Shown: one piece after another, positions 1-64,000 of the stretch
Layout: the number at the start of each line of letters is the position of its first letter
How positions within the stretch are numbered: position 1 is the stretch's first letter
Assembly (NCBI GenBank): GCA_016932045.1
Contig: JAFGDO010000002.1
Coordinates: 2,553-66,552 of the forward strand
Reading direction: 5' to 3'
Length of the DNA stretch: 64,000 bases
DNA from: Candidatus Dojkabacteria bacterium
GTDB taxonomy: Bacteria; Patescibacteriota; Dojkabacteria; JAHIVN01
The notes under the pieces: model-generated
Told to the model about the DNA's origin: nothing
Databases searched by the model: none
The model's input: only the letters and a program-made list of their open reading frames with translations
Program-made: the position numbers and the translations under genes

Positions 1-2
1 GT

Positions 3-1388
3 GAAAAGAAAGCCTATCTAGTTACTGATTTTGTCGAGATATATAAGCAGATCAAAAAAGGTGCTACTGTGATCAATTATTCTGTTGGCTTTTCACATGT
101 CGGTCCACAGTACAAAAAGGCAAATGATATGTACCGTATGCTTCTTTCAAAGATAGCAAGTGATAATCCTAAAGTTCTTTTTGTTGCAGCTGCCGGCAAT
201 GAGGGAGATGAGGGAGTTCAGTTAGATGGCACAAATTATTCTATGGGTGGAATTAGCCTTCCGAATGTAATCACTGTAGGGGGACTTGATAATAGTGGCG
301 ATACCTATGAATATTCAAATACAGCAACAGGAAATGGTGAAGTTACTCTTGCCGCGTGCGCAACTGAAGTCCCGGTAGGTTACAACGAAGATGGAACAGT
401 CGCAACGAATACTGGAACAAGTTTTGCGACTCCGCAGGTTACTTCTGCAGCAGCTATTCTTCGATCAATTAATCCGGATTTGAGTGCAAAAGAGATCAAA
501 GATATATTAGTTGCGACGGCAGCTTCGAGTATTACAAATAAGGAGATATCTTCGGAAGAGAAGGCAGTTGAAGCTGGTATCGGCGGAAAAGTTCTTCAGA
601 TTGATAAGGCGGTTTTGAAAGTTCTGAAGGAGCTCCCAGACGATAAAAGACCTGCAAATTTAGATGAAGAATTTCTTGATAAGGTAACCTACATTAATGC
701 TACTGCTACTGTCAGAGAAGGTGATGCTTTGACATACGATATTGTTGCAGAAATTGAGGCAGTAAGGCCGGGAGGAACTGAAGTCAAGATTGAGCTTCAA
801 GGTGCCGGACAAGTTACTGGTGAGTCTATAAAAAGGATCGATAAACCCGGGACGCTTTCTTGGAGCTTTGGATTCTTCAAAGAAGGCGACGAAGCAACTC
901 TTGTGATTACCCGTCTTGATACTCAAGCTTGTGTGCGGCTCTTTCTAAAAGCTATTCCGGAATACACGGGTCAGGCTGTTATACCGCTACCGGATATGGG
1001 TATGGGAGGTGCTGTTCCGAAGATTACACTGGATGCAAAAGTTGAGATCCTTCCGAATGGTGAAGTATCTCTTGAGTTTATAGGTCAAGGAGAATTCAGT
1101 GTTACTGATTCTGGGTATACTCATGTCGCTAATTATGACATGAAGATAACTGCAATTGGGATACTTAATGAGCAAAATAAGATAGATGCTACAGGAACAT
1201 ATACTTTTGATTATGTTGTGACGCTGGATCCGCAAGTGGCAGCTTTCCTTGGAATGAGTACAATCCCAGGGGTTACAACAGGGGACGTGCAGGTTGTAGG
1301 TGAAAGATCAGGAAATACAGTTACGGGGACTATCATATTTGACTCAAATCCTGCGACAACAGGTACATTTACTGCACAGGCAAGTTAG
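3..1388 (+). CDS. Subtilisin-like serine peptidase (S8 family), 5'-partial; catalytic Asn/Ser region plus C-terminal beta-rich extension
   Basis: Frame 3 is open from window start. The ORF contains the oxyanion-hole block VLFVAAAGNEGDEG and the catalytic-Ser block GTSFATPQVTSAAAIL typical of subtilases. The upstream Asp/His motifs lie outside the window. Confidence 0.7.
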   Translation, partial: EKKAYLVTDFVEIYKQIKKGATVINYSVGFSHVGPQYKKANDMYRMLLSKIASDNPKVLFVAAAGNEGDEGVQLDGTNYSMGGISLPNVITVGGLDNSGDTYEYSNTATGNGEVTLAACATEVPVGYNEDGTVATNTGTSFATPQVTSAAAILRSINPDLSAKEIKDILVATAASSITNKEISSEEKAVEAGIGGKVLQIDKAVLKVLKELPDDKRPANLDEEFLDKVTYINATATVREGDALTYDIVAEIEAVRPGGTEVKIELQGAGQVTGESIKRIDKPGTLSWSFGFFKEGDEATLVITRLDTQACVRLFLKAIPEYTGQAVIPLPDMGMGGAVPKITLDAKVEILPNGEVSLEFIGQGEFSVTDSGYTHVANYDMKITAIGILNEQNKIDATGTYTFDYVVTLDPQVAAFLGMSTIPGVTTGDVQVVGERSGNTVTGTIIFDSNPATTGTFTAQAS

Positions 1389-1398
1389 GACGTGAGAT

Positions 1399-2394
1399 TT
1401 AGGTCATATCCATAAGTTCACGAAGCTGTTGCTCATAGAATTCTCTTTTTAGCTTCATTCTATGTACCTGTGGTAATTCAGCTCTTTGTAATACTCTATG
1501 CTTTCCTATGCGTGTATCAGAATTATAAGCCATAAAAACAAGAGGAACTTGGTCAAAAGTTCTCAGTAAATAATTTGTAAAGCTAACTAGTAGCTGGTTT
1601 GGAGGTAAAAGCTCTCTTCCTCTACTTGGTCTGTGTTCGATAAATACCAGAAATGAAGCGTTCTGATCAGTTTCTTGAATTTTTCCTATCTCTTGCAACA
1701 GTTCCTTCCCATTGTAAATGCGACCTCCCACACCTCCTGTTTCAAGAATTTCTGCTCTCAAACCTTCTTGATCAAGCGGGATGGTTGCCAGCATGAATGG
1801 CATAGTCAGCTCAAGTTGCAAGAGTCGGAGTGCAACTTGCCGTTGGAAGAATGATGCTTCAGGTGAAGTGTAGATATTGAATGGCGAGAGAATATCCGAA
1901 GGCATGAAAGGCATCGACTCACCATTTGGCAGCCTGCGTGCAACAGCGGCAAGTACGGCAGGAAGAGTTGTATGATTCACTACTATAATCTTTCCTCCTT
2001 CTGGAAATGTTTCAATACCATTAGTTCTTTCACCGGACATGCGTGATAAAACTGTGCGAAGGTCAGGGGAAGAAAATCTTGAAGAATCCCAATTTCCACT
2101 AAGTGCAGCACGGGCTGTTGCGAATGTGAGTCCGGGCTTAAGCATTAATGCGGGTGCTGCTCTTAGTAAGCTTCCAACAATATATGGAAGTTCGTCTTTA
2201 AAGCCTGTTGTTATAACATGATTGTTGTTTGGTGCTTCTGCTTCTGGCATACGAACCAAATTATATTCCAAACATGGCTTTATGGGAAGCTTTTTATAAT
2301 ATTCAATTAAGAATGAAAAATTAACAATTAACAATGAAGCAATGCCTTCAGCTATCTTACTATTTACACATTTTACTGATTTTCTATAAAGCAT
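1399..2394 (-). CDS. Hypothetical protein (331 aa), atypical composition, overlaps the upstream gene by 11 nt
   Basis: Long ORF on the minus strand. Ala/Arg/Leu-rich protein with noticeably higher local GC than neighbours (about 42-46% in hand-counted samples). No family recognised. Confidence 0.4.
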   Translation of the reverse strand: MLYRKSVKCVNSKIAEGIASLLIVNFSFLIEYYKKLPIKPCLEYNLVRMPEAEAPNNNHVITTGFKDELPYIVGSLLRAAPALMLKPGLTFATARAALSGNWDSSRFSSPDLRTVLSRMSGERTNGIETFPEGGKIIVVNHTTLPAVLAAVARRLPNGESMPFMPSDILSPFNIYTSPEASFFQRQVALRLLQLELTMPFMLATIPLDQEGLRAEILETGGVGGRIYNGKELLQEIGKIQETDQNASFLVFIEHRPSRGRELLPPNQLLVSFTNYLLRTFDQVPLVFMAYNSDTRIGKHRVLQRAELPQVHRMKLKREFYEQQLRELMDMT

Positions 2395-3415
2395 CCAACC
2401 CTCTTAGCAGAGAGCCGACTCTATCCCAACCTCCCCCCTGATCAATGGTTTGGTAGACGGAAGTTCCAATTTTCACTGCAAAATTATTTGCTTCAAAATC
2501 TTTTTCTACTTGTGGATCAAAGTATCCGCTTCCGACATCATCACTCCAGAACCGTAAAGAGGAAAACGGTCGAAAAGTTGTTCTAAGTTCGTATCCGACA
2601 CTTGCAGCATTGGAAATTTTCATTGCTCTTTCTACGGGACTTTCCTTCCCACGTATTAAAAGTCCCACAAAACGTGGAATCTCCCGGCTTTTTTCTGGAA
2701 AGTATTTTGAGAGGTATAGATATTCAATTATAAGAAACATGTGATTGGTGATATGCCATGTTCTGTCTACTCTCCCAAGTACAGGTGATATCTTACTTGC
2801 AAACTGAGTCCAGAAGAAAGTTCCAAAACCTTGTAATTTTTGTCGAGTTGGTACTTGGTACTGAAAAAGTTCTTCTACTTCTTTGAACGTTAGCCACTTA
2901 TCACTTATAAGCATTGCCATAGCTATTGTCGATATATGAAGAACTTCCTCGGCTAACATTTCTTGCGGTAAGTCTGGAAAAGTTGCCTGAAGCGACGAGG
3001 CTACGGTATCTCCTACCTCTACCCATAACGAGCCAAGTTGATATGGAGATTCTGCTTCAAGAATTTTTATAAAAAATTCTGAGGTAATATCTGTAACAAA
3101 GGGTTGTAGAGATAGCTCTTTTAAAAAAGGTATATGTCCATGGTTGAATCCTAAAAAGGGCATTTTTGCAGCTTGTTCAAGAAATGCAGGAGCATACTTT
3201 CCATTTTCTGAAACTTCAGTAGGACTAGTAAAGCGTGGTGAATCCAAAAGGTACAGCACTCCTCCAGAGAGTAAACCAACTCCCGCTGATGCTATGGCGG
3301 CTAACTGTCTAACAGCAGGTTTAGCTGCCAAGCTTAGTGCTGCTTTCAGAACATCGCGTCTCGAAAGCGTTGGTATCGATTGTTCATCTGTTTCCATTGA
3401 TATTGACGTATACAA
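2384..3415 (-). CDS. Hypothetical exported protein with twin-arginine-like signal peptide (343 aa)
   Basis: N-terminus SRRDVLKAALSLAAKPA resembles a Tat signal (S-R-R-x-hydrophobic). Co-directional with, and overlapping, the 1399..2394 ORF. GC elevated. Confidence 0.4.
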   Translation of the reverse strand: MYTSISMETDEQSIPTLSRRDVLKAALSLAAKPAVRQLAAIASAGVGLLSGGVLYLLDSPRFTSPTEVSENGKYAPAFLEQAAKMPFLGFNHGHIPFLKELSLQPFVTDITSEFFIKILEAESPYQLGSLWVEVGDTVASSLQATFPDLPQEMLAEEVLHISTIAMAMLISDKWLTFKEVEELFQYQVPTRQKLQGFGTFFWTQFASKISPVLGRVDRTWHITNHMFLIIEYLYLSKYFPEKSREIPRFVGLLIRGKESPVERAMKISNAASVGYELRTTFRPFSSLRFWSDDVGSGYFDPQVEKDFEANNFAVKIGTSVYQTIDQGGGWDRVGSLLRGLDAL

Positions 3416-3562
3416 TTTATCCAGTTAGGAAAGAAGCAGGTTTTGAAACAAGGTTGATGACTTTTATTTAAATCCTTATAATAGATATTGTGAAGTAACT
3501 TGTGATAGTTAAGATATAACTCTTATATAAAATATTTGTTTCATTTTTTTTGATTATTAACT

Positions 3563-3910
3563 ATGAACAAAGAAGTTACAGAATATATAAAAAAGCAAAA
3601 ATCTCCTCAGAAGGAGATTTCACTAAAACTTAGGAAGATTATATTAAAGACCTTTCCAGATATTAAAGAGGAGATGAAGAATGGTGTTCCTTGGTATGAG
3701 GGGAAGTATTATATTGCTGCTCTTAGAGACTCAGTAAATTTAGGCTTTTCGGTACTAGGACTTACAAAGAAGGAACAGAAGCTTTTTAAGGGAAATGGTA
3801 AATATATGAGACATAGAAAATTCAGATCAATGGGTGAACTTGATGAGGATGAAATTGTAAAACTACTGAAAATAGCAAAGAAAAGTTATTGCGACGAAAA
3901 ATGCTTATAA
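3563..3910 (+). CDS. Small DUF1801/YdhG-like protein
   Basis: 115-aa ORF whose pattern (KNGVPWYE...Y) resembles the DUF1801 family. Weak. Confidence 0.35.
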   Translation: MNKEVTEYIKKQKSPQKEISLKLRKIILKTFPDIKEEMKNGVPWYEGKYYIAALRDSVNLGFSVLGLTKKEQKLFKGNGKYMRHRKFRSMGELDEDEIVKLLKIAKKSYCDEKCL

Positions 3911-3928
3911 TGGACTAGATTTTAAGAT

Positions 3929-4366
3929 CTATTTGGAAGCAGTTATTAATTCGAGTGATTTCATAAACATTCTCTGTATATCGGGGAACTCGACCATTTG
4001 AAAGACCTTTCTCTTTTCTACCCACTTTGTTTCAATGATTTCATTTCTAAGCCTTGGTTTCGTCTTAGGATGCACTTTAACCAAAAAGAGGTGAGTAATG
4101 CCGGTTTTCCCCATTCGATTAGGTTTTTCTTGGCCATATGTAAACTCATTTTTTATGGGCGTTTTAATCATCAGATACTGATCAGGTCCCAGGCCGATCT
4201 CCTCTCTCAGTTCCCTCATCAGTGTGCTTTCTATTGTTTCGTCCTCAATTTCACGTGCACCTCCAGGAAACGTCCAGAATCCGTTTCGGTGTTTTAGAAG
4301 TAGAAACTTGCCGGTATTTGTGGAATATGTGATACCAAGAACACCATAGATAACTTCGCTTGCCAT
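3929..4366 (-). CDS. NUDIX hydrolase
   Basis: Nudix box GGAREIEDETIESTLMRELREEIGL matches the GX5EX7REUXEEXGU consensus. Confidence 0.75.
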   Translation of the reverse strand: MASEVIYGVLGITYSTNTGKFLLLKHRNGFWTFPGGAREIEDETIESTLMRELREEIGLGPDQYLMIKTPIKNEFTYGQEKPNRMGKTGITHLFLVKVHPKTKPRLRNEIIETKWVEKRKVFQMVEFPDIQRMFMKSLELITASK

Positions 4367-4511
4367 AGTTTTTAGTTGTAATAATTAATTGTGCAGAAAT
4401 TTTTAATCCTTCGATGTTGCTCGGGATTGAAATCGAGACACGACTGCATTATTAGTTGCTATAAAAAAGATCGATATGCTAAAACTGAACTTGACCATTG
4501 TAGAATTTCTT

Positions 4512-5345
4512 TCATGAATACGGAATTCCGAGAATTGTCTTTTTTATCATCCATTTGATTTCTTCAATTTTATCTACTGCTGCCTTTTCACCTATTTCAA
4601 TAATTCTTGTTTCTCCCAAGAATTTAAACATGGGTACATCTGGTACCCTTGGTTCGATAACTATTTCTGCTTCTTTGATATTGTATTTGGCAATATTGTA
4701 TCCCATTATATCCAGTGCAGCACTTACTATAGAAGAAACCGGTAACTTATCATCTTTACCTTCCTTATCTTTCGGGGGAAAGTGTTTCCAATTCAGACTT
4801 ACTGCGATGACCCTTTGAGCTCCCATATCTTTTACTGCCTTTACAGGTACCTGCTCAACCACACCCCCGTCAATTAGAAATCTTTTCCTTTTTTTGAAAG
4901 GAGAAAAAACACCCGGAACAGAACAACTTGTACGTATGGCTTCTGCCAGATTTCCGGTGTCTATGTAAACAGTTTCACCTGTGACTACATCAGCAGCAAC
5001 TGCCCGAAATGGAATCTTAGTATCTTCAACATTAATTTTACCAACCTGCTCTTTAATGAAATTTATGGCTTTACCTCCTTTAAATAAACCTGATACCAAA
5101 CTTGGATCAGAAAAAGCCCGAAGATAATCCTTGTAGCTTACGTTTTGTGCTAGCTCTTCTAATTCTCTGACGTTTTTCTTTGCAGCATACATACCACCAA
5201 TTAGAGCTCCTGCACTTGTTCCTGCTATAAAGTCTATTGGAATTTTATTCCGTTCTAAGACTTTTATGACTCCCAGGTGGGCAAGTCCACGCGCACCTCC
5301 GCCTCCAAGCGCTAATCCTATTTTACTTCTTCCGAAAAGCTTCAT
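4512..5345 (-). CDS. Patatin-like phospholipase
   Basis: Gly-rich oxyanion motif GLALGGGGARGLAHLGV, the GTSAG nucleophile elbow (GxSxG) and a DGG motif. Confidence 0.8.
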   Translation of the reverse strand: MKLFGRSKIGLALGGGGARGLAHLGVIKVLERNKIPIDFIAGTSAGALIGGMYAAKKNVRELEELAQNVSYKDYLRAFSDPSLVSGLFKGGKAINFIKEQVGKINVEDTKIPFRAVAADVVTGETVYIDTGNLAEAIRTSCSVPGVFSPFKKRKRFLIDGGVVEQVPVKAVKDMGAQRVIAVSLNWKHFPPKDKEGKDDKLPVSSIVSAALDIMGYNIAKYNIKEAEIVIEPRVPDVPMFKFLGETRIIEIGEKAAVDKIEEIKWMIKKTILGIPYS

Positions 5346-5435
5346 GGCAATAATATATAGGATTTTTTTAATATGGGCAAATATTTGTGATAGAATAATA
5401 TTCTATACTGTGTGATTTTTGATTTCAAGCTCCTG

Positions 5436-6121
5436 GTTCCAATCTCTGGTTAGTGGTTCCAATCTCCGGTTGGAACCAGTCTGACACAGATAGAAAACTT
5501 AAATGAAGACCAGCAGGGTTCTAGGCAGAACCTGGAACCAGATAAAGATAAAAAATTCTTAATATGCCAACTCTTAGAATCCACAAATACAATGAAAGCA
5601 AGACACATTTCTTTACCCTTAGGGTAGTTGAATGGATAAATATATTTACCGAACGAGCTTATACGCAAATAATTATCGAGAGTCTTAAATTCTGTCGGAA
5701 AGAAAAGGGGTTGCTTCTGCATGCCTATGTTATTATGCCGAACCATTTACACATTCTTGCTTCTGCTCAGAATAAGAATTTATCTTCAATTATAAGGGAC
5801 TTTAAAAGTTTTGCTTCTTATAAAATACTTGCATCATGATCATAGAAGATACATCCTTCGTTTAATTTATAAGTCATTCTTTAAGAGAAATGGACAAAAA
5901 TTTCAGATCTGGCATAGTGAGAATTAATCTGTACCTATTTATGCTGAAGATCTATATCGACAAAAGTTAAATTACATACACGAAAATCCTGTTAGGAAGG
6001 AGTATGTAGCAAGGCCGGAGGATTGGCTTTATTCATCAGCAAGAAACTATTATAATGATGACGATACTATTATAATAGTCGATAAGATATGAGTCCTGGT
6101 TCGAATTTCTAGTTGGAACCA
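5436..6121 (+). mobile_element. Degraded IS200/IS605-family (Y1/RayT-like transposase) element with flanking hairpins
   Basis: Left hairpin GGTTCCAAtctccgTTGGAACC (about 5449-5472). Right imperfect hairpin CTGGTTCGAAtttctagTTGGAACCAG (about 6093-6120). The internal ORF has the HAYVIMPNHLHIL and NPVRKEYVARPEDWLYSSARNY motifs in different frames. Confidence 0.55.
5564..6090 (+). pseudogene. Frameshifted and stop-interrupted IS200-like Y1 transposase (tnpA/RayT-like)
   Basis: HxH-type motif (MPNHLHIL) in frame 2 ending at a stop at 5839. The C-terminal motif ENPVRKEYVARPEDWLYSSARNY is in frame 3 (about 5952-6090). The middle segment GQKFQIWHSEN* is in yet another frame. Confidence 0.6.
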
Positions 6122-6211
6122 GAAAAGGGAAGGAAACATTTAGTCATTGATTTTGCCCGAACTGTATGTTAAATAATATTCGTTTGATTAGTTAAATTAG
6201 TATATATTCGT

Positions 6212-7660
6212 ATGTCATATTCTCCGGTAATCGGCCTCGAGGTCCACATACAGTCAAAGACAGAATCTAAAATGTTCTGTTCGTGTCCAACTGATTATTT
6301 TGGCAAGGATCCGAATACTTGTACTTGTCCCACTTGTCTTGGACTACCTGGTGCCCTTCCGACTATAAACCAATCAGGACTCGATCAATGCATTAAACTA
6401 GCTCTTGCCTTGCACTGCAAGATTAATAGTGTAACCAAGTTCGATCGCAAGAACTATTTTTATCCGGATCTTCCCAAGGGCTATCAGATCTCACAATTTG
6501 ATTTACCGGTTGGATACGAAGGGTATCTGGAGATAGATGTGGACGGTGATTCAAGACGCGTAAGAATTACCCGCGTTCATCAGGAAGAGGATACAGGAAA
6601 GTCAATACATGAAGACCAAGCGACTCTTTTAGACTTCAATAAATCAGGTGTTCCTCTTATTGAAGTTGTGTCTGAACCGGATTTTACTGAGGTAGGGGAA
6701 GTTACAGAATATGCGAAGGAGCTTAAAAGAATTGTCCGGTATCTTGGCGTATCAGATGCAAATATGGAAAAAGGACAGATGCGTTTCGAACTAAATATAA
6801 GCATGAAAGAGGATGGGACAAAGGGACTGCCTGATTACAAAGTTGAAGTAAAAAATATTGGCTCAGTTTCTGTCTTGGAAAAGGTGATAAATTTTGAGAC
6901 TCGAAGACAGACTAAATTACTTGAAGCAGGTGAAAAACCAAAGCAGGAGACAAGAGGGCTTAAAGATATGACAGGAGAAACTGTCTCCCAGAGATTTAAA
7001 GAAGGAAGCTCTGACTATAGATACTTCCCAGAACCGGATTTGCCTCCAATTGAAATAGGGGATGACTGGATGAATGAACTTAGCGGACAGGTTCCGGAAC
7101 TGCCTCGTGACAGAAAAGTAAGGTTCATGAGAGATTATGGACTTGAGCAGGATGTTGCAGGGATAATTACTGAGGTGAAGTCGAGAGCGGATTGGTTTGA
7201 GGAAGCAGTTAGGGAGCAACCAAAAGAAGTAGCAAAGGAAATTGCTAAATGGTTAGTTGGAGATCTAATGTCCCTGCTACGTAAATATAAAAAGAAATTG
7301 ACCGAATTTAACAACTTTTATTTAATTGAATTGGTGAGTTTGTTAACGGATAAAAAGATATCAGGGTCTGTAGCTAAAGAAGTATTGGAGCTTCCTTTTA
7401 AAGTAAAAACGTACTGGGTTGATGGTGTCATGCCCAGTGACATTGTCAAAGAAAAAGGACTAGAGCAAGTAAGCGATGAATCAGAAGTTGAAAAAGTTGT
7501 CGATCAGGTGATAAAGGAAAATTCCGGTCCAGTAGAAGATTATAGAGGCGGAAAAGAAAATGCGCTTCAGTTTCTTGTTGGCCAGGTGATGAGACAGACA
7601 AAAGGGAAGGCAAATCCGAAGGTGGCTGATAAGCTACTAAGGGAGAAGTTAAAAACATAG
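6212..7660 (+). CDS. gatB: Asp-tRNA(Asn)/Glu-tRNA(Gln) amidotransferase subunit B
   Basis: N-terminus VIGLEVHIQSKTESKMFCSCPTDYFG and overall length (482 aa) match GatB, with the C-terminal YqeY-like region. Confidence 0.9.
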   Translation: MSYSPVIGLEVHIQSKTESKMFCSCPTDYFGKDPNTCTCPTCLGLPGALPTINQSGLDQCIKLALALHCKINSVTKFDRKNYFYPDLPKGYQISQFDLPVGYEGYLEIDVDGDSRRVRITRVHQEEDTGKSIHEDQATLLDFNKSGVPLIEVVSEPDFTEVGEVTEYAKELKRIVRYLGVSDANMEKGQMRFELNISMKEDGTKGLPDYKVEVKNIGSVSVLEKVINFETRRQTKLLEAGEKPKQETRGLKDMTGETVSQRFKEGSSDYRYFPEPDLPPIEIGDDWMNELSGQVPELPRDRKVRFMRDYGLEQDVAGIITEVKSRADWFEEAVREQPKEVAKEIAKWLVGDLMSLLRKYKKKLTEFNNFYLIELVSLLTDKKISGSVAKEVLELPFKVKTYWVDGVMPSDIVKEKGLEQVSDESEVEKVVDQVIKENSGPVEDYRGGKENALQFLVGQVMRQTKGKANPKVADKLLREKLKT

Positions 7661-7703
7661 ATAACTGCATACTGAGGGTCGAAATTTAAGTTTATTATTA
7701 TTT

Positions 7704-7925
7704 ATGGAAATTAAGAAGGGAATTTACAAACATTACAAAGGGAATAGGTATAGGGTTTTGGGTGTTGCAAAGCACAGCGAGACACTTGAAGACCTGGTCG
7801 TATATGAGGCTTTATATGAGAACGAATTATCAAAGCTATGGGTACGGCCTATCAGTATGTTTTTTGAAGAAGTAGAGTGGGATGGTAAAAAGGTGCCGAG
7901 GTTTAAGTTAGTGAGTCCGGAGTAA
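7704..7925 (+). CDS. DUF1653-family small protein
   Basis: GIYKHYKGNRYRVLGVAKHSETLEDLVVYEALY...LWVRP matches the DUF1653 pattern. Confidence 0.55.
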   Translation: MEIKKGIYKHYKGNRYRVLGVAKHSETLEDLVVYEALYENELSKLWVRPISMFFEEVEWDGKKVPRFKLVSPE

Positions 7926-8023
7926 AAACTAAATTACAGAGACAGAATTTTTAGGTAAACAGCAATAGGATAAGATGAAGATGGAATTCCTATTTGTAAA
8001 ATTTTTAAAAATCAACTTTCATA

Positions 8024-8362
8024 ATGAAAAAGTATTACCATAAAAAACTGATCCGGGATAAAATTCCTGAACTTATTCAGAAAACCGGCGGAAGTTTTGA
8101 GACCAAGGTTTTAAGCATAATTGAGTTTGAGAAGGAACTAAAAAAGAAATTAATTGAAGAATCCCAAGAAATAGTTGAGGCTAGTCCGGAAAGAATGCTC
8201 AACGAGCTGGCAGATGTATTGGAACTAATTAAATCAATAGGAGTTCATTATGGCATAAAGTTCAGAGATATCGAAAAGTATCAGCTGAAAAAGAATAAGG
8301 AGAGAGGGGGATTTTTGAAGAGATTATTTCTCATCTGGTCTACTGGAAAATCCGGCCAGTAA
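8024..8362 (+). CDS. MazG-like nucleoside triphosphate pyrophosphohydrolase (small, house-cleaning type)
   Basis: LIRDKIPE...E...ELADVLELI helix pair resembles the MazG/HisE superfamily. Confidence 0.45.
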   Translation: MKKYYHKKLIRDKIPELIQKTGGSFETKVLSIIEFEKELKKKLIEESQEIVEASPERMLNELADVLELIKSIGVHYGIKFRDIEKYQLKKNKERGGFLKRLFLIWSTGKSGQ

Positions 8363-8426
8363 ATTGCCATTAAAATGTTCTCTAAAATGTTTTATAATAG
8401 AAATAATATTTTTTATCTGCAAACCT

Positions 8427-9290
8427 ATGTTTAGAGATAAGTTTAATCCCAAGTTTTTCAAAGCTTTAGCAGGATTCGGCTGTATTGTGCTATTCCTGAT
8501 ATTTTTTATCCCATCGTTTTTTGTTGTGGTTGATGCCGGTGAAGTCGGGGTTTATTCTCTGTTTGGAAAGGTAAGCGATGATCCTTTATACCCGGGATTC
8601 AACTTTAAGATTCCTTTTGCAAAGGTGATAAGGATGACTACTCGCACTCAGGATTATACTATGACGAGTGTAGACGAAGATAGTGAATATCTCACATCAA
8701 CTTCAGGTTCCAATGATGCCATTGAGTCGCGTGCTTCTGATGGTGCACTCATATGGCTTGATATTACTGTACTTTATCATCTTGATGCTACAAAAGCTCC
8801 AGAGATATACAAGAACTTAGGCATTGATTATACAGAAAAATTAGTAAGACCTACGATTAGAAGTTCTATTCGGGGGGTAGTTGCGAACTACACTGTAACT
8901 GAGATTTATTCAACCAAACGTGATGAAATTCAATCAAAACTTCTTGAGGGAATGAAAGAGGATCTGGAAACAAGAGGTATACAGGTGGAAGAAGTATTAC
9001 TGCGGAAAGTGAACTTATCTCAAACACTTTCAGCCAGTATCGAGCAAAAGCTTGCAGCACAGCAGGAAGCAGAGAAGTATGACTTTGTGCTTGAAAAAGA
9101 GGAGAAGGAAGCAGAGAGAAAAAGGATTGAAGCTGAGGGGCAAAGAGATGCTCAGCAAATCATTACGCAAAGTCTATCAAATAGTTACCTATACTATCTA
9201 TATATTCAGAACTTAAAAGAGAATCAATCAACTATTTATGTGCCGATAAATCCAGATAATGGTATGCCGCTGTTTAAGGAGTTACAGTAG
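8427..9290 (+). CDS. SPFH/band-7 (prohibitin/HflC-like) membrane protein; an alternative upstream start at 8364 is possible
   Basis: TM segment followed by GEVGVYSLFGKV...LDITVLYHL...VANYTVTEIYSTKRDEI...EEVLLRKVNL and an AQQEAE coiled-coil tail, typical of SPFH. Confidence 0.7.
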   Translation: MFRDKFNPKFFKALAGFGCIVLFLIFFIPSFFVVVDAGEVGVYSLFGKVSDDPLYPGFNFKIPFAKVIRMTTRTQDYTMTSVDEDSEYLTSTSGSNDAIESRASDGALIWLDITVLYHLDATKAPEIYKNLGIDYTEKLVRPTIRSSIRGVVANYTVTEIYSTKRDEIQSKLLEGMKEDLETRGIQVEEVLLRKVNLSQTLSASIEQKLAAQQEAEKYDFVLEKEEKEAERKRIEAEGQRDAQQIITQSLSNSYLYYLYIQNLKENQSTIYVPINPDNGMPLFKELQ

Positions 9291-9340
9291 CAACAAGTTT
9301 GATTTACTTTTATAGAATGTAACATATTAGCATTTGACTT

Positions 9341-9670
9341 ATGGCAGAGGAAAAGAAAGTAAAGCCAGAGCAAAGGGTTAAGGCAGAGATTCGTCGAGCA
9401 GTAAGGGAAGTAAAGGATACTTTTGCTTCAACAGCCTCGCTTATCATTTCTGCTTTAACTTTGGTTGCCGGTCTTGCCTGGAATGATGTTGCAAAAGCTT
9501 ATTTTTCAAAGCTAAAGGAGCACTTGAGTGGATGGGGTGAGACAGTAGGTCTTTTTTTGTACGCACTGGTTGTAACAATTATTGCGGTTGTGATTATTCA
9601 TAGACTCAGGCAGATACAAAAGGTGGTCGGCGGTAAATCTATAAAAAAAACTCCGGGTAAGATTAAATAA
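9341..9670 (+). CDS. Small membrane protein (109 aa), unknown function
   Basis: Charged N-terminus followed by two hydrophobic segments. No family confidently recognised. Confidence 0.4.
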   Translation: MAEEKKVKPEQRVKAEIRRAVREVKDTFASTASLIISALTLVAGLAWNDVAKAYFSKLKEHLSGWGETVGLFLYALVVTIIAVVIIHRLRQIQKVVGGKSIKKTPGKIK

Positions 9671-9711
9671 GTCATTCGTTTAACAATTACAATATTTTTA
9701 ATATCCAGTAA

Positions 9712-10182
9712 ATGAAGAAGATAAGTCTAAAGATTAATTCTTTAGGAAAAACAAGTAGACTAGCTTCCCAAATAGCTGCTAATCTTAAAGGTGGTGAAGT
9801 TATCTGTCTGGTTGGTGAGCTTGGAGTGGGAAAAACTCATTTTGTAAAGTTTTTTGCCGAGGCTTTAGGAGTTGGAATCGAGGAAGTAATTAGTCCTACT
9901 TTTGTCTATTGGAAAAAGCATGTAGGCAACAAATTTAAACTGAATCATTTCGATTTTTACAGGATAACCGATGAAAACGAGGTGGAAAGCACAGGTCTTA
10001 CAGATGCATTTGGTGAAAAGGATGCTGTTACAATCATTGAGTGGGCCGATAGAGTAACGCCGCATCTTCCCCATGATAGACTTGAGATACGCATGATGTA
10101 TCTTGGGCGTATCGAGAGACAAATTGATATCGAGGTAATTGGCGACAAGTATGACTATCTCCTTGACAACATTAATGTATAG
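9712..10182 (+). CDS. tsaE: tRNA threonylcarbamoyladenosine biosynthesis protein TsaE (YjeE)
   Basis: P-loop GELGVGKTHFVK and VISPTFVY are typical of TsaE. Confidence 0.8.
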   Translation: MKKISLKINSLGKTSRLASQIAANLKGGEVICLVGELGVGKTHFVKFFAEALGVGIEEVISPTFVYWKKHVGNKFKLNHFDFYRITDENEVESTGLTDAFGEKDAVTIIEWADRVTPHLPHDRLEIRMMYLGRIERQIDIEVIGDKYDYLLDNINV

Positions 10183-10272
10183 TTATTTTCCATTTATTTA
10201 AAATCCGATTTAGAAACGCAGGTAGAGTTTAATTGTGGAACTAGTATATTTATTGAAAATATCTTTTTTGAT

Positions 10273-11295
10273 ATGGATATTCCGGTAAAAATCAAAAGTA
10301 TTCTAAATGATACACAAGAAATTCTGATAATAGTGTCAAGGCCAATTGATAATGATTGTATAGCAAGCGGGATAGGTCTAAAAAAACATTTTGAGAGAAA
10401 GGGGAAAAATGTTACGCTCATCTCACCAACTGTGTTACCCTCTTTTGTTGAGTCTTTTCCGCTTCATGAATTAGTTGAAGTACTAGATACAAGGGTTATG
10501 AGCTTCGAGAATTTTGATCTCATAATAGCTGTTGATGGGGGGAACACAAAGCAATTTGCCGAGGTTCAGCAAGATTCAGATTTCAATTTTGGTGGTAACA
10601 AAAATGTTCTAAATATTGACCATCATCTTGGAAATACTCATTTTGCAAAATACGAAATCTGGGATCCTTCTGTTTCTTCTACAACGGAACTTGTACTTTC
10701 AAAGATAATTGATATTAGAGAAATATCTAAGGACGAAGCAACCTTACTGTATGCAGGAATAGTTGGCGATACCGGAAACTTTAACTATGGATTTAGCAAA
10801 CAAACTCTCGAGTTTGCTGCACAGCTTTTTGCTAAGGGTGCAGATTTCAATCTGATTCTGAATGAGTATTTTTATAAGAATAAAGAAGAGCATTTTGATA
10901 TACTTGCCTGGATGATTCAAAACACGAGATACAACTTTGAGCTCGGATATTCTTATGTAATTCTGGAGTACGAAAGACTTGAAAAGAAATTCGATTGGGA
11001 TTATGAGGAGATAAAAGGCGGTATTCGGCTGTATGAGAATTACTTTTCCAGGGCTATAGAGGGCATGAATATCGGAATGGTAATCAAGGTAAAGAGGAAT
11101 AAGATAGATATTTCCATGAGAGGGAAGCAGAAGGTGAATAGAATTCCACTGCCTGAAATTGGAAAGGCTATGAACTGTGAAGTTGGGGGACACTTTAACT
11201 CTTCAGGTTTTAGTATCCAAGCAGACACTTCTGATTTTATAAATAGGATTGAACAAGTTATAAAAGATCTAAATGAAAAATATAAGAAGTCATGA
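10273..11295 (+). CDS. DHH/DHHA1 phosphoesterase (NrnA-like oligoribonuclease/pAp phosphatase)
   Basis: IIAVDGGN, NIDHHLGN (DHH motif) and GIVGDTGNF (DHHA1 GGH-like motif). Confidence 0.75.
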   Translation: MDIPVKIKSILNDTQEILIIVSRPIDNDCIASGIGLKKHFERKGKNVTLISPTVLPSFVESFPLHELVEVLDTRVMSFENFDLIIAVDGGNTKQFAEVQQDSDFNFGGNKNVLNIDHHLGNTHFAKYEIWDPSVSSTTELVLSKIIDIREISKDEATLLYAGIVGDTGNFNYGFSKQTLEFAAQLFAKGADFNLILNEYFYKNKEEHFDILAWMIQNTRYNFELGYSYVILEYERLEKKFDWDYEEIKGGIRLYENYFSRAIEGMNIGMVIKVKRNKIDISMRGKQKVNRIPLPEIGKAMNCEVGGHFNSSGFSIQADTSDFINRIEQVIKDLNEKYKKS

Positions 11296-12014
11296 AATAT
11301 ATCCTTGGAATACAAACTGCTGAGCTGCCTAACGAAGTTGCGCTACTTGAGTTTTCTAAGTCAAAAGTAGAAATCCCCAGAAAGTTTACTAAAAAAATAA
11401 GTACAGGGGGACAGACAATTGAAGAGTTAGGTGATTCAGTGAAAAAAATATTGGCTGAAGCTGGTATTGAACCAGAAGAAGTTGATCTAGTTTGTGTTTG
11501 TCTTGGTCCCGGTTCTTATACCGGTACAAGAGGAGGAGTAGCTTTTGCTAAAGGATACTGTCAATTTAGGGGAATTCCTCTTATTGGTGTATCTGCTTTT
11601 GAAGTTCTTGAGGAAAGTATAAAAACTATAAAAGGCATCGGAAATGTAGTTTTCATGTTGGATGCGAAAAATGAAAGAGTATTTGCTTTAAAATCAGACA
11701 GAAAATCTTTTGGGAAGATTCGGATGGACCAAGTTCGCGTGGATTCAATTGAGAATATATTGACCCCAACTAAGGAAAGAACACTTTTCCTAGGATCGGG
11801 AGCGGCTGCATATCGAGGTATTATTAATGAAGAAATTAAAAATAGAGCTGCTTTTGTTCCTGCAAAGTCGAATATCCTGAGAGCTGTAAACGTGGCAGCC
11901 AGAGGCTTAAAAAGCTATCAAAAGAATTCTTCTATATATTCAAAGGATTACTTGTTAAATATCAAACCTCTTTATATACTACCTCCCAACATTACAAAAG
12001 CGAAGAGTAAGTAG
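11292..12014 (+). CDS. tsaB: tRNA threonylcarbamoyladenosine biosynthesis protein TsaB (YeaZ)
   Basis: MKYILGIQTA...VCVCLGPGSYTGTRGGVAFAKGY...IPLIGVSAFEVL. Its ATGA start overlaps the upstream stop. Confidence 0.75.
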   Translation: MKYILGIQTAELPNEVALLEFSKSKVEIPRKFTKKISTGGQTIEELGDSVKKILAEAGIEPEEVDLVCVCLGPGSYTGTRGGVAFAKGYCQFRGIPLIGVSAFEVLEESIKTIKGIGNVVFMLDAKNERVFALKSDRKSFGKIRMDQVRVDSIENILTPTKERTLFLGSGAAAYRGIINEEIKNRAAFVPAKSNILRAVNVAARGLKSYQKNSSIYSKDYLLNIKPLYILPPNITKAKSK

Positions 12015-12023
12015 GAACTAAAT

Positions 12024-13784
12024 ATGAGTAAAAATTGGAAAATTCTTCCCAAAATCACAAAAAAGGCCTCAAAACAACTAGATAGCTATCCTACTATTAT
12101 TCAGCAACTCTTATACAATAGGGGCATCCTGAGTAAAGATGAGGCGCAAGAGTTCCTTGATCCGGATTTTGTTCAGTTTCATGATTTTTCTAAAATTTAT
12201 AACATTAAAAGCGCGGCAAAGATCATATTAGGTCTTATAGAACAAAAAAAGAAGATCTTTATCCATGGGGACTTTGATGTTGACGGTATTTGTTCAACGT
12301 CAATACTTTGGGATTTCTTGTATCGCGGACTTGAGGCGGATGTTCTTCCATATGTGCCAAGTAGATTTGATGAGGGATATGGCATGAGTGAGGAATCATT
12401 AACAAATATTGCAAAGCAGGGGGGAGAAGTAGTCATTACTGTTGATTGCGGCATAAAGGATGACGAGCTTATAGCTAGATGGAAGAAGAAAGGCCTTGAG
12501 TTTATAGTTACTGATCATCACGAACTGAAAAAAAAGAGCACGAGTAGAAAGGGTGGAAAAACTTTTGAAAAAGTAGTTCTTCCTGATATGGCTTTAACCA
12601 TTGTACATCCGGAGCATCCGAAGAGCAGTTATCCATTTACAAAAATCTCTGGCGCTGCAGTTGTATGGAAGTTGGTTTGCACTATTACAAAGAAGGCGGC
12701 TATTGATTTTGAGCCCGATAATTATCTGGACCTTGTGGCGCTTTCCACAGTATGCGATGTCATGCCTTTAACTGACGAGAATAGATCAATTCTTAAAGTC
12801 GGCCTTCGACAGATACAGGGGCTTCAGAAAGGTCAGGCTCAAGTGGATAGAGTTGGGCTTAAACGATTGATTTATGATGCTGGTTTAGATCCTTCAGGTA
12901 TTGATGCATATCACTTAGGATTTATCATAGGACCCCGTCTCAATGCGGCGGGCAGGCTGGATCACGCCATTGATGCTATTCGTTTACTTACAACAAAGAA
13001 ATTTGATCAAGCTAGGGAAATTTCAGAAAAGCTAAACTCACTAAATCAGAAAAGGCAAAGAATTCAGGAAGATATATACAAGAATGCTTTGAAGCAAATT
13101 GAGGAGTATGGTTTTGAGAGTAAGTTGTATTTTGTATGGGGTGAAGATTGGGCAGAGGGAGTCATAGGTATCGTTGCAGGTAAAATTTGCGAAACCTATC
13201 ATCGGCCAGTACTTGTGGCGACAAGGAAAGGAAAAATTTTTACCGGTTCAGCAAGAAGTATTGATCAGTTTAATATTGTTGATGCGATTAATTCTCAATC
13301 TGATCTTTTAGACAGGTTTGGTGGGCATCCTTTGGCTGCAGGATTTACAGTAAAAGCCGAGAATATTGAGCAATTTAGAGATAATCTTCTTGAGATTGCT
13401 GATAGAGAACTGTCGGATGGGGATACAGAAAAAGAAGACATAGCTGACTATGAAATTGAACTTAATGATATAAACCTTGAGCTATTGGGTTGGCTAGGAA
13501 AGTTCTCGCCATTTGGTTTTGGTAATCCTAAACCTCGCTTTATCTTGAGGAAAGCTAAGGTTACTGAGGCCAGATTAGTTGGTGCAGCAAAGAATCACCT
13601 ATTACTCGCATTTCTTAATGAAGATACGGGCGAATATTTGAAAGGTATAGGCTTCGGGTTAGGAGAAGACTTTAAGGAAATAAAACCTGGTGATAGAATA
13701 GACCTATTGTTTACGCTGGAAATAGATGATTGGAATGGTGGCGAGAAGATACAATTGAATGTCAAGGATATTGAAAAGATATAA
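12024..13784 (+). CDS. recJ: Single-stranded-DNA-specific exonuclease RecJ
   Basis: DHH-family motifs IHGDFDVDGICS, ITVDCGI and FIVTDHHE, plus a C-terminal OB-like region. 586 aa. Confidence 0.85.
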   Translation: MSKNWKILPKITKKASKQLDSYPTIIQQLLYNRGILSKDEAQEFLDPDFVQFHDFSKIYNIKSAAKIILGLIEQKKKIFIHGDFDVDGICSTSILWDFLYRGLEADVLPYVPSRFDEGYGMSEESLTNIAKQGGEVVITVDCGIKDDELIARWKKKGLEFIVTDHHELKKKSTSRKGGKTFEKVVLPDMALTIVHPEHPKSSYPFTKISGAAVVWKLVCTITKKAAIDFEPDNYLDLVALSTVCDVMPLTDENRSILKVGLRQIQGLQKGQAQVDRVGLKRLIYDAGLDPSGIDAYHLGFIIGPRLNAAGRLDHAIDAIRLLTTKKFDQAREISEKLNSLNQKRQRIQEDIYKNALKQIEEYGFESKLYFVWGEDWAEGVIGIVAGKICETYHRPVLVATRKGKIFTGSARSIDQFNIVDAINSQSDLLDRFGGHPLAAGFTVKAENIEQFRDNLLEIADRELSDGDTEKEDIADYEIELNDINLELLGWLGKFSPFGFGNPKPRFILRKAKVTEARLVGAAKNHLLLAFLNEDTGEYLKGIGFGLGEDFKEIKPGDRIDLLFTLEIDDWNGGEKIQLNVKDIEKI

Positions 13785-13858
13785 GGTGTAAGGTAAAAGG
13801 GGAAAGGGGGAAAGATCTATATGACATGGAAATTTTTAATTACCGAATTATATAAATT

Positions 13859-14617
13859 ATGAAAGAGTTATCAAAAATTGCAAACTGGATTTTTAAGAAT
13901 ATCACCCTTATCTTTGGTGTGGTTATTATTGGCATGGATTTAATTGCACTTGGTGCTCCAATTCTTGCACATTTGGGTTTCACAACTATTGCACACTGGA
14001 TTTATGTGATATATGGATATTTGTGCCATCAGCGTCCGTGGCGTTCTATTCATTTTTTTGACTATCAGGTAGCTTGGTGTACACGCGATACGTTTATCTA
14101 TATTTCAATGGCGCTCTCCGCTTTTTTTATTGTAATGTTCAAGATCAGGAAAGTTAAGTGGTATATACCGCTTCTGGCGCTTATCCCGTTTGCTCTTGAC
14201 GGAACGATTCAACTAATTGCAGAGCTGGATGGTGTTCTGAATGACAAGGAAGCATTTTTCTATGCAAGTACAAACTTTATGAGGATGCTGACAGGCAGTG
14301 TATTTGGAGCTGGTGCCGGACTTTGGCTATTTAGTATGCTTGACGGGACGATAGAGGAGGAGCTGAGCGAACAGCCAATAGCGAAGAGCCAACAGCCGAT
14401 AGCTGATAGAAGATATAAAGCAATTAAAGATAGATCGGGAAAGAATATTCTGTATTATCTGGTAATTTTGTTGATTTGCCTTATTACTTATCTTGGGTTT
14501 GTTCAAATTTGGAATATTACCTCGGATAAATACAAACCCTCGGGGCTGCTTGATCACAAAAGATATTTCCCCGGATACAATTATGAAGACGTTGGCAGAG
14601 CGGGACACGGGGGGTGA
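13859..14617 (+). CDS. DUF2085-family membrane protein
   Basis: Conserved CHQRPWRS motif after the first TM helix, plus further TM segments. Confidence 0.5.
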   Translation: MKELSKIANWIFKNITLIFGVVIIGMDLIALGAPILAHLGFTTIAHWIYVIYGYLCHQRPWRSIHFFDYQVAWCTRDTFIYISMALSAFFIVMFKIRKVKWYIPLLALIPFALDGTIQLIAELDGVLNDKEAFFYASTNFMRMLTGSVFGAGAGLWLFSMLDGTIEEELSEQPIAKSQQPIADRRYKAIKDRSGKNILYYLVILLICLITYLGFVQIWNITSDKYKPSGLLDHKRYFPGYNYEDVGRAGHGG

Positions 14618-14750
14618 AATTTCCAATCTGCAATAAGCAATCTACAGTTTTCAATTAATAATTCGGGTTAGAGGCAGAAAGTAGGAGAGATAAGACAGCA
14701 ATCAAATCATTCAACTATCTGGCCATCCAACTATCTAGCTATGTAGTTTT

Positions 14751-15029
14751 TTATAATAACTTTTCCTGTCTTGCTGGCAGCTTAAGTGGCTTATCGCTAT
14801 CTACTGCAAGAAGCTTATTCTTGTCTTTATATCCCCTCATTATTCTAATATTGCTTTTATGAATATCGAGTTCCTTAGAAAGGAAATTTATGAGCTCTTT
14901 ATTGGCCTTCCCCTTTTGGGCTGGAGCTCTAATCTTGATCTTCAAAGTATTTTCTTGCCAGCCTACTATTTTGTTACATGAGGAACTTGGAGTTACTTTA
15001 ATCTTTATAATCATATGAAAAATAGGCAA
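14751..15029 (-). CDS. DUF167/YggU-family protein
   Basis: KGKANKELINFLSKELDIHKSNIRIMRGYKDKNKLLAV matches the YggU (DUF167) pattern. Immediately downstream of glyA. Confidence 0.55.
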   Translation of the reverse strand: MPIFHMIIKIKVTPSSSCNKIVGWQENTLKIKIRAPAQKGKANKELINFLSKELDIHKSNIRIMRGYKDKNKLLAVDSDKPLKLPARQEKLL

Positions 15030-16331
15030 TTATTTCGGCAATGGGAACTTTGAACAAAGATATTTCACTTCCTTCTTCACTTTTGGTATTTCTGGAATTG
15101 AAGCTAACTGATCCTCGAAATCTTCAAAGCTAAGATCTGAGTAAGGAATAGCGGCCTCGATAACCTCGTTTATCCACTTTGCAATTTGAACCATTTCCTT
15201 TTCCTTCATTCCTCTTGTTGTAACCGTCGGAGTACCAAGTCTTATTCCTGAAGGTTTAAAAGGGGAAGAAGTTTCACCAGGCACAGTATTCTTGTTTAGT
15301 GTTATTCCGGCAAATTTTAGTGCTCTTGCCGCATACATCCCATTGATTTCCTTACTGCGAAGATCAACAAGAATTAAATGTTTTTCAGTGCCCTTTGAAA
15401 CGACATCAAATCCGTACTTTACTAGTTCCTGGGCAAGTTTTTTTGCATTTCTGACTATCTGCTCTACATATTGCTTAAATTTTTTACTTTTTGCTTCTTT
15501 TAAACAAACAGCAATTGCAGCAATATTATTATTAAAGGGCCCCCCCTGCATTCCGGGAAAGACCGATCTGTCGATTTGTTCTGATGATTCTTCCTTTGAG
15601 AATATAAGCGCGCCTCTTGGACCTCTAAGTGTCTTATGAGTTGTCATGGTTACAATATCGGCATAAGGAAAAGGCGACTTGTTCACTCCTCCAGCAACAA
15701 GTCCTGCTTCGTGTGCTATATCAGCAAGATAAAATGCTTTAACTTTTCTAGCAATTTTGGAGAGTCGAGAGTGATTTATTTCAGCCGGATAAGCAGTACC
15801 CCCCGAAATCAGTATCTTTGGTTTTTCTTTAAGAACCTTTTTCTCAACCTCGTCGTAGTCAAATTTTCCTGTCTTAGGATCAACAAAATAGTAGGCGACA
15901 TTATAAATCTTTGAACTCAAGGTAATCTTTTTGTTCTTGTATTTCCATCCATGAGACAGGTGTCCACCGTCAAAAAGATACATTCCCATTATTTTATCGC
16001 CGGGTTTTAGAAGTGCATTGTACACAGCTAGATTTGCTATTGAGCCTGCATATGCCTGAACATTCACATGCCACTTTTTGCTTAGACCAAAAGCCTCCAG
16101 AGCTCTTTTTTTACAAAGTGCTTCGATTTCATCGACGATCTCATTCCCTTCATAATATCTTTTTGAAATCTGACCTTCGCTATATTTGTGTGTAAAGACC
16201 GAGCCCAAAGCCTCACGAACAGCTTCTGAAGAAAAATTCTCAGATGGAATGAGTTGTAATTCTCCATTTTGACGTTTAAATTCTTTACGAATTAAGTTTG
16301 ATATTTTGGGGTCACTCTTTGTTAGTTTCAT
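15030..16331 (-). CDS. glyA: Serine hydroxymethyltransferase
   Basis: LIPSENFSSEAVREALGSVFTHKYSEG and VTMTTHKTLRGPRGALI (PLP-Lys region) match SHMT. Confidence 0.9.
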   Translation of the reverse strand: MKLTKSDPKISNLIRKEFKRQNGELQLIPSENFSSEAVREALGSVFTHKYSEGQISKRYYEGNEIVDEIEALCKKRALEAFGLSKKWHVNVQAYAGSIANLAVYNALLKPGDKIMGMYLFDGGHLSHGWKYKNKKITLSSKIYNVAYYFVDPKTGKFDYDEVEKKVLKEKPKILISGGTAYPAEINHSRLSKIARKVKAFYLADIAHEAGLVAGGVNKSPFPYADIVTMTTHKTLRGPRGALIFSKEESSEQIDRSVFPGMQGGPFNNNIAAIAVCLKEAKSKKFKQYVEQIVRNAKKLAQELVKYGFDVVSKGTEKHLILVDLRSKEINGMYAARALKFAGITLNKNTVPGETSSPFKPSGIRLGTPTVTTRGMKEKEMVQIAKWINEVIEAAIPYSDLSFEDFEDQLASIPEIPKVKKEVKYLCSKFPLPK

Positions 16332-17145
16332 ATATTTTTACAAGATTCTCAAGTAAACAAACTACTGTTAATGGTCCAACTCCCCCTGGAACAGGACTTA
16401 TTGCTCCGGCTTTTTTAGAGACATTTTCAAAATCAACATCACCAACTGTTTTGCCCTTGACTTTTGTTATTCCTGCATCAATCACGATTGCTTTGTCTTT
16501 TACCATCTCTTCTACTACAAGGTTAGCTTTTCCGACTGCACTTACAATTATATCTGCTTCTTTTGTAAAAGAGGAGAGGTCTTTTGTAAATTCGTTGCAC
16601 ACATTAACAGTTGCTCCTTTTCCTAAAAGATAAGTTGAGAGAGGTTTCCCAATAAGGTTTGAGTCATTAATTATGGTTACAACTTTAGACTTAAGCCTTA
16701 CCTTGAGTTCATTCAGAATTGAGATGATAGCCTCAACAGTTGCTGGGCGGAGAGCTCCTTTTACATTCTTTATTGATCGGCCTAAGTTTGTTGATGTCAA
16801 TCCATCAACGTCTTTTGCAGGATCTATAAAGTCAAGTACGTTTTCTTCAACAAGGTCTTTTCTGATGGGTAGCTGGAAAAAATAACCAGTGCAATTTGGA
16901 TTAAAGTTTAAGTTGTTGCATGTTGCTCTTATGATTTCATGAAAGATATCTTTTTTAAATTCGTGTATATTAACTTTTATTCCTAGACTTTCGGCAGCTA
17001 CTCTTTTGTTCCGGATAAAAATATCTGAAGCGGTGCTTTTTCCTATATATAGTATATCTAGCTGTATTTTAGAGCCGTTTTTTTTGACCTTTTGTTTTAA
17101 CTGACTAAGTTTTTTCTTTGCTAGTTTGTCACCTTTAATTACCAT
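16312..17145 (-). CDS. folD: Bifunctional methylenetetrahydrofolate dehydrogenase/cyclohydrolase
   Basis: ASDIFIRNKRVAAESLGIK and PVPGGVGPLTVVCLLENL match FolD. Overlaps glyA by 20 nt. Confidence 0.85.
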   Translation of the reverse strand: MVIKGDKLAKKKLSQLKQKVKKNGSKIQLDILYIGKSTASDIFIRNKRVAAESLGIKVNIHEFKKDIFHEIIRATCNNLNFNPNCTGYFFQLPIRKDLVEENVLDFIDPAKDVDGLTSTNLGRSIKNVKGALRPATVEAIISILNELKVRLKSKVVTIINDSNLIGKPLSTYLLGKGATVNVCNEFTKDLSSFTKEADIIVSAVGKANLVVEEMVKDKAIVIDAGITKVKGKTVGDVDFENVSKKAGAISPVPGGVGPLTVVCLLENLVKIYETNKE

Positions 17146-17291
17146 TATAGGCTTGAATAAAATTTTAGAATGTTGTAGTATCTCTTAAATAAGATCCGAT
17201 CTTTAAGACCGAATAAAGAAAATAGATTGATTATATTGAATTTTAACTCATATTTTGTCCTTTTTCAAAAATAAATTATTAACTTCGCCTT

Positions 17292-18752
17292 ATGCAGAAG
17301 CTCAGTCTAACGTTTAGAGGGAAAACTTTCAGAGAGTTTACGTCAACTAGGCAGATGATTGTATATTTCTTGGATCTTTTAATAAAACTTACCATCATAA
17401 CATTCTTTTGTGTTATGGGGATTGAGTATACCTTGATTGATGCAGAAAGCCCGGAACTTGTGAGATTTGTTTTTATTTATCTAGTTGCCATTTTGGTTTG
17501 GGGTTTGATCTTGATCAAGTCATTGGTGCAGGGCAGAAAAGTTTTTGGGAAAACACAGTTAGATATATATTTTATGGGGATTTTGACATTCTCACTTATT
17601 TCAGTATTATTATCAGAATATAGAACAGAAGGAGTTTTCGGATCTTTTGGAACTTGGTCTTACAGTATCATCACACTGCTTAGTATTTCAATTATCTACT
17701 ATGTTACTGTTCTTCTTTTTAAGTATCTCCGCGGTCTCAAGTGGTTGAGTGTAACATTTTTACTCTCAATTTTGTTGCCGGCTGTTTATTATGTTGTTTC
17801 AATTATAAGAGATGAGGAAACCAGCAACCTAGATTTTTTGAGGTATGCGGTTTTAGGTATTCCAATGACAATAGGTGTTCTATTTGTCTTCCGAAAAATT
17901 TGGCTAAAGATCATCACATTTATAGCTTTACTTCTAAATCTATTCCTTATTGCTTATTATTCGAATTTTCTTACAGGAGCGATGTTTGTTTTAAGTATTG
18001 GAGTCTTGACATTATTTGTGCTTTTTTACTTCTCCTTTTGGATCAAGAACGGAAATACAATAATTTCTTTTGCTCGTGCTCTTTTGGGCAAACTATTTAA
18101 TTTTTCAAATTTAAAGAACCTTGTAAAAGAGAGAAAAAGAGAATCCCTGATTTTCCTGATGGTTATACTCATGGCGCTGTGGATTTTAGGATTTACGTCA
18201 TTCAGCTTAAGGTATTTTAATCAGGATATTGGGCCTTATATCGCTGATTGGTTTAGAGAGGATTTCGAAAAATTTGAGGGAGTCAGAATGTGGATTATTG
18301 GAAAAAACGATCTTTCAACAGAATTCTCATCTTTTGAATCGATGAACATCCTGGCTAATTATGGCTTGGTTACTTTTTTGATATTTCTTTCATTTATGAT
18401 CTATGGAATATATCTATCAGGTAAGATGACTTTAAAGCTTCTATATAAGGGAAGTTTCAGGAACATTGTTTTGCTCTCAAGTATTTTTGTGACCATTGTG
18501 ACAATTCTTACTAGTTTTCTTGTCGCGAGAATGACGCCAATGGTCTATATGTTGCTTCTATTTGTATCAAGTATGGTGGCAGTGATCTATGATCTTTTAA
18601 ACGGCGGAGAAACCTACTCTTTGGAAGTTTTCGAGGACAAGCTTAGCGGTAAGGAGAAGATTATAAAAATAGTGCTATCAATTGTCATTTTTGGTACTGT
18701 TATTTTGGGCTTTGTCGGTATACTAACAGGGCTGGATAAAGGGATATTTTAG
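17292..18752 (+). CDS. Polytopic membrane protein (about 12 TM), possibly O-antigen-ligase/polymerase-like
   Basis: 486-aa ORF consisting almost entirely of hydrophobic helices. No catalytic motif recognised. Lies upstream of the surface-protein cluster. Confidence 0.4.
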   Translation: MQKLSLTFRGKTFREFTSTRQMIVYFLDLLIKLTIITFFCVMGIEYTLIDAESPELVRFVFIYLVAILVWGLILIKSLVQGRKVFGKTQLDIYFMGILTFSLISVLLSEYRTEGVFGSFGTWSYSIITLLSISIIYYVTVLLFKYLRGLKWLSVTFLLSILLPAVYYVVSIIRDEETSNLDFLRYAVLGIPMTIGVLFVFRKIWLKIITFIALLLNLFLIAYYSNFLTGAMFVLSIGVLTLFVLFYFSFWIKNGNTIISFARALLGKLFNFSNLKNLVKERKRESLIFLMVILMALWILGFTSFSLRYFNQDIGPYIADWFREDFEKFEGVRMWIIGKNDLSTEFSSFESMNILANYGLVTFLIFLSFMIYGIYLSGKMTLKLLYKGSFRNIVLLSSIFVTIVTILTSFLVARMTPMVYMLLLFVSSMVAVIYDLLNGGETYSLEVFEDKLSGKEKIIKIVLSIVIFGTVILGFVGILTGLDKGIF

Positions 18753-18929
18753 AAGCTCACTGCTCAAGTTGTTTATGTAGAATCCTCATGTACTTCTATA
18801 TACATTTCCATTTGTCTGTTGGAACTTGTTTCAAGGTTCCCTTTTTTATTTCCCGATAGATAATATAAAGATTTTTTGTTAAGAAATAATTTTTATGTTA
18901 TATTTTTATAACGTTAATATATTCTTCAA

Positions 18930-21674
18930 ATGAAAAAATCAAGAGTTTGGATTCTGTTGCTTTTTATTTTCCTAGTAGGTCTCGGCGGAGCCGCTGTATG
19001 GATCGGCTGGCGTCTTCAACAGGAAGAAGAAGTTATTCCACAGGAAAGCGAAGCTGCAGCAGGTGACCATCAATGTATAGGTTACAATAACAATCCAGAT
19101 GATTGGGGGCATGTTGATTTTTGTTTATCTGGTACGAGTACTGCTTGTAATGAAGCACAGGCAGAATACTATGCAGGGAAAGGTTGCAGAGGATGTTGTT
19201 CAAAGATGATCCCTTGTACTAAACAACAAGTTGATTATGACAATGATTACAAAGTAGTCGTATACGGTCCTAATCCTGGTGGAGGAGAGTGGTGTAGGGA
19301 GTATCTACCGGGAGATGATGGGAGTCGGAAGTGTGGACGAGACACGCCTGATCCTGATACTTGGGACTGGACAAATTGTACTGTGTGCGATGATGTCCAA
19401 GCGGAATGGGATTTTGATTCGCAGCCCGGGAAAGTTGTTTTAAGAATTACAAGTGCAGCTATGCACGATATGGACAATATAAATAGCTCACATAATCAAG
19501 ATGATGTGCCAGCGATAATGTCAAAGCAAAGAATGAGAGTCGAAATAAATAGATATGACGCAGGGGGCAATGTCATAGGTTCAGCACAGAATATCTCAGG
19601 ACAATTAGAGTTCTTACCAGATAATTGTTCTTTAACCTATAAACTTGGGAAAAGTAACGCTGGTTGCAACTATGGGAGAGACTGTGCTATTGATCCGAAC
19701 GATCTTTGTTGTGATGGAAATGGCCCGCGATGGGGAACGTGGAATGGGGGCTATAGGTGTAATTTATCAAATACTAGAGAATACACCTTCGATGTTGATC
19801 GCAACGCAGATAGTTATGGATATACTTTCTATGTAGAGGGTTTTAGTCCATTTACCAACTCACAGTGGAAGACGGCTGATACTTGCAAGGGGTTTGTGGA
19901 TGCACCTGAGCAGTTTAATTGCGGAGATCCCTGTACAAATCCTCAGGGATCTTGTGATGACGGGAGTAATTGTATTGATCTTAGAGATATTATTCCAGCA
20001 GGAGAAGAAGCTTGTGATGGATATGTGTGTTGTGTAGGAGATGATTTCATTGATGAATTTGGTAATGTGAATTGTCCTTTCAGCGAACATGTAGCTAGTG
20101 GATGTAGATGTCTTGAAACTATTCAGTGTGACAGTATGTCCTCACCTCAGGCAGTTGGAGATACTATCACGGTGCAGCAGGAGGGTGATACATTCGTGAT
20201 TACAGTACAGGGAACAGATGGTGATGGAACGATCAGACAGATCTCCATATGTTCAGCTGTTGCAAATCAGCCAGATGAGTATTATCGGAGGGGACTAGAG
20301 GTATGGAATTGTGAGGAAACTCAATCTGCTGATAATACTTTTACAATTACTCGAACTTATGCATCATTAGTCGACGGTCAGGGTGATGATGATGTTTTAA
20401 ATCCTGATGGACTGGATATTAGTGCAAACAGCATAGTGTTCGCAGCTAATTTATGGGATGAGCCGGATAGAAGTATATTTTGCTCATCAAATCCAGGCTA
20501 TGGCGATACATCTCATGGTATTTTATATGGGAATTATTGTTCTCAGGATCCTGCCGCTTGTGACCTGTGTAACTTAGGAACAAATAGCTGTAGGATGATT
20601 TTACAACTGGCAGAAGAAGAGTGCGATTGTACTTCGATCCAGAGAAGTCCTAGTGGTGATACGATTGCCCCAGGAAGTAATGTATGGGTTCAAGTTACTG
20701 ATTCTTGTGAGATAGGCTATAGTGAAGTCGAATGGTTTTGGAGCGAAGGAGAAACTGGTACGCCTCAGCAGACGAACTTCAGTGATAGGATACCTGGGCC
20801 AAGTGATGATCCTGAGCTGAACCATAGCGTGATTTTTTCCGTTCCCGTAACAGCAAGCGGGACAATATGCATTTGGGCACGAACTCAAGGTGAGGATGAT
20901 CCTGATTGCCGGGATTGTTTTAATATTGGAGGCGAAGAGGAACCAGCTTACGCAGCAGTAAAGACGAGCGAGATGGTATGTATAAATAATAATAGTGCAG
21001 CAAGGATAACATATAGAATTCATGTAAGGAATATATCAGGAGTAGTAGGTACAATTGATTATGTAGAAGACACATATGATTCAAGGATACAAACAAGCTG
21101 GGTAAGCGGTATAAGCCCGCTTCCATATGAGCACACAGGAAACGTGATAAGGTGGGATAATAATGATACTGGATATGTCCTGCAGCCAAATGATGGTGCA
21201 GCTGGTGGAGCAGATGAGATAGAGTTCAGCTATATAGTGACAGTACCATCAGAATATTTTGGCACGTGGGAGGGAGGAGTATTTGTACCGTATCAGTATA
21301 GGAATCATGCTGTCGTCAAGCCGAGAGACGAGGAACCCATAGAACTGGCAACAGTAGTAAGTATTCAATGTGCCGTCGGTACAGGTATTTTTAGCAGTGC
21401 AGTGAAGGATATGTTAATTGGTCTAATACTTATTCTGCTTGGATTGACTATGATAAGGATACATGAAAGTACCTATAAATACCTTATACCAATAGAATAT
21501 GCATATAAAGAGAGTGTTATAGGTCTGAAAAATGGTGTAAATATGGTTAGAACTGAATGCAAAGCTGTACTAGATAAGTGTAAAACGTTTGTGTTTGAGA
21601 GGTTTAAGCTTACAAGCAAAGAAAGATTTGAACGTAAAATTGTAAGAAGAGCAGAAAAGAAAAAAGGGACCTAG
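18930..21674 (+). CDS. Giant Cys-rich surface protein (914 aa) with N-terminal signal-anchor, DUF11-like C-terminal module, C-terminal TM helix and basic cytoplasmic tail
   Basis: N-terminus MKKSRVWILLLFIFLVGLGGAAVWIGWRL. More than 60 Cys in the ectodomain. C-terminal TYRIHVRNISG...DYVEDTYD resembles the DUF11 conserved repeat. Then a TM helix IGLILILLGLTMI and the tail ...SKERFERKIVRRAEKKKGT. Confidence 0.6.
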   Translation: MKKSRVWILLLFIFLVGLGGAAVWIGWRLQQEEEVIPQESEAAAGDHQCIGYNNNPDDWGHVDFCLSGTSTACNEAQAEYYAGKGCRGCCSKMIPCTKQQVDYDNDYKVVVYGPNPGGGEWCREYLPGDDGSRKCGRDTPDPDTWDWTNCTVCDDVQAEWDFDSQPGKVVLRITSAAMHDMDNINSSHNQDDVPAIMSKQRMRVEINRYDAGGNVIGSAQNISGQLEFLPDNCSLTYKLGKSNAGCNYGRDCAIDPNDLCCDGNGPRWGTWNGGYRCNLSNTREYTFDVDRNADSYGYTFYVEGFSPFTNSQWKTADTCKGFVDAPEQFNCGDPCTNPQGSCDDGSNCIDLRDIIPAGEEACDGYVCCVGDDFIDEFGNVNCPFSEHVASGCRCLETIQCDSMSSPQAVGDTITVQQEGDTFVITVQGTDGDGTIRQISICSAVANQPDEYYRRGLEVWNCEETQSADNTFTITRTYASLVDGQGDDDVLNPDGLDISANSIVFAANLWDEPDRSIFCSSNPGYGDTSHGILYGNYCSQDPAACDLCNLGTNSCRMILQLAEEECDCTSIQRSPSGDTIAPGSNVWVQVTDSCEIGYSEVEWFWSEGETGTPQQTNFSDRIPGPSDDPELNHSVIFSVPVTASGTICIWARTQGEDDPDCRDCFNIGGEEEPAYAAVKTSEMVCINNNSAARITYRIHVRNISGVVGTIDYVEDTYDSRIQTSWVSGISPLPYEHTGNVIRWDNNDTGYVLQPNDGAAGGADEIEFSYIVTVPSEYFGTWEGGVFVPYQYRNHAVVKPRDEEPIELATVVSIQCAVGTGIFSSAVKDMLIGLILILLGLTMIRIHESTYKYLIPIEYAYKESVIGLKNGVNMVRTECKAVLDKCKTFVFERFKLTSKERFERKIVRRAEKKKGT

Positions 21675-21775
21675 TTGTTATTTCCTCACAAGGCAAATTG
21701 ATCATCTATGCACTTTTTTTCTGACGCATCTTATGTTATATTATCGGCATAGTAAATATTCGTATATTTTCTACG

Positions 21776-22903
21776 ATGAAGAGATCTAGAATTATCATGC
21801 TGGTTATCCTTTTTATAACCCTTATACTTGGTGGAGTAGCGATATGGCTGGGCTTGAGACTCGGGAAAGAAGAGGAAGTAACTCCAGAGGAAAGTGAGGC
21901 TGCATCAGAAGAGGTAACTAATGCTGATACGCTTAAAACTCAGGCGCAAAGAGAAGAATTTAACAGAAAATGGCAGACGTTTATTGCAGATGAAACTAAA
22001 ACTTGGAGGGACTATGTTGAATATGCAATGGGGGAAGGAGCTAGATACGAATGCACAAGAGTTATAATGAGTAATGTGGGAGCTGAAAGCCTCTATGGCT
22101 GTGATTTAAATGCGCTATTTGTTATTTATGATTTGCCAACCTATATTTCTACTCAGCCGATTGGTCCTCAGGATCCGAATTTAAATGCAGTACTTAATGA
22201 ACTGATAACTGACTCGGGTCTTCTGCAGAAAGCTGCTGAGATGGATATAATTACATTAGATGAGACATTTTTCAATTCCCCATCAAAAGATATGTTTGAA
22301 AGGTTTAGTAAGGTAGAAACTGCAAGGGTAGCCATAGGTGATCAGTTTGTGAAGCGTGTTGATTTTGAGGCGGTTGTAATTTACTTTCACAATGAATATG
22401 ATCCACAAATTCCTCTTGAGCAGGCGAAAGAAGCGGCAAAGACAAAGATGGATATTCTCTACGGGCGACTGGAGACAGGTGAAATCACGATGAGACAGGC
22501 AGGAGAAGAAATCATAAATGATAATATTCAAGGTGATACTACTGGAGTATCTCTGACTCAACTTGATCGATTGTACAAAGAGAATGCTTATATAGAAGTT
22601 ATAGGTCATGAGTTTGGGGAGAGAATTTTTAAAGATGAGGTTTATGATGAGGAGCTGCGAAGTCTTGGCGAAGGTCAGATGAGTACAGTAAGACTCTGCA
22701 AGGATTATAAATTTACCCCGGAGGAGTTATTTGAGGCAAATGGTGAGACTACTGAATTTCCACTAGTTGATAGCTGCTATATAATTTTTAAAGTAAATAA
22801 AATAACTTTTGGGCTGGGAAGAGAGTTTTCAGGAGATACATTGGAGGAGGTAGAAGATAGTATACAAGATAATTACGACCAAGCAGTGGACTATAATCTA
22901 TGA
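21776..22903 (+). CDS. Membrane-anchored/exported protein (375 aa) sharing the N-terminal anchor module of the 914-aa protein
   Basis: N-terminus MKRSRIIMLVILFITLILGGVAIWLGLRLGKEEEVTPEESEAA is paralogous to residues 1-45 of the 18930 gene. The rest is acidic and soluble. Confidence 0.5.
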   Translation: MKRSRIIMLVILFITLILGGVAIWLGLRLGKEEEVTPEESEAASEEVTNADTLKTQAQREEFNRKWQTFIADETKTWRDYVEYAMGEGARYECTRVIMSNVGAESLYGCDLNALFVIYDLPTYISTQPIGPQDPNLNAVLNELITDSGLLQKAAEMDIITLDETFFNSPSKDMFERFSKVETARVAIGDQFVKRVDFEAVVIYFHNEYDPQIPLEQAKEAAKTKMDILYGRLETGEITMRQAGEEIINDNIQGDTTGVSLTQLDRLYKENAYIEVIGHEFGERIFKDEVYDEELRSLGEGQMSTVRLCKDYKFTPEELFEANGETTEFPLVDSCYIIFKVNKITFGLGREFSGDTLEEVEDSIQDNYDQAVDYNL

Positions 22904-25446
22904 ATCATTTAAAAAATAAAACAATTTGTTTCATCTTTTTGTGTTTAGGAATTCTTGTATTCTCGTTTTTTCTTGTTATAAAGCCGAGTCCTGTATCTGC
23001 CGGTTCTGTACTTGATCATGAGTTTTATATAGAGATACCTACAGGTCGAAGAGTACCATTACAAGGAGCTTCGGTACATTCTGTAGGAGTTGATAATTAT
23101 GGTCAATGGGGGAATAAAGACTACATTACACGTTCAAATTATTGCGGTTATGGTAGTGCTGCAGGAGGAGCCCACTGCAGGACAAAAGCATCTTGCGATC
23201 ATTGGGGATATCATGCTCCATTTCTTCCAAAAAGTTACAATAGTGCATCAGACGTCTATACGCCAAGAGCGGATGTATATGGGTGGTGCGGGAATTTAGA
23301 TGCATCACATGCGCATTTCTATAATGGTCAAACGATGACACAGCGATTCCCTTGGTTTCCCTTTGAAAATGGGAATCCAAGAGGTTCGAGTACTTCATAT
23401 TGGACTGCTGAGATAGTTTCGCAGCAGAATAATAAGCTTCAATTATGGGGTAAAGCTCAGCCGGATGACCATGAAGCACGTAAAGCGACTGATGATTGCA
23501 GAAGAACGGACGAACGGGAAACTATATTGCAGGAATGGGGTAGATTAGACGATTTCCCGAACAAAGCTTCTTGGAAGCAGGGAGAGATTGTTTACGATGG
23601 AGTCGGAGGGAATGCTCTTCATGGAACCGTAAGATGGATTCTTCATGAAACACAGACTGTGTCAGACCTCAAGATAAGTGGCAAGGTTTATTGCCAAGAT
23701 GATGGAGATCCTACTCCTTATCCTGTTAATGGTGCAACTGTTTCTATATATAAAGATGGTGTGAAAGAAACTGTAGATGTTGCAACGAATGAAAGTGGAA
23801 ACTTTTCATATGATGCAAGATCATATGAGGGAGGTTTTGCTGTCAGATTTAAGAATTTACCAAGTGGGACTTTAAGAACCGGACTACCATATGATCAGAT
23901 GGTTGGTCCAACAGCTGTAAATTGTGCTAGTGGCGTTGTAACGGGTTGTCAAGAAGGTTCTCCTCCGGGAAGTTTCTGTGGGACGAACAATTTATCTTAT
24001 GAGTATTGCGGTCTTGGTAGTGGCAATCATTCAGGATTTGATTTCAGATATACTAATTGTTCAGCAGGATTGGTTTGTGAAAATTTGGCTTCAGATATTG
24101 ATCTTACCTCTATTAGCGAAGATGACTTAAGGGCGGAAGATATGGAAATTGCTATATCTGCAGAGATGAATGCAAATAATGTATCTGTAAGTTCAACTGG
24201 TGCCTATACTTATTACACAAACATCCCGGGTGCCTATTTCGCTGGTGATCCTGCTAATACTGGAAGCTATACAGATGGTCCAAATACGACAATTACAATT
24301 CCGGCAGGTACAAGTATTAGCGATGAAGACTACTTTGTCAGTGTAGTTATCCAGGGTAGCATAGGTTCAACTAATTATGCTTCTGGCTGCTATTCGACTG
24401 GAAATTGTGTACAAGGAGGTGAGAATTGTATTTTAGCATTTCAGCCTACAGCAGGAACGTGTGATTGCAGGAGTATGTCAGTTAGTCCTGATCCAACTAC
24501 AGTAAATCCTGTTGCTGGTTCAAATATTGTCTACCAGATAAATATTGCCGATACGAATGGAGTCCCGTGTAATGTAGAGGACAGTGAAATAAATTGGGAA
24601 GTATATGAGGGTAGTCCGACACTTGAAGTTATCGAGAGAGGTCCAACAACTGTTCCCGGGAATCCCGGACCGACTCACTATATTATATACAGAATTCCCG
24701 ATGGAGTTCCCGAAGGAACCCAGTATTGTGTCCGTGCCGAAGTGGATAATTTTGGAGTAAGAGAAGCGTGTAATGCTTGTTTTACGACAGGTACTGACGA
24801 GGTGCCTCTATTTGTTGCAGTAAAGACAAGTGAAGTTGTTTGTATTAATAACAATACAGCAGCACGAATTACTTATCGTATAAGAGTAAGAAATATATCG
24901 GGAATGGAGGGGATAATTGATTATGTTGAGGACACCTATGATTCAAGGATACAAACTAGTTGGGTGAGCAGTATTAGTCCGACTCCCTATGATCATACGG
25001 GGAATGTAATTAGGTGGGATAATAATGATACCGGATACACATTACAACCAAATGACGGAACTACGGGTGGAGCGGATGAGATGGAGTTCAGTTATATTGT
25101 GACAGTACCATCAGAATATTTTGGTACGTGGGAAGGTGGGGTATTTGTACCGTATCAATATAGGAATCATGCTATCGTCAAGCCAAGAGACCAAGGTCAG
25201 ATTGAACTCAGTACTGTTGTACAAATTCAATGTGCGGGTGTTACTACCGGTATTTTTGACAAAGCATTGACAAGTGTTTTGATAGGACTATTACTAGTTA
25301 TGTTTGGAGGAGTATTGCTAAAAGCTGATAGTTATGTTTATAGGTTCGTGCCTCAATTCAATTCTTATATTAAAAAAGTTATTCCTAGCAGGAAAGAAAG
25401 ATTTGAGAAAAAAGCGATAAAGAGAGTAGATGAGGGGGAGAAGTAG
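22900..25446 (+). CDS. Giant Cys-rich surface protein paralog (848 aa), signal peptide plus DUF11-like C-terminal module plus TM plus basic tail
   Basis: The C-terminal roughly 150 aa are about 85% identical at protein level to the 914-aa protein (VKTSEVVCINNNTAARITYRIRVRNISG...FGTWEGGVFVPYQYRNHAIVKPRD). TM helix LIGLLLVMFGGVLL and tail ...PSRKERFEKKAIKRVDEGEK. Confidence 0.6.
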   Translation: MNHLKNKTICFIFLCLGILVFSFFLVIKPSPVSAGSVLDHEFYIEIPTGRRVPLQGASVHSVGVDNYGQWGNKDYITRSNYCGYGSAAGGAHCRTKASCDHWGYHAPFLPKSYNSASDVYTPRADVYGWCGNLDASHAHFYNGQTMTQRFPWFPFENGNPRGSSTSYWTAEIVSQQNNKLQLWGKAQPDDHEARKATDDCRRTDERETILQEWGRLDDFPNKASWKQGEIVYDGVGGNALHGTVRWILHETQTVSDLKISGKVYCQDDGDPTPYPVNGATVSIYKDGVKETVDVATNESGNFSYDARSYEGGFAVRFKNLPSGTLRTGLPYDQMVGPTAVNCASGVVTGCQEGSPPGSFCGTNNLSYEYCGLGSGNHSGFDFRYTNCSAGLVCENLASDIDLTSISEDDLRAEDMEIAISAEMNANNVSVSSTGAYTYYTNIPGAYFAGDPANTGSYTDGPNTTITIPAGTSISDEDYFVSVVIQGSIGSTNYASGCYSTGNCVQGGENCILAFQPTAGTCDCRSMSVSPDPTTVNPVAGSNIVYQINIADTNGVPCNVEDSEINWEVYEGSPTLEVIERGPTTVPGNPGPTHYIIYRIPDGVPEGTQYCVRAEVDNFGVREACNACFTTGTDEVPLFVAVKTSEVVCINNNTAARITYRIRVRNISGMEGIIDYVEDTYDSRIQTSWVSSISPTPYDHTGNVIRWDNNDTGYTLQPNDGTTGGADEMEFSYIVTVPSEYFGTWEGGVFVPYQYRNHAIVKPRDQGQIELSTVVQIQCAGVTTGIFDKALTSVLIGLLLVMFGGVLLKADSYVYRFVPQFNSYIKKVIPSRKERFEKKAIKRVDEGEK

Positions 25447-25646
25447 ATACTGTCTGTATTCTTTATAGAATAGTTCTCCTTGAATTCCTAAAATAATAGA
25501 GTGTCTTTTCCAATTGCAACATATTGTTGATTGAATTCTATGGTTATCATGGAGGATAGAAGGTAAGTGACACTTCGGCAAGCTCAGTGTCATCCTTCTT
25601 CAAGATAGAGTGTTTTAGGCAAGCTTGTCCTGAGCTTGTCGAAGGA

Positions 25647-25718
25647 TGAGGGCGAGAGGACTCGAACCTCCAACCTAACGGTTAAGAGCCGTTTGCTCTA
25701 CCATTGAGCTACGCCCCC
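25647..25718 (-). tRNA. tRNA-Lys (anticodon CUU)
   Basis: The reverse complement folds as a cloverleaf. Acceptor GGGGGCG/CGCCCUC (one G-U). D arm GCUC-AAUGGU-AGAGC. Anticodon stem AACGG/CCGUU with loop CUCUUAA. T arm GGAGG-UUCGAGU-CCUCU. Discriminator A. CCA not encoded. Confidence 0.8.
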
Positions 25719-25785
25719 GATTTAAATGTACTTTTAATTATATAGTAACTTCCCTTTTTGCTCTACTCCCGCTTCTCCCGCATAG

Positions 25786-25876
25786 CAAGATAAGAGCCGT
25801 TTGCTCTACAATTGTCCGCCCTAGGCGCCTGCCTGTCGGCAGACAGGGATCAGCCTTGGGCAGAAGCTACGCCCCC
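25786..25876 (-). pseudogene. tRNA-Lys 5'-half remnant (acceptor/D-arm/anticodon 5' side) interrupted by a 49-nt hairpin element
   Basis: Minus sense reads GGGGGCGUAGCUU, then a 49-nt insert, then CAAUUGUAGAGCAAACGGCUCUUAUC. This copies the first roughly 38 nt of the adjacent tRNA-Lys, but the 3' half is absent. Confidence 0.6.
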
Positions 25877-26026
25877 ATACTATGCTAAAGCTTCATATGG
25901 TAAACCTAAGCCTCTACTTTCATGATCAATAATCAATTTTCAATTAGAAATGAATAATTTTAGATTAGTAATTATTCACTCAGTAACGTAATAAGAGAGC
26001 AAGTATATCACAACTCCTTTAATTTC

Positions 26027-26100
26027 TGCACCTGAGAGGATTCGAACCCCTAACCCCTCGTTCCGAAGACGAGTGCTCTATCCAGTTGAGCTACAGGTGC
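26027..26100 (-). tRNA. tRNA-Arg (anticodon UCG)
   Basis: Acceptor GCACCUG/CAGGUGC. D arm GCUC-AACUGGAU-AGAGC. Anticodon stem CUCGU/ACGAG with loop CUUCGGA. T arm AGGGG-UUCGAAU-CCUCU. Discriminator A. Confidence 0.8.
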
Positions 26101-26321
26101 AATACAACACCACTATCCATAGATTATATTTAAATGTGACCTCAAACTCAAGAAAAGGAGCTTTAAAAAAGAGGTCTCATAGGATATGGTGGTGTAAAAT
26201 TAAGTTGTATTTTCGACAAAAAATTCTGAGCAAAGTTGACATCATCCATATAAACTGCGATATTATATAGATACACAAATAATTCTTATTTTTTTAAAAT
26301 TTAAGTTTTGAATTTTGCTTT

Positions 26322-27773
26322 ATGAAGAATTATTTTAGAGAAATATGGGGAGTTCTTACGAAAGCCTCGTATGCGGAAAATGTAAGCAATCAGAGACATT
26401 CGCGTTTGCTGGCAACTTTGTTAACACTTGTCATTCCTGTAGGACTCGTTCTAACAGTATTTCCTGGATTGACGCTTTATGGTAGTACAATGGAGATTAT
26501 TGTATCTCTAATTGTACTTGTGTCGTCATTTTTGTTGGTTTTAGGATACATTCTTAGTACCTCAGTTAGGCATTCTCAGATTACTATCGCAGTAATAGGG
26601 CTGTGTTCCTTTGTCATCATAAGTGCAGCTTTGGTTGATATAAATCTTCTTCCTTTTCTTGTCGTACCGTTACTTCTTAGTGCTATATTCCTTTCGGCTA
26701 AGGTGACTATCATACTGATGTTTCTAAATCTTGTCGGAGTCCTTCTAGTGCCAACATATATCTTAGGAGGAACTATAAGTACAAAGATATTCTGGGTTTT
26801 TAGCTTCTTATTGGTAGCATCTTTCTTATTACTCAATATTATCCGTTATAGAACACGTCTCGAACAAAGCCATAGACAGCTCATGACTGAGGGGAAAAGA
26901 CAGTTTACATCAGTTGCTCAGAAGACAAAGGATGCAATTATTACTATTGATGCAATTGGTAAGGTTATCTCATTTAATAAAGCTGCAGAGGATATATTTA
27001 AGTACTTGAGCGAAGATATTCAGGGTTCACATATTTCAGAACTATGCCCCCAGATTCCTGAAAAGTTTCCTAAAGACCATACAATAAAAATTGAGGAAAG
27101 GGGAGAGATAAAAATTACCGATATTCTTGATAAAACGCTTGAGCTTAACGGAAAACGAAGGGACGGAGGGGTATTTCCGATAATGATCTCACTAGCATCT
27201 TGGAAGACTGAAGATGGCTTATTCTATACTGTGATAGTAAGAGATCTATCAGAAAAGAGAAAGATGGAGCAAGAAATAATTGTCGAAAAGGGTAAGGCAC
27301 AACTGTATCTTAGTGTGGCCGGTGTAATAATTGTAGTACTTGATAAGGATTTGAAGGTTGTCCTTATTAATGAGAGGGGAAGTGAGATACTGAAAATTGA
27401 ACCTAAATCTGCAGTAGGGAGTGAATGGGTGGGTAACTTTATTGCCGAAAGAGACAGGGGGAAAGTGGACTCTATTCTAAGGCAAATTTCAGAAGGAGCA
27501 GAAGGAGTACCGGATAAATTCGAGAGTGCGGTTGTCACAAGGGATCATCAGCTAAGAGATGTTTCTTGGCATATAGGAGTGTTAAGAGATGATCGGGACA
27601 ATGTTTCGGCTGTAGTTTTTTCAGGTGAAGACATTACTGAAAGAAAACTTATGGAGAAGAAATTAAAGGCAAGAAATAAGGAACTTGAAAAGTTAAATAA
27701 AGCTATGGTTGGAAGAGAGCTTAAAATGATTGATCTTAAAAGAAGGATCAAAGATTTAGAGGATAGGGGCTAA
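26322..27773 (+). CDS. Membrane sensor protein with multi-TM N-terminal domain, PAS domains and C-terminal coiled coil; no kinase or other output domain
   Basis: About 6 TM helices, then PAS-like segments (ITIDAIGKVISFNKAAEDIF...; VLDKDLKVVLINERGSEIL...) and a terminal KELEKLNKAMVGRELKMIDLKRRIKDLE coiled coil. Confidence 0.55.
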   Translation: MKNYFREIWGVLTKASYAENVSNQRHSRLLATLLTLVIPVGLVLTVFPGLTLYGSTMEIIVSLIVLVSSFLLVLGYILSTSVRHSQITIAVIGLCSFVIISAALVDINLLPFLVVPLLLSAIFLSAKVTIILMFLNLVGVLLVPTYILGGTISTKIFWVFSFLLVASFLLLNIIRYRTRLEQSHRQLMTEGKRQFTSVAQKTKDAIITIDAIGKVISFNKAAEDIFKYLSEDIQGSHISELCPQIPEKFPKDHTIKIEERGEIKITDILDKTLELNGKRRDGGVFPIMISLASWKTEDGLFYTVIVRDLSEKRKMEQEIIVEKGKAQLYLSVAGVIIVVLDKDLKVVLINERGSEILKIEPKSAVGSEWVGNFIAERDRGKVDSILRQISEGAEGVPDKFESAVVTRDHQLRDVSWHIGVLRDDRDNVSAVVFSGEDITERKLMEKKLKARNKELEKLNKAMVGRELKMIDLKRRIKDLEDRG

Positions 27774-27795
27774 TCTTATAATACTAAAGATCCTT

Positions 27796-28884
27796 CTAAG
27801 CTAGTGGAACCGTAAAGCTAAAAGTAGAACCTTTTCCAAAGATACTTTCAACTTTGATCTCACCTTTTGACTTTGTGATTATTTCCTTACAAAGATAAAG
27901 TCCAAGTCCTGTACCTTCAATATCTCTTGTTTCGTCACTTTCAACCCTTCCGAATTTTTGAAAAAGCTTTTTTAAATCTACTTTTTTGATACCTATGCCA
28001 GTATCTGTTATTGAAACTTTTGCGTGATTTTTCAATGTCTCGAGTTTTACAGTTATTTTCCCCTTTTCTTTATTGTATTTTGTTGCGTTGCTTAGAAGAT
28101 TTATAAGGACCTGTTTAATTCTTTGCTGATCTGCTAGTACAGTAACTTTGCCTGGGGGATCATAATTAATCGCGATGTTTTTTGTTTTAAAAACTGATTG
28201 CATTTCTTCTATTGTACTCTTTATTATTATATCTAGGTCAAAGTCAGCGGGTACAATTTTTATTGTTCCAGCTTCGATTCGTGCCACATTTAAAAGATCA
28301 TCTACTAATGTAATTAATCTTTCATTGGAAGATTGAATCTGCTGTAAATGACTATAGAGTTCCGGATTTATATGATCCTTACCCTCTTCTAGTGTAATTT
28401 CTAGTGCCCATTTTATCGCAGTGACAGGGGTTTTCAGTTCATGTGCAGCAATGAATACGAACTGATCTTTGAGCTTTTGTATTTCTTTTTCGTGTTTTAT
28501 TGCAAGTGAATGGGCCTTTTCAAGTTCTGCGGTTCTCTTTTTTACAAGCACCTCTAAATTTTCATAGAAGGCTTGAAGTTCAGTGGCTTCTTTTTCCCAC
28601 CCCTTCATTGCTTTATAAACAATATTAATTGCGATTAGAAAAGTAAGGAATGCGAAGATTACTGTATAGTACCATGGTAAACATATCATGTAGGCTGTTG
28701 ATACGATACCGAGAGAGTACATCCCAAATAACCAGCCAAACACCGTTGGTATAATTAATTTCCCGATAACTGTACCTTTGAGACTAGAATAGAATGAATA
28801 ACCTCTTTTTACTATAAGCACCGACATTAATATAAGAACTGGCCATCCTATGCCCAGTATTAAGTATTTAAGTATTTGTTCCAT
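27796..28884 (-). CDS. Sensor histidine kinase (membrane-bound)
   Basis: H-box FIAAHELKTPVTAI, N-box NLLSNATKYN, G1 DTGIGI and G2 GTGLGLYLCKEII. N-terminal TM helices. Confidence 0.8.
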   Translation of the reverse strand: MEQILKYLILGIGWPVLILMSVLIVKRGYSFYSSLKGTVIGKLIIPTVFGWLFGMYSLGIVSTAYMICLPWYYTVIFAFLTFLIAINIVYKAMKGWEKEATELQAFYENLEVLVKKRTAELEKAHSLAIKHEKEIQKLKDQFVFIAAHELKTPVTAIKWALEITLEEGKDHINPELYSHLQQIQSSNERLITLVDDLLNVARIEAGTIKIVPADFDLDIIIKSTIEEMQSVFKTKNIAINYDPPGKVTVLADQQRIKQVLINLLSNATKYNKEKGKITVKLETLKNHAKVSITDTGIGIKKVDLKKLFQKFGRVESDETRDIEGTGLGLYLCKEIITKSKGEIKVESIFGKGSTFSFTVPLA

Positions 28885-28904
28885 ACGGGTACCTTTATAT
28901 AATT

Positions 28905-29546
28905 TTATTTAGTATATTTCATCAGAAACTTCTGTGCCTTTGTTTTAGTAGAATTTCTCCTATTCTTTATTCTTTTCTTTACAAAGTTCAGCACTTTCTT
29001 CTTATTACTCTCTGATATTTGTTCAAAGAATCCGTCAAACGCAATAATTGCATCCCCTAGAATTATATTTTTACACTCACTTGTTTCCCATTTCCCGTTT
29101 TCTGTTTCTAGAAGAAGTTTAGTTATCTTATCCGTAAGTTCAGGTTTAGCTTGTACAATTTTTTCAAGACCACCGATAGTATTTGCAGTTGTTATCATGG
29201 TTTTATCTTGCATAAAGTTTGAGTATTTCTTAAATATCTTTTCGAATCTATTATCATTATCAACAGATGAAAGATTTGCAATTATGTAAATTGCGTTCCA
29301 CTTGAGAATCTTATTCTCACTATCAAGTAGATCTACAAAGAAGTTCCAGTGGGGATAGAGTAATTTGGGATTTTTATCGCTGATTATTCTCAGTATTTTA
29401 GCGCATCCAAATTTTACACGGGCCTTATTGAAAGTTACACCTTCCATGACTTCGGAAAGCAGCATCTTAGAACTTATTACCTTTTGAACTAATGTATCAG
29501 GCTTTTTCCCTTCTAAGAGCTGATTCCAGATTTCTTTCTTTTCCAT
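28905..29546 (-). CDS. Hypothetical alpha-helical (HEAT/ARM-like) protein
   Basis: 213-aa ORF that is helical and Lys-rich. No motif recognised. Confidence 0.35.
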   Translation of the reverse strand: MEKKEIWNQLLEGKKPDTLVQKVISSKMLLSEVMEGVTFNKARVKFGCAKILRIISDKNPKLLYPHWNFFVDLLDSENKILKWNAIYIIANLSSVDNDNRFEKIFKKYSNFMQDKTMITTANTIGGLEKIVQAKPELTDKITKLLLETENGKWETSECKNIILGDAIIAFDGFFEQISESNKKKVLNFVKKRIKNRRNSTKTKAQKFLMKYTK

Positions 29547-29688
29547 AAGTTTATTATGAAAACTTATTTCCAGTATCAGTATAACAGATTGTGGGACGGT
29601 TGGTTAGAGAGATAGAATCATTAGTCGAAGTTACAAACTATTTATAGCAACGTTAGAATTTAAAGAATTAATAATATCTGATAATTAA

Positions 29689-29868
29689 ATGTACGACATA
29701 ATCTTCTACAACTGTGTTGATCTACTGGAATCGATTGCAAACACTGTCGGGATGACGTATGAGGAAGTGAATGTCTGGGTATTTTGTATAATTTGGCCGA
29801 TCGTGTTTCTTATATTGGTTGTTATCGTGGTTTGTCAGTATGTTAAGATAAGAAAAAATTCTAAGTAG
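29689..29868 (+). CDS. Possible small membrane protein (59 aa), not in the ORF track (below 60 aa)
   Basis: ATG at 29689 opens MYDIIFYNCVDLLESIANTVGMTYEEVNVWVFCIIWPIVFLILVVIVVCQYVKIRKNSK, with one clear TM helix and a basic C-terminus. Sits in the intergenic gap before the VWA gene. Confidence 0.3.
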   Translation: MYDIIFYNCVDLLESIANTVGMTYEEVNVWVFCIIWPIVFLILVVIVVCQYVKIRKNSK

Positions 29869-29966
29869 GTATTTGAATACCAATTCCCTACAAAATTTTA
29901 GTGTTTACTTCGTTGTAACCTCTGATTCTTTATAATCTCATCAAATTTAATTCTTAACTACATAAA

Positions 29967-31451
29967 ATGAAGAAGAGAGTATATATCATTCTTCCAGTTA
30001 TCCTTCTGTTTGTGTTTATTTTTGGGGGTATAGCATCTTTGTTTGGTGAGCGAGTATTTGTTTCTATTTGGCGACGGATAAGGGGGCTTGCAAAAGATGT
30101 TCAGGCTGAACTTAAACCAACATCAAAAGTTTATACTGTCCAACAAGACGGGCTCACTTTCAGTGTGCAGTTGGGAAATGACGAAATTTCGGCTGTAAAC
30201 GGGAAAGCGTATATGCTTGTTACTCTTGAGGGAGAAGAACTGTTAGTTCAAACTCTTGAAGAAAGACCGCCACTTAACCTTGCAATTGTAATTGATAAGA
30301 GCGGATCTATGGATGGAGACAAGATTGAGTATGTAAAGAAAGCCGTCATAGAGGCACTAGGTAAGTTGAACGAAGGGGACAGTATTACAATTGTTACATA
30401 TAGCACTGACTTTCAAACAATCTATCGCTACTCTCCAAGACAAGACGCTTGTTTGGATGATTGGTATGTATCTTGTGAGTTTGATAGACAACAGCTTATA
30501 GAAGAAGTGAGCAGTATTACTAGTGGGGGCAGTACCTATCTGGAAGGTGGACTAAAAGAAGGGCTTAGGTGGGTGAATTTGGAAGCGGAACGTAGAGGTC
30601 AGGAAAATCGTGTCATTCTTCTTTCAGATGGTCTTGCAAATGTCGGAGAGTCCGATCCTTATGAACTTGCAAGTATAGTCGAAAAACTGGTTGGGGACTC
30701 AGTAACTGTTTCAACAATTGGCGTTGGAGCTGATTATGATGAGAAGCTTATGACTATGGTTGCAAAGTCTGGCCGAGGAAATTATTACTTTCTTGAGGAT
30801 CCGAAAGATGCTGAAAGAATTTTTACTCAGGAATTTGATACTGCGCTAACAACTCTGGCAAAAGATATACGTGTAAATTTTAATTTAAATGAGGAATTTG
30901 TTATTGCGAAAGGACTTGGATACGAATTTGATACAAGAGGATATTTTGAGCCGTATGATATCTATGCCGGCAGGAAAGTAACTTATCTCTTTGAGCTTAG
31001 TGCAGTTGATGCTGGAAGACTACAATCAGGGGAGATGATGCTTGCTGATCTGGAAATTGATTTTACAAGGACAACGGATAATAGTGTTGAGACTATTGAT
31101 GTGCCGATTAGCATAAATGTGATAAAATTTGGGTGTGACGCTCTAAAAGACGATATTGTGTATGATGAGTACATTCAGGCGCTTGTCTCTGATAAATTAT
31201 GGGTTGTGTACGAACAGTTAGATAAGTCTGATAACAGTGGTGCAAACTTAACTATCGACGAATTATTGAAAGAATTGAAGGTAGCCAATTCACGACTTAC
31301 AGGTAGGTATGACGAACAGATAAGGCAGCTCGAAGAGAAACAAGGATATATTACCGATCTGAAAGATGAGTATATTAATGACAGCGAAACAGGAAGGAAC
31401 TTTCAGAAATCGAATCAGCTAGAATCGTATGAAAAGAAGTACAATAAATAG
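29967..31451 (+). CDS. von Willebrand factor type A (VWA) domain protein, membrane-anchored
   Basis: N-terminal TM helix. MIDAS motif DKSGSMDGDKI, followed by T and D residues (GGSTYLEGGL; LLSDGLANVG) of a VWA fold. Confidence 0.75.
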   Translation: MKKRVYIILPVILLFVFIFGGIASLFGERVFVSIWRRIRGLAKDVQAELKPTSKVYTVQQDGLTFSVQLGNDEISAVNGKAYMLVTLEGEELLVQTLEERPPLNLAIVIDKSGSMDGDKIEYVKKAVIEALGKLNEGDSITIVTYSTDFQTIYRYSPRQDACLDDWYVSCEFDRQQLIEEVSSITSGGSTYLEGGLKEGLRWVNLEAERRGQENRVILLSDGLANVGESDPYELASIVEKLVGDSVTVSTIGVGADYDEKLMTMVAKSGRGNYYFLEDPKDAERIFTQEFDTALTTLAKDIRVNFNLNEEFVIAKGLGYEFDTRGYFEPYDIYAGRKVTYLFELSAVDAGRLQSGEMMLADLEIDFTRTTDNSVETIDVPISINVIKFGCDALKDDIVYDEYIQALVSDKLWVVYEQLDKSDNSGANLTIDELLKELKVANSRLTGRYDEQIRQLEEKQGYITDLKDEYINDSETGRNFQKSNQLESYEKKYNK

Positions 31452-31472
31452 CCCCAGATAGAAAATTAAAAA

Positions 31473-31504
31473 CTGAGAGCTAGAAGGTTCGCGCTAGCTC
31501 TCAG
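31473..31504 (+). terminator. Perfect 11-bp hairpin between the VWA gene and the response regulator (weak U-tract)
   Basis: CTGAGAGCTAG-aaggttcgcg-CTAGCTCTCAG. The downstream tract is only CTGTTCT, so it may act as an attenuator or terminator or as a processing/stability element. Confidence 0.35.
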
Positions 31505-31530
31505 CTGTTCTAAAATATAATTTCACTAAC

Positions 31531-32193
31531 TTGAACATACTAATAATTGAAGATAATAAGAAATTAGCAGAGAATATCAAAAGCGTACTTAAGAGTGAGA
31601 ATTACAATGTTGAGATAGCTTTGAAAGGAGAGGAAGGTTTGGAGAAAATTTTAACCGGTTCTTACAATCTCGTTATACTTGATCTTGCTCTTCCAGACAT
31701 AGATGGTATTGAAATTTGTAGAAGGTTGCGAAAAAAAGGTGTGAGGACTCCGATTCTTATGCTAACTGCAAGAATTGATCTCGAATCAAAAGTTGAGGGT
31801 CTTGATTGCGGAGCTGATGACTATATCACTAAGCCTTTTGATATGGAAGAATTATTGGCTCGTATAAGGGCGCTTCTTAGGCGTAATTCAAGGATGAAAT
31901 CCTCTACTATAACTATTAACGATTCTGTGCAAGTTGATCTGGCTGAAAAAAGTGTGAAAAAAGCCGGAAAAAAGATTAGGCTTTCACCGATGGAGATGCG
32001 TATAATTGAATTCTTACTGATAAATAGAAATAAAGTCAAGAATGCTTCGGAAATATACGAACATGTTTGGGGATGTCATGATTCTGATATCCTATTTTCA
32101 GATTCTTTAAAGGTTCATGTTTCAAGAATTAGGAAAAAGTTAGGTGGCAATACAATTAAAACTGTAGGAGGATTTGGATATTTAATTGAATAG
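31531..32193 (+). CDS. Response regulator, OmpR/PhoB family (receiver plus winged helix)
   Basis: TTG start. Receiver motifs ILIIEDN, DLALPDIDG and LMLTAR. C-terminal trans_reg_C-like LSPMEMRIIEFLL...VHVSRIRKKL...GYLI. Confidence 0.85.
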   Translation: MNILIIEDNKKLAENIKSVLKSENYNVEIALKGEEGLEKILTGSYNLVILDLALPDIDGIEICRRLRKKGVRTPILMLTARIDLESKVEGLDCGADDYITKPFDMEELLARIRALLRRNSRMKSSTITINDSVQVDLAEKSVKKAGKKIRLSPMEMRIIEFLLINRNKVKNASEIYEHVWGCHDSDILFSDSLKVHVSRIRKKLGGNTIKTVGGFGYLIE

Positions 32194-32196
32194 AAA

Positions 32197-33522
32197 ATGA
32201 ATATTTCCTTTAAAAAAACAAGAATAAAAATAGCACTGTTCTTTTCATTCTTTTCAAGCATCCTTCTCATCACAGCTACAATTCTTATGATCTTTCTGAT
32301 TGAATCTGAGCTTGAGAAACAAGCAATGAGTATGCTGGAAGATAGCCTTTCAACTGTAATCGAGGATTTTCAGGCAAATAGGCTTGAGGAGAAAGAGGTT
32401 AAGTTTCAAGCCAGTAATTTGATGCGGAGTAATGAGGAGGTTGAAAAGGATGTGCCCAATATTTACGATTCGCAAGAATTGCAAAAAAAGGATGTAGCTC
32501 TGGAGGAGAAAGAAGTAATGTCTAGTGAAATTCCGGAGGATTTCAAAGAGCTCCAGGAGAACAAAACTGTTTTTTCGAGAATTATTCTGGCTAACGGAGA
32601 TATAGCGTACTCTTCAGATCTTTTTGATTCATTCTATATAGATCCTCAAGATAAGGGATTTAAGAAGCATGTACAATATGGGACGTGTGTTTATTCCTAT
32701 ACTGCAGATGTTACAGATGGTGAAAATTCGGGAAGTATCGTTCAAGTTGCGCAGTATTGTGCTTTCACGATAAAGCAAAGAAATAATATTCTTAAGCTTA
32801 TGATTTTTGTTACACTGATTTCGTCATTTGCAACATTTCTTCTAGGGCTTTTAATAGCAAAGATCTTCATGAGGCCTTTGGAAAAGTCGGTCGAGCAAAC
32901 AAGGGCTTTTACACGAAATTGTTATCACGAACTATTAACACCTATTACTTTAGCTATGACTACTGCTGACGCTTCGACGAGATCGGGAAGGTATAAAGAT
33001 GGTTTGTTTTCTATAAAGGAAGATCTTGGGCAATGTAAAAGGGCACTAAATCTTTTGAGTTCAAATGCTCTCCGTGAACAGCTATCCTTGTCTTCAGAAA
33101 AAGCTGATGTAGCTGAGATTCTTGAGCAGGTAATAAGTGAGTGTAAAAAGAAGCATGATAGAAAAAGTGTAAGAATAGATGCAGGTGGTGAGAAAAAGAA
33201 GGTTTTCAAGAAAGGAAATACAACGGCAATGAAAATGATTTTTAAAAATCTTATTGATAATGCATTAAAGTATTCAAGAGAGAATTCTACTATTAATGTC
33301 ACTCTAAATAATAAAGAGTTTATGGTTGTAAATACTGTATATTCACCAAAAGATATAGACATTGAGAACTTCTTTAAAATGACTTACCGAGGGAAGAATG
33401 CACGCAGTGTTCAAGGGAATGGTATTGGACTGCTTCTTGTTGCTGAACTCGCTGAAGCTCATGGATGGAGTGTTAAGGCGCTGCTTGAAGGTAAAGAAGT
33501 GATTATTAGAGTAATTTGGTAA
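32197..33522 (+). CDS. Sensor histidine kinase (membrane-bound), cognate partner of the 31531 regulator
   Basis: H-box CYHELLTPITLA, N-box NLIDNALKYS and G2 GNGIGLLLVAELAEAHG. N-terminal TM. Confidence 0.75.
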   Translation: MNISFKKTRIKIALFFSFFSSILLITATILMIFLIESELEKQAMSMLEDSLSTVIEDFQANRLEEKEVKFQASNLMRSNEEVEKDVPNIYDSQELQKKDVALEEKEVMSSEIPEDFKELQENKTVFSRIILANGDIAYSSDLFDSFYIDPQDKGFKKHVQYGTCVYSYTADVTDGENSGSIVQVAQYCAFTIKQRNNILKLMIFVTLISSFATFLLGLLIAKIFMRPLEKSVEQTRAFTRNCYHELLTPITLAMTTADASTRSGRYKDGLFSIKEDLGQCKRALNLLSSNALREQLSLSSEKADVAEILEQVISECKKKHDRKSVRIDAGGEKKKVFKKGNTTAMKMIFKNLIDNALKYSRENSTINVTLNNKEFMVVNTVYSPKDIDIENFFKMTYRGKNARSVQGNGIGLLLVAELAEAHGWSVKALLEGKEVIIRVIW

Positions 33523-33575
33523 ATGGTTCAGGGGAAGGTCTTTTGAAGCGGAAATAGTATATCCGGAATGAAGAA

Positions 33576-35480
33576 TCAACTTAAGATATTTTTAGCTTTT
33601 CTGTTTTCTTTCTCGAGATAACAGTATATTGCAGTACAAACAAGTAAGGTAGCGATACCCAAAATTTGTACTGTGAGGGTGTTTTGTCCAGTTTCAGGCA
33701 GGTTAGGACTTAAGCCACCTGTACCGTACATAGCTTCTACTTTCCAATAGGAGATCCCTCCAAAGTTTACAATGCTTACATTTGGATCTGCTTCAGTTAA
33801 TGTAAAGTATCCTTCACATTCAGGTGTAACTTCTTCCAAAGTTTGAGCGAGTGGGCAAATTCCTACATAATCATCAATAGATCCTCTGGGGACAAAAAGA
33901 GCATGAACTCCTGTTCCACCTGCAATATCTTCAAATCCAGTAATCACTGATTTTTTTGTATCAACGTTCGTTTGCCCGGTTACATGAGTCCAGTCAGCAT
34001 CACTTGAGAGATCAACTTCTAGTTCAACAATTAGATGTCCATTCTCATCAGTTACTAATACTCTTTGTAATCCTCGTATTCCGTCTGCTGATCCGATCTC
34101 TATGTTATGACCGCCTGCGTCCATTACATTAAAGCCAGCTGGTAATTCTATCTGATAACCGAATAAACCTTTAAATAAAAGCATATCATAGTCAGAAGAT
34201 CCTGCACTAAGTCCTACCGTGATAAATGAATCAGAAGAAATCATTTGTAAAGCACTAAAGCCGTCATCTTCATCTCCTCCCGCGATGTTGGAGTAACTTG
34301 TATAACCTGTGGAGTAAAAGTTGGTGTCATTTGTGCCATCGCTGTTGAAAGAAAAAAGAGAAGCGTCCCAAGCAGTATCGTTAGGAGATGTATCCCCCGC
34401 AATAAAAATATTACCTGAATCTAATATCACAAGATCATTGCCTTCTGCGTTAAAGTTATAAGGCTCTTCGAAAAATGCAGCACCGTTCGTTCCAAACGAT
34501 GTATCGAGCGATCCGTTAGTGTTATATCGCAAAACAACAAGTTGTCGATTATTCCATATTTGTCTATACCCGGTGACAATGATTTTCCCGTCGGTTTGAA
34601 TCTCAACATCGTAACCGTCCATAAAATCATATCCTGAAAATTGTTTGTCATATCCATCTGTACTAAAGCTAGTATCAAGAGAACCATCGGTATTGTATCT
34701 CCATGTTGTCAATCCATCAGTACCGCTAAAAGCAGTAGTCCCAGTTACTACATATTTGCCATCTGTTTGAATAGCAATACCATATCCAATTCCAAATGTG
34801 TCTGCACCACAATCAAAAACTGCAATTCCATCTGAATCGAAACTAGAAACTAATGAACCATTCGAGTCATATTTCCATAGAGTCATGCCATCTGTTCCTT
34901 GATATAAATTGCTTTCACCGACGACAACTATCTCACCATCGTTTTCGACTTTTACATCATATCCATAAGACCATTGTTCAGAAGCATAGACAAAGCCTGT
35001 AGTTGCAAAAGAGGTATCTAGAGTACCATTGGTGTTGTATCTTAATACAATCATGTAGGTTATATCATCGTTTCTTATAACTGAGCCTGTAACAACAATT
35101 TTGCCGTCGGATTGGATATCTAAAGCGTGAGCTTCCTCCATATATCCGTCATAAAATGTAACAATGCCGTCTCCACTGAAAGTTGTATCCAACGTTCCAT
35201 CTGTATTAAATCTGTAAACTCTTAAAGAGTCAGTAGGTGGCCAGTCAGGCTCTGTTGTGTATCCGCATACGACGTATTTACCATCGCTTTGTATTGCAAC
35301 ATCTGTTGCATAATCCTCCATATCATCATAAGTTACGAAACCATCTCCTCCAAAAGAACTGTCAGGTATAATTACTTTTGCCCGTACCGGAAAATGAAAA
35401 AATAGTGAAACAGCGAGGATGAAAAGAAATACGAGAATCAACTTAATAATTGACATGTAATAGGTTTTATAAATATGCAT
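33576..35480 (-). CDS. Delta-60-repeat beta-propeller surface protein with signal peptide and C-terminal TM anchor
   Basis: Repeated YNTDGSLDTSFxxDG units (FNTDGTLDTTFSGDG, YNTNGTLDTSFATTG, YDSNGSLVSSFDSDG, YNTDGSLDTSFSTDG, YNTNGSLDTSFGTNG). C-terminal GIATLLVCTAIYCYL plus a basic tail. Confidence 0.65.
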   Translation of the reverse strand: MHIYKTYYMSIIKLILVFLFILAVSLFFHFPVRAKVIIPDSSFGGDGFVTYDDMEDYATDVAIQSDGKYVVCGYTTEPDWPPTDSLRVYRFNTDGTLDTTFSGDGIVTFYDGYMEEAHALDIQSDGKIVVTGSVIRNDDITYMIVLRYNTNGTLDTSFATTGFVYASEQWSYGYDVKVENDGEIVVVGESNLYQGTDGMTLWKYDSNGSLVSSFDSDGIAVFDCGADTFGIGYGIAIQTDGKYVVTGTTAFSGTDGLTTWRYNTDGSLDTSFSTDGYDKQFSGYDFMDGYDVEIQTDGKIIVTGYRQIWNNRQLVVLRYNTNGSLDTSFGTNGAAFFEEPYNFNAEGNDLVILDSGNIFIAGDTSPNDTAWDASLFSFNSDGTNDTNFYSTGYTSYSNIAGGDEDDGFSALQMISSDSFITVGLSAGSSDYDMLLFKGLFGYQIELPAGFNVMDAGGHNIEIGSADGIRGLQRVLVTDENGHLIVELEVDLSSDADWTHVTGQTNVDTKKSVITGFEDIAGGTGVHALFVPRGSIDDYVGICPLAQTLEEVTPECEGYFTLTEADPNVSIVNFGGISYWKVEAMYGTGGLSPNLPETGQNTLTVQILGIATLLVCTAIYCYLEKENRKAKNILS

Positions 35481-35632
35481 GTTAAGGCAGGAAATGTGTA
35501 AATTTTTCTAAAATATATATTAACAAAAAGCCTTAGAAAGTAAAGAGATAAGAAATATACACGTAAGCTGATAATTGCTAAAAAGTTGGATAAGTTCTAT
35601 TATATTTATAACTATTCTTTTAATTATCAGTT

Positions 35633-36094
35633 ATGAAAAAACTTTTATTTATTTGCGGTGTATTGATAACATGCTTTTATTTTGTAAGATTACCTGTTTT
35701 TTCAGCTCCGGCAGAATGGGGGATAGCAATTAATGATGAGGATGAAGAATGTGCGGGTTATTGGGCAGGGGACGAATTTGTCTCATATGGTCTTCCAGAA
35801 GGCTGGAAAGCTTATTATCCAGAATCTACCGGTGTGAATGCAGGGGTGATAGTAACCCCATATGGCAAGTGTGACTTCTATGAGGGAGAAGAAGAGTGTT
35901 GTGATTCTCTGGGATTAAAATATGTCTCTGAAAATATTGGAAAGACAAATGGTGAGGAGGACGAGCCATTGGGCGGGCTTATAAGTCCTTTTACAGCGCT
36001 TACTATTTGGGGTGTTTGCTGTTGCTTTGTCCTGCTTATCGTAATAGTAATAATTATCATACTTGTACTTATAGGTAGAAAGAAAAAAGTCTAA
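35633..36094 (+). CDS. Small Cys-rich exported protein with C-terminal TM anchor and RKKKV tail
   Basis: Signal-like N-terminus and an acidic Cys-containing ectodomain. C-terminal WGVCCCFVLLIVIVIIIILVLIGRKKKV. Confidence 0.4.
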   Translation: MKKLLFICGVLITCFYFVRLPVFSAPAEWGIAINDEDEECAGYWAGDEFVSYGLPEGWKAYYPESTGVNAGVIVTPYGKCDFYEGEEECCDSLGLKYVSENIGKTNGEEDEPLGGLISPFTALTIWGVCCCFVLLIVIVIIIILVLIGRKKKV

Positions 36095-36126
36095 AGTATT
36101 GATGTATTCTTGGAGCAAATATGAGG

Positions 36127-36942
36127 TTATTTTACTAAATCTCTTTTAAGGAAGATTACGCCGCTGACTATTGTACTGATTATTATTGTTCCCATAAACA
36201 CAATTACATTTAATCCTCCGATTACGGCATCAATCAATGCACTGTTGTAATCATAATAGTGGAATAATGACAAGTACTGAAGCCATTCTGCTGACTCATT
36301 GAACGCTGATGCAACATTAGCAGCATACATTAGGATTACAAGACCTGTTGTTAACATAGATGCGATACCCTTCCTTGATACTATGCATGAAAACATCATA
36401 CTTATGCTGAAAATGCTGAGTCCGAAGAGGAAACCTATAATTCCGATATAAAGGTTACTTTTAAGTGAAATATCAAAGTCGTACAGAACAGCAAATGGTA
36501 TGATAGAAAATACTGAAATTATTGTAAAAATTATTACCAATATGACCCCGGAGATATATTTACCTGCAAAAATCTGAAATCGAGATATAGGTTGAGACAA
36601 GAGGAATTCCATCGTGCTTTTTTCAATTTCTCCAGATATGAAATTGCTGCCTAATGAAATCACCAAAACAATGATGAGTAGAGGCCACATGATGCTATAG
36701 TGTTCTGTCGCCATAAATGATTCCATGGACCCGAAAATGTTACCAATTTTATCGATTTCGAGTCCTACAGCTTTGAAAAGTCCCTCTGGGTAGTGAGTAA
36801 ATAACTCCTTAAGTTCTTCCGATTCTTCTTGTACTGAAGGATAAAATGCACAGAACATCCAAATGAATAGAACCGCAATTAGACAATAGATAAGTAAGGT
36901 CTTTCCTTTAATCCAAATTGTTCTTTTAATTAGGGTGAACAT
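36127..36942 (-). CDS. ABC-2-type transporter permease
   Basis: Six predicted TM helices. Immediately downstream of the ABC ATPase gene. Confidence 0.6.
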   Translation of the reverse strand: MFTLIKRTIWIKGKTLLIYCLIAVLFIWMFCAFYPSVQEESEELKELFTHYPEGLFKAVGLEIDKIGNIFGSMESFMATEHYSIMWPLLIIVLVISLGSNFISGEIEKSTMEFLLSQPISRFQIFAGKYISGVILVIIFTIISVFSIIPFAVLYDFDISLKSNLYIGIIGFLFGLSIFSISMMFSCIVSRKGIASMLTTGLVILMYAANVASAFNESAEWLQYLSLFHYYDYNSALIDAVIGGLNVIVFMGTIIISTIVSGVIFLKRDLVK

Positions 36943-36945
36943 ATT

Positions 36946-37815
36946 CTATTTATAGAATTCTAAAAATATTTTTTCCAAATCAGCATGGCGAATCTCGATA
37001 TCTTTGAGGGGCATTGAGTTTAATTTTTTGAGTACAGGTCTTATATCGCCTTTTACGTTTAACATAAAACCATCTCCGAGATCTTTTGAAATTTTTATCC
37101 CGTTTTCTTGCAATTGTTTCTTTGTGGTTTGCTTTTCGAAGTAGACGTATACAGAGTAAAGCCGTTTCTTTTTAAGCTCTGAAATTTTCTCCTCTGTAAC
37201 TATTTTCCCATCTTTTAGTATCAGAACTCTATTACATATCCTTTCTACTTCTGGCAAGTTGTGCGAAGACATAAAGATAGTTGTACCTTTTTTAGCTTCA
37301 TCTGCTAGCACATCAAGTATGACATCCTGAAGAATGGGATCGAGTCCGGTAGTTGGTTCATCTAGTATCAGTACTTTTGGCTTGTGCATCATTGAAATTA
37401 TTAGTTCCAGCTTCTGCTTGTTGCCTGAAGATAGGTCTTCAACTTTCTTAGTAGTATCGAAATCTAATTTTTTTATTAGTTCATTTGGGAACTCAACATC
37501 ATTATGTAGACTCCTGACAAACTGTATATGTTCAACCCCTGTCCAGTTATCATAAAGATGAGTATCAGCCGGTATAAATCCAATATCTTTCTTTAAATTG
37601 CTAGCCTGTTCCTTTGAGTCTTTTCCAAGAATTTTAATTGATCCGAAGTCAGGACGGAGTATATCTATCATGCAGCGGATAGTTGTGGTTTTGCCGGCAC
37701 CATTCGGACCAAGAAACCCCAGGATCTCACCTTTTTGCACTTCAAATGAGATTCCGTCAACTGCCTTTGTCGGGCCGAAATACTTTTTTAAGTTTTGGAC
37801 TTTGATGATAGACAT
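36946..37815 (-). CDS. ABC transporter ATP-binding protein
   Basis: Walker A GPNGAGKTTT, signature LSSGNKQKL, Walker B VLILDEPTTGLD and an H-loop. Confidence 0.85.
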   Translation of the reverse strand: MSIIKVQNLKKYFGPTKAVDGISFEVQKGEILGFLGPNGAGKTTTIRCMIDILRPDFGSIKILGKDSKEQASNLKKDIGFIPADTHLYDNWTGVEHIQFVRSLHNDVEFPNELIKKLDFDTTKKVEDLSSGNKQKLELIISMMHKPKVLILDEPTTGLDPILQDVILDVLADEAKKGTTIFMSSHNLPEVERICNRVLILKDGKIVTEEKISELKKKRLYSVYVYFEKQTTKKQLQENGIKISKDLGDGFMLNVKGDIRPVLKKLNSMPLKDIEIRHADLEKIFLEFYK

Positions 37816-37902
37816 TATTTGTATTTCAAAGCTACAAGTATGTTAGCAAAGAAATGATTTTATTGTAAATAGCTCGAGTTATCTTAAGTTTATTTATCCT
37901 GT

Positions 37903-38499
37903 TTAAGATATGGCACGGAAACCGACAGTGGATTGATTATTACTTGATTCTTCAATTCGTATCTCTCTAATTATTGAAGGATGAATTGATAAACGAATTC
38001 CGGGGATTGTCCCAATTAAGTTTATATCCAGGTATGCAATTCTTGTTTGCCCCATGTCTAAGAACTTTTGTCTAGCTCCAGAAAGAGTTGCAGCACGCGA
38101 AGCGGATGTATTTACTCCCAGATCATCTTCCGGTGTTCTATCCGGAGGAATTATAATTTCTATCTGTGATGGGAGTTGATCAGCAGTTAGCCCAGTTTCC
38201 AAGTATCTTGTGCTAGCCACTAATACTTCTCTAAGACGACGAGTAAATTCCCAAGGCTCATCATACACAAGTTCTGCATATTTATTTGGATGCTCAAGTT
38301 CAGGCATCTCCTCGCCATTGGTAATCAGACTAACTGTTAAAACAAGAACTTGACCAGGCTCTAGTTGTCTTTGTAATTCTATGATAGATTCAATAGTCCG
38401 TTGATCGTTTTCTTTTGCTGCTTGTAAGGTCGTGTCAGCAGAGGAAGTCAACTCAGTGAAAGTGGCTCGATACTGACCAATTCTAAATTGTTCTGTCAT
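37903..38499 (-). CDS. Hypothetical protein (198 aa), compositionally atypical (Q/T/E-rich, few Lys)
   Basis: Long ORF. No recognisable family. GC somewhat above the local background. Confidence 0.35.
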   Translation of the reverse strand: MTEQFRIGQYRATFTELTSSADTTLQAAKENDQRTIESIIELQRQLEPGQVLVLTVSLITNGEEMPELEHPNKYAELVYDEPWEFTRRLREVLVASTRYLETGLTADQLPSQIEIIIPPDRTPEDDLGVNTSASRAATLSGARQKFLDMGQTRIAYLDINLIGTIPGIRLSIHPSIIREIRIEESSNNQSTVGFRAIS

Positions 38500-38726
38500 A
38501 ATAAGTAGATTATATCACTTTTCTATCTCTATGAAGGAGTGAATTCTTAGAAGAAAGCTTCCTTTATATAGAATTCCCAAAAAGGATCATCTAGAGTTAC
38601 TATTACTGGTCCAGGAACTTGTAATTGCGGCGGCAAAACATTATTGCATCAATCCATGAACGCCTTGTTCGTGTTGCCCTGTCTCTCTCATATAGGCAGA
38701 AATAAAATGGAAATTAGGTTAAAATC

Positions 38727-39200
38727 TCAAGTTAAGGCCTTTCGATCCCTTAAAGATGGTTCAGAAACAGCTTCGTTTACTTCTCTCATTATTGCTTGTC
38801 TTTGTTCTACTGGCATTTTATGTTGGAATGTAGGGATAACCATTGCGATGAACATTAGATTTCCATTATCATTTGCAAGTATGATCCCAAATTTATAGGG
38901 AACGTTGTATTTATCGTAAACTGCTGAGTGCTCTTGCTCGTGTTGATATGCTTTTATAGCTCGCTCCTCACTAAATTCATGTTTATAAACGACATATATG
39001 ACTATTGGATCTGTAAAAGTGGAAAGACCAGGTATAGGATTAGGGATGGTTTCATGTCTATCATCAAATTCGGGTGAGCTTAATATGTCTAACCAACCTG
39101 AAACTGTTTGATAGTCACGAGCTTCACTCAGCGACTGTTGTTTTTCGCCTTGCCATTGAGCTAGTATAGCCTGCTCTGTTGTTTGATCTATTGTTTCCAT
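38727..39200 (-). CDS. Hypothetical protein (157 aa), compositionally atypical
   Basis: Long ORF co-directional with 37903..38499. No family recognised. Confidence 0.35.
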   Translation of the reverse strand: METIDQTTEQAILAQWQGEKQQSLSEARDYQTVSGWLDILSSPEFDDRHETIPNPIPGLSTFTDPIVIYVVYKHEFSEERAIKAYQHEQEHSAVYDKYNVPYKFGIILANDNGNLMFIAMVIPTFQHKMPVEQRQAIMREVNEAVSEPSLRDRKALT

Positions 39201-39299
39201 AGCTCTTTCTAGTAATTTAGGGTTAATTATAGCATATGAAATAGTTGCATCCAGAAATGTGTTTTAGTGAGTTATTGAGTAGTTTTAGTAGTTATTGTT

Positions 39300-39968
39300 T
39301 TGGCAATGCTAATTGGAGCAGGTTGTTTTGCAGTCTTTGTGCTTAGCCAAGATAAAGAGCAGGACAATTCTAGCGAAAGCCAGGTTGACACTCAGGATGA
39401 AGATAATGACCAAGACGATATTAAAGATGGTCAGGAGGATACTTCATCGGGTGATGAAGATGCTGATAAAGAGAATGAGGAAAATGTTTCAGAAATAGAT
39501 AACTATGAAGAATGGGCAACCTATGAAGCAGGAGGTCTCTCCTTTAGATATCCCAAGTCATGGGAAGTCGAAAGAAATGATTTTACAGGTGATAATTTTC
39601 AGGTAAGCTTTTCTGACTCTGAGGGGTATTCACTGAATCTTGTTTTTAATCCTCCAGCTGGTTCAGATTTTTGTATATATTCTGATAATTCGGAACAAAA
39701 AAGCGCTTTTCCCAATTATATCGAATACGACAACTTTATAGAATTTAAGAATGAGAAACATACGTTTAGAAGATCTTTGAGTATAGATAGAATGACTTAT
39801 GGTGTTTGTGAAAAGGTAGAGAATCAATACGAAGATTCTTTTAACAGTGCAGTCCTAGACTATGGGAATCAGCTCATTTGGGCAACTTATACATTGCCTA
39901 CAGTTAATGCGGATCAAGAGAAAGTTGATCTAATGGATCTTATACTTCTTTCTTCTACAAAGTTATAA
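39300..39968 (+). CDS. Exported protein with signal peptide and highly acidic low-complexity linker
   Basis: TTG start (alternative ATG at 39306). Hydrophobic N-terminus, then a D/E/Q-rich tract, then a globular C-terminal domain. Confidence 0.4.
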   Translation: MAMLIGAGCFAVFVLSQDKEQDNSSESQVDTQDEDNDQDDIKDGQEDTSSGDEDADKENEENVSEIDNYEEWATYEAGGLSFRYPKSWEVERNDFTGDNFQVSFSDSEGYSLNLVFNPPAGSDFCIYSDNSEQKSAFPNYIEYDNFIEFKNEKHTFRRSLSIDRMTYGVCEKVENQYEDSFNSAVLDYGNQLIWATYTLPTVNADQEKVDLMDLILLSSTKL

Positions 39969-39977
39969 GTGATTTGC

Positions 39978-40232
39978 TTACTTATCTGACTTATTGAGAA
40001 TTCTATCGGCTAAGAAAACTGCTCTGTGGATGAAAAGTCCTACTCCCCAGCCAATTGATCCGTAAAGCATAGGACCCCTATCCTTAAAACTGAAATCTAG
40101 TTTCCCATCATAGAAAACAGGAACGAAAAGAAGGATTAGGTTTACTACTGGAAAGATAGCTAGGTGTAAAAGGAATACCCTTAATGCCTTGCTTTTTCCT
40201 AATGCGTGTTTGGATGTTGTTTGATCGTTCAT
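39978..40232 (-). CDS. Small two-TM membrane protein (2TM-domain-like)
   Basis: 84-aa ORF with two hydrophobic helices and a basic C-terminus. Confidence 0.4.
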   Translation of the reverse strand: MNDQTTSKHALGKSKALRVFLLHLAIFPVVNLILLFVPVFYDGKLDFSFKDRGPMLYGSIGWGVGLFIHRAVFLADRILNKSDK

Positions 40233-40535
40233 TTATAAAGTAGAAAATAAATTAGATACTACCTATTAGGTAGTTGGGCAAATAAAGACATATTGGGGCT
40301 TTTAGTTGAAGAGTATGTCTTCCTATTACTAATTATTAAGAGAAACGAGCAATCTCGACGAGTGACTCATAGGGTAACAGATGAGTATATTTCCGTTTCA
40401 AGAATTTCTGCTATGATTAAAATGCTTAAAGGTAGTCTTACTATTTCGGTATACGAATAGAACCAGGAGATTTATTCGGGTATTTTACCTTCCTATCAAA
40501 TCTACTATGGGAATAAAAAAGTTATTTAGTAATAA

Positions 40536-40820
40536 CTAAGCATCCGAAAGAATAGCTTTGAGAAGCTTTTTTTCCTTAAGAGGACTAACCTCTACTCGAA
40601 TTGTTTTTCCATCAACTACTTTACCGTTAAGAATCCTCTTTGCATTTTCTATATCAGATTCATCACTCATGGTAATGAAAGCATTACCTAGTGATTCACC
40701 TGAAAGGTTCTTTATAATAGTAACATCTACAACTTTTCCAATACTGGAAAAAAGCGATCGAAGTTTCAATTCAGTAGTAGCCCATGAAAGGCTAGAAATA
40801 GCCAATTGACAATTGTCCAT
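40536..40820 (-). CDS. RNA-recognition-motif (RRM) RNA-binding protein
   Basis: RNP-2-like LSWATT and RNP-1-like GNAFITM blocks, ending GKTIRVE, consistent with an RRM fold. Confidence 0.55.
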   Translation of the reverse strand: MDNCQLAISSLSWATTELKLRSLFSSIGKVVDVTIIKNLSGESLGNAFITMSDESDIENAKRILNGKVVDGKTIRVEVSPLKEKKLLKAILSDA

Positions 40821-41457
40821 TTAACTAAATATAAAAATAAATAAATCAGAAGAATTAGAAAACTCTTGAAAATACCTTTTGGGGAATAACAAAGAGGTCG
40901 AAATTCATCTAACAAATATATTATAGCACATAACTTGGGAGATTACTAATTATGTCTTATCACAGGAAAGACTAGATATCTGTCTGAGATATAAGTTCCA
41001 GAAAACCCCCGTCTAGAAGTAACTCTGTAATTACAGTAACGGTGATACCTTTCTTTGCTGACTTGTAATCAACATATTCTTCACCCTTTGAAAAGCATGT
41101 GCCTTTGGTGGTATCAACTGCTTCACAGAAACTAAGTTTATTTTCCTTATCCTTAGTTAATACAAAGCTTTTAATTACTTTGTAGATATATTTTGTAATG
41201 ATTGTGATGAAAAAAAATAATTTATTGATAGAATAAGCTAATTTTTTTGATATAGCTTATAACAGCACATGATTGTATTATAGCATAAATACAAAAAGAA
41301 TATCGTACTAAAGATGAGTTCAAGAGACTAAAAATCAACATATTAGTTTTATATATGAATATGTGATACAATATCCTGTTCTTCGGAAGTGAACTAAGTA
41401 ATCTTCAAAACATTATTTAAGTAATTTCCCAATTTTAATTTTTATTTTCACAATACT

Positions 41458-41664
41458 ATGGCAACTGGAACAGTAAAGAATGTTACAGGCAAAGGATTCG
41501 GCTTCATCAGCCAAGAAGACTCAGATAAGGACATTTTCTACCATGAGAATTCCTTAGAAGGAGAATTAGCAGAAAGAAAACTGCAGGTTGGTGATAAGGT
41601 TACGTTTGATATTGAAGAAACCGAAAAAGGACCCAATGCTATAAACATCAAACTCGTAGAGTAA
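41458..41664 (+). CDS. cspA: Cold-shock protein (CspA family)
   Basis: GTVKNVTGKGFGFI (RNP1) and FYHENS; 68 aa. Preceded by a long AT-rich leader. Confidence 0.85.
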   Translation: MATGTVKNVTGKGFGFISQEDSDKDIFYHENSLEGELAERKLQVGDKVTFDIEETEKGPNAINIKLVE

Positions 41665-41936
41665 CTATTTGCTACTGGGTTGACTGTTTAAAGAGGCGGG
41701 TAGTAAGGTTTAGTGATTCTTTTTTGTCTTTTCGAAAGATGTTACTTCAAATAGGCAAATTCAAGAACATTGGAGCTTTCACTATTACTGTCTATAAAGA
41801 GTAGGAGGAGATAGATTTAGAAGCTATCCTTCCTACTTGTGGTCATTAACATTTAGTACGCAAGAGCGAAATCTATTTGTTAATGTGTTTCTTAACGGTG
41901 GTCGTTTAATTTAATCTAATTTAAGTAACAAAAATT

Positions 41937-42620
41937 ATGAGAAATTATAATAGAGATAGTAGATCTGGCAGCGGAAGATACTCTCAAGATAGAAAGCCTT
42001 CAATGTACAAAGCCATATGCGCCGAATGTGGGAGGAGTTGTGAGGTACCTTTTAAACCAAGAGGTGATAAGCCTGTTTACTGTAGTGAATGTTTCGAACA
42101 TCAATCAGGCGGCAGGTCAGAAAGATCAAGGGGAGGGGATTCAAGAAGACGAGATTACAAAGAGAAGAGAATGTATACTGCAACATGTGATGAATGCGGG
42201 ATTGAATGCAGAGTCCCGTTTAGGCCTACAGGGGGGAAACCGGTTTATTGTGATGCTTGTTTTAAAGGTGACAGTGGTACTAGTAAAAAGATCAGTGGTT
42301 TAGGTGATAGCAGCGGATTGCAGAAACAAATTGAAATTCTTAATTCTAAACTTGAAGTTATTATCCATTTGTTAGAGTCTTCTAGCGTAAGTAAGAAAAA
42401 CAACAGAGAAGAGGCAACTCAAGATGTAAAGAAACAAGAAGTGACGAAGAAACCTAGTAAAAGTGCTGTGAAGAAGAGTAAAACGAGAAAACCAGCCAAA
42501 GGCGGGTCTGCTTCTAGTGTAGGTACAAGTTCAAAGGTTAAAGGTAAAAAGACTACTAGAAGAAAAGCAGCTACGAAAAAAACTACAAAAAAGAAAGCAG
42601 TGAGCAAGAAGAAAAAATAG
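41937..42620 (+). CDS. Tandem CxxC-CxxC zinc-ribbon protein with Lys-rich histone-H1-like C-terminal tail
   Basis: Two repeats of C-x2-C-x3-C-x-VPF+P-x-G-x-KPVYC-x2-CF, then the tail KKTTRRKAATKKTTKKKAVSKKKK. Confidence 0.55.
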   Translation: MRNYNRDSRSGSGRYSQDRKPSMYKAICAECGRSCEVPFKPRGDKPVYCSECFEHQSGGRSERSRGGDSRRRDYKEKRMYTATCDECGIECRVPFRPTGGKPVYCDACFKGDSGTSKKISGLGDSSGLQKQIEILNSKLEVIIHLLESSSVSKKNNREEATQDVKKQEVTKKPSKSAVKKSKTRKPAKGGSASSVGTSSKVKGKKTTRRKAATKKTTKKKAVSKKKK

Positions 42621-42759
42621 ATAGCGGATATTATGAACAAGTGGAGTAGGGTACAAATGCTGGAATTGTCGGATGTTAAAAATGTGGCCAGTTGGAGTGA
42701 ACTGCAGAGTTTTTAAACAGGTAAAGTTTTATAATAGTAGTTTTGGGGACTTCCTAACC

Positions 42760-44634
42760 TCACAGTCCAAGTTGTCTTCTTGCATAATCACTTAATACCT
42801 TCCTTCTTGCCCATTTTCTTTGAGTATGAGAAAGGTATACTTTACGCAGTCTTAAAAAATGTGGAGTAACCTCCAACATCTCCTCATTTTCCAAAAAAGA
42901 AAATGCAAAATCTATCGTTATGGGGATTAGAGGTCTAAGAATAGACTGGGTGATTTCATCATGTCGTATTCTGTGAGCAGATTTATGCCTTTCCCTTGTC
43001 ACATCGACCTCCAAATCTTGTTCATATTTATGAATACCTATAATCATACCTTCATATACTAAAGTCTTGGGACCGGTAAATAAATCTCCTCTTTCTTGTA
43101 TAGAATTCAAAGAATAACCCAAGGCCGTACCACTTGTAGCAGAGATTAATACTCCATTCCTTTTTTTTACTTTCTTCCCTGAGTAGGGAACATACTTTAA
43201 AAAAGAACTTTGCATAACAGCCGAACCCTTGGTATCCCTCATCAATTTACTCCTAAGTCCCAAAATATCACGGGTTAATATTTTATAAGTAAATTTAGCT
43301 ATTCCATTTTCTGTTTCTAGGTTTTCTAGTTTGGCATTTCGTGAACTTAGTTGTGTCGTGATTGTACCAATATAATTATCCCCGACAGTAATCACTAACT
43401 CTTCAAGAGGTTCCATTCTTGTATTTTTCTCTATCTTATATACAACTTCCGGTTTCCTAATTTGAAACTCGTAGCCTTCTCTCCTCAAAGTTTCAATCAA
43501 AATTCCAAGCTGTAATTCTCCTCTTCCTGCGATATCAAATCCGCCCTTATCGTTTTTTTCTATCTTCAACGCAATGTTTACTTCTTTCTCTTCTAGAAGT
43601 CTTCGCTCTATTTGCTTCATTGTTACACATTTGCCGTCTTGCCCGACCAAAGGGGAAGTGTTTTCCTCTAGTGTAATCTTCATTGAGGGGGGAGTAATCT
43701 GAATATCTGATATTGGAGAAAGGTTACTTGGATCACACAAGGTCCAGCTGATATCTGCTGAGTCAATACCGGAAACAGCAGCTATTTCCCCGGCCTGAAC
43801 ACATTCTACATTAACCATATTCAAACCCTCTCTAACTCGTAGACATTTTACCGTTCCTGATTTTTTAGAATTACTGTCAGGAGAAACTAATTGAACAGAA
43901 TCTCCTATATTGATTGTGCCTTGTTTTACAGTGCCAACTATAAACCTTCCAAAATGCTCGTCATAATCAAGAGAACTTACCTGCATTTGAAACGGCTTAT
44001 CTGGATCACCATCCGGGACTGGGATTGAATTAATGATTTCATCCAGTAAGATTGTTATATCACCTTTTGTTTCTGAAACATTTGGGGGCAAATCCTTAAA
44101 CACCTTCCCCTCACGCCCAATTGCATAAAGGATCGGGAAATTTAATTGATCTTCGTCTTTTGCTATGGATAGAAAAAGATCGTTTATTTTGTCAAGTGTC
44201 TTCTTTGGATTTGCCAGTTTTTTATCGATCTTATTGATAACCACTATTATTTTTAAATTCATCTCAAAAGCTTTTCTTAATACAAACTTTGTCTGCACCA
44301 TAGGTCCTTCTTGTGCATCAACGATCAGTAAGCAGCCGTTAACCATATTTAGAATTCTCTCGACTTCTCCTCCGAAATCAGCATGACCAGGAGTATCAAT
44401 TATATTGATCTTATAGCCGTTGTATCTCACCGATGTGTTTTTCGCTTTAATTGTGATGCCTTTTTCTCTTTCCAGTTCAAATGAATCAAGTATCTGGCTT
44501 TTAGCCATTTCAATTTGATTTTCTCTAAAAACATGTGTTTGCTTTAAAAAAGCATCAATCAAAGTGGTTTTACCATGATCAACATGGGCAATAACAGCAA
44601 TATTCCTAATTTTGTCTTGTGTGACAATATCCAA
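42760..44634 (-). CDS. typA: Translational GTPase TypA/BipA
   Basis: G1 AHVDHGKTTL, G3 DTPGHADFGGEVER and NKID. 624 aa with an EF-G-like domain layout. Confidence 0.85.
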   Translation of the reverse strand: MDIVTQDKIRNIAVIAHVDHGKTTLIDAFLKQTHVFRENQIEMAKSQILDSFELEREKGITIKAKNTSVRYNGYKINIIDTPGHADFGGEVERILNMVNGCLLIVDAQEGPMVQTKFVLRKAFEMNLKIIVVINKIDKKLANPKKTLDKINDLFLSIAKDEDQLNFPILYAIGREGKVFKDLPPNVSETKGDITILLDEIINSIPVPDGDPDKPFQMQVSSLDYDEHFGRFIVGTVKQGTINIGDSVQLVSPDSNSKKSGTVKCLRVREGLNMVNVECVQAGEIAAVSGIDSADISWTLCDPSNLSPISDIQITPPSMKITLEENTSPLVGQDGKCVTMKQIERRLLEEKEVNIALKIEKNDKGGFDIAGRGELQLGILIETLRREGYEFQIRKPEVVYKIEKNTRMEPLEELVITVGDNYIGTITTQLSSRNAKLENLETENGIAKFTYKILTRDILGLRSKLMRDTKGSAVMQSSFLKYVPYSGKKVKKRNGVLISATSGTALGYSLNSIQERGDLFTGPKTLVYEGMIIGIHKYEQDLEVDVTRERHKSAHRIRHDEITQSILRPLIPITIDFAFSFLENEEMLEVTPHFLRLRKVYLSHTQRKWARRKVLSDYARRQLGL

Positions 44635-44804
44635 TGATAGATTTTCTAAATTAAAAAACCCAAAAAGGGGGAAATAAAAAAGTCTTGATGATTATACTGA
44701 TATTCCGGGCAATTATCAATATTAGTGGAATTATAGCTGATCCTAAATGGCAGTGCGAATATGCTCCCGAGTAGACCTAATTCCAACTTATGAATTCTTC
44801 TTAT

Positions 44805-45932
44805 TTAGCAATATCCTCTGCTTCCATAATTCACCTTTGTATAAATTGCAGTATACATCTTGTTTGCATCTGCCTTAGTTAAGGTCTTTGAGAGATGCCT
44901 TAGTGTTATTCTAACTAAAACATTCTTCTGATCATCACTGCAACCCAACCTATCTTTAGCAACCTTTGGTAAATCTCTATACTCTATCTCATCCAGCACT
45001 TTTACACTTTCAAGGATATCTTCTTGTTTACCGAGGGCATTTCTTATGTCATCATTTATATCCTCTTCTACGTAACCTCTTGGTACACAGTAAGACATAT
45101 CGCGGCTGATAGAAGGCTGATCAGAGACTTCCCTGTACTTTTCTAGATTCTGCATTTGCTCGGCAATACGAGTATTATCCGACCTTATATAACGGATATC
45201 ATCCATGTCCTTCTTTGTCATTACCAATCTATCAAGACCCATTCCCATTGCCCAACCTGAGTATATATCAGGATCAAGTCCTGCGTTATTTAATATCTCA
45301 TCATTTATCAATCCTGATTCAAGAATTTCAATGTCCCGGTCATCTTTTACTACATTAACTTCAACTCCCTTTCTCGTATATGGATGGGGCATATCTACAA
45401 TTCGTTCTTTCCAGCCGGGAGCCGCAAGTGTGATGATACCTCGAATAACCTTCATCAAATCGTCTTGGGATATATGTGTCTTGCCTCCTTTTACAACTCG
45501 CCATACATCAAGCTGATGACAAACGCCAAGGTGAATCTTATCTGTAATATCTCTTCTGTAGACAAGTCCAGGTAGCATAATAACAACATCTTTCCATTCA
45601 GGATCTTTTGAAAGTTTCTTGAGAATATCCAGCATCTTTGCTGATGTATGAGTTCTAAGCATTCTTTTCTTATCCACATAATGGGTATAGGTTGAGGACC
45701 TGCTAGTGTTGTCTTTTGGAATCAATAGCTTGTCATAGTTATCTTCGATGTTTACAATCGGATTCAGCCGGTAAACTAGGACTTCGCTATCTGGATGATG
45801 CTTTTTCATGTACTCCCTGATTTCAAGATACAACAGCTTAATTGCATGATCCTTTTTGCATTTTGTTAGATCTTTAATTTCTAGATACTTCTTCAGTTCT
45901 GCCTTTTTTATTGGTTTGATATGAATATTCAT
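44805..45932 (-). CDS. Monomeric phenylalanyl-tRNA-synthetase-like protein: PheS-type class II catalytic core fused to a C-terminal FDX-ACB anticodon-binding domain
   Basis: Motif 2 YRRDITDKIHLGVCHQLDV (PheS pattern [FY]RRDxxDxTHxxxFHQxEG). Motif 3 GWAMGMGLDRLVM. C-terminal YREVSDQPSISRDMSYCVP...VLDEIEYRD...KNVLVRITLRHLSKTLTKADAN follows the FDX-ACB pattern. Confidence 0.65.
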   Translation of the reverse strand: MNIHIKPIKKAELKKYLEIKDLTKCKKDHAIKLLYLEIREYMKKHHPDSEVLVYRLNPIVNIEDNYDKLLIPKDNTSRSSTYTHYVDKKRMLRTHTSAKMLDILKKLSKDPEWKDVVIMLPGLVYRRDITDKIHLGVCHQLDVWRVVKGGKTHISQDDLMKVIRGIITLAAPGWKERIVDMPHPYTRKGVEVNVVKDDRDIEILESGLINDEILNNAGLDPDIYSGWAMGMGLDRLVMTKKDMDDIRYIRSDNTRIAEQMQNLEKYREVSDQPSISRDMSYCVPRGYVEEDINDDIRNALGKQEDILESVKVLDEIEYRDLPKVAKDRLGCSDDQKNVLVRITLRHLSKTLTKADANKMYTAIYTKVNYGSRGYC

Positions 45933-46264
45933 AGTAGTAAATAGTTAAAAGTAATATGAAATGAATGAAAATGTGTAGTAATAATTTGTGTGAAATGAGT
46001 ATTATCGCCGGTTAAACGGCGAAGAAGTTGGAAAAAGACTGAGAAGAATCAACAGACGTAGCAATAATTACCTCTTTCTTATGAAGCTTTTGAACAAGTA
46101 TTTCTATCTGTTTACTTCTTTTCATAACAAAGAGATTATACCTTAGAATAGATGGTAAATTCAATAAATTCTATATAGTTGTTGGGAGGAAATAATACTC
46201 AAGGATCTTAGTATAAATGAAATCCTTATTACTTCCTATGTATATGTGTGTTTAAAGTAGTATT

Positions 46265-46297
46265 ACAAAAGAAGGTCTTTCCCAGGAAAGACCTTCT
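46265..46297 (-). terminator. Rho-independent terminator downstream of the repeat-protein gene
   Basis: Minus-sense GAAGGUCUUUCC-CUG-GGAAAGACCUUC (12-bp perfect stem) followed by UUUUGU. Confidence 0.55.
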
Positions 46298-46317
46298 CAT
46301 AATCAATACAAGGAAAT

Positions 46318-46878
46318 TTACTTTGAGCCTTTTATCGCGGTTTCAATCACATCTTTTGGTAATGCGGCTGCTGTGAGTAATGCATTTCTTACAGCTTTTC
46401 CAGCTTCTTCACCAACACCATCAGCTGCTTTGATGACTCCGCTAACAGCAGCACCTGCAGCATCTGAGGTACTTACGCCTACATCTTTTGCTCCATCAAT
46501 TGCCCCTTGCACTATTTCAACTGCCATTTCTTCAAGATTGGATCCGATCTTAGCACCACTTGATAGTGCACTTTCGGCAGCACTTGTAATTGCATTCATA
46601 ACATCACCACCCGCATCAGAGACACCTTTTATAACGCTAGATAATGTACCCTTCACAGCATCTACAATTGATACTCCAACCTGGCTTGCTCCTTCTATTG
46701 CACCTTTTGTAACATTCACAACTGCATCCATTGCGCCTTGTGCAGTAGCACCGACATCTGAAAGAGCTCCGGTCAATTGATTTTTAACAGCATCACGAAT
46801 AGCTGTTAGTACATCATCTGCTCCTTTAATTGCAGCTACAACCGCATCCTTTGTCTCGGTTATTAGTGTATCGAACAT
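46318..46878 (-). CDS. Hendecad (11-residue) repeat protein, Ala/Val/Gly-rich, about 16 tandem 11-mers (LEA/apolipoprotein-like periodicity)
   Basis: Units such as TKDAVVAAIKG, ADDVLTAIRDA, VVNVTKGAIEG, VKGTLSSVIKG and AVEIVQGAIDG have conserved positions 1, 4/5, 8 and 11. No signal peptide. Confidence 0.5.
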   Translation of the reverse strand: MFDTLITETKDAVVAAIKGADDVLTAIRDAVKNQLTGALSDVGATAQGAMDAVVNVTKGAIEGASQVGVSIVDAVKGTLSSVIKGVSDAGGDVMNAITSAAESALSSGAKIGSNLEEMAVEIVQGAIDGAKDVGVSTSDAAGAAVSGVIKAADGVGEEAGKAVRNALLTAAALPKDVIETAIKGSK

Positions 46879-47194
46879 ATATAAAAATTAAAAAGTAAAA
46901 TAAATTAATTCATGGTAGCTTATTTTTTTATGTAGTACAAGTATATAAGGATTAGGTCGCATTAACATTGAATACTTTTTTTGTATGGGGGTTTCAACCT
47001 CAAGTGAGTTCTGAGCTTGGTGAGGGATGAATACTTGTGGGCAGTTATTGGACTCGTTCGCCTGCCTTGTCGTAGCTTCGCGAAGACAGGCAAAACTTCA
47101 GTTAGTCAAATATTTACTAGAGGGTAAGGTACTGTCAAAGACTTTTTATTCGTCCTATCAAGTAGATAATATGCAATGCTTTGAATATAGATTA

Positions 47195-47599
47195 CTAGTG
47201 AACCTGATACTTCTTTGATATTCTGAGGATAAAAATATCAATCCCAACTCCAAATAAAGTTCCTAAAAAGTACATAGGATAATCAAGGATATCAAAAGTA
47301 CTTCCCAATATTGGAACACCAAAATATTGAAGAGTTTCAACAATGAAACCAATCAGAAAAACTCCAATAGCGAAAGTAATTTTTAATTGTTTCTTGTATT
47401 TTACGAAAGATTGAGGAAGTGAATAAAGATTGAATGTAAGTAATAGAAATAGGTAACAAGGAAGCAAAATATCTACAAGAAATGAATTTATGAAAATAGA
47501 ATTTGGGGCAAAGTATGAGGGTCCTAATATGTGGAGAGCGAGTAAAACAAGAAGCATAAGAACAATTATAACTATCCTTATTGTTTTTTCCTTTTTCAT
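47195..47599 (-). CDS. Small polytopic membrane protein (134 aa)
   Basis: Four hydrophobic helices. No family assigned. Confidence 0.4.
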   Translation of the reverse strand: MKKEKTIRIVIIVLMLLVLLALHILGPSYFAPNSIFINSFLVDILLPCYLFLLLTFNLYSLPQSFVKYKKQLKITFAIGVFLIGFIVETLQYFGVPILGSTFDILDYPMYFLGTLFGVGIDIFILRISKKYQVH

Positions 47600-47776
47600 T
47601 TTTTCTACCTGTTTATAACCGTTAAGCTCTATCTCTAGGGGTTAATTTGAAATTGTAACACAGAAAAGCCTTGGGACAAAATGATTTTTAGTCCCTTTTT
47701 GACAAAATCTCAAGCCCTTGGGTCAGTGGGATGAGATTTAGAACCAATACGGTTTTTAAAAGAAATAATAAGGAGA

Positions 47777-49342
47777 TTAGACTTGATTATCTTTTTGATC
47801 GGTATCTTCCTGGCTCTTCTGCTTATTTACATCTTCAACCTCATGAAAGACTTCAACCATTCCGATGATCTCCCATCTATGAATAATTGGAGTTACTGTT
47901 ACCCGAACAGAGATTTTTTTGTTATCTTTATTAATATAGTAATAATTGCTTGTGCTCGATTTGTATGTCCGCCTATCCCATGAAATTTTCCTTCCTGGGA
48001 TCAAAAGCAATGGACGTATTCTTGCCTTATGACTAATTTCTCTTCCTTCTGTATCCTGCATTGGTACGACCTTGCTCAATCGCCTTCCTTTTATTTCGTG
48101 TAACTTCCATCCAAGTATCCTCTCAAAAACCTCATTTACTAACAAGATCCAACCATTTTTATCAGTTATAATTAATCCATCTCCAATAGCTAAAAGCACT
48201 GCTTGTTGTTTAGCTCTTTCCTCTTCAATATCTGCTGTTGCTTGAATTACTTTTCTGTAGTAATTCTTTATCTCCTCTTCATGATACTTACGCTCAGTTA
48301 TATCTCGACCGATGCAAATAATACCATGCAAGTCACCTTTCTTGTCTTTTATAGTAGTGCATGACAGTGATATTGGAATATTCCTCCCGGACTTTGAGAA
48401 GAATGCTGTTTCTTCGTCAGTAATAATATTCCCCTTTAGTAGTTTTGGAATTGTTGTATTTTTGAAAACTGTGTCTGCATAATCTTCCTTTGCAAATATA
48501 CGAAAAACATTTTGTCCTAACAATTCTTCTTCTTTAAACCCAAGAGTATTTTCAACAGCTTTATTTATCCCAGCTATCTTGAAATCCTTTGTTAGAATTA
48601 ATAATAAATCAGACATTGCAGTAGTAATTGTTTCAGCTGCAGTGATAGGATTTAAATAGAGCGAATCATACTTTACCATCCCTATAGAAATGAATATACC
48701 TAAAACTGTATGACCAAACAATCTCGGAATCTGAATACCAAAGTATAAAAGTGCATCAAATATAAATTCTAAGATGGCAGCAAAAATTATACCGCCTATA
48801 ACGAATTTTACTTGTTTTCTTTTAACTGGACTTTTTGCTTTAAAATGAGAACTAATAATAAGAAACAAGCTTATTAACCCAAATGTACCCATTACAAAAC
48901 CAGCAATTATAGATATGAAATGATGGGCATAGAAAATTTTCCATGTTAAACTCCAACTTCCAACTTGACGTATAATTTCACCACTTAGCAAACCAGTCGG
49001 TATATCAATAAGTGTGAATATTACTGTAGGTAGATATATGATCACATAGGATACTTTTTTCTTTAAGAAATCATGCTGCTCTGTGAAAAGAAGAACAAAA
49101 TGAAATAGGAGACTCACACTAAATAACATTCCAGGAATATAAAGTCTTCCGTAAATTCTAGCTCTGCCAATACTTTCAGCAAGCAAGATATTTAAATCAA
49201 TAAAATCCAAATAAGCTGCACTTAGAAAGTACAACACGAGAAGAATAATGGCTTTATTCTTTGGATTCTTATAAAAAACAACCAGAGCTAATACAAGACA
49301 TGAAAAGAGATTAACTAGATCTTGTATTATATAAGTATTCAT
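47777..49342 (-). CDS. Membrane sensor with 6-7 TM N-terminal domain and two PAS domains, no output domain
   Basis: N-terminal polytopic region. PAS-like blocks (LLILTKDFKIAGINKAVENTLGFKEEELLGQNVFRIF...; DGLIITDKNGWILLVNEVFERILGWKLHEIKGRRL...). Confidence 0.55.
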   Translation of the reverse strand: MNTYIIQDLVNLFSCLVLALVVFYKNPKNKAIILLVLYFLSAAYLDFIDLNILLAESIGRARIYGRLYIPGMLFSVSLLFHFVLLFTEQHDFLKKKVSYVIIYLPTVIFTLIDIPTGLLSGEIIRQVGSWSLTWKIFYAHHFISIIAGFVMGTFGLISLFLIISSHFKAKSPVKRKQVKFVIGGIIFAAILEFIFDALLYFGIQIPRLFGHTVLGIFISIGMVKYDSLYLNPITAAETITTAMSDLLLILTKDFKIAGINKAVENTLGFKEEELLGQNVFRIFAKEDYADTVFKNTTIPKLLKGNIITDEETAFFSKSGRNIPISLSCTTIKDKKGDLHGIICIGRDITERKYHEEEIKNYYRKVIQATADIEEERAKQQAVLLAIGDGLIITDKNGWILLVNEVFERILGWKLHEIKGRRLSKVVPMQDTEGREISHKARIRPLLLIPGRKISWDRRTYKSSTSNYYYINKDNKKISVRVTVTPIIHRWEIIGMVEVFHEVEDVNKQKSQEDTDQKDNQV

Positions 49343-49597
49343 AATCTGTAGGATTTATAGAAAATCTTTATAAGTATATTAGATTATCATGTATATTGCC
49401 AGTATATTATTATGGTTCAAAATGACATATTTTTTGTAGAGATCGGAGAGAACCATTCGAAAGCTATGCAAAACTTGATGGGGACATTTGGATGTGGTGG
49501 TGGAAAGGATTTAGGAACAGTTAACACTTAATTATTGAAAACAAATTCAATATTTTGATCAATCTTCTTAAACAAAAAAACATCTGTGAATTTATAA

Positions 49598-49873
49598 TCA
49601 CTTTCTCAAATCACGTAATTCCTTTAACACTTCAATGCGCATGCCTATATCTCCATGTTCTTTATCATAAGAAAATTCTTCTAATAAAGAGCAGGGGAGT
49701 TCTGAACAGTATGAACAATCTTCTAAACCTTTCTTTTTAACACAGGAAGCCAAACGACAAGATCCATGGAATGGTTTACCATCTGTCTCCTTACAGCCAC
49801 CACAATTATTTGGCACCCGCCACTTACACACCTGACAATCAAGTCCACACATTCCCATTTTGAATTTTTTCAT
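49598..49873 (-). CDS. Cys-rich small protein (DUF3795-like)
   Basis: CGLDCQVCKW...CGGCKE...HGSC...CSYCSELPC pattern, about 12 Cys in 91 aa. Confidence 0.45.
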   Translation of the reverse strand: MKKFKMGMCGLDCQVCKWRVPNNCGGCKETDGKPFHGSCRLASCVKKKGLEDCSYCSELPCSLLEEFSYDKEHGDIGMRIEVLKELRDLRK

Positions 49874-49987
49874 AGTAACTCCTTTGTTTCTTTTTGGTAG
49901 TGCATTATTACTTATTATACATTAATTCAAAGAGTGTTTGCGAAAAGTGAATCATGAGGTAGAAGAGAGGTGAAATCTGGAATCGTT

Positions 49988-50524
49988 TTACAACTTATAC
50001 TCTAGGTGAATATCATTGGGTTCGAGCTTATATAGTTCCTTATTAATATCTTTCGCAAGTGTGCAGCCCATGTGTTTGTAGAAGTCTACTGTATTCATAT
50101 TTTCTGTAGCCGATACATATAGTTTTTTTGCGCCAAGTCGTCTTGCTTCTTTTGCAGCTATTCTAAAAAGTTTTCCGCCAAGCCCCTTTTTTCTGTATGT
50201 ACGGCCTATGTGGAGGAATTTCAGTTGAAGTGTGTCTTCATTCTTTCCTATGAACTTTTGATCAAGTATGACTACAGCTATCATTTTTTGTCCGACAAAT
50301 CCTCCTAAAAAGTAACCTCCTCTATCAAAGCAGTTAGTAAGTATTGGTTGGTATTTTTCGACTTCGCCTGGTGGCCAGCCTTTTGCTTCAAAATTAACTT
50401 TCTTGAGTTTAATACCTTCATCAATGTTAACATAGACAGAGTCAACAGATTCACTGCGATCTATATCAGTCCAGATTTGTGGAAGATCGGCTTTTTTCAA
50501 TTTTCGAAACATTATATTATCCAT
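49988..50524 (-). CDS. GNAT-family N-acetyltransferase (start trimmed so as not to overlap tRNA-His)
   Basis: Motif A RKKGLGGKLFRIAAKEARRLG. The track ORF extends to 50671 across the tRNA-His gene, so the start is taken at MDNIMFRKL (50524). Confidence 0.7.
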   Translation of the reverse strand: MDNIMFRKLKKADLPQIWTDIDRSESVDSVYVNIDEGIKLKKVNFEAKGWPPGEVEKYQPILTNCFDRGGYFLGGFVGQKMIAVVILDQKFIGKNEDTLQLKFLHIGRTYRKKGLGGKLFRIAAKEARRLGAKKLYVSATENMNTVDFYKHMGCTLAKDINKELYKLEPNDIHLEYKL

Positions 50525-50592
50525 GATCGGGGTTATTATACATTGTTTTTTGATACAGATCGATTGTAAAGAGGATTGTGGAAGGGGATAGA

Positions 50593-50669
50593 TGGGGTGG
50601 TCGGTGGGATTTGAACCCACGACAGCTCGCTCCACAGGCGAGTGCTCTACCAACTGAGCTACGACCACC
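50593..50669 (-). tRNA. tRNA-His (anticodon GUG) with encoded G-1 and CCA
   Basis: G-1 plus acceptor GUGGUCG/CGACCAC. D arm GCUC-AGUUGGU-AGAGC. Anticodon stem CUCGC/GCGAG with loop CUGUGGA. T arm GUGGG-UUCAAAU-CCCAC. Discriminator C, then CCA. Confidence 0.85.
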
Positions 50670-50967
50670 ATACTTCACAAAATTTCACTTTGTTCAATTT
50701 GTTTTGTATGGTAAACCACAAAATCACTGAACAATTAAAATTTTGATTGAAGTATGAGTGTCTTACGAAGTTTTAACAGAGTAAGACACCATACAGTACA
50801 ATATTATACCTGATTATTAACTCTCCTGGAAAGTATATTTGAAGAGCATTGGTTATAATTTGGAAATTATATCCCGTAGAAGATTCGCTGCGCTTATCTC
50901 CACGGGATTATATATCTCTACGATTTTTCTGCTCCCACTAAGCGGGATTGAAAAATCTAGAGCTATA

Positions 50968-50994
50968 TAAAAAAGACTCTATCATTATAGAGTC
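50968..50994 (-). terminator. Rho-independent terminator downstream of the tRNA-Arg(UCU) transcription unit
   Basis: Minus-sense AGACUCUAU-AAUG-AUAGAGUCU followed by UUUUUU. Confidence 0.45.
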
Positions 50995-51123
50995 TGGGGC
51001 AGTGGCATATATAAAATAACATTTCTTTCGCCTAATTGCAAGATTATTTGGGCGTGTCAGCACGTTGACTATGTGGCTGCTAATATACTATTAGAGCAAA
51101 AAATTGGTTCATTGGATATTAAA

Positions 51124-51263
51124 GCAAAGTGCGCTCGACAGGACTCGCCTGTCCGCCTTGGGCGGAAACCTGTAAACCTGCTTTTGTCTGAGATAGCAAA
51201 GTGCGCTCGACAGGACTCGCCTGTCCGCCTTGGGCGGAAACCTGTAAACCTGCTCTTATCTGA
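51124..51263 (-). repeat. Two tandem 70-nt direct repeats, each a copy of the tRNA-Arg(UCU) 3' end (acceptor and T-arm 3' strands) carrying a 20-nt hairpin insertion
   Basis: Units gcaaagtgcgctcgacaggactcgCCTGTCCGCCTTGGGCGGAAacctgtaaacctgct... occur at 51124-51193 and 51194-51263, and the genuine tRNA starts at 51264 in the same phase. The units differ at 3 positions. Confidence 0.75.
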
Positions 51264-51273
51264 GATAGCAAAG

Positions 51274-51346
51274 TGCGCTCGACAGGACTCGAACCTGTAA
51301 CCTACTGCTTAGAAGGCAGTTGCTCTATCCATTGAGCTACGAGCGC
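51274..51346 (-). tRNA. tRNA-Arg (anticodon UCU)
   Basis: Acceptor GCGCUCG/CGAGCGC. D arm GCUC-AAUGGAU-AGAGC. Anticodon stem ACUGC/GCAGU with loop CUUCUAA. T arm ACAGG-UUCGAGU-CCUGU. Discriminator A. Confidence 0.8.
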
Positions 51347-51360
51347 ACTTTGCTTTGTCA

Positions 51361-51486
51361 AAACAAGAAAGGCAGTTGCTCCCGTGTCCCGTAAATTGAG
51401 CGTTAGCAAAATTCTACGGGATATCCAATTGTCAGCCCAAGGCTGCCTGTCCTGGTCTAAGCATGCCAGGGATGAGCCTAGGGCTC
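51361..51486 (-). repeat. tRNA-Arg 5'-half-like remnant plus 55-nt structured hairpin element (homologous to the insert in the tRNA-Lys remnant)
   Basis: Minus sense reads GAGCCCUAGGCUCAUCCCUGG...CCAGGACAGGCAGCCUUGGGCUGA-CAAUUG, then a diverged GGGAGCAACUGCCUUUCUU that resembles the tRNA-Arg D-stem/anticodon stem. Confidence 0.5.
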
Positions 51487-51629
51487 AAGCAATCGGCATA
51501 CACTATCTAACTCTATGATTATAATAAAAATATATGATAAACTCAATTATTATAGAGATTACTGGCGCTTAAATTGTATAATTGGATGAAAAAGATTAAA
51601 ATTAGTATATTCTTTTTTCAGAAAAGCTT

Positions 51630-52793
51630 ATGAATCAATTACTTCCAGCGACAAAGGAATATTTCAAAAAGGTCTATGAAAGTATTATAGGGTCGGTGAA
51701 GAAAAATAGAGATGTTCATCTGATTGGTCTGCGTGAGTCTGGAAAGACCTACGTGATGAAGATGCTTGCTCTTTCAAAGCAAGGGGTATCCTTCAGGAAA
51801 TTATATCCAAGGGTAGAGGTCTTCTTTATTGATCAAGATCTTGTTGGGGAGGAGGAATTTGTATGGCTGCAGCTTGCTAAGCAGATGGACATCGAGTCTT
51901 CAGAAAATATTTCCGTACTTTTCCACAAGATTCTATCTTATGTCGATGATAAGACAAGGAATAAGGGATACACTTTAGTTCTAATTCTAAATCAGCTACT
52001 CACGTGGCGATCATTATCCTCAGATCTGATAGATAAGCTTCTTAAGATAAAAACTATTTTTTCAGAGAAGGTTAAATTTGTGATTATCTCAAATGCCTTC
52101 GAAGATTATTCGTCAAGTCAGGATTATCTAGACACATTATCAATTCTCAATTTTAAAAGGATTTGGTTTCCGATTCTTTCCTTAGAAGATACCAAAAAGC
52201 AAATAGCTGAAAATAGAGTAAAAGCGGGAAAAAGTATTAAAGAAATAGAGAGTGAAAGCTATTTTGAGATAATTTTTAGACTAAGCGGGGGGATTCCCGG
52301 GATAACGAAGAAGTTGATGTCGGTCCCATTAAAAGGCATTGAAGGTGGACCTGAGGATCTGCTTAAGAATAAATCTATTATTCAGCAGCTGTTATTTACG
52401 TTAAAAGGTATAGATTTTAAGTATCTTGATTTACTCAAAAAAGGTAAATACAGCGAAGAATTATATAAATCAGGATTGACCGATAGGAAAGGGAGAATCA
52501 AGAGCTCGCTTATAATGAATTTTCTAGAAAACTTCGACTATAAAACGATGCTTAGGCAAAAAGCTATTCCGGAGCAATTATTATCGGTTCAGGAGAAAAA
52601 GGTATATGATCTTTTGAAGAAAAATAAAGGCGAAACTGTTGCAAGAGAGGAAATTGCTCAAGTTATGTGGGGAGAAGAATATACTCAGAAGTACTCAGAT
52701 TGGGCTATTGATTCATTAATAAAAAGAATTAGACAGAAGATTCCTACAGTCAAGATAGTAACCCAAAAAGGTAAGGGTTATGTTTTTAAATAG
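51630..52793 (+). CDS. P-loop NTPase fused to C-terminal OmpR/PhoB-type winged-helix DNA-binding domain
   Basis: Walker A HLIGLRESGKTYVMKML and a candidate Walker B VFFIDQD. C-terminal ...AREEIAQVMWGEEYTQKYSDWAIDSLIKRIRQKIP...KGKGYVFK follows the trans_reg_C pattern. GC about 34%. Confidence 0.55.
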   Translation: MNQLLPATKEYFKKVYESIIGSVKKNRDVHLIGLRESGKTYVMKMLALSKQGVSFRKLYPRVEVFFIDQDLVGEEEFVWLQLAKQMDIESSENISVLFHKILSYVDDKTRNKGYTLVLILNQLLTWRSLSSDLIDKLLKIKTIFSEKVKFVIISNAFEDYSSSQDYLDTLSILNFKRIWFPILSLEDTKKQIAENRVKAGKSIKEIESESYFEIIFRLSGGIPGITKKLMSVPLKGIEGGPEDLLKNKSIIQQLLFTLKGIDFKYLDLLKKGKYSEELYKSGLTDRKGRIKSSLIMNFLENFDYKTMLRQKAIPEQLLSVQEKKVYDLLKKNKGETVAREEIAQVMWGEEYTQKYSDWAIDSLIKRIRQKIPTVKIVTQKGKGYVFK

Positions 52794-52805
52794 TGCAAGA
52801 TTAAG

Positions 52806-54884
52806 ATGACCGAAGAAAAGCCACAAAGAGATCCTGAAACCGACTATTTCCTTAAATCCTACGCAAAGCGTCTGCAAGTAAGCGCAGAAAGACAAGAGAC
52901 TGTTGTCTTTCTGCCAGAATTAGCTTTGCCCGAAGTTCGAGAAGGGCTCGATGCCCTCTTTGGTAGTGAAGCAGTATACGAAATTTCCGAAACTACAGGT
53001 GAAACTTCTGAATATGACTCATCAACTACATACGTTGGAGTAGGGGATACAGTTGATTCGACTGAGCGAATTGAGCAAGCTCTAGGAGATTCTGCTGTAG
53101 GGCATTTGCCTGATGAAGAGAGAAGGGCTATTGCCGAGCAATCTCGAAGGCTACAACTCTTTTTCCATGATTGTTTAAGTACTGATCCTCAAGCAATTCG
53201 AGCCGTTCTTAAAGAGAATCCCAATATGGATGTTGAGGCAAGAAAGTATTACTACAGAATGTATCTACTTCGGGTTGTTATTGATCACATAATTGGGGAG
53301 TATAGAGCCAGGGGGTGGGATACAGATGAAGCCTACTTACCACTAGGATTTGTATACGGCAGTGCAGCAGAAAAGACACCTGAGGGAACTGAGATAATTG
53401 AACTCAAGGCAGATAATGTGCCTTGTCCAGCTAGACGTCTTGTAAGACCAACAAGTGATATTGACGTCTGTGTACCAATGAGTATTGGCCGGGTTAAAGA
53501 TTCTTTAGAGCTTAGAAGAAAACTAGAAAAAGCCAGGGATGTCTTGGATGGTACAACTTTATATGACGAAGTAATGACTGGGGTAACTGAATCATTTGAA
53601 AGACATGGGATGCAAGCGGCTCATCGCTTTGCAAATGCACGAGAATTTGCAAGAGGAACACTAAGTATGCGAGAGATTTCAGATCATTCTCTACTGGGGC
53701 TTGTGATCTATATGGCAAGAAGGGTGATCGGTTATAAATTCGTACACGAAGTATCTTATAAAAATGTAAGACATCCAATTATTGATATTACGACCCCGGA
53801 ACATAATCTTACTAAAAGTACATTGTACAATCCACATGAGTTTGCTCGAGCGGTTTCAACAGACGCCTTTTCTTTTACAGACGGTGAGAGCAGGGTAGGG
53901 TTTCTCCTGGGAGTTCGTTTTATCGCAGGTAGACCAATTGCTGTGGGGGACATTGTTGCACTACAGCATAGAAGCGCCGAGTCCCAAAAAGCGGGGCCTT
54001 TAAAACCAAGGGAAATTTTCTTTGAAAGGCTTTATGCTTCTTACTCGGATATCAAAGCTGTTGCTTACTCGTTCATGCGTAGAATACTAGCTATGGACGA
54101 TGAAGTCATCGGAACAAATCTTAGAGATTTAATCCACCCGCGACTCTTATTCCTCATGGGCAGTCAGGTTCTAAAGCTTGATGTTTGTACAGAAAGGTTT
54201 GCTTTTTCAAGACTTGCTGCTTATGCTGAACCCTATAATAAGGAGCACATTGATTATTTTTTACATCACTTCCTTAGGGTTTTAAGTAGTATTGCATTAA
54301 GGATTATTTCTCAAGATAAAGCTGCAAGAGCTATCAAATTAGAGGAGATGGATTTAAGTGAAATTTATAATCTCTTATCTCTTGGAACTCGAAGGGCTCT
54401 TGCTATGTATTTACAGATGCTAGAGGTTATGGGAATTCATCACATGTGGAACGTTTTGGCAAGGAACCTAATTCTTGCTGGAAGAGTTGAGGTGTGTCAG
54501 GGTGACCTATCGACCAGACAGCACTATGAAATTCTTGCCTACCCAGAGACTCTGGGTGAGGTTGGTATTGCGTCTGAACTGCTTGAGGGCTCCGATCAGT
54601 TATTTCCAAGTGTTTTTACAGCTACACGTGATACACAGAGCGATTTGCCTACAATTAACATCTTGCAGTTACTAAGCAGGCCGAAGATAGATGAGATAGA
54701 AGCTCAAGTAGAAGAGCATTATGCAGAGCAAAAGCAAGATACACGTTTCCGTCAGAGGTTTGCTTCGGTTTTACTAAGTATTTTGCATGAGAATCCCTAT
54801 TTGTGGAATGGTGTGGCTGATCTGCTTCAGCTACCAGGACAACTCAGACAGATGCTAAAACACACACTAAGAATCTCCCGTTAA
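52806..54884 (+). CDS. Orphan 692-aa protein, compositionally foreign (GC about 44%), with a possible polymerase-beta-type nucleotidyltransferase motif
   Basis: Starts 12 nt after the ATPase-wHTH gene. Contains LGFVYGSAAEK...(about 30 aa)...PTSDIDVCVP (a GS...DhDh-like arrangement with an unusually long spacer), then a Leu-rich helical C-terminal half. No other motif recognised. Confidence 0.4.
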   Translation: MTEEKPQRDPETDYFLKSYAKRLQVSAERQETVVFLPELALPEVREGLDALFGSEAVYEISETTGETSEYDSSTTYVGVGDTVDSTERIEQALGDSAVGHLPDEERRAIAEQSRRLQLFFHDCLSTDPQAIRAVLKENPNMDVEARKYYYRMYLLRVVIDHIIGEYRARGWDTDEAYLPLGFVYGSAAEKTPEGTEIIELKADNVPCPARRLVRPTSDIDVCVPMSIGRVKDSLELRRKLEKARDVLDGTTLYDEVMTGVTESFERHGMQAAHRFANAREFARGTLSMREISDHSLLGLVIYMARRVIGYKFVHEVSYKNVRHPIIDITTPEHNLTKSTLYNPHEFARAVSTDAFSFTDGESRVGFLLGVRFIAGRPIAVGDIVALQHRSAESQKAGPLKPREIFFERLYASYSDIKAVAYSFMRRILAMDDEVIGTNLRDLIHPRLLFLMGSQVLKLDVCTERFAFSRLAAYAEPYNKEHIDYFLHHFLRVLSSIALRIISQDKAARAIKLEEMDLSEIYNLLSLGTRRALAMYLQMLEVMGIHHMWNVLARNLILAGRVEVCQGDLSTRQHYEILAYPETLGEVGIASELLEGSDQLFPSVFTATRDTQSDLPTINILQLLSRPKIDEIEAQVEEHYAEQKQDTRFRQRFASVLLSILHENPYLWNGVADLLQLPGQLRQMLKHTLRISR

Positions 54885-54997
54885 ACTTTCCTATCACTTA
54901 ATTCTCTGTCAGATTCTGTCAGAGTCACTGCCAAGCAAATCCATTTTTTATATAGTATGATTCACCTTACTTATATAATCATTTTATATATACGACT

Positions 54998-55243
54998 ATG
55001 ACAAATGAAGGTCCAACTATAATTGAAGGTGAACTTGTAGATGCTCGACGTGCAGGAGGAGCGATATATAAACACAGTGAGCGAGTTTCGACAGATCAGG
55101 CACAAGCAATAGCAGGACTTAGAGCTCCTGTAGCTTGTACTGATATTACCAGATACACATCCGAAGCAGCAAGAGCACTTTTTGCTCAAGGAAGACTGTC
55201 TCAGGCTGAAATAGCAGCTCTAAGAAGCGCGGGTAAACTTTAA
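54998..55243 (+). CDS. Hypothetical Ala-rich 81-aa protein with its own AT-rich upstream region
   Basis: ORF with similarly elevated GC. No SD-like sequence. Function unknown. Confidence 0.3.
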   Translation: MTNEGPTIIEGELVDARRAGGAIYKHSERVSTDQAQAIAGLRAPVACTDITRYTSEAARALFAQGRLSQAEIAALRSAGKL

Positions 55244-55267
55244 TAATTAATATTTTATCTAATTAAT

Positions 55268-55603
55268 ATGGACAAGAAGAAAAAGATTCTTATTGCCGTT
55301 GCAGTTGTTCTTCTTGCATGTCCTTTGTTTGGATATGGAGCAGCAAAGCTTTTCCTTCTACCAGCTAGCCCAAATAAGGTTTGTCAGCATATGTGGGATT
55401 TAACAGAAAAAGAATTGAAAGATATAGTTGGTGAAGAAGAGGCAAAGAAAATGCTGGAAGAGGAGATGGGCAGTATTGATGAATGTGTAAAAGATGAGAA
55501 GAAAAGACGAGAGAATTCAACAAAAGGCATGTTAGAAATCAAGAAGGAAGCAGATTGCATCCTTGATGCAAAAAGCTTAGAGGATTTAGAAAAGTGTGAT
55601 TAA
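55268..55603 (+). CDS. Small exported protein or lipoprotein (signal peptide with Cys near the cleavage region)
   Basis: MDKKKKILIAVAVVLLACPLFGYGAAK, then a charged helical region. Confidence 0.4.
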   Translation: MDKKKKILIAVAVVLLACPLFGYGAAKLFLLPASPNKVCQHMWDLTEKELKDIVGEEEAKKMLEEEMGSIDECVKDEKKRRENSTKGMLEIKKEADCILDAKSLEDLEKCD

Positions 55604-55687
55604 ATAAATTGATGCCTCGTGCTGGAAGTAAAATCCAGTGCGAGGCCACACTCAATTTGCTTAAGATAGAACTATTCAAAAGGGGGT

Positions 55688-55726
55688 AACAAGAGAGTAG
55701 CTAGTCTACTCTCTTGTTTTATTTGG
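55688..55726 (+). terminator. Rho-independent terminator after the 55268 gene (preceded by a second hairpin at 55614-55646)
   Basis: AACAAGAGAGTAG-ctagt-CTACTCTCTTGTT (13-bp perfect stem) followed by TTATTTGG. Confidence 0.6.
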
Positions 55727-55913
55727 CGTATAAAATGGTGCACTTTTTGATTCCTCTTGAATACAAAACTTAACTATGTATTGTAATAAAAAAGAAATTA
55801 CTCTAGAATGATTAAAACAGCTCTTTGCTATCAGGATGAATATTATCAAAGATAGCAAATCTATAACAACCATCTTTAAGACGTAATATATTTTAATTTT
55901 TATTTTTATCTAC

Positions 55914-56123
55914 ATGGAACAGAAACAACCACAGTCCAAGATGACTATGGCACTTGTATGTTTCTTCCTAGGCAGTTTCGGTGTTCACCGCCTGATGATG
56001 GGCTATTCGAATTGGTGGCTCATGCTTGTCACATTCGGAGGCTTTGGGCTATGGACGCTGTATGACTTTGTCATGATACTCACAGGTAAAATGACAATGG
56101 CCGATGGTACAGCCTTAGCCTAA
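55914..56123 (+). CDS. TM2-domain membrane protein
   Basis: LGSFGVHRLMMGYSNWWLMLVTFGGFGLWTLYDFVMIL matches the TM2 domain pattern (GxxGxHRFYxG...GGxGIWxLxD). Confidence 0.55.
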   Translation: MEQKQPQSKMTMALVCFFLGSFGVHRLMMGYSNWWLMLVTFGGFGLWTLYDFVMILTGKMTMADGTALA

Positions 56124-56182
56124 ATAGTTTAACATAGACTAAAACTAGTGCAGGACATATAACCCCTGCACTAGAATAGAGT

Positions 56183-57523
56183 CTATCTAACCTGCTTGCT
56201 GACTAAACTTGGCCAGCTATAGTCCAGAAACGGCTTATTCTTGCCTTGGTCTAGAATCCTTTCTACTGCATTCATGAATTCCTGCATATTTCCCTCTGCT
56301 TGTAGTTCTTTCAGCCCAATTACAAAAGAGAATGGGATAAGATCTTCTTTTGCTTGTTTTACTCTCTTCCCAACACTTAAATCACGATCATCAATATCTA
56401 GCCGAACAGCTTTCTGTTTTAAATTCTTTTGTATTGCAATGCAGTGTCTCAGGTACTTCCTTCCAAGCGGTATTAATCTGATTTGTATGGGATATAACCA
56501 CAAAGGGAAGCACTCTTCAAAGTTATCAAAGAGCATGTACAAGAATCGATCTATCCCGCCTGGTACAGCAGCATGGATTATAACCGGATGATGAACCTTA
56601 TTTTGTTTGTCAATGTACTCAATACCAAGTCTATGGGCGTTCCCTACATCTATTTGAATGCATCCTATTTCTCTTGACTGTCCAAGTCTATCCATGATCT
56701 TGTAATCAACATTGATTATCCAATACCGGTCTTTTTCATCTTTGTTAATCTCAACAAGAATATCTCTTTTCCCATCTTTTGCCATTTTAACGATAGAATT
56801 CTCATACTTTTCAAAGTCTGATTCTGATCCTATCTCAGCTATAACTTCGTATTTTCTATTTACCTCTTTTGCAGCTTGCAGAATCTGTCTTTCAATTCTT
56901 GGATACCATTCAAATGCTTCATTCACACTCTTAAAATAAGGGTGAAGATCAGGCATAAAGAATCTCCTTAGGCGGTAAAAGAGCATACATTCTCCACTTT
57001 GTTCATGTCTGTAGCAATCCGATATAGAAAAATGAGCAATTGGCAAGTCTTTGTAGCTAAGTTTGTATTTGCCTGCCAGGTTGAATTGAGGGTAACTTGC
57101 ATCATAACTCATGACCACTTCTTTCTTTCCAGACTTAAATCTGAACAACCTATCACCATAGAGTTTTGCATATGCCTCTACAACCGGATAAGACATATCA
57201 AAGACATTTGACCCTCTTACCTCATAGATTGGGAAGCCTATTTCAACAACGAGCTGTCTTGCATATTCCTTCAGCAACCTCATAACGAGCCATGCTTTGT
57301 AATCATACTGCATAAAGCCTATATCTGCATTCGGTTCCCAATTAAATCCGAGCTTATCTGCATGTTTCAAGTATTCTGATTTCTGTCTGGAACCGATACT
57401 CATCCCAAAGGCCTCCTTCTCAACAAATTTTCGGAAGTTCTTTGAGGGTTTTTGATTCTTCAAGAATTCTTTTGGATCAAAAATTTTCCCTCTTCTATTT
57501 ATAACCAAGTAGTTGTTTTTCAT
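56183..57523 (-). CDS. Class IIa aminoacyl-tRNA synthetase, threonyl-tRNA-synthetase-like catalytic core plus anticodon-binding domain, lacking the N-terminal editing/TGS domains
   Basis: Motif 2 SDCYRHEQSGECMLFYRLRRFFMPDLHPYF aligns with ThrRS ([27 protein letters not shown]), including the Zn-ligand Cys and His. Motif 3 HHPVIIHAAVPGGIDRFLYML. C-terminal RLDIDDRDLSVGKRVKQAKEDLIPFSFVIG is an HGPT-type anticodon-binding domain. Confidence 0.6.
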   Translation of the reverse strand: MKNNYLVINRRGKIFDPKEFLKNQKPSKNFRKFVEKEAFGMSIGSRQKSEYLKHADKLGFNWEPNADIGFMQYDYKAWLVMRLLKEYARQLVVEIGFPIYEVRGSNVFDMSYPVVEAYAKLYGDRLFRFKSGKKEVVMSYDASYPQFNLAGKYKLSYKDLPIAHFSISDCYRHEQSGECMLFYRLRRFFMPDLHPYFKSVNEAFEWYPRIERQILQAAKEVNRKYEVIAEIGSESDFEKYENSIVKMAKDGKRDILVEINKDEKDRYWIINVDYKIMDRLGQSREIGCIQIDVGNAHRLGIEYIDKQNKVHHPVIIHAAVPGGIDRFLYMLFDNFEECFPLWLYPIQIRLIPLGRKYLRHCIAIQKNLKQKAVRLDIDDRDLSVGKRVKQAKEDLIPFSFVIGLKELQAEGNMQEFMNAVERILDQGKNKPFLDYSWPSLVSKQVR

Positions 57524-57607
57524 CTCAGTAGTGTAATAATTTAGGTAACAAAGTTATTACCTTCTCTTTACTGGCTTAAAAAGGGAATGTTTTACCGAAG
57601 ATAAGTA

Positions 57608-57632
57608 TAAAAAAAATCCCCGCCTTGGGGAT
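57608..57632 (-). promoter_or_regulatory. Intrinsic terminator/attenuator hairpin inside the 5' leader of the ThrRS-like gene
   Basis: Minus-sense AUCCCC-AAGGC-GGGGAU followed by UUUUUUUU, about 85 nt upstream of the start codon. A second hairpin GGUAA...UUACC overlaps the putative RBS region. Confidence 0.5.
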
Positions 57633-57794
57633 TATAATTTACAATCTAGCGTGCGTATAATGCCCAAAGCTTAAGCCTTGAGCGTTGCCGTTGCTAAATT
57701 GTGGCTACGGAGTATATATTTCATTACAAATGAATTATATCATAATAACCGTTTTGATCAAGGTTAAACCATTGATCAATGTGGATTTTAGAAT

Positions 57795-58895
57795 TTGGAA
57801 GTGGTTTCAAATTTTCAGTATAATAAAACGCATATGGGAAAAAGATTTGCGGGTACAATTTTTGTAGCTATAAACTTCCTTGTAAGTTGCTTTGTATTTT
57901 TAGGCAGTACATTTTTATTTGCGAAGAATTCGAATAAAAGCCTCGATTTCATAAATTTATCAACAGAACTTTCTATATCGAATTCTCCACAAGTTAGGAT
58001 AAAGAGTCTTCAGGACAATATTTCGCCTATTGTAAGATTAAAATCCGATACTTTTCGAACATCTGGATCTGATATAAATATTGACGTTTCAGTGAACGAA
58101 CCGCTTATCACTGGAGACTTTACCTACTTTAGTTTACAAGCAGATGGAGAGGCAGATCGAGGGTTATATAAAGTAACTTTAAATGAATTAAAAGAAGGTG
58201 AAAATGAAGTTGAGCTAGCCTTTTACGACCGGTTTGGAAATAGTACCAAGAAAAATATTACTGTTGAAAAAAGACAGATTTTAGGTGAAAGTACTATCAG
58301 AGGTGAGGTCATCTGGCTCGATGGAGATGACATCCTTGCTGTTATTGACAAGGAATTTGCCTTGCCCTCTGAATATTATCCGAAAGATCTTGTGTATATA
58401 GCAGAATATAGTATTCCGGCTGTTTATGGCAAATTTATGTTAAGAGAAGTAATTATTCAGGATTTATCTCAACTATTTGCAGATGCTAATGCAGCGCATG
58501 TAAACTTACTTGTGATGTCTGCATACAGATCTTATGATAAACAAAGATCTGTATACAACACTTGGCTTTCGGCAGCTGGTATTACGGAAGCAAATCGCGT
58601 AGCTGCTCTTCCGGGGCACAGTGAGCACCAGCTTGGGACTGCAATTGATTTTACAACTCCGGAGATCGGAAATTCTAATTATTTTGATAAAACAGCAGCT
58701 GGAAAATGGCTTGCAGAAAATGCTTATAAATATGGCTTTGTGTTGTCTTATCCTCAAGGTTCTGAAGAAATTACAGGATATAGGTATGAACCCTGGCATT
58801 ACAGGTATGTTGGAAAGGATGCAGCAATGGATATTCATTTGAGTGGGAAGTTGCCTATTGTCTACTTAAAGGAGATAAATAAAGTATACAATTAG
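57795..58895 (+). CDS. VanY-like D-alanyl-D-alanine carboxypeptidase (peptidase M15B) with N-terminal TM and extra domain
   Basis: LPGHSEHQLGTAIDF (SxHxxGxAxD) and EPWHYRYVG motifs. N-terminal hydrophobic helix. Confidence 0.75.
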   Translation: MEVVSNFQYNKTHMGKRFAGTIFVAINFLVSCFVFLGSTFLFAKNSNKSLDFINLSTELSISNSPQVRIKSLQDNISPIVRLKSDTFRTSGSDINIDVSVNEPLITGDFTYFSLQADGEADRGLYKVTLNELKEGENEVELAFYDRFGNSTKKNITVEKRQILGESTIRGEVIWLDGDDILAVIDKEFALPSEYYPKDLVYIAEYSIPAVYGKFMLREVIIQDLSQLFADANAAHVNLLVMSAYRSYDKQRSVYNTWLSAAGITEANRVAALPGHSEHQLGTAIDFTTPEIGNSNYFDKTAAGKWLAENAYKYGFVLSYPQGSEEITGYRYEPWHYRYVGKDAAMDIHLSGKLPIVYLKEINKVYN

Positions 58896-58926
58896 TAGTT
58901 TAGAAATTTTGTAGTGAGATAATTAC

Positions 58927-60108
58927 TTGATGAAAAAAATAGCTATTGATGCAACAACTTTAAGCGATCAGTACAAAGGTCGTGGAATAGGTACGTATAG
59001 TAAAAATCTTATAGAAGAGCTAATTAAAAATAGGGATTACGAATGGAATATAATCGGATTTGAAGATGTAAAGCCTCAATTTAAGAAAAAAAATATCAAT
59101 TTTTTCTCTCTTGGAGAAGTAAAACTTTCTACTCCAGCTAACATTCTATTCTTTACGAATAGAATGAGGCCTCTGATAAAGCAGATAAATCCAGATTTGT
59201 ATTTTGCCCCACATTTTGAAAGGGGTCTGCCTCTTGGACAATGTAAGGTGGGTGTTGCGGTACATGATGTCTCACCATATCTATACAATAAATATTCTGA
59301 AAAGGGGGAAATTATTAACTTTTTAAAAGGCTTATTCTACAAATATAATCTGCATAATGCTAAAAAAGCAGATATAATAATTACAATTTCTGAGTTCATT
59401 AAAAGTGAATTAGTAAAGGTTGGATTTAATCATGAAAAGATCCTTGTAACTGCTCTTGCTTTGTCAAAAGACTTTGATGTTGAGGCTATTAGAACAAACA
59501 GAGATCATGGAAAGACTTTGCGGAAGTATTCGGTTAAAAAGCCCTATCTATTCTATTATGGCGGACTAGAACCGAATAAGAATGTTAGCAAGTTATTATA
59601 CGCATTCAACCTCGTTAGAAAAGAAAAGGAAGTGAATCTCATAATTCTGGACAAGGCTTTGTATTTCAGAGGGAGTGAAATCGTGGCTGAAACTAGTCCG
59701 GCCTTAAAGGTTAAGAAGTTAATTGAGTCTTTGAACATAAGACGTTTTGTTATTCTACCAAGGTTTGTAGAGTGGGAAGACTTGCCGATTCTACATAATG
59801 AAGCGTTAGCTTTTGTCCATCTTTCAGCATATGAGGGATTTGGGCTTGCAGTTCTGGAAGCCTTGGCTGCAGGTTGTCCTGTCATTGCGGCAGATAGAAG
59901 CTGTTATCCTGAAGTATTTGGAGATGCTGCCTTGCTTGTTGATCCGGATAATATTGATTTGGTAGCAGACAGTATACTTAGGGTTATTAATGATAAAGAA
60001 TTACAACGGGAGTTAGCTGAAAAGGGGAGGGAGCAAGCAACGAAATATAGTTGGGAAGAATGTGGAAGAAAGACACTCGAAGCATTTGAAAGGACCTTGA
60101 GAAAGTAG
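58927..60108 (+). CDS. Glycosyltransferase family 4 (GT-B fold)
   Basis: C-terminal AYEGFGLAVLEALAAGCPVIAADRSCYPEVFGDAALLV matches the GT4 E-x7-E region. Confidence 0.8.
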   Translation: MMKKIAIDATTLSDQYKGRGIGTYSKNLIEELIKNRDYEWNIIGFEDVKPQFKKKNINFFSLGEVKLSTPANILFFTNRMRPLIKQINPDLYFAPHFERGLPLGQCKVGVAVHDVSPYLYNKYSEKGEIINFLKGLFYKYNLHNAKKADIIITISEFIKSELVKVGFNHEKILVTALALSKDFDVEAIRTNRDHGKTLRKYSVKKPYLFYYGGLEPNKNVSKLLYAFNLVRKEKEVNLIILDKALYFRGSEIVAETSPALKVKKLIESLNIRRFVILPRFVEWEDLPILHNEALAFVHLSAYEGFGLAVLEALAAGCPVIAADRSCYPEVFGDAALLVDPDNIDLVADSILRVINDKELQRELAEKGREQATKYSWEECGRKTLEAFERTLRK

Positions 60109-60254
60109 TGCGAAAGAGGGCATAGTTAAATTGTTATATGGTTGTATTGTTGGATAGTCGGATGGCTCGATGGTTGAGTGGCTGAAATCTAATATGCTTA
60201 AAAGCTACAAGCTAATAGCTATCACATTCTTAATTCTTAACTATTAATTGATTC

Positions 60255-61433
60255 ATGAAAATTGCTTACCTAATAAAATACTTCCACCCGATTTATGGAG
60301 GTGCTGAGAATTATATGCTGAACCTTGCTGTACTTGCTTCAAAAGAAGGCAATGAGGTTCATGTGTTCACAGGCGATAGAAAGGGTGATCAGAGGGCGGA
60401 GCAGAAGGAAGAAAACTATCATGGGGTTCATATTCACAGATACAAATTCCTTTTTAACTTTACAAATTACTTGTCATTTACTCCTGCATTACTTCCGGCT
60501 TTATTAAAGGAGAATTTTGATGTTATTCATGTATCAGGTTTCGGATTCATATGGCATGATTTTGTGTTGATTCTCAAAAGGTTTTTTTCAAATAAGACAA
60601 AATTCATAAATACTCCACACGGACCTTTTATGGCACTTGAAAGTTATAATTTTATTCGTAAAATTTTTAAATTCATTTATACTCAAATACAAAAGTTGTT
60701 CCTTAATTGGCTTTATGACATAGTATTGCAAGACAATACTTTCCAATGGAGATGGATTGTAAAGTATGGAATTAAGAAGGAGAAGATAAAATTTGTTTCT
60801 GTAGGGATAGATTCAAAAGTAATTACAAAAAAAGTTACTTCGGACCAGCTGGCTGATTTCCTTCACAAGTATGGTCTTAAAGATAAGTTCGTTATTTCCT
60901 CTTTGAACCGTTTAAGTAGGTATAAGGGTATTCAGCATATTATTGAGATTCTTCCGAGACTAGTAAAGATCCGACCGGATCTTTCACTTCTTATCATGGG
61001 CCGGGATGACGGATATTACCGTTCTCTTAAGGCCTTGGCAGAGAAGTTAAAAGTTCTAAGTTATATCACATTTATCATAGATATTCCGGAAGAAGAAAAG
61101 TATATAGCTTTGGAAGCATCGCAAGTCTTTGTTTTTTCAAGCGAATGGGAAGCTTTTGGCATAGTTTTACTGGAAGCTATGTCAAGAGGAAATGCACTAG
61201 TATCTACCCGAACAGAAGGAGGGAACTTTTTAGTAACAGAAGGGGTAAACGGTTATCTATATAGTTTTGCTGAGTTAGAGGAACTTTTCCGTGTTTTAGC
61301 TAAATTACTCAATGATCAGAACTTGGTTAGCAAGATGCACAAGGAAAATATAGAAAGAGTAAAAAAATACTCATGGGACGAGGTTTATCAGAATCGGTAT
61401 TCGCCCCTACTTAAGTCGCTTATGGACAAGTAA
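60255..61433 (+). CDS. Glycosyltransferase family 4 (GT-B fold)
   Basis: SEWEAFGIVLLEAMSRGNALVSTRTEGGNFLVTEGVNGYLY matches the GT4 signature. Confidence 0.75.
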   Translation: MKIAYLIKYFHPIYGGAENYMLNLAVLASKEGNEVHVFTGDRKGDQRAEQKEENYHGVHIHRYKFLFNFTNYLSFTPALLPALLKENFDVIHVSGFGFIWHDFVLILKRFFSNKTKFINTPHGPFMALESYNFIRKIFKFIYTQIQKLFLNWLYDIVLQDNTFQWRWIVKYGIKKEKIKFVSVGIDSKVITKKVTSDQLADFLHKYGLKDKFVISSLNRLSRYKGIQHIIEILPRLVKIRPDLSLLIMGRDDGYYRSLKALAEKLKVLSYITFIIDIPEEEKYIALEASQVFVFSSEWEAFGIVLLEAMSRGNALVSTRTEGGNFLVTEGVNGYLYSFAELEELFRVLAKLLNDQNLVSKMHKENIERVKKYSWDEVYQNRYSPLLKSLMDK

Positions 61434-61478
61434 TTCTGGTATAATTGTCAGAATTAAAAGCATTTCTAAATACAAAAA

Positions 61479-63161
61479 ATGAAGATGAGTAAGAAAGATA
61501 GATTCATCAAAAGACTTTTTGAGATTTACCCAGGGATTTTGGCTTGGACGGTTATTACAAGTCCTTTTTGGGGAGGGATACTATTCCCCGAGGTTATCGC
61601 TTACTTTGTTCTGGTTTTTAACGCTTTCTGGGTTTATAAGTCCCTTTCCTCTGTTCTCTTTTTTATCATTGGGTACTTTAAAATACGAGATGCTGAGAAT
61701 GCAGATTGGATGTCTAAGCTCAAACGCCTCGACAATATTGAAGCTGGAAAGAAAGAATTAGTTGTAGAAATTAACGAACTAGAGGATGTGAAATTCTCTG
61801 ACGATATTTTCAAGAAAAAACCATTCCAAAATATACCACTTTTTCTCAAAAAAATTCTTTTTAATATGCAGAAGCGCAAAACAGGAAGGCATTTAAGATC
61901 AGAGATAAAGGAACTTGAAAAAGTACAAAATGGGAATTTATTGAATTGGAAAGAGATCCACCAAGTGATTATAGTCCCATTTTGGGCTGAACCATATCCT
62001 GTTTTAAAAAGGAGTCTGGATAGACTTGTATCTCAAACTTTTCCAAAGTCGCAGATAAGTGTTGTTCTCGGAGCTGAAGAGAGATATCCTCCAGCATTTA
62101 AGCTTGCTAAAAGGCTACAGAAAGAATACAAGGACAAGTTTGAGAACCTTTGGATAAATAATCATGTACTAGCAGGTGAGGATATCATTGGAAAAGCTTC
62201 AAATATGGCGGATTGCGGTAAAGTTGCGAAAAGAAAGATAGAAGAACTAAAGTGGGATAAGAGTAAGATTATTGTTACAAGTTGTGATTGTGATACGCAA
62301 TTTGATAAGCAGTATTTAGCTTATCTTGCCTATCTTTTTGTTACCGATAAAGATAGATATACGCATTTCTATGCTGCTCCAATGCTTTACTATGCTAACT
62401 TTTGGAAGGTGCCGTTCTATAGCCGTGTTGCCAATACTCTGTTTTCAATCAACAATATCGCAACAGCAGCAAGAATTGATAAATTTATTCAGGTCTCATC
62501 ATACTCTTTTTCATGGAAGTTGCTTGAAGACATTAACTTTTGGTCAGTTGATATCATACCTGAGGATTTTCATATGTTTTTTAAGGCATTATTTGTACAC
62601 TATGATAAGGTTTTAACAAGACCGATTTTTCTTAGGAACCTGTCTGATGCTGCTGAATCTATTGGTCATGCTAGCACTATTAAAAATCAATATGAACAAG
62701 TAAAGAGATGGGCTTGGGGGGTAAGCGACCATGGCTGGATGATTATGAATCTACTTAGAGCTAAAAAGAAAACCTTCTATATGTTCTATCGGGTCTTTCA
62801 CACTATCTTTGACCATGTCACTTGGTCAGTAATCTCCTTTATCCTGATGTTTGGTGCAAATATACCAACATTAGTAAATAAGGATTTCTCCAGGACTGTC
62901 TTTGGCCAAAAGTTGCCGCAGGTTTCTTCGTTTATGTTGACTATTACAACCGCAACATTTATTTTTACAGTTATACTTGACTTCTTCATTAAACCACGAA
63001 GAAAAGAGAAGGTTAGCATACTCAAACTGATACTTGAACAGGTTCAGTGGATCACTTTTCCGGTTGTAAGTTTTATTTTCGGAGCTATTCCAGGCCTTGA
63101 TGCTCAAACGAGGCTTCTTTTCGGAAAGTACATGGAGTATCGCCTTACTGAAAAGCATTAG
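61479..63161 (+). CDS. Membrane-embedded GT2-like glycosyltransferase
   Basis: N-terminal TM helices, then a cytoplasmic domain with DxD-like TSCDCDTQF and EDFHM, and C-terminal TM helices. Its placement next to the GT4 genes supports the role. Family assignment is tentative. Confidence 0.45.
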   Translation: MKMSKKDRFIKRLFEIYPGILAWTVITSPFWGGILFPEVIAYFVLVFNAFWVYKSLSSVLFFIIGYFKIRDAENADWMSKLKRLDNIEAGKKELVVEINELEDVKFSDDIFKKKPFQNIPLFLKKILFNMQKRKTGRHLRSEIKELEKVQNGNLLNWKEIHQVIIVPFWAEPYPVLKRSLDRLVSQTFPKSQISVVLGAEERYPPAFKLAKRLQKEYKDKFENLWINNHVLAGEDIIGKASNMADCGKVAKRKIEELKWDKSKIIVTSCDCDTQFDKQYLAYLAYLFVTDKDRYTHFYAAPMLYYANFWKVPFYSRVANTLFSINNIATAARIDKFIQVSSYSFSWKLLEDINFWSVDIIPEDFHMFFKALFVHYDKVLTRPIFLRNLSDAAESIGHASTIKNQYEQVKRWAWGVSDHGWMIMNLLRAKKKTFYMFYRVFHTIFDHVTWSVISFILMFGANIPTLVNKDFSRTVFGQKLPQVSSFMLTITTATFIFTVILDFFIKPRRKEKVSILKLILEQVQWITFPVVSFIFGAIPGLDAQTRLLFGKYMEYRLTEKH

Positions 63162-63214
63162 TGATATAGATCGGTCTTAAGTTACTTATTTGTAGGTTAG
63201 GAAGGTGATGCTGC

Positions 63215-64000
63215 TTAATTTTCCTTATTCTTTCTATAGAAATTATATCCCTCAAATTCCTTTTCAAATGTATAGTTATGTTCTTCAAGAAACTTGATAA
63301 GTTCATTAGGATCCTGAGCCTGTTGATCTATGATGATGAGGGCAGGAGAGTTTTTTACCAAAGACGATTTAATCTCTCCCATATTTTCTTTTGCTTTGAA
63401 ACTCTGTATATGCTTGACGGGAGGATTTATATTTGCAAGTTGGTAAATCCATGGATTGTCTGTCCATATGTAAATATTTGGGGCCTCTTTAAGTGTTTGA
63501 GCAAGATAGGAGTTTAAACGGTAGGTTTTATACGCTTCACTGTCAAAATATTTAATGTAAGAAATTGTGTCAACTTTCCCCGCAGCATACTTTATAAAAT
63601 TTGCATAGTAACCAATAGGATCTAAACTCATCTTCAGTTTTTGACCAGAAGTAAATAGGTTTAGGCAAAATAGTGAAGAAAGGAGATAAATTGATAAGTT
63701 TTTTAGTTTTTCAAGGTATTGTCTTTGTGCGAAAGCTTTCCTGATGACAAGACTTGTCACTATAACCAACGGGGGTAAAACTTGTACGAGATAATGTAGA
63801 TAGGGTTTTTGATCAATCAGGGCTGAAAAAACAGAGAAGATTAACCAAAAAGAAAGGAGCAGGTATGCTTCAGAAATTTTCTTGTCAACAAATAGACGAA
63901 TTTTTATAAATGCTAATACTAGTAATAGTATTGTCCTTGTCCATATAGTATTTGGAAGAATGACAAAACCTAAAGAGTCGTTACTGGAATTTAATATTTC
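63215..64000 (-). CDS. Polytopic membrane protein, 5'-partial (continues beyond the window), possibly a GT-C (ArnT/PMT-like) glycosyltransferase
   Basis: The reading frame stays open upstream of the track's TTG start up to the window end, through hydrophobic helices (...LLLVLAFIKIRLFVDKK...LSFWLIFSVF...). The C-terminal region is soluble. Confidence 0.4.
   Translation of the reverse strand, partial: EILNSSNDSLGFVILPNTIWTRTILLLVLAFIKIRLFVDKKISEAYLLLSFWLIFSVFSALIDQKPYLHYLVQVLPPLVIVTSLVIRKAFAQRQYLEKLKNLSIYLLSSLFCLNLFTSGQKLKMSLDPIGYYANFIKYAAGKVDTISYIKYFDSEAYKTYRLNSYLAQTLKEAPNIYIWTDNPWIYQLANINPPVKHIQSFKAKENMGEIKSSLVKNSPALIIIDQQAQDPNELIKFLEEHNYTFEKEFEGYNFYRKNKEN

What the first reader, a model, noticed from the sequence alone, without database searches (positions are those of the whole stretch)
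51124..51263. Tandem 70-nt repeats that re-copy the 3' end of tRNA-Arg(UCU) with a 20-nt hairpin insert (att-site-like scars, co-transcribed in the tRNA trailer)
Seen directly: two head-to-tail 70-nt units are in exact phase with the real tRNA. Each begins with the tRNA's last roughly 24 nt (acceptor 3' strand plus T-stem 3' strand) but replaces the T-loop region with CCTGTCCGCCTTGGGCGGAA (a CCGCC-ttg-GGCGG hairpin). The two units differ at only 3 of 70 positions. Partial tRNA 3'-end duplications are the classic footprint of integrase-mediated insertion at tRNA genes, but here nothing lies between the copies. That suggests serial integration and excision scars, or expansion by replication slippage of a scarred att site. 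Because the tRNA is on the minus strand and the next terminator is at 50968-50994, the repeats should be transcribed as a structured 3' trailer of the pre-tRNA. They also create a spurious 75-aa ORF (51073..51300).
Basis: seen in the sequence. Interest (0 to 1): 0.6.

Follow-up and report, generated by a model that had tools for sequence, protein, structure and literature searches.

The report
Tandem tRNA-Arg tail pseudo-copies with hairpin
Just downstream of a normal arginine tRNA gene in a candidate-phyla-radiation bacterium lie two near-identical 72-base leftovers of the gene's tail, each interrupted by a small GC-rich hairpin that in this sequence occurs only in debris beside two tRNA genes; they look like genomic relics rather than a working part.

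Summary
The repeat is real. Two head-to-tail units lie directly 3' of tRNA-Arg(UCU) on the minus strand. The period is 72 nt, not 70, and the units differ at 2 of 72 positions. Each unit holds tRNA positions 47-73 plus the 7-nt trailer, with a 19-nt GC-rich hairpin inserted into the T loop (not replacing it).

An independent assembly of the same sample branches inside the unit, so at least two copies exist. The hairpin belongs to a small family with core GCCCWAGGC: 6 copies in 64 kb against 0.3 expected. All six lie in debris beside two tRNA genes. Besides the two units, this includes homologous 50-56-nt palindromes upstream of tRNA-Lys (inside a tRNA-Lys 5' fragment) and upstream of tRNA-Arg(UCU).

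I found no integrase, no mobile element, no attP-like match, no Rfam family and no relative carrying the unit. The lineage is isolated: the nearest PheS is 69% identical.

Best reading: a decayed tRNA 3' fragment that picked up a palindromic mini-repeat and was doubled by slippage or unequal recombination between its 25-nt flanking repeats. It is then carried passively in the pre-tRNA trailer. An integrase origin for the first fragment is possible but has no direct support. Interest is moderate to low.

The parts
51273..51346 (-). Functional tRNA-Arg(UCU) gene. The discriminator A is at 51274. No CCA is encoded.
   Evidence: ARAGORN; Rfam tRNA model 77.6 bits, 51274-51346.
51195..51266 (-). 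Proximal 72-nt unit (unit B). In RNA sense it reads: 19-nt head, TTACAGGTT (tRNA 47-55), 19-nt hairpin insert, CGAGTCCTGTCGAGCGCA (tRNA 56-73), CTTTGCT trailer.
51123..51194 (-). Distal 72-nt unit (unit A). It is 70/72 identical to unit B, with the differences at 51183 and 51186.
   Evidence: The Logan contig L050 begins inside it at 51152.
51267..51291 (-). Third copy of the 25-nt direct repeat (7-nt trailer plus the last 18 nt of the real tRNA). The other copies are at 51123-51147 and 51195-51219. This repeat is the likely substrate for slippage or unequal recombination.
   Evidence: family D2; 3 matches, 0 in shuffles.
51220..51238 (-). 19-nt GC-rich insert in the T-loop position of unit B (RNA sense UCCGCCCAAGGCGGACAGG). 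It contains the hairpin UCCGCC-CAA-GGCGGA. The twin copy in unit A is at 51148-51166.
51347..51356 (-). 5' leader AAAGCAAAGU. It extends the acceptor stem by pairing with the trailer ACUUUGCU(UU). With the distal trailer copy (51121-51137) it gives 17 perfect bp; with the two proximal copies it gives 15 bp.
   Evidence: I1-I3; MFE fold.
51369..51381 (-). Exact 13-nt copy of tRNA-Arg(UCU) positions 22-34 (GAGCAACTGCCTT), lying 22 nt upstream of the gene. This is a 5'-side fragment.
   Evidence: D5.
51387..51421 (-). Hairpin UCCCGUAG...UUACGGGA in the leader (z = -4.2). A related stem lies at 50869-50905.
   Evidence: I5.
51432..51487 (-). E2: a GC-rich element of about 56 nt in the leader that folds as a long imperfect hairpin (its self-complementarity alone is not beyond shuffles). 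It has two inverted GCCCWAGGC hairpin arms and is followed by CAATTGGATA (like tRNA positions 13-21).
51518..51546 (-). Promoter-like site TTGAGT-17-TATAAT. It implies a leader of about 165 nt that includes E2.
   Evidence: This is a consensus match only.
50964..50995 (-). Terminator-like hairpin plus T run that closes the putative pre-tRNA transcript.
25791..25876 (-). Sister structure upstream of tRNA-Lys(CUU). It is a copy of tRNA-Lys positions 1-12 and 13-36, split by the 50-nt palindrome E1 (25815-25864). E1 is homologous to E2 and has two GCCCWAGGC arms.
51073..51300 (+). Spurious 75-aa ORF. It arises because the 72-nt period is a multiple of 3. Two minus-strand frames are also open across the array.

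Best explanation
The array is non-coding genomic debris made from the tRNA gene itself.

Proposed history (inferred):
1. A short copy of the 3' part of tRNA-Arg(UCU) came to lie just downstream of the gene. It covered the T arm, the acceptor 3' strand and the 7-nt trailer.
2. That dead copy acquired a 19-nt GC-rich hairpin in its T-loop position. The hairpin belongs to a small palindromic repeat family (core GCCCWAGGC). In about 75 kb of this genome the family occurs only in the tRNA-derived debris beside two tRNA genes.
3. The resulting 72-nt segment, bracketed by 25-nt direct repeats, was recently doubled by replication slippage or unequal recombination.

Proposed present behaviour (inferred):
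- The array is transcribed from a promoter about 165 nt upstream of the tRNA as part of a 3' trailer of about 300 nt.
- It is cut away when the CCA-less tRNA is matured after its discriminator base, and it has no function of its own.

Shown directly: the anatomy, the repeat statistics, the hairpin family and its restriction to the debris beside two tRNA genes, the second assembly's branch, and the absence of recombinase genes and database relatives.

Inferred: the order of events, the transcription and the lack of function.
For: - Period 72, 97% identity and 25-nt bracketing direct repeats.
- tRNA identity is 27/27 nt plus 7/7 trailer, split exactly at T-loop position 55/56 by the insert. The head of the unit is barely tRNA-like.
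- The units are not scoreable as tRNA or as any Rfam family.
- The unit folds no better than shuffles (z = -0.6).
- GCCCWAGGC occurs 6 times against 0.31 expected, always in debris beside tRNA-Lys or tRNA-Arg(UCU). It is absent from a further 10 kb.
- E1 and E2 are homologous: alignment score 49 against a shuffle maximum of 28.
- The insert matches the E1 arm at 13/15 positions.
- Same-orientation fragments of the neighbouring tRNA also flank tRNA-Lys, so fragment debris recurs here.
- The distal trailer copy pairs perfectly with the leader over 17 bp. This marks it as the ancestral trailer, with the units interposed later (I3).
- The Logan assembly starts a contig at a unit-specific 30-mer, consistent with a graph branch there.
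- Promoter-like and terminator-like sites bracket the whole region.
Against: - No related genome could be found, so neutrality, copy-number variation and the order of events are untested.
- All hairpin or palindrome inserts sit in or at the edge of tRNA loop positions (D-loop side twice, T loop once). That is what selection on RNA folding, or a target-specific insertion mechanism, would give. It is only weakly unlikely for random insertion (roughly 0.03-0.06).
- The perfect conservation of 34 nt next to a barely similar head is not what uniform decay of a simple duplicate predicts.
- Two stem positions of the hairpin show compensatory changes among the five distinct copies. This is not significant (59/500 shuffles).
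Confidence: 0.55

Rival explanations
1. Integrase scars. The first 3' fragment is the displaced attR-type copy left when an integrative element recombined with the T-arm-to-3'-end block of the tRNA gene. The element was later deleted down to about 20-47 nt, and the scar then duplicated.
For: - The identity block has a sharp edge at tRNA position 47, runs to the 3' end plus 7 nt, is in the same orientation and lies downstream of an intact gene.
- tRNA gene fragments are a well-documented product of element integration (PMC9897764, read).
- A distant relative shows serine recombinase genes abutting tRNA genes (L065).
Against: - No integrase, recombinase or transposase domain was found among the ORFs scanned in the 64-kb window or in about 12 kb of extra flank.
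- Only 47 nt lie between the repeats.
- No attP-like sequence was found in viral contigs, phage genomes or metagenomes.
- Site-specific excision leaves no scar.
- The 5'-side fragments upstream of tRNA-Arg(UCU) and tRNA-Lys are not what 3'-replacing integrases produce (my own knowledge of Williams 2002).
- The unit as it stands has a T-loop spacing that does not match the gene.
Confidence: 0.2
2. The GC-rich hairpins and palindromes (the unit insert, E1 and E2) are miniature mobile elements. They would insert preferentially into tRNA-like DNA at loop-coding positions, in the manner of REPINs, yeast mitochondrial GC clusters or cyanobacterial small dispersed repeats. On this view the array is a tRNA fragment that was hit by one.
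For: - The family is restricted to three tRNA-debris sites.
- E1 and E2 are homologous, yet they sit at the same D-arm position in the 5'-side debris of two different tRNAs.
- E1, inside a tRNA-Lys fragment, has CCTGTC/GACAGG at its centre, which is the T-stem sequence of tRNA-Arg(UCU), not of tRNA-Lys.
- Both insertion points read G-Y-T^C-R-A (seen in the sequence).
- GC-rich palindromes that are mobile, or that flank tRNA genes, are known in AT-rich mitochondrial genomes (PMC4478555, which cites Yin et al. 1981).
Against: - There are only 6 arms at 3 loci.
- There are no target-site duplications and no empty-site comparison.
- No RAYT or IS200-type gene is in the window.
- No copies were found anywhere else searched.
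- E2's palindrome extends into the flanking tRNA-derived CAATTGG, which suggests in-situ palindrome growth rather than insertion.
Confidence: 0.2
3. Functional RNA. The repeated hairpins, together with the long leader-trailer helix, would be processing or stability signals of the pre-tRNA, for example entry sites for a double-strand-specific RNase or blocks to 3' exonucleases. Alternatively the trailer would act as a separate small RNA, like known 3' external transcribed spacer RNAs.
For: - The array lies inside a putative transcription unit.
- The 15-17-bp leader-trailer helix is far beyond chance.
- The inserts are self-contained hairpins placed in loop positions, and the isolated unit folds as a T stem enclosing the hairpin.
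- Two hairpin stem pairs show double changes.
- There is precedent for GC-rich palindromes flanking tRNA genes in Neurospora mitochondria (cited in PMC4478555).
Against: - No conservation was found anywhere.
- No Rfam match.
- The unit's stability is not above shuffles (z = -0.6).
- The covariation is not significant.
- The other two tRNAs in the window lack such elements.
- The two SNPs between the units fall in the only stretch shared with the tRNA-Lys fragment junction, so that stretch is not conserved.
Confidence: 0.12
4. Assembly artefact: a collapsed or expanded repeat created by the assembler.
For: This is a short-read metagenome-assembled genome, and two 72-nt units cannot be spanned with unique flanks by one 150-nt read. 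The exact copy number therefore rests on the assembler.
Against: - The units differ at two positions.
- An independent k-mer assembly starts a contig at a unit-specific 30-mer, which implies two different continuations.
Confidence: 0.03

Closest known systems
tRNA gene fragments (att-type direct repeats) left by integrative elements at tRNA genes
   Same: A perfect copy of the 3' portion of the tRNA plus a few bases beyond it. It is in the same orientation, downstream of an intact gene, and has a sharp identity edge.
   Different: There is no integrase and no element: only 47 nt lie between the copies. The fragment is interrupted by a hairpin and is tandemly doubled. 5'-side fragments also lie upstream of two tRNAs.
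Minisatellite-type tandem duplication by slippage or unequal crossing-over between short direct repeats
   Same: Head-to-tail copies at 97% identity, with each unit bracketed by the same 25-nt repeat.
   Different: This explains the doubling only. It does not explain the origin of the first fragment or of the insert.
Small GC-rich palindromic repeats of AT-rich genomes: yeast mitochondrial GC clusters, Neurospora mitochondrial palindromes flanking tRNA genes, and bacterial REP/REPIN and cyanobacterial small dispersed repeats
   Same: Short GC-rich hairpin modules in a 37% GC genome, present in several copies and both orientations, sometimes paired into longer palindromes, and located next to tRNA genes.
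   Different: Very few copies were seen. No sequence similarity to those families was tested or claimed. No associated transposase was found. Here the modules sit inside tRNA-derived fragments, at loop positions.
Functional 3' external transcribed spacers of tRNA operons (for example the leuZ trailer sponge of E. coli; from my own knowledge)
   Same: A sequence co-transcribed 3' of a tRNA and released by 3' processing.
   Different: No conservation, no predicted target and no evidence of accumulation. The sequence is a self-copy of the tRNA.

Membership tests
Integrase att-site scar at a tRNA gene | A direct repeat identical to the 3' part of the tRNA, in the same orientation and downstream of an intact gene | tested here: met
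   The 25-nt block occurs 3 times, and tRNA positions 47-55 are also retained.
Integrase att-site scar at a tRNA gene | An integrase or recombinase gene adjacent to the tRNA or within the bounded segment | tested here: not met
   No recombinase or transposase domain was found in the Pfam scans of window ORFs or in the precomputed lists for the flanks.
Integrase att-site scar at a tRNA gene | Foreign element DNA (kb scale) between the repeats | tested here: not met
   Only 47 nt lie between copies of the 25-nt block. Of these, 9 are tRNA-derived and 19 belong to the hairpin insert.
Integrase att-site scar at a tRNA gene | A matching attP on a phage, plasmid or ICE | tested here: not met
   Viral-contig scans and phage BLAST found only phage tRNA genes or chance hits.
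Integrase att-site scar at a tRNA gene | Occupied versus empty site polymorphism among related genomes | not testable with these tools
   No related genome was found. The 17-mer scan of GTDB species representatives missed this lineage, the metagenome scan was empty, and the nearest PheS is 69% identical.
Tandem duplication by slippage or unequal recombination | Head-to-tail, near-identical units bracketed by a shared direct repeat | tested here: met
   Period 72, 70/72 identity, and a 25-nt repeat at each unit boundary.
Tandem duplication by slippage or unequal recombination | Copy-number variation in the population | not testable with these tools
   Only contig ends of the Logan assembly are visible.
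Miniature palindromic repeat family (REP/REPIN, GC-cluster type) | Several dispersed copies of one hairpin-forming sequence, beyond chance | tested here: met
   The GCCCWAGGC core occurs 6 times against 0.31 expected, at three sites and on both strands. 86.7% of stem cells are paired.
Miniature palindromic repeat family (REP/REPIN, GC-cluster type) | Evidence of mobility: target-site duplication, empty sites, or an associated transposase | tested here: inconclusive
   No target-site duplication is visible, no transposase is in the window and no other genomes are available. The same D-arm position is occupied beside two different tRNAs.
Structured functional RNA (Rfam family, or a conserved 3' spacer RNA) | A match to a described family | tested here: not met
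   Only the four tRNAs reach threshold, and nothing credible overlaps the units at E up to 10.
Structured functional RNA (Rfam family, or a conserved 3' spacer RNA) | Conservation with covariation in other genomes, or stability above background | tested here: not met
   No homologue was found anywhere. The unit has z = -0.6. Hairpin covariation is not significant.
CRISPR array or type III toxin-antitoxin RNA repeats | Repeats separated by unique spacers with cas genes, or repeats directly upstream of a toxin gene | tested here: not met
   The 'spacers' are 45/47 identical. No cas or toxin ORF is adjacent: the next features are a terminator and tRNA-His.

The most novel reading that the evidence does not exclude
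A previously undescribed family of tiny GC-rich palindromic elements in a candidate-phyla-radiation bacterium. These would home to, or grow within, loop-coding positions of tRNA-like DNA (D-arm and T-loop). Together with half-gene copies they would build nested shells of pseudo-tRNA around live tRNA genes. They could act as selfish DNA with tRNA-structure targeting, or as processing signals of long pre-tRNA transcripts.
Probability: 0.15. Interest if true: 0.6.

Novelty: new variant of a known kind. Interest (0 to 1): 0.35.

Why it matters
If the reading is right, this is ordinary genome debris, useful in three modest ways.
- It is a caution for annotation: there is a spurious 75-aa ORF, and assemblies break at the repeat.
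- It is a small example of how tRNA genes in reduced, AT-rich candidate-phyla-radiation genomes gather self-derived fragments and GC-rich palindromes.
- It could serve as a strain marker, because copy number should vary.

It would matter more if the hairpin family proved to target tRNA loop sequences or to guide pre-tRNA processing. Neither has been described for this bacterial group as far as I could find.

Tried and rejected
Searches for the same or related sequence elsewhere:
- Related loci by DNA. A scan of GTDB species representatives with the tRNA 3' 17-mer gave 48 hits, all single. They were chance matches plus one unrelated Patescibacteria tRNA-Arg(GCG) with no units.
- Metagenome scan with the unit-specific pattern: nothing.
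- Metagenome scan with the three conserved blocks of E1/E2: 12 copies of one coding-looking sequence, apparently a single organism (one contig labelled human gut), and one unrelated contig.
- Viral contigs and phage genomes: only phage tRNA genes and chance-level hits.
- Synteny through neighbouring proteins. The adjacent wHTH gene has no relative above 30% identity. PheS relatives are at most 69% identical and not syntenic.
- Looking for arrays through their translation. The exact-ORF look-up and a three-frame concatenated protein search both came back empty.
- Extending within the same genome through Logan contigs gave about 12 kb more sequence, with no further tRNAs or hairpins.

Ideas dropped:
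- CRISPR or a type III antitoxin array: the 'spacers' are near-identical and no partner genes are present.
- A tRNA-like gene on the plus strand: no cloverleaf.
- The 10-mer GCTCTTATCT shared by unit B and the tRNA-Lys fragment junction as a common element end: it is about chance level, and unit A mutates it.
- The 8-mer of the anticodon loop inside E2 in inverted orientation: chance level.
- The head of the unit as a clear anticodon-arm remnant: only p about 0.02.
- L139 as a viral homologue of the hairpin: it lies in a coding context and is probably chance.

Full report
**Organism and setting**

The window has about 37% G+C. Its proteins are identical to those of an NCBI 'Candidatus Dojkabacteria bacterium' assembly, on a contig of 134 kb. 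ARAGORN and Rfam find four tRNA genes, all on the minus strand:
- tRNA-Lys(CUU), 25647-25718
- tRNA-Arg(UCG), 26026-26101
- tRNA-His, 50593-50668
- tRNA-Arg(UCU), 51273/4-51346

**The observation**

Tandem Repeats Finder reports an array at 51123-51291 with period 72, 2.3 copies and 97% matches. The repeat finder resolves two full units, 51123-51194 and 51195-51266. They differ at two positions. A 25-nt block is present three times, and the third copy is the 7-nt trailer plus the last 18 nt of the real tRNA. Neither the 18-mer nor the 20-mer insert occurs in shuffled sequence.

Read in RNA sense, each unit is:

AUCUCAGAUAAGAGCAGGU - UUACAGGUU - [UCCGCCCAAGGCGGACAGG] - CGAGUCCUGUCGAGCGCA - CUUUGCU

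The second and fourth blocks are exact copies of tRNA positions 47-55 and 56-73. So the bracketed 19 nt are an insertion into the T loop, not a replacement of it.

The 19-nt head resembles the anticodon region only weakly. Its local alignment is reached by 2.4% of shuffles, and it resembles the D arm about equally well. I therefore do not claim that the fragment starts in the anticodon loop.

The rest of the description holds, including the terminator-like hairpin at 50995..50974 and the 75-aa ORF.

**Is it an assembly artefact?**

The two units carry distinguishing substitutions. An independent assembly of the same run (Logan, SRR13394437) starts one contig at window 51152. That contig begins with the 30-mer ACAGGCGAGTCCTGTCGAGCGCACTTTGCT, which occurs only in the units. 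A contig end there is what a branch in the assembly graph would give. A branch at that 30-mer needs two different successors: the unique flank and another unit. So at least two units are in the reads. The exact number still rests on the original assembler.

**Surroundings**

A promoter-like TTGAGT-17-TATAAT lies at 51546..51518. This is about 165 nt upstream of the tRNA. The same hexamer pair precedes tRNA-Arg(UCG).

The tRNA has no encoded CCA.

Its leader AAAGCAAAGU is complementary to the trailer ACUUUGCU. This extends the acceptor stem to 15 bp with the two proximal trailer copies, and to a perfect 17 bp with the most distal copy (I1-I3; fold). I take the better match to the distal copy as a sign that the distal flank is the original trailer, and that the units were interposed later. 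This is an inference.

No integrase, recombinase or transposase domain was found in any of the ORFs scanned across the 64 kb, or in about 12 kb of extra flank recovered from Logan contigs.

**The insert is part of a family**

The 9-mer core GCCCWAGGC occurs six times in the window against 0.31 expected:
- once in each unit
- twice, as inverted arms, in a segment of about 56 nt upstream of tRNA-Arg(UCU) (E2, 51432-51487)
- twice in a 50-nt palindrome upstream of tRNA-Lys (E1, 25815-25864)

It is absent from a further 10 kb of the same genome.

E1 and E2 are clearly homologous: local alignment score 49, against a shuffle mean of 12.4 and a maximum of 28. E1 is a significant palindrome and folds well (z = -3.7). 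The unit's insert matches the left arm of E1 at 13 of 15 positions.

Across the five distinct arms, 87% of stem cells pair and two stem positions show double changes. With five sequences this is not significant (59 of 500 shuffles reach it).

**tRNA debris recurs**

E1 sits inside an otherwise near-perfect copy of tRNA-Lys positions 1-12 and 13-36, about 70 nt upstream of the real tRNA-Lys. A further 10-nt fragment lies between them.

Upstream of tRNA-Arg(UCU), E2 is followed by CAATTGGATA (like positions 13-21). Next comes a separate hairpin (z = -4.2), and then an exact copy of positions 22-34.

In both loci the sequence just after the palindrome reads GACAATTG, where the real tRNAs have CAATGG.

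Fragments are always of the adjacent tRNA and in its orientation. tRNA-Arg(UCG) and tRNA-His have none.

**What it most likely is**

The simplest account has three steps:
1. A short dead copy of the tRNA's T arm, acceptor strand and trailer arose.
2. It acquired one arm of the local palindromic repeat.
3. It was recently doubled by slippage or unequal recombination between the 25-nt repeats that bracket it.

It would be transcribed as part of a trailer of about 300 nt and discarded during 3' maturation. The unit itself is not unusually stable (z = -0.6). It matches no Rfam family.

I put this at about 0.55.

**Rivals**

*An integrase origin for the first fragment.* This fits the sharp-edged, perfectly conserved block (T arm to 3' end plus 7 nt). 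It also fits what is known about tRNA gene fragments (PMC9897764). Against it:
- there is no recombinase
- there is no element
- there is no attP-like match
- the upstream 5'-side fragments do not fit a 3'-replacing integrase

I put it at about 0.2. It does not exclude the duplication step.

*The hairpins as a target-specific mobile mini-element.* Three things suggest this:
- the copies are confined to the debris beside two tRNA genes
- the same D-arm site is occupied beside two different tRNAs
- the centre of E1 (CCTGTC/GACAGG) equals the T stem of tRNA-Arg(UCU) rather than that of tRNA-Lys

However, copies are few, there are no target duplications, and E2's pairing runs into tRNA-derived flank. 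That last point looks more like growth of a palindrome in place. I put this at about 0.2.

*A functional role in pre-tRNA processing.* This has a precedent in the GC-rich palindromes that flank tRNA genes in Neurospora mitochondria (cited in PMC4478555). It also has some support from the long leader-trailer helix. No conservation could be shown. I put it at about 0.12.

*Artefact.* About 0.03.

**Limits**

Every route to related sequence failed:
- species-representative genomes
- two metagenome scans
- six viral scans
- phage BLAST
- protein-based synteny
- a search with the three open reading frames of the array

The nearest PheS is 69% identical, so the lineage is poorly sampled. Conservation, polymorphism and expression therefore remain untested. 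The read-level and whole-genome checks listed under next steps would settle the main alternatives.

Noticed in passing
window 25757-25876 (minus strand), upstream of tRNA-Lys 25647-25718: A near-perfect copy of tRNA-Lys positions 1-12 and 13-36, split by a 50-nt GC-rich palindrome (E1). There is also a second 10-nt D-arm fragment at 25757-25766. All of this lies in the spacer between tRNA-Arg(UCG) and tRNA-Lys.
   Followed up: yes
window 50869-50905 and 51387-51424: A second hairpin type shares the stem AUAUCCCGUAGAA / UUCUACGGGAUAU (13 nt exact, inverted pair). One copy is in the tRNA-Arg(UCU) leader and one lies between the terminator and tRNA-His. The loop of the leader copy resembles tRNA positions 10-16 (CGCTCAAT).
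   Followed up: partly
window 51518-51546 and 26123-26151 (minus strand): Both arginine tRNA genes are preceded by the same promoter-like hexamer pair, TTGAGT-17-TATAAT. It lies about 165 nt upstream in one case and about 22 nt upstream in the other.
   Followed up: no
window 51320 (start of Logan contig L049); approx. window 26052 and 25700 (inferred other ends of the L050 and L064 contigs): Independent Logan contigs of the same sample end inside or next to every tRNA or fragment region. The end at 51320 lies inside tRNA-Arg(UCU), after a 30-mer that includes 3 leader bases. This hints at a second sequence variant in the sample that diverges at tRNA position 28.
   Followed up: partly
window 44805-45932 (minus strand): The phenylalanyl-tRNA synthetase is a single 375-aa chain with a class II core plus an FDX-ACB domain (the mitochondrial-type architecture). 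655 close homologues were found; the few that carry names are candidate-phyla-radiation lineages.
   Followed up: no
window 49988-50671 (minus strand): The acetyltransferase ORF, as called by the gene caller on the Logan contig (227 aa), runs over the whole tRNA-His gene. An in-frame ATG at 50524 would give 178 aa without overlap, but that shorter product is not on record.
   Followed up: partly
window 18930-25446 (plus strand) and 52806-54884: Four ORFs (914, 375, 848 and 692 aa) next to the two tRNA loci have no Pfam match. The wHTH gene at 51630-52793 has no relative above 30% identity among 5.8 billion proteins.
   Followed up: no
L065 3357-8022 (a 159-kb contig of NCBI assembly GCA_964445935.1, found through its PheS homologue, 63% identical): Two serine recombinase genes abut tRNA-Gly, tRNA-Phe and tRNA-Leu genes. 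This looks like an integrated element at a tRNA cluster. No tRNA fragments were detected there.
   Followed up: partly
L073 1400-1460 (viral contig IMGVR_UViG_3300000558_000036): A T arm plus acceptor 3' strand plus CCA (GGTTACAGGTTCGAGTCCTGTCGAGCGCACCA) with no tRNA called over it. It could be an att-type fragment or an interrupted tRNA. It is unrelated in composition to the window.
   Followed up: no

What the first reader, a model, noticed from the sequence alone, without database searches (positions are those of the whole stretch)
51630..55243. Candidate acquired module at the tRNA-Arg(UCU) locus: P-loop ATPase-wHTH gene tightly coupled to a GC-shifted 692-aa orphan with a possible nucleotidyltransferase signature, plus an 81-aa Ala-rich ORF
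The sequence shows directly that 51630..52793 (GC about 34% by hand count) is followed 12 nt later, with no SD, by 52806..54884, whose first 100 nt are 44% GC. That protein is Arg/Ala/Leu-rich, unlike the Lys/Ile/Asn-rich native proteins. The 81-aa ORF at 54998 has the same shifted composition and its own AT-rich upstream region. The module sits beside a tRNA gene surrounded by att-like tRNA fragment repeats, and it ends at a pair of strong hairpins (55614-55646 and 55688-55726). A P-loop Walker-A ATPase fused to a trans_reg_C winged helix is an uncommon regulator architecture. The orphan carries ...VYGSAAEK(x30)PTSDIDVCV, reminiscent of the G[GS]...DhDh active site of polymerase-beta superfamily NTases (MNT, AbiEii, CD-NTase/SMODS types). 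The spacer is far longer than canonical, so this is inference only. An NTase paired with a nucleotide-binding regulator would suggest a defence, toxin-antitoxin-like or signalling system. I recognise neither protein as a described family.
Basis: partly seen in the sequence, partly recalled or inferred. Interest (0 to 1): 0.72.

Follow-up and report, generated by a model that had tools for sequence, protein, structure and literature searches.

The report
Regulator paired with fast-evolving orphan enzyme
A DNA-binding regulator built on an Orc1/Cdc6-like ATPase fold sits next to a 692-residue orphan protein, a gene pairing that recurs across the tiny-celled Patescibacteria and whose partners often look like nucleotide-transferring enzymes, but it is a native gene pair and not a recently acquired island.

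Summary
The ORFs, the 12-nt spacing, GC values, tRNA fragments, hairpins and the GS...DID motif are all present as described. The window is from a Candidatus Dojkabacteria (Patescibacteria) genome.

- **Its family.** A scan found 84 such genes in 78 genome loci, and most have lost Walker A. Large ORFs with almost no Pfam matches and very divergent sequences abut them. Homologous partners recur in different orientations.
- **The partners.** A Pol-beta nucleotidyltransferase signature occurs in 10 of 47 partner clusters against 1 of 221 control ORFs. In one partner family the only invariant residues are G, DxD and R-x-[D/E].
- **The 692-aa partner.** It has no detectable homologue and no usable structure model (pLDDT 38). 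Its NTase assignment rests on the motif, with a 31-residue spacer, plus context.
- **The "acquired" reading is not supported.** GC3, tetranucleotides and codon usage are native. The GC step recurs in 69 of 75 pairs and comes from Arg-for-Lys composition. The tRNA-fragment repeats do not bracket the module.

Best reading: an AbiE/MenAT-like regulator-plus-NTase cassette of an undescribed type (confidence about 0.42).

The parts
51509..51554 (+). Direct repeat AACTC(T/A)AT(G/T)ATTATA, two copies 31 nt apart, abutting the -35 element. Candidate operator for the OmpR-type winged helix (inference).
   Evidence: D1 in 51340-51640; OmpR-family domains typically bind direct repeats (established knowledge)
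51553..51582 (+). Promoter-like site TAGAGA-18-TATAAT (10 of 12 matches), ending 48 nt upstream of the ATG at 51630.
   Evidence: this is a consensus match only
51630..52793 (+). 387-aa regulator: Orc1/Cdc6/STAND-like AAA+ P-loop domain plus C-terminal OmpR/PhoB-type winged helix (NCBI MBN2015316.1).
51726..51749 (+). Walker A GLRESGKT (aa 33-40), intact.
51972..51995 (+). Walker B strand TLVLILNQ (aa 115-122). Asn-Gln stand where Asp-Glu are expected, so ATP hydrolysis is probably lost (inference).
   Evidence: (strand E115-121)
52581..52787 (+). Trans_reg_C winged helix-turn-helix (aa 318-386), including the family-invariant YSDWAID (52692-52712).
52806..54884 (+). 692-aa partner, a soluble Arg-rich orphan (NCBI MBN2015317.1, hypothetical protein). 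It starts 12 nt after the regulator's stop codon.
53349..53375 (+). Candidate NTase motif I, FVYGSAAEK (G185, S186).
53445..53474 (+). Candidate NTase motif II, RPTSDIDVCV (R214, D218, D220). The Arg sits 4 residues before the first Asp, as R63/D67/D69 do in AbiEii.
   Evidence: AbiEii residues from PMC3985639
54998..55243 (+). 81-aa Ala-rich orphan ORF (MBN2015318.1). It probably lies in the same transcription unit, but its membership in the system is unproven.
   Evidence: codon-adaptation z +1.76; no terminator was found between 54884 and 54998
55268..55603 (+). 111-aa lipoprotein-like ORF, the last gene before the terminator. Its membership in the system is doubtful.
   Evidence: (weak LA_2478 family hit)
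55614..55646 (+). 13-bp hairpin (-23.3 kcal/mol) with no T run.
55688..55718 (+). Intrinsic-terminator-like hairpin (13 pairs) followed by TTTATTT. Likely end of the transcription unit.

Best explanation
The locus is a native two-gene cassette of a type that recurs across Patescibacteria.

Gene 1 (387 aa) is a DNA-binding regulator. It has an Orc1/Cdc6/STAND-like AAA+ domain that still has a P-loop but lacks the Walker B acidic residues, so it is a nucleotide-binding switch and not a motor. This domain is fused to a C-terminal OmpR-type winged helix.

Gene 2 (692 aa) starts 12 nt later. It is a very fast-evolving cytoplasmic protein whose core is probably a Pol-beta-type nucleotidyltransferase (G185-S186, R214, D218-x-D220, and possibly D254/E255), with a long insert between the two catalytic blocks.

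Proposed working, by analogy with AbiE and MenAT:
- The regulator binds the direct repeats at its own promoter and sets expression of the operon.
- Through its AAA+ domain, the regulator also restrains or licenses the partner.
- The partner, when active, transfers a nucleotide onto an RNA, protein or small-molecule target.

Shown here: the anatomy, the fold of gene 1, the recurrence of the pairing, the partners' divergence and NTase-signature enrichment, and the native composition.

Inferred: NTase activity of this particular protein, autoregulation, any physical interaction, and a toxin-antitoxin-like or defence role.
For: Anatomy:
- The two ORFs are co-directional, 12 nt apart, with a promoter-like site upstream and the first terminator at 55688.

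Gene 1:
- Trans_reg_C matches above Pfam's threshold.

Family and pairing:
- 84 genes were found in 78 loci, nearly all Patescibacteria, and several genomes carry two or more copies.
- 60 of 84 genes have an ORF of at least 300 aa within -60 to +100 nt. Many have start/stop overlaps of 4 to 32 nt.
- Partners have almost no Pfam domains. The 37 partners hit 13 families, in five or fewer members. The 31 control neighbours hit 65 families.
- Homologous partners recur beside these genes in different orientations: C_L028 with D_L002, C_L059 with D_L055, C_L043 with D_L014, and the C_L040 cluster with the D_L061 cluster at hhalign 93.6%.

NTase signal in the partners:
- An unbiased phmmer comparison aligned LLVGGAARNMALGREELTDLDLMM with FIVGGAARSLMSPNDENQRFNDLDICMM.
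- The signature occurs in 10 of 47 partner clusters against 1 of 221 control ORFs, with a shuffle mean of 0.74.
- Six upstream partners have G, DxD and R-x-[D/E] as their only invariant residues. Three of them were not picked by the motif search.
- Weak Pfam hits fall on the motif region: MdcG_C for the L017 partner (E 0.028), and AbiEii for the spacer-trimmed L028 partner (E 0.0042; partly by construction, see the Against line).

The 692-aa protein:
- It carries the signature with the Arg at -4, as in AbiEii.
- It shares the class-wide Arg-rich composition. R/(R+K) is 0.72, against a partner mean of 0.53, a control mean of 0.40 and a regulator mean of 0.35.
Against: - No NTase profile matches the native 692-aa sequence in Pfam, NCBIfam, PHROGs or PADLOC, even at E <= 10 for Pfam.
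- phmmer against all PDB chain sequences found nothing relevant.
- The AF2 model is unusable, with pLDDT 38.
- The spacer is 31 residues. The canonical spacer is 9-13, and AbiEii has 15.
- After I trimmed the spacer, the core hit Polbeta and NTP_transf_2. Four of 10 constructs with shuffled context hit Polbeta equally well. That hit therefore adds nothing beyond the motif.
- hhalign found no similarity between the 692-aa protein and any partner cluster or the partner profiles.
- The regulators closest to the window's have HAD-like or unknown partners.
- About three quarters of partner clusters show no NTase signature. A few are HAD-like, deaminase-containing or cytidylyltransferase-like.
- The motif patterns were partly refined after seeing examples.
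- No experiment or expression data bear on function.
Confidence: 0.42

Rival explanations
1. The pairing is real, but the 692-aa partner is not a nucleotidyltransferase. The GS...DID match is a chance motif in a largely alpha-helical, rapidly diverging protein. Such a protein could be an adaptor, a target, or an effector of another kind controlled by the AAA+-wHTH regulator.
For: - No profile or structure support exists.
- The spacer is 31 residues.
- Shuffled-context constructs hit Polbeta as well as the real trimmed core does.
- No homology to NTase-signature partners was found.
- Most partner clusters lack the signature, and some are other enzymes.
- The low-confidence AF2 model is almost all helix.
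Against: - The signature is 20- to 40-fold enriched among partners of this regulator family.
- It marks the only invariant residues in one partner family.
- The window's motif has the hydrophobic strand context on both blocks (FVYGS, DIDVCV), plus the Arg at -4.
Confidence: 0.35
2. One reading: the module is a recently acquired island integrated at tRNA-Arg(TCT), bounded by att-like tRNA fragments.
For: - tRNA 3'-half copies exist at 51123-51266, and a 16-nt tRNA fragment lies at 51363-51384.
- GC rises from 35% to 42-44%.
- The 692-aa gene has the lowest-side codon adaptation, z -1.69.
- No homologue of the 692-aa protein was found anywhere.
Against: - GC3 is 0.322, typical of the window, and tetranucleotide z is below 1.
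- The GC step is class-wide, in 69 of 75 pairs, and comes from Arg versus Lys usage.
- The three copies of the tRNA 3' end all lie on the tRNA's 3' side, and none lies distal to the module.
- The module is on the 5' side of the tRNA, whereas tRNA-targeting integrases use the 3' end (established knowledge).
- No integrase domain was found in the ORFs I scanned between 47.8 and 57.5 kb.
- No relatives were found in viral or phage collections.
Confidence: 0.08
3. The 387-aa protein is an ordinary stand-alone transcription factor. Its large neighbours are unrelated genes that happen to be adjacent in compact genomes.
For: - Patescibacteria genomes are dense, so many genes have a neighbour within 100 nt.
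- 24 of 84 family members have no neighbour of at least 300 aa in the three positions counted.
- Some neighbours are housekeeping genes, such as ArgRS and a methyltransferase.
Against: - Homologous partners recur next to these genes in different genomes and orientations.
- Coding regions frequently overlap.
- Compared with control neighbours from the same loci, partners are depleted of Pfam domains, enriched for the NTase signature, and richer in Arg.
Confidence: 0.1
4. The pair is the replication or maintenance module of an integrated or extrachromosomal element. The 387-aa protein would be an Orc1/Cdc6-like initiator that binds an origin, and the partner its polymerase- or primase-like enzyme.
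For: - It has a winged-helix DNA-binding domain.
- Repeats and an AT-rich region lie upstream.
Against: - Most family members have lost Walker A, and the window's protein lacks the Walker B acidic residues, which does not suit an initiator ATPase.
- Several copies occur per chromosome, next to housekeeping genes.
- None was found on viral contigs.
- No other mobile-element genes are present locally.
Confidence: 0.05

Closest known systems
AbiE (AbiEi/AbiEii) type IV toxin-antitoxin / abortive infection system
   Same: - It is a bicistronic operon in which a winged-helix transcriptional regulator gene precedes a Pol-beta-superfamily NTase gene.
- The NTase has a longer-than-canonical hG[GS]-x15-DhD spacer and an Arg in motif II, R63 before D67/D69 (PMC3985639).
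- The window has R214 before D218/D220 at the same offset.
- One partner cluster (L028/L002) has KGSTVLNLIYG...RSDIDV and gives a weak AbiEii hit after spacer trimming.
   Different: - Neither PF08843 nor any PADLOC AbiE model matches the 692-aa protein.
- The regulator is not COG5340/AbiEi. Its winged helix is C-terminal and OmpR-type, and it sits on an AAA+ domain.
- The partner is 692 aa. The AbiEii Pfam model (PF08843) is 238 positions long.
- The spacer is 31 residues.
- Motifs III and IV of DUF1814 were not identified.
- Toxicity has not been tested.
MenAT (MenA/MenT) nucleotidyltransferase toxin-antitoxin systems
   Same: - It is a two-gene cassette with an NTase that modifies tRNA acceptor stems, controlled by a diverse, fast-evolving cognate partner (PMC10435456 and PMC11375011, abstracts).
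- It illustrates how such a pair can work.
   Different: No sequence relationship was detected. Here the regulator family can still be recognised across genomes and the enzyme is the hyper-divergent one. The target is unknown.
Orc1/Cdc6 initiators and archaeal PF01637-type Walker ATPases (e.g. PAB2304, PDB 2qen)
   Different: - Sequence identity is 10-17%.
- The winged helix is the OmpR/PhoB Trans_reg_C type.
- The Walker B acidic residues are missing, and most relatives lack Walker A.
- There is no link to replication genes.
STAND-type signalling regulators and immune NTPases (MalT, NB-ARC/NLR, Avs)
   Different: - There is no repeat-type sensor domain (TPR, LRR or WD40).
- The protein is only 387 aa.
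- The effector is a separate gene.
- The family is largely degenerate at the P-loop.
OmpR/PhoB-family response regulators
   Same: The C-terminal DNA-binding domain belongs to this family (Pfam 41.4 bits). The nearest solved domains are CssR and WalR.
   Different: There is no receiver domain and no cognate kinase, so this is not a two-component response regulator.

Membership tests
Pol-beta nucleotidyltransferase superfamily (692-aa protein) | Motif I, hG[GS], at the end of a hydrophobic strand | tested here: met
   FVYG185S186. This is sequence only.
Pol-beta nucleotidyltransferase superfamily (692-aa protein) | Motif II, [DE]h[DE]h, on the next strand | tested here: met
   S-D218-I-D220-V-C-V. 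This is sequence only.
Pol-beta nucleotidyltransferase superfamily (692-aa protein) | Spacer of 9-13 residues between motifs I and II (15 in AbiEii) | tested here: not met
   31 residues. Other partners of this regulator family have 13-37.
Pol-beta nucleotidyltransferase superfamily (692-aa protein) | Third catalytic carboxylate on a later strand | tested here: inconclusive
   The candidates are D254/E255 (LYDEVM, +34) or D327 (PIIDIT). Alignments disagree and there is no structure.
Pol-beta nucleotidyltransferase superfamily (692-aa protein) | Alpha/beta NTase fold | tested here: inconclusive
   The single-sequence AF2 model has pLDDT 38 and pTM 0.27. No homologues exist to build an alignment.
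Pol-beta nucleotidyltransferase superfamily (692-aa protein) | Significant match to an NTase sequence profile | tested here: not met
   The native sequence has no Pfam, NCBIfam, PHROG or PADLOC hit. The hits of the trimmed construct are by construction.
AbiE type IV TA system | AbiEii/DUF1814 (PF08843) toxin | tested here: not met
   No PF08843 or PADLOC hit.
AbiE type IV TA system | AbiEi/COG5340 antitoxin with an N-terminal wHTH | tested here: not met
   The regulator is an AAA+ domain plus a C-terminal Trans_reg_C domain.
AbiE type IV TA system | Bicistronic order, wHTH regulator gene then NTase gene | tested here: met
   12-nt spacing, same strand. The NTase nature of gene 2 is unproven.
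AbiE type IV TA system | Toxicity of gene 2 neutralised by gene 1 | not testable with these tools
   This needs expression experiments.
AAA+ / Orc1-Cdc6-STAND-like P-loop NTPases (387-aa protein) | Walker A, GxxxxGK[ST] | tested here: met
   GLRESGKT, aa 33-40. Only about 9 of 85 sequences screened (84 distinct genes) keep it.
AAA+ / Orc1-Cdc6-STAND-like P-loop NTPases (387-aa protein) | Walker B, hhhhD[DE] | tested here: not met
   TLVLILNQ, aa 115-122, has no acidic residue.
AAA+ / Orc1-Cdc6-STAND-like P-loop NTPases (387-aa protein) | AAA+ alpha/beta core plus helical lid fold | tested here: met
OmpR/PhoB-type winged helix (Trans_reg_C) | Pfam PF00486 above the gathering score | tested here: met
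Two-component response regulator | N-terminal receiver domain | tested here: not met
   No Response_reg hit. The NCBIfam matches cover only the C-terminal 70 residues, far below the cut-offs.
tRNA-integrated genomic island | Direct repeats of the tRNA 3' end bracketing the element | tested here: not met
   The three copies are all at 51123-51291. None is distal to the module.
tRNA-integrated genomic island | Integrase or other mobility gene | tested here: not met
   The ORFs I scanned between 47.8 and 57.5 kb have no integrase or transposase domain.
tRNA-integrated genomic island | Foreign nucleotide signature at synonymous sites | tested here: not met
   GC3 is 0.322 and tetranucleotide z is below 1. 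The GC step is class-wide.
Known anti-phage defence systems (PADLOC-DB 2.0) | Match to any defence-system protein model | tested here: not met
   The four proteins have no hits at E <= 0.1.

The most novel reading that the evidence does not exclude
Patescibacteria carry a phylum-wide, undescribed class of small cassettes. A degenerate Orc1/Cdc6-like AAA+ domain fused to an OmpR-type winged helix is paired with hyper-divergent nucleotide-transferring enzymes, mostly Pol-beta NTase-like. Some partners are cytidylyltransferase-, HAD- or deaminase-like. The gene order is interchangeable and there are several copies per genome. On this reading the cassettes act as a lineage-specific toxin-antitoxin or immune-type system, or as a nucleotide-signalling switch. 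The window's 692-aa orphan would be one extreme member.
Probability: 0.3. Interest if true: 0.75.

Novelty: new variant of a known kind. Interest (0 to 1): 0.58.

Why it matters
Patescibacteria (the Candidate Phyla Radiation) have tiny genomes, and a large share of their genes have no assigned function.

- **A handle on unannotated genes.** A recurrent, multi-copy gene pair whose enzyme partner diverges beyond the reach of sequence searches gives a way into part of that unknown fraction. It shows that genomic context can identify catalytic signatures that profile searches miss.
- **If the pair works like AbiE or MenAT.** It would be a conflict or growth-control system in a lineage where PADLOC models match none of these proteins. 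It would use a regulator architecture (AAA+ plus OmpR-type winged helix, mostly with a dead P-loop) for which I found no description in the paper searches I ran.
- **A practical lesson on composition.** A GC step between neighbouring genes was taken as a sign of horizontal transfer. Here it is a recurrent amino-acid-composition effect (Arg-rich partner, Lys-rich regulator) with native third-position GC.

Tried and rejected
**Homologue searches for the 692-aa protein**
- The word-indexed search of 5.8 billion proteins found nothing.
- The exhaustive phmmer search of 1.84 billion representatives gave one hit. It is a protein with repeated carrier-protein domains, and five repeated stretches inflate its score, so I rejected it as spurious.
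- PDB sequences, viral contigs, phage GenBank and JGI metagenome contigs all gave nothing.
- Neither search returned the query itself. Its 90% cluster is represented by an unrelated 50-aa fragment. Close relatives hidden in that cluster cannot be excluded.

**Structure**
- The AF2 single-sequence model has pLDDT 38, so I ran no fold search on it.

**Profile approaches**
- A nine-sequence core alignment used as a database query found nothing.
- A six-sequence partner profile against PDB found nothing relevant.
- The same profile against the 692-aa protein was not significant.
- Against an E. coli CCA-adding enzyme sequence the best match was motif A only, E 0.04.
- hhalign of the window protein against 46 partner clusters and a six-member upstream-partner profile found nothing significant.

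**Other tests**
- The spacer-trimming test gave Polbeta and NTP_transf_2 hits. I rejected it as evidence after the shuffled-context control gave Polbeta hits in 4 of 10 constructs.
- Rfam found only the two tRNAs in 50.0-56.5 kb.
- Synteny through ThrRS found two relatives that share no other gene with the window.
- Paper searches found no description of this regulator family or gene pair. This covers only the held library and the terms I used.

**Considered and rejected**
- Response regulator: there is no receiver domain.
- Membrane or secreted partner: there is no hydrophobic segment.

Full report
**Observation check**

The three ORFs are at the stated coordinates: 51630-52793 (387 aa), 52806-54884 (692 aa) and 54998-55243 (81 aa). 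The first two are separated by TGCAAGATTAAG, which has no GGAGG-type ribosome-binding site. GC is 35.1% for gene 1, 44.0% for the first 100 nt of gene 2, 42.1% for all of gene 2 and 44.3% for the 81-aa ORF. tRNA-Arg(TCT) is at 51273-51346 on the minus strand. Two tandem 72-nt units at 51123-51266 repeat its 3' end. The hairpins at 55614-55646 and 55688-55718 fold at -23.3 and -17.6 kcal/mol, and the second is followed by a T run. The motif FVYG185S186AAEK ... R214PTSD218ID220VCV is present, with 31 residues between S186 and D218. The window belongs to a Candidatus Dojkabacteria genome. The proteins are NCBI MBN2015316-19, and the last three are annotated as hypothetical.

**Gene 1**

**The family and its neighbours**

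A scan of one genome per species, using the family-invariant peptide [KFR]YSDWAID, returned 78 loci. Nearly all are Patescibacteria: Microgenomates groups, Dojkabacteria and Saccharibacteria. Several genomes contribute two or three loci or tandem copies. Together with loci fetched through protein hits, this gives 84 distinct genes. Only about nine of them keep a canonical Walker A.

ORFs of at least 300 aa lie within -60 to +100 nt in three positions:
- downstream and co-directional: 34 cases
- downstream and convergent: 19 cases
- upstream and co-directional: 19 cases
- at least one of these: 60 of 84

Many overlap the regulator gene by 4-32 nt. Adjacency alone means little in dense genomes, so I relied on four contrasts with control ORFs from the same loci:

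- **Pfam content.** The 37 partners hit 13 Pfam families, in five or fewer members. The 31 control neighbours of at least 340 aa hit 65 families, including gyrase, SecA, CTP synthase and aminoacyl-tRNA synthetases.
- **Divergence with recurrence.** Partners are very divergent and mostly singletons by BLASTP. Even so, homologous partners recur beside these regulators in different genomes and in different orientations. C_L028 matches D_L002 (E 1.6e-5), and their regulators are each other's best hits. C_L059 matches D_L055 (E 9e-29). C_L043 matches D_L014 (E 1e-9). The C_L040 cluster matches the D_L061 cluster at hhalign probability 93.6%.
- **Composition.** Partners are Arg-rich. Mean R/(R+K) is 0.53, against 0.35 for the regulators (higher in 67 of 75 pairs) and 0.40 for controls (p 9e-6).
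- **The NTase signature**, described next.

**The NTase signal**

An unbiased all-against-all phmmer run aligned the L042 partner (LLVGGAARNMALGREELTDLDLMM) with the L077 partner (FIVGGAARSLMSPNDENQRFNDLDICMM).

I searched for a relaxed form: h-G-[GS], then 7-62 residues, then D-h-D-h, within the first 350 residues. It occurs in 10 of 47 partner clusters, against 1 of 221 control ORFs of at least 300 aa from the same loci. Shuffled partners average 0.74 clusters. A stricter form gives 8 of 47 against 0 of 221, with shuffles at 0.06. The patterns were partly refined after seeing examples, so the exact ratios are optimistic, but the contrast is large.

There is independent support. Six upstream partners from two clusters are linked by hhalign at 86.9%. 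Three of them were not picked by the motif search. Aligned over their first 260 residues, their only invariant residues after the start methionine are the G of motif I, D-x-D, and the R of an R-h-[D/E]-h strand, plus two N-terminal positions. That is the NTase catalytic pattern.

Weak, sub-threshold Pfam hits fall exactly on the motif region. They are MdcG_C, which I recall as an NTase-fold domain, for the L017 partner (E 0.028), and AbiEii for the trimmed L028 partner (E 0.0042).

Other partners are different. L010, L030 and L038 carry a HAD-type DFDGT motif, and Pfam's Hydrolase family matched two partners. L037 has a deaminase domain. The L039 cluster gives a weak cytidylyltransferase hit. 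Many show nothing.

**The 692-aa protein itself**

Direct evidence here is thin:
- **Family scans.** Pfam, NCBIfam, PHROG and PADLOC give no match, even at E <= 10 for Pfam.
- **Homologue searches.** I found no homologue in 5.8 billion or 1.84 billion proteins, in PDB, or in viral, phage or metagenome collections.
- **Missing self-hit.** The searches did not even return the query itself. Its 90% cluster is represented by an unrelated 50-aa fragment.
- **The single hit.** A protein with repeated carrier-protein domains scored through five repeated stretches, and I consider it spurious.
- **Structure.** The single-sequence AlphaFold2 model is unusable (pLDDT 38).
- **Partner comparisons.** hhalign finds no significant similarity to any partner cluster or partner profile.

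I also trimmed the 31-residue spacer to 13 residues. The core then hit Polbeta (E 0.036) and NTP_transf_2 (E 0.12) as its only Pfam matches. However, constructs that kept only FVYGS, a 13-residue spacer and SDIDVCV, with all other residues shuffled, hit Polbeta in 4 of 10 cases (E 5e-4 to 0.2). That result is produced by the construct and adds nothing beyond the motif.

What remains in favour:
- The motif has the proper hydrophobic strand context.
- An Arg sits four residues before the first Asp, as R63/D67/D69 do in AbiEii (PMC3985639).
- A plausible third acidic residue exists (D254/E255, or D327), but alignments disagree on which.
- The protein is soluble and has no hydrophobic segment.
- It sits in the position where NTase-signature proteins are enriched.

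I put the chance that it is a functional NTase at roughly 0.4.

**Is it acquired?**

The evidence says no, or at least not recently.
- GC3 of the 692-aa gene is 0.322, in the middle of the window's range of 0.21-0.41. The excess GC is at positions 1 and 2 (0.554 and 0.387). Other genes in the window reach 43-44% GC.
- Tetranucleotide distance of 2-kb windows across 50.5-57 kb stays within about 1.2 sd of the window's mean, and is below 1 sd across the module itself. The window's outlier is at 19-21 kb.
- The leave-one-out codon adaptation score is on the low side but within range (z -1.69). The 81-aa ORF scores high (z +1.76).
- The same step recurs across genomes of 31-51% GC. Partner GC exceeds regulator GC in 69 of 75 pairs (p 1e-12), while partner GC3 is, if anything, lower. 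Partner GC relative to its locus does not differ from controls (p 0.35). The step reflects a Lys-rich regulator beside an Arg-rich partner.
- The tRNA 3'-end 25-mer occurs three times, all at 51123-51291 on the tRNA's 3' side. Nothing similar lies beyond the module, which is on the 5' side.
- The ORFs I scanned between 47.8 and 57.5 kb have no integrase domain.
The only two relatives I could fetch (ThrRS 59% and 52% identical) share no other gene with the window.

**How it most likely works**

The transcription unit probably runs from the promoter-like site at 51553-51582 to the terminator at 55688-55718. A direct repeat, AACTC(T/A)AT(G/T)ATTATA at 51509 and 51540, abuts the -35 element. This is the kind of site OmpR-type domains bind (established knowledge).

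My best explanation follows AbiE and MenAT, where a winged-helix regulator gene precedes an NTase gene and the regulator both represses the operon and counteracts the enzyme (PMC3985639; abstracts). Here the regulator would autoregulate through the winged helix. It would use the AAA+ domain, as a nucleotide-bound switch, to restrain or license the partner. The partner would nucleotidylate a target.

Three features fit a conflict-type system: the extreme divergence, the multiple copies per genome and the interchangeable gene order. All of this is inference. Against a defence role, no PADLOC model matches, the local neighbours are housekeeping genes, and the family is absent from viral contigs.

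**Comparison with known systems, and novelty**

The cassette works most like AbiE or MenAT, but it fails their membership tests: there is no DUF1814 match and the regulator has a different architecture. Gene 1 has the Orc1/Cdc6-STAND fold, but it lacks the Walker B acidic residues and carries an OmpR-type winged helix instead of the initiator type. It is not a response regulator. I found no description of the family or the pairing in the paper library with the terms I used.

I classify it as a new variant of a known kind, a regulator-plus-NTase cassette. The more novel reading is a phylum-wide class of degenerate-AAA+/wHTH cassettes with hyper-divergent nucleotide-modifying enzymes. I give that a probability of about 0.3.

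**Verdict**

The NTase-plus-regulator interpretation is supported by context but unproven for this protein. The acquired-island interpretation is not supported. Interest is 0.58.

Noticed in passing
window 51123-51266 (with tRNA-Arg at 51273-51346, minus strand): Two tandem 72-nt units are each a degenerate copy of the 3' half of tRNA-Arg(TCT), with a CCGCC-CAA-GGCGG hairpin inserted. The 25-mer made of the tRNA 3' end plus a 6-nt trailer occurs exactly three times, at 72-nt spacing. This could be a scar of repeated integration and excision or a slippage duplication. No element lies between the copies.
   Followed up: partly
window 51121-51137 / 51340-51356: The leader just 5' of the tRNA and the trailer just 3' of it are perfectly complementary over 17 nt (AAAGCAAAGTGCGCTCG / CGAGCGCACTTTGCTTT). 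A precursor could therefore extend the acceptor stem by about 8-10 bp (I5).
   Followed up: no
window 51347-51500: This intergenic stretch is 45-47% GC in a 37% GC window. It contains a 16-nt partial copy of the tRNA anticodon/D-arm region (51363-51384) and several imperfect inverted repeats. It has no Rfam match.
   Followed up: partly
window 51509-51554: A direct repeat, AACTC(T/A)AT(G/T)ATTATA, occurs twice 31 nt apart next to the promoter-like TAGAGA-18-TATAAT site. It is a candidate operator for the winged-helix regulator.
   Followed up: no
protein collection: cluster of the 692-aa protein: The 90%-identity cluster that holds MBN2015317.1 is represented by a 50-aa ENA fragment (P0011) with no visible similarity to it. 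Because of this, the query did not find itself in either large protein search.
   Followed up: yes
loci L002-L087 (regulator family): Only about 9 of 85 sequences screened (84 distinct genes) in the AAA+-wHTH family keep a canonical Walker A. The rest have degenerate versions such as GLPLSSRS, or none. The family is therefore largely a pseudo-ATPase family.
   Followed up: partly
window 49988-50671: The GNAT acetyltransferase ORF, as listed from its first start codon, overlaps tRNA-His (50593-50668, same strand). The real start must be internal.
   Followed up: no
window 18930-21674 (about 19-21 kb): The strongest tetranucleotide outlier in the window lies over a 914-aa ORF with unusually high second-position GC (0.445), not over the module under study.
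   Followed up: no
window 55268-55603: The 111-aa ORF has a lipoprotein-like N-terminus (ILIAVAVVLLAC) and a weak NCBIfam match to the Leptospira LA_2478 family (E 1.7e-4, below the cut-off).
   Followed up: no
loci L013-L015, L026, L027, L029, L035, L036, L038-L040, L042, L055 and others: Contigs labelled uncultured Gammaproteobacteria (binchicken MAGs), Bathyarchaeia or Clostridia carry this otherwise Patescibacteria-restricted gene family. The likely cause is taxonomic mislabelling or mis-binning.
   Followed up: no
L014 5341-9950; L033 5527-8052; L055 5974-10561: The regulator gene occurs as tandem or near-tandem paralogues within single loci. In L014 the two copies flank a 658-aa partner whose end overlaps the second copy by 4 nt.
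   Followed up: partly

What the first reader, a model, noticed from the sequence alone, without database searches (positions are those of the whole stretch)
56183..57632. Editing-domain-less ThrRS-like synthetase preceded by a leader-embedded intrinsic terminator (candidate attenuation control)
The 446-aa protein aligns with the ThrRS catalytic core (including Zn-ligand Cys and His positions in CYRHEQSG...DLHPYF...HHPVIIHAAV) and an HGPT anticodon-binding domain. It lacks the about 240-aa N-terminal TGS/editing region of bacterial ThrRS, an arrangement known from some archaea and organelles. In its 5' leader (minus sense), about 85 nt upstream of the ATG, lies a textbook terminator AUCCCC-AAGGC-GGGGAU-U8. 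A second hairpin overlaps the purine-rich probable RBS. A terminator inside an aaRS leader implies conditional read-through (T-box-like, tRNA-mimic operator or protein/ribosome-mediated attenuation). I could not find a canonical T-box sequence (AANNNGGGUGGNACCGCG) by eye, so the mechanism may be different.
Basis: partly seen in the sequence, partly recalled or inferred. Interest (0 to 1): 0.55.

Follow-up and report, generated by a model that had tools for sequence, protein, structure and literature searches.

The report
Threonine leader-peptide attenuator controlling short ThrRS
The terminator in front of this editing-domain-less threonyl-tRNA synthetase gene belongs to a classical ribosome-sensing attenuator: a tiny, probably leaderless upstream ORF rich in threonine codons, found at all 45 candidate-phyla-radiation loci examined and absent from Rfam.

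Summary
There is a 446-aa ORF at 56183-57523 (-). It has a ThrRS catalytic core, an HGTP anticodon-binding domain and all three Zn ligands, but no editing domain. A strong intrinsic terminator (stem 57633-57615, U8 to 57609) ends 85 nt before its ATG. The source is a Candidatus Dojkabacteria (Patescibacteria/CPR) genome, and hundreds of CPR homologues have the same short ~445-aa form.

An extended -10 promoter (TGaTATAAT, 57742-57734) lies 9 nt before a 17-codon ORF (57724-57671, MKYILRSHNLATATLKA). Its two Thr codons abut region 1 of a four-region 1:2 / 2:3 / 3:4 switch. Masking the RNA as a ribosome stalled at Thr would replaces the terminator with a 14-bp antiterminator.

All 44 related thrS loci (48-69% protein identity) have the same device, with Thr runs such as TTTT or TATAT, a matching geometry and covariation in every helix. 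No T-box or other Rfam family matches.

Verdict: this is ribosome-mediated, threonine-dependent transcription attenuation of thrS. It is a new member of a known kind, with pheST and Streptomyces thrL-thrS as precedents, and I found no description of it for CPR. One Dojkabacteria genome carries a paralogous copy with Ser codons before serS.

The parts
57756..57761 (-). -35-like hexamer TTGATC of the leader promoter
   Evidence: Promoter scan found TTGATC-16 nt-TATAAT, 10 of 12 matches, with TG before the -10.
57734..57742 (-). Extended -10 element TGaTATAAT (TATAAT = 57739-57734)
   Evidence: Across the 45 leaders, 40 have a -10 with at least 5 of 6 matches, 35 have the TGn extension, and 39 have the -10 ending 6-9 nt before the leader ATG. 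The leader ORF therefore starts 0-3 nt from the predicted transcription start. This is inferred, not measured.
57671..57724 (-). Leader ORF: 17 codons plus UAA, MKYILRSHNLATATLKA. The regulatory Thr codons ACG are at 57691-57689 and 57685-57683.
   Evidence: An equivalent ORF with a Thr run is present at all 44 related loci.
57675..57683 (-). Region 1 (GCUCAAGGC), the anti-antiterminator strand. It starts at the last base of the second Thr codon.
   Evidence: It forms a 9-bp helix with 57670-57662 in the minimum-energy fold. The 1:2 helix covaries in the relatives.
57656..57670 (-). Region 2 (GCUUUGGGCAUUAUA). It pairs either with region 1 or with region 3.
   Evidence: It starts immediately after the stop codon, as in the relatives (median 4 nt from the first base of the stop).
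57641..57702 (-). Long hairpin of the unoccupied leader. The outer helix ACAAUUUAGC (57702-57693) pairs with GCUAGAUUGU (57650-57641) and encloses the 1:2 helix; the stop codon lies at its apex.
   Evidence: The leader fold has a z-score of -4.8 against 200 shuffles.
57622..57636 (-). Region 3 (UAUAAUCCCCAAGGC), made of the terminator 5' arm plus its loop. It forms a 14-bp antiterminator with region 2, with one C-C mismatch.
   Evidence: The 2:3 duplex is -16.5 kcal/mol, z -4.2, 0 of 300 shuffles as good. When the Thr codons are masked, 0 of 7 terminator base pairs remain.
57609..57633 (-). Intrinsic terminator (regions 3:4): AAUCCCC-AAGGC-GGGGAUU followed by a U8 tract
   Evidence: The terminator stem covaries across the 45 leaders.
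57544..57600 (-). Conserved post-terminator element. Helix a-a' is CUUC (57600-57597) with GAAG (57564-57561). It also holds the box UUUAAGCCAGUAAAGAGAAGG (57580-57560) and the hairpin GGUAAUAACUUUGUUACC (57561-57544). Its function is unknown.
   Evidence: Helix a-a' is 83% paired with compensatory changes in all 4 pairs. In Saccharimonadia the corresponding box pairs with the SD/start region.
56183..57523 (-). thrS: a 446-aa archaeal-type threonyl-tRNA synthetase without an editing domain
56135..56174 (-). Terminator of thrS itself: an 11-bp stem followed by UUUUAGUCUA, starting 9 nt after the stop codon
   Evidence: The transcription unit is therefore monocistronic.

Best explanation
thrS is controlled by classical ribosome-mediated (leader-peptide) transcription attenuation that senses charged tRNA-Thr. 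Transcription starts at or within about 3 nt of the AUG of a 17-codon leader ORF. If Thr-tRNA(Thr) is plentiful, the ribosome runs to the UAA stop. There it covers the start of region 2, so region 3 pairs with region 4, the terminator forms and RNA polymerase stops 85 nt before thrS. If no ribosome loads at all, regions 1:2 pair and the terminator again forms. If Thr-tRNA(Thr) is scarce, the ribosome stalls at the ACG Thr codons and covers region 1. Region 2 stays free and pairs with region 3, which is the terminator's 5' arm plus loop. The terminator then cannot form and thrS is transcribed. Shown here: all the sequence elements, their mutual exclusivity, their conservation, their covariation and their geometry. 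Inferred: the transcription start, translation of the leader ORF, and the in vivo response to threonine.
For: 1. In the window, a promoter, a 17-codon ORF with two ACG Thr codons and a terminator lie in a row on the thrS strand, with no promoter-like site between terminator and thrS.
2. Constrained folding of the window leader: free RNA gives 1:2 plus terminator (-34.5 kcal/mol). Masking through a Thr codon in the A site plus 10 nt gives the antiterminator (-17.0/-16.4) with 0 of 7 terminator pairs left. Masking to the stop codon restores the terminator.
3. All 44 related thrS loci carry a 13-22-codon ORF with a Thr run 157-258 nt upstream (the offsets used for the 45-leader alignment), followed by a GC hairpin and U tract. 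These loci are labelled Dojkabacteria, Saccharibacteria/Saccharimonadia and Peribacteria, and share 48-69% protein identity.
4. Background for a 12-25-codon ORF with at least 3 Thr in 5 codons is 103 per 614 kb, leaders included. That is about 0.017 per 100 nt.
5. Thr makes up 21.8% of leader residues against 5.4% in the window's ORFs. ACG supplies 62% of leader Thr codons against 11% genome-wide.
6. The antiterminator 2:3 duplex beats shuffles at p<=0.05 in 34 of 45 leaders. With region 2 searched from the last Thr codon, all 45 reach -7.7 kcal/mol or better.
7. Covariation on the 45-leader alignment: 2:3 is 89.6% paired, with 39 compensatory cells in 5 of 7 pairs, 0 of 500 shuffles as high and slid controls at 12-55%. 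1:2 is 79% paired with 31 compensatory cells and 0 of 500 shuffles. The terminator stem also covaries. The wobble base of a Thr codon (ACG/ACA) covaries with regions 2 and 3.
8. Geometry is constant. Region 2 starts a median 23 nt after the first Thr codon, 16 nt after the last, and 4 nt after the first base of the stop codon.
9. A single nhmmer profile recovers every leader, E 6e-33 to 5e-8, so this is one RNA family.
Against: There is no transcript, ribosome or reporter data, and the transcription start is only predicted. The window's own leader has just two Thr codons (A-T-A-T), the weakest run in the set. It fails the 3-in-5 criterion and is convincing mainly through its homologues. In many Saccharibacteria leaders the full terminator is thermodynamically more stable than the antiterminator, and masked minimum-energy folds keep it. 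The switch must therefore be kinetic, as in other attenuators. The leader ORFs were picked with a Thr-based filter, although the background rate makes chance implausible. No Shine-Dalgarno can fit before the leader ORF, so leaderless initiation in CPR has to be assumed.
Confidence: 0.87

Rival explanations
1. The leader is a T-box-like or other tRNA- or metabolite-sensing riboswitch that controls the terminator by direct ligand binding, without translation.
For: The terminator/antiterminator logic is shared with T-boxes, which control thrS in Bacillus (established knowledge). The leader is well structured (z -4.8).
Against: No T-box or any other cis-regulatory Rfam family is found at gathering score in the window or in 20 related loci. 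A scan of 57400-58000 at E<=10 also finds none. Only about 50 nt lie between the predicted start and region 1, too short for Stem I. The feature conserved across 45 leaders is an in-frame run of Thr codons within an ORF of constant length and stop position, which a ligand-binding RNA would not need.
Confidence: 0.03
2. ThrRS autoregulates by binding its own leader, as at the E. coli thrS operator or in protein-mediated attenuation. The Thr codons would be incidental.
For: A conserved, structured post-terminator element exists (helix a-a' covaries). In Saccharimonadia part of it pairs with the SD/start region. That would be a plausible platform for a bound protein and could add a second control layer.
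Against: By inspection, no hairpin loop carries an NGU anticodon-like triplet. This model does not explain the Thr-codon run, the fixed stop-codon position or the 1:2 / 2:3 covariation. The enzyme lacks the N-terminal domain that blocks the ribosome in the E. coli mechanism (established knowledge).
Confidence: 0.05
3. The promoter, mini-ORF and terminator form an independent small gene (a small protein or sRNA), and thrS is transcribed from its own promoter downstream.
For: The unit has its own promoter and terminator. Released attenuator RNAs and leader peptides can act in trans in other bacteria, for example rnTrpL/peTrpL (abstracts listed).
Against: The scan finds no promoter-like site between 57609 and 57523 on the minus strand. 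The unit sits in front of thrS in 45 of 45 loci, even where the neighbouring genes differ. Outside the Thr run the peptide is poorly conserved, while the RNA pairing covaries. A trans role on top of attenuation is not excluded.
Confidence: 0.05

Closest known systems
E. coli pheST attenuator (pheM leader peptide)
   Same: An aminoacyl-tRNA synthetase gene is controlled by a short leader ORF rich in cognate codons, with alternative terminator and antiterminator hairpins.
   Different: It uses Phe rather than Thr codons. The leader ORF is SD-led rather than leaderless. It is proteobacterial. There is no sequence relationship: Rfam Phe_leader scores only 18.1 bits against a gathering score of 55 (E 2.4).
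Streptomyces lividans leaderless thrL upstream of thrS, together with leuS, trpS and alaS leaders (PMC8079986)
   Same: A leaderless mini-ORF with Thr codons lies directly upstream of thrS and was proposed to act as an attenuator.
   Different: That ORF has two Thr codons and no clear intrinsic terminator, comes from one genome, precedes a canonical full-length ThrRS, and has no covariation support. Here there is a textbook terminator, Thr runs of up to five codons and 45-locus covariation, in CPR and with an editing-less archaeal-type ThrRS.
Enterobacterial thr operon leader (thrL, Rfam RF00506)
   Same: Thr codons in a leader peptide gate an intrinsic terminator through 1:2 / 2:3 / 3:4 pairing.
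   Different: It controls biosynthetic genes rather than the synthetase. It also senses Ile. It is not leaderless. The covariance model finds no match.
T-box riboswitches of thrS/thrZ in Bacillus
   Same: The regulatory goal is the same, namely more ThrRS when tRNA-Thr is uncharged, and the output is the same terminator/antiterminator choice.
   Different: The sensor there is direct binding of tRNA to the RNA. Here the sensor is a translating ribosome. The T-box model does not match.
Editing-less ThrRS forms: crenarchaeal ThrRS-cat (with separate ThrRS-ed) and yeast mitochondrial MST1 (PDB 3ugq family)
   Same: A catalytic core plus anticodon-binding domain without a cis editing domain. MST1 is among the PDB matches.
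   Different: The CPR enzyme is of archaeal type (NF003068). No trans-editing partner was found in the 30 window ORFs scanned. The rest of the genome was not available.

Membership tests
Ribosome-mediated (leader-peptide) transcription attenuators | A short ORF in the 5' leader enriched in codons of the cognate amino acid | tested here: met
   The window ORF has 2 Thr codons in 17. All 44 relatives have Thr runs. Thr is 21.8% of leader residues against 5.4% in window ORFs. Background is about 0.017 such ORFs per 100 nt.
Ribosome-mediated (leader-peptide) transcription attenuators | An intrinsic terminator between the leader ORF and the regulated gene, on the same strand | tested here: met
   A 7-bp GC-rich stem plus U8 at 57633-57609. 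It is conserved and covaries in the 45 leaders.
Ribosome-mediated (leader-peptide) transcription attenuators | An antiterminator helix mutually exclusive with the terminator | tested here: met
   In the window the 2:3 duplex has 14 bp, -16.5 kcal/mol and z -4.2. Across leaders it is 89.6% paired with 39 compensatory cells and 0 of 500 shuffles as high.
Ribosome-mediated (leader-peptide) transcription attenuators | An anti-antiterminator (1:2) whose 5' strand is covered by a ribosome stalled at the regulatory codons, with the stop codon placed so that a terminating ribosome masks region 2 | tested here: met
   The 1:2 helix is 79% paired with 31 compensatory cells. Masked folds switch the window structure. 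Region 2 starts a median 16 nt after the last Thr codon and 4 nt after the start of the stop codon.
Ribosome-mediated (leader-peptide) transcription attenuators | Read-through rises in vivo when the cognate aminoacyl-tRNA is limiting | not testable with these tools
   This needs RNA-seq, Term-seq or reporters in a cultivated CPR strain or a heterologous host.
Rfam Thr_leader (RF00506) and other Rfam leader families | A covariance-model match at the gathering score | tested here: not met
   No hit at gathering score. Thr_leader does not appear even at E<=10 in 57400-58000. The only leader-type hit is Phe_leader at 18.1 bits against 55. There are no hits in 20 related loci.
T-box riboswitch (RF00230) | A covariance-model match (Stem I/specifier loop and T-box sequence) | tested here: not met
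   Searches give no hit at the gathering score, and one search gives none at E<=10.
Threonine--tRNA ligase (ThrRS) | A class II core (tRNA-synt_2b) plus HGTP anticodon-binding domain, with the best family match to ThrRS | tested here: met
   Pfam. NF003068 at E 5e-111 and TIGR00418 at E 2e-66. All top PDB matches are ThrRS.
Threonine--tRNA ligase (ThrRS) | The three active-site Zn ligands (E. coli C334/H385/H511 by established knowledge) | tested here: met
   C170, H194 and H317 sit in the aligned motifs and are invariant in 35 homologues.
Threonine--tRNA ligase (ThrRS) | Full-length equivalog score, which requires the N-terminal editing region | tested here: not met
   372 bits against a cut-off of 484 for NF003068. 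Model positions 1-152 are unmatched. No TGS, SAD or tRNA-Thr_ED domain is found.
E. coli-type thrS translational operator | Anticodon-arm-like hairpins with an NGU loop next to the SD/AUG | tested here: not met
   By inspection of 57609-57524, the only stable hairpin loop (AACUUU) has no NGU triplet. This was not tested with a model.

The most novel reading that the evidence does not exclude
The thrS leader may be one member of a modular family of homologous, leaderless leader-peptide attenuators that Patescibacteria retarget between aminoacyl-tRNA synthetase genes by swapping the run of regulatory codons. That would be a ribosome-based counterpart of changing a T-box specifier codon. Evidence for: in Dojkabacteria locus L014, serS is preceded by a clear paralogue of that genome's thrS leader. 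The two are 79% identical over 243 columns, with the same terminator, the same region 2:3 complementarity and the same post-terminator box. The TTTTT codons are replaced by SSFSSSSS. Evidence against generality: three related serS loci have only short promoter regions. The thrS-leader profile finds nothing upstream of 47 metagenomic serS loci.
Probability: 0.2. Interest if true: 0.7.

Novelty: new member of a known kind. Interest (0 to 1): 0.55.

Why it matters
I found almost nothing published on gene regulation in the candidate phyla radiation. My searches of the open literature found no description of leader-peptide attenuation or any thrS control in these bacteria. This element is a well-supported cis-regulatory RNA family that is absent from Rfam. 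It is conserved across loci labelled Dojkabacteria, Saccharimonadia and Peribacteria.

Its existence implies three things. These ultrasmall bacteria couple transcription to translation. They initiate on leaderless mRNAs. They also monitor tRNA-Thr charging, which makes sense if, as the CPR abstracts returned describe, they have limited biosynthetic capacity.

The Thr codons also confirm independently that the short, editing-less enzyme is the working ThrRS. The element could serve as a compact native regulatory part for the genetic tools now being built for Saccharibacteria. The Thr-to-Ser paralogue shows how the specificity of an attenuator can be reprogrammed.

Tried and rejected
- **T-box or other known RNA families.** Rfam at gathering score over the whole window and 20 related loci, and at E<=10 over 57400-58000, gave only tRNAs, one tmRNA and sub-threshold noise.
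- **Terminator serving a neighbouring gene.** Rejected: the upstream gene (VanY, plus strand, from 57795 or 57834) is divergent, and the hairpin has no T run on the plus strand.
- **Equilibrium switching.** Minimum-energy folds with the ribosome masked switch the window leader and about a third of the others. Many Saccharibacteria leaders keep the terminator, so I moved to duplex, shuffle and covariation tests that model co-transcriptional competition.
- **Freed terminator 3' arm releasing the SD.** The idea was that it pairs with the post-terminator box. Support is weak, 9 of 44 leaders.
- **Other attenuators in the window.** A scan for -10 box, mini-ORF with a residue run and T tract found only MINSIIIEITGA at 51534. 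It has no real terminator and precedes a Trans_reg_C gene, so it is probably chance.
- **Free-standing editing domain.** None was found among the 30 window ORFs scanned with Pfam. The rest of the genome was not available.
- **Generalising to serS.** One metagenome scan, one protein search and four contig look-ups were mostly negative.
- **P0072 (Gracilibacteria homologue).** Its contig was not on record.
Full report
**1. The observation**

The ORF at 56183-57523 on the minus strand is real: 446 aa with an ATG start.
- Pfam finds a class II core (tRNA-synt_2b, residues 149-334) and an HGTP anticodon-binding domain (347-411). It finds no TGS, SAD or archaeal editing domain.
- The best NCBIfam model is the archaeal-type threonine--tRNA ligase NF003068, matched over model positions 153-564 of 613 (E 5e-111). 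The score of 372 bits is below the 484-bit cut-off because the N-terminal ~150 positions, the editing module, are missing.
- All top PDB matches are ThrRS.
C170, H194 and H317 are invariant in 35 homologues.
- An identical protein is annotated as a hypothetical protein of a Candidatus Dojkabacteria bacterium. Hundreds of ~445-aa homologues occur in Patescibacteria, so the short form is the norm for this lineage and not a fragment.
- The terminator AAUCCCC-AAGGC-GGGGAUU plus U8 lies at 57633-57609. Its last U is 85 nt from the ATG.

**2.

The gene upstream of thrS is divergent: VanY on the plus strand. The terminator therefore ends nothing that comes from a neighbouring gene.

Directly upstream on the thrS strand is a good promoter: TTGATC, 16 nt, then TGaTATAAT at 57761-57734. 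Nine nucleotides after the -10 box an ATG at 57724 opens a 17-codon ORF, MKYILRSHNLATATLKA. Its stop codon (57673-57671) sits at the apex of a long hairpin.

The two Thr codons (ACG, 57691-57689 and 57685-57683) abut region 1 (GCUCAAGGC). Region 1 pairs with region 2 (GCUUUGGGC...). Region 2 can instead form a 14-bp helix with region 3 (UAUAAUCCCCAAGGC), which is the terminator's 5' arm plus its loop.

Constrained folding of the window leader gives three states:

| State of the RNA | Structure formed | Energy (kcal/mol) |
|---|---|---|
| Free RNA | 1:2 helix plus terminator | -34.5 |
| Masked as by a ribosome with a Thr codon in the A site | Antiterminator; 0 of 7 terminator pairs left | -17.0 / -16.4 (first / last Thr codon) |
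| Masked as by a ribosome at the stop codon | Terminator | -10.1 |

**3. Comparative test**

I collected 44 loci encoding relatives of the enzyme at 48-69% identity, each with its upstream region. Three came from contigs of the closest proteins. Forty-one came from a scan of one genome per species. By record title they are Dojkabacteria, Saccharibacteria/Saccharimonadia, Peribacteria and a few probably mis-binned contigs.

Every locus has the same arrangement:
- a 13-22-codon ORF starting 157-258 nt before thrS (the offsets used for the 45-leader alignment);
- a Thr run near its C-terminus, for example MNFKQSNQNQVTTTTEA, MFLNKINYNLVTTTPKA, MIKSINPNQVTTTTVSS and ..ETATATF;
- a GC hairpin with a U tract further downstream.

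Statistics:
- Background for a 12-25-codon ORF with at least 3 Thr in 5 codons is about 0.017 per 100 nt, with the leaders themselves counted.
- Thr is 21.8% of leader residues against 5.4% in the window's ORFs.
- ACG supplies 62% of leader Thr codons but only 11% of Thr codons in window ORFs.
- A -10 box with at least 5 of 6 matches precedes 40 of 45 leader ORFs. The TGn extension is present in 35. The -10 ends 6-9 nt before the ATG in 39. The leader ORFs should therefore be leaderless or nearly so. This is inferred.

**4. Structure**

| Helix | Cells paired | Compensatory cells | Shuffles as high | Other control |
|---|---|---|---|---|
| Antiterminator 2:3 | 89.6% | 39, in 5 of 7 pairs | 0 of 500 | slid partners 12-55% paired |
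| Anti-antiterminator 1:2 | 79.1% | 31 | 0 of 500 | slid partners 19-52% paired |

- The terminator stem also covaries.
- The terminator loop covaries with region 2, which only an antiterminator explains. Examples are loop ACAG with CUGU, GCGG with CCGU, UCA with GAUC, and AAGGC with GCUUU.
- In Saccharimonadia the Thr codons themselves form region 1. The wobble base of a Thr codon (ACG/ACA) covaries with regions 2 and 3.
- Taken one leader at a time, the 2:3 duplex beats shuffles at p<=0.05 in 34 of 45. With region 2 searched from the last Thr codon, all 45 reach -7.7 kcal/mol or better.
- Geometry is constant. Region 2 begins a median 23 nt after the first Thr codon, 16 nt after the last, and 4 nt after the first base of the stop codon. 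A stalled ribosome therefore leaves region 2 free, and a terminating ribosome covers it.
- One nhmmer profile recovers every leader (E 6e-33 to 5e-8) and nothing else in the window.

**5. Mechanism**

The best explanation is classical ribosome-mediated, threonine-dependent transcription attenuation of a monocistronic thrS. The gene has its own terminator at 56174-56145.

In many Saccharibacteria leaders the complete terminator is more stable than the antiterminator. The choice must therefore be kinetic, made co-transcriptionally, as in other attenuators.

Rivals, and why each is unlikely:
- A T-box or other riboswitch: there is no Rfam match, and it would not explain the conserved ORF frame and stop position.
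- An E. coli-like ThrRS operator: no anticodon-like loop is present.
- An independent small gene: the unit precedes thrS in 45 of 45 loci even where neighbours differ, and there is no downstream promoter.

**6. Comparison with known systems**

The kind is known.
- Leader-peptide attenuation controls E. coli pheST (established knowledge).
- Histidine leader peptides precede hisS paralogues in bacilli (PMC2965389).
- Leaderless mini-ORFs precede leuS, trpS, alaS and thrS in Streptomyces lividans. The thrS one is thrL, MKRVRPFLETTPGFVPAR, with no clear terminator (PMC8079986).

The present family matches no Rfam model. Phe_leader reaches only 18.1 bits over 57607-57725. Four literature searches that included CPR, Patescibacteria or Saccharibacteria terms, and one Patescibacteria review, returned nothing on it. 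I therefore file it as a new member of a known kind.

The enzyme works like the editing-less ThrRS forms (crenarchaeal ThrRS-cat, mitochondrial MST1) but is of archaeal type. Whether a trans-editing factor or a second thrS exists could not be tested. None was found among 30 window ORFs.

**7. Secondary observations**

The 85 nt between terminator and thrS are also conserved and structured.
- Helix a-a' is CUUC 57600-57597 with GAAG 57564-57561 in the window. It covaries as CUUC:GAAG, UCUC:GAGG and UACC:GGUA.
- In Saccharimonadia a box AAAACUCCAUUUAGG pairs with the SD/start region. This is significant in 21 of 44 leaders.
- The role of this element is unexplained.

In locus L014, serS is preceded by a paralogue of that genome's thrS leader in which the Thr run is replaced by SSFSSSSS. 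Other serS loci mostly lack such a leader. The modular-family idea therefore remains a minority reading.

Noticed in passing
L014:5386-5619 (Dojkabacteria JAFGCJ010000002.1), about 1.5 kb downstream of that genome's thrS: A second attenuator lies in front of serS (TIGR00414 match). Its leaderless mini-ORF is MKYKIFLQNLVSSFSSSSSEACWGLC, with 7 Ser in 8 codons, followed by a terminator. It is 79% identical over 243 columns to the same genome's thrS leader, apart from the regulatory codons. This looks like a paralogue with swapped specificity.
   Followed up: partly
L057:1045-1215 and L051, L052, L054 (for example L054:1075-1200): These are Ser-rich mini-ORFs directly after TATAAT boxes upstream of serS in metagenomic contigs: MRYSYTIISSSFSSGL with a GTG start, and MKRYFS(K/N)NSSQSSVL. 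Hairpins overlap their stop codons, but there is no clean U-tract terminator. They may be a different kind of Ser-sensing leader, or chance.
   Followed up: partly
window 57544-57600 (-): This conserved post-terminator element has a covarying helix (CUUC:GAAG) and a hairpin. In Saccharimonadia the homologous box pairs with the thrS SD/start region. Its function is unknown. In the window no ordinary SD lies next to the thrS AUG.
   Followed up: partly
window 51534-51572 (+): The mini-ORF MINSIIIEITGA (four Ile in five codons) lies 8 nt after a TATAAT box. It sits upstream of a 387-aa protein with a Trans_reg_C domain (51630-52793). There is no convincing terminator, so it is probably chance.
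   Followed up: partly
L006 (DATKWK010000035.1), L023, L034: These contigs are labelled Bathyarchaeia archaeon, Chitinophaga sp. and Bdellovibrionales. They nonetheless carry the CPR-type short thrS with its bacterial promoter, Thr leader and intrinsic terminator. The MAG taxonomy is probably wrong (mis-binning).
   Followed up: no
window 18930-21674 (+), 22900-25446 (+), 52806-54884 (+): Three large ORFs (914, 848 and 692 aa) have no Pfam domain at E<=0.001.
   Followed up: no
window 49988-50671 (-) and 50593-50668 (-): The mechanically listed 227-aa GNAT ORF overlaps the tRNA-His gene on the same strand at its 5' end. The true start of the acetyltransferase is probably further downstream.
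   Followed up: no
window 57795 / 57834 (+): The divergent VanY-like gene has an ambiguous start. The longest ORF starts at TTG 57795, while the gene call on an independent assembly (L047) gives 353 aa, equivalent to ATG 57834. The later start leaves about 70 nt between it and the leader promoter's -35 box.
   Followed up: no
window 9712-12014 (+): ORFs with TsaE and TsaD-family domains (t6A tRNA modification, which consumes threonine) flank a 340-aa ORF. No link to the thrS leader was examined.
   Followed up: no
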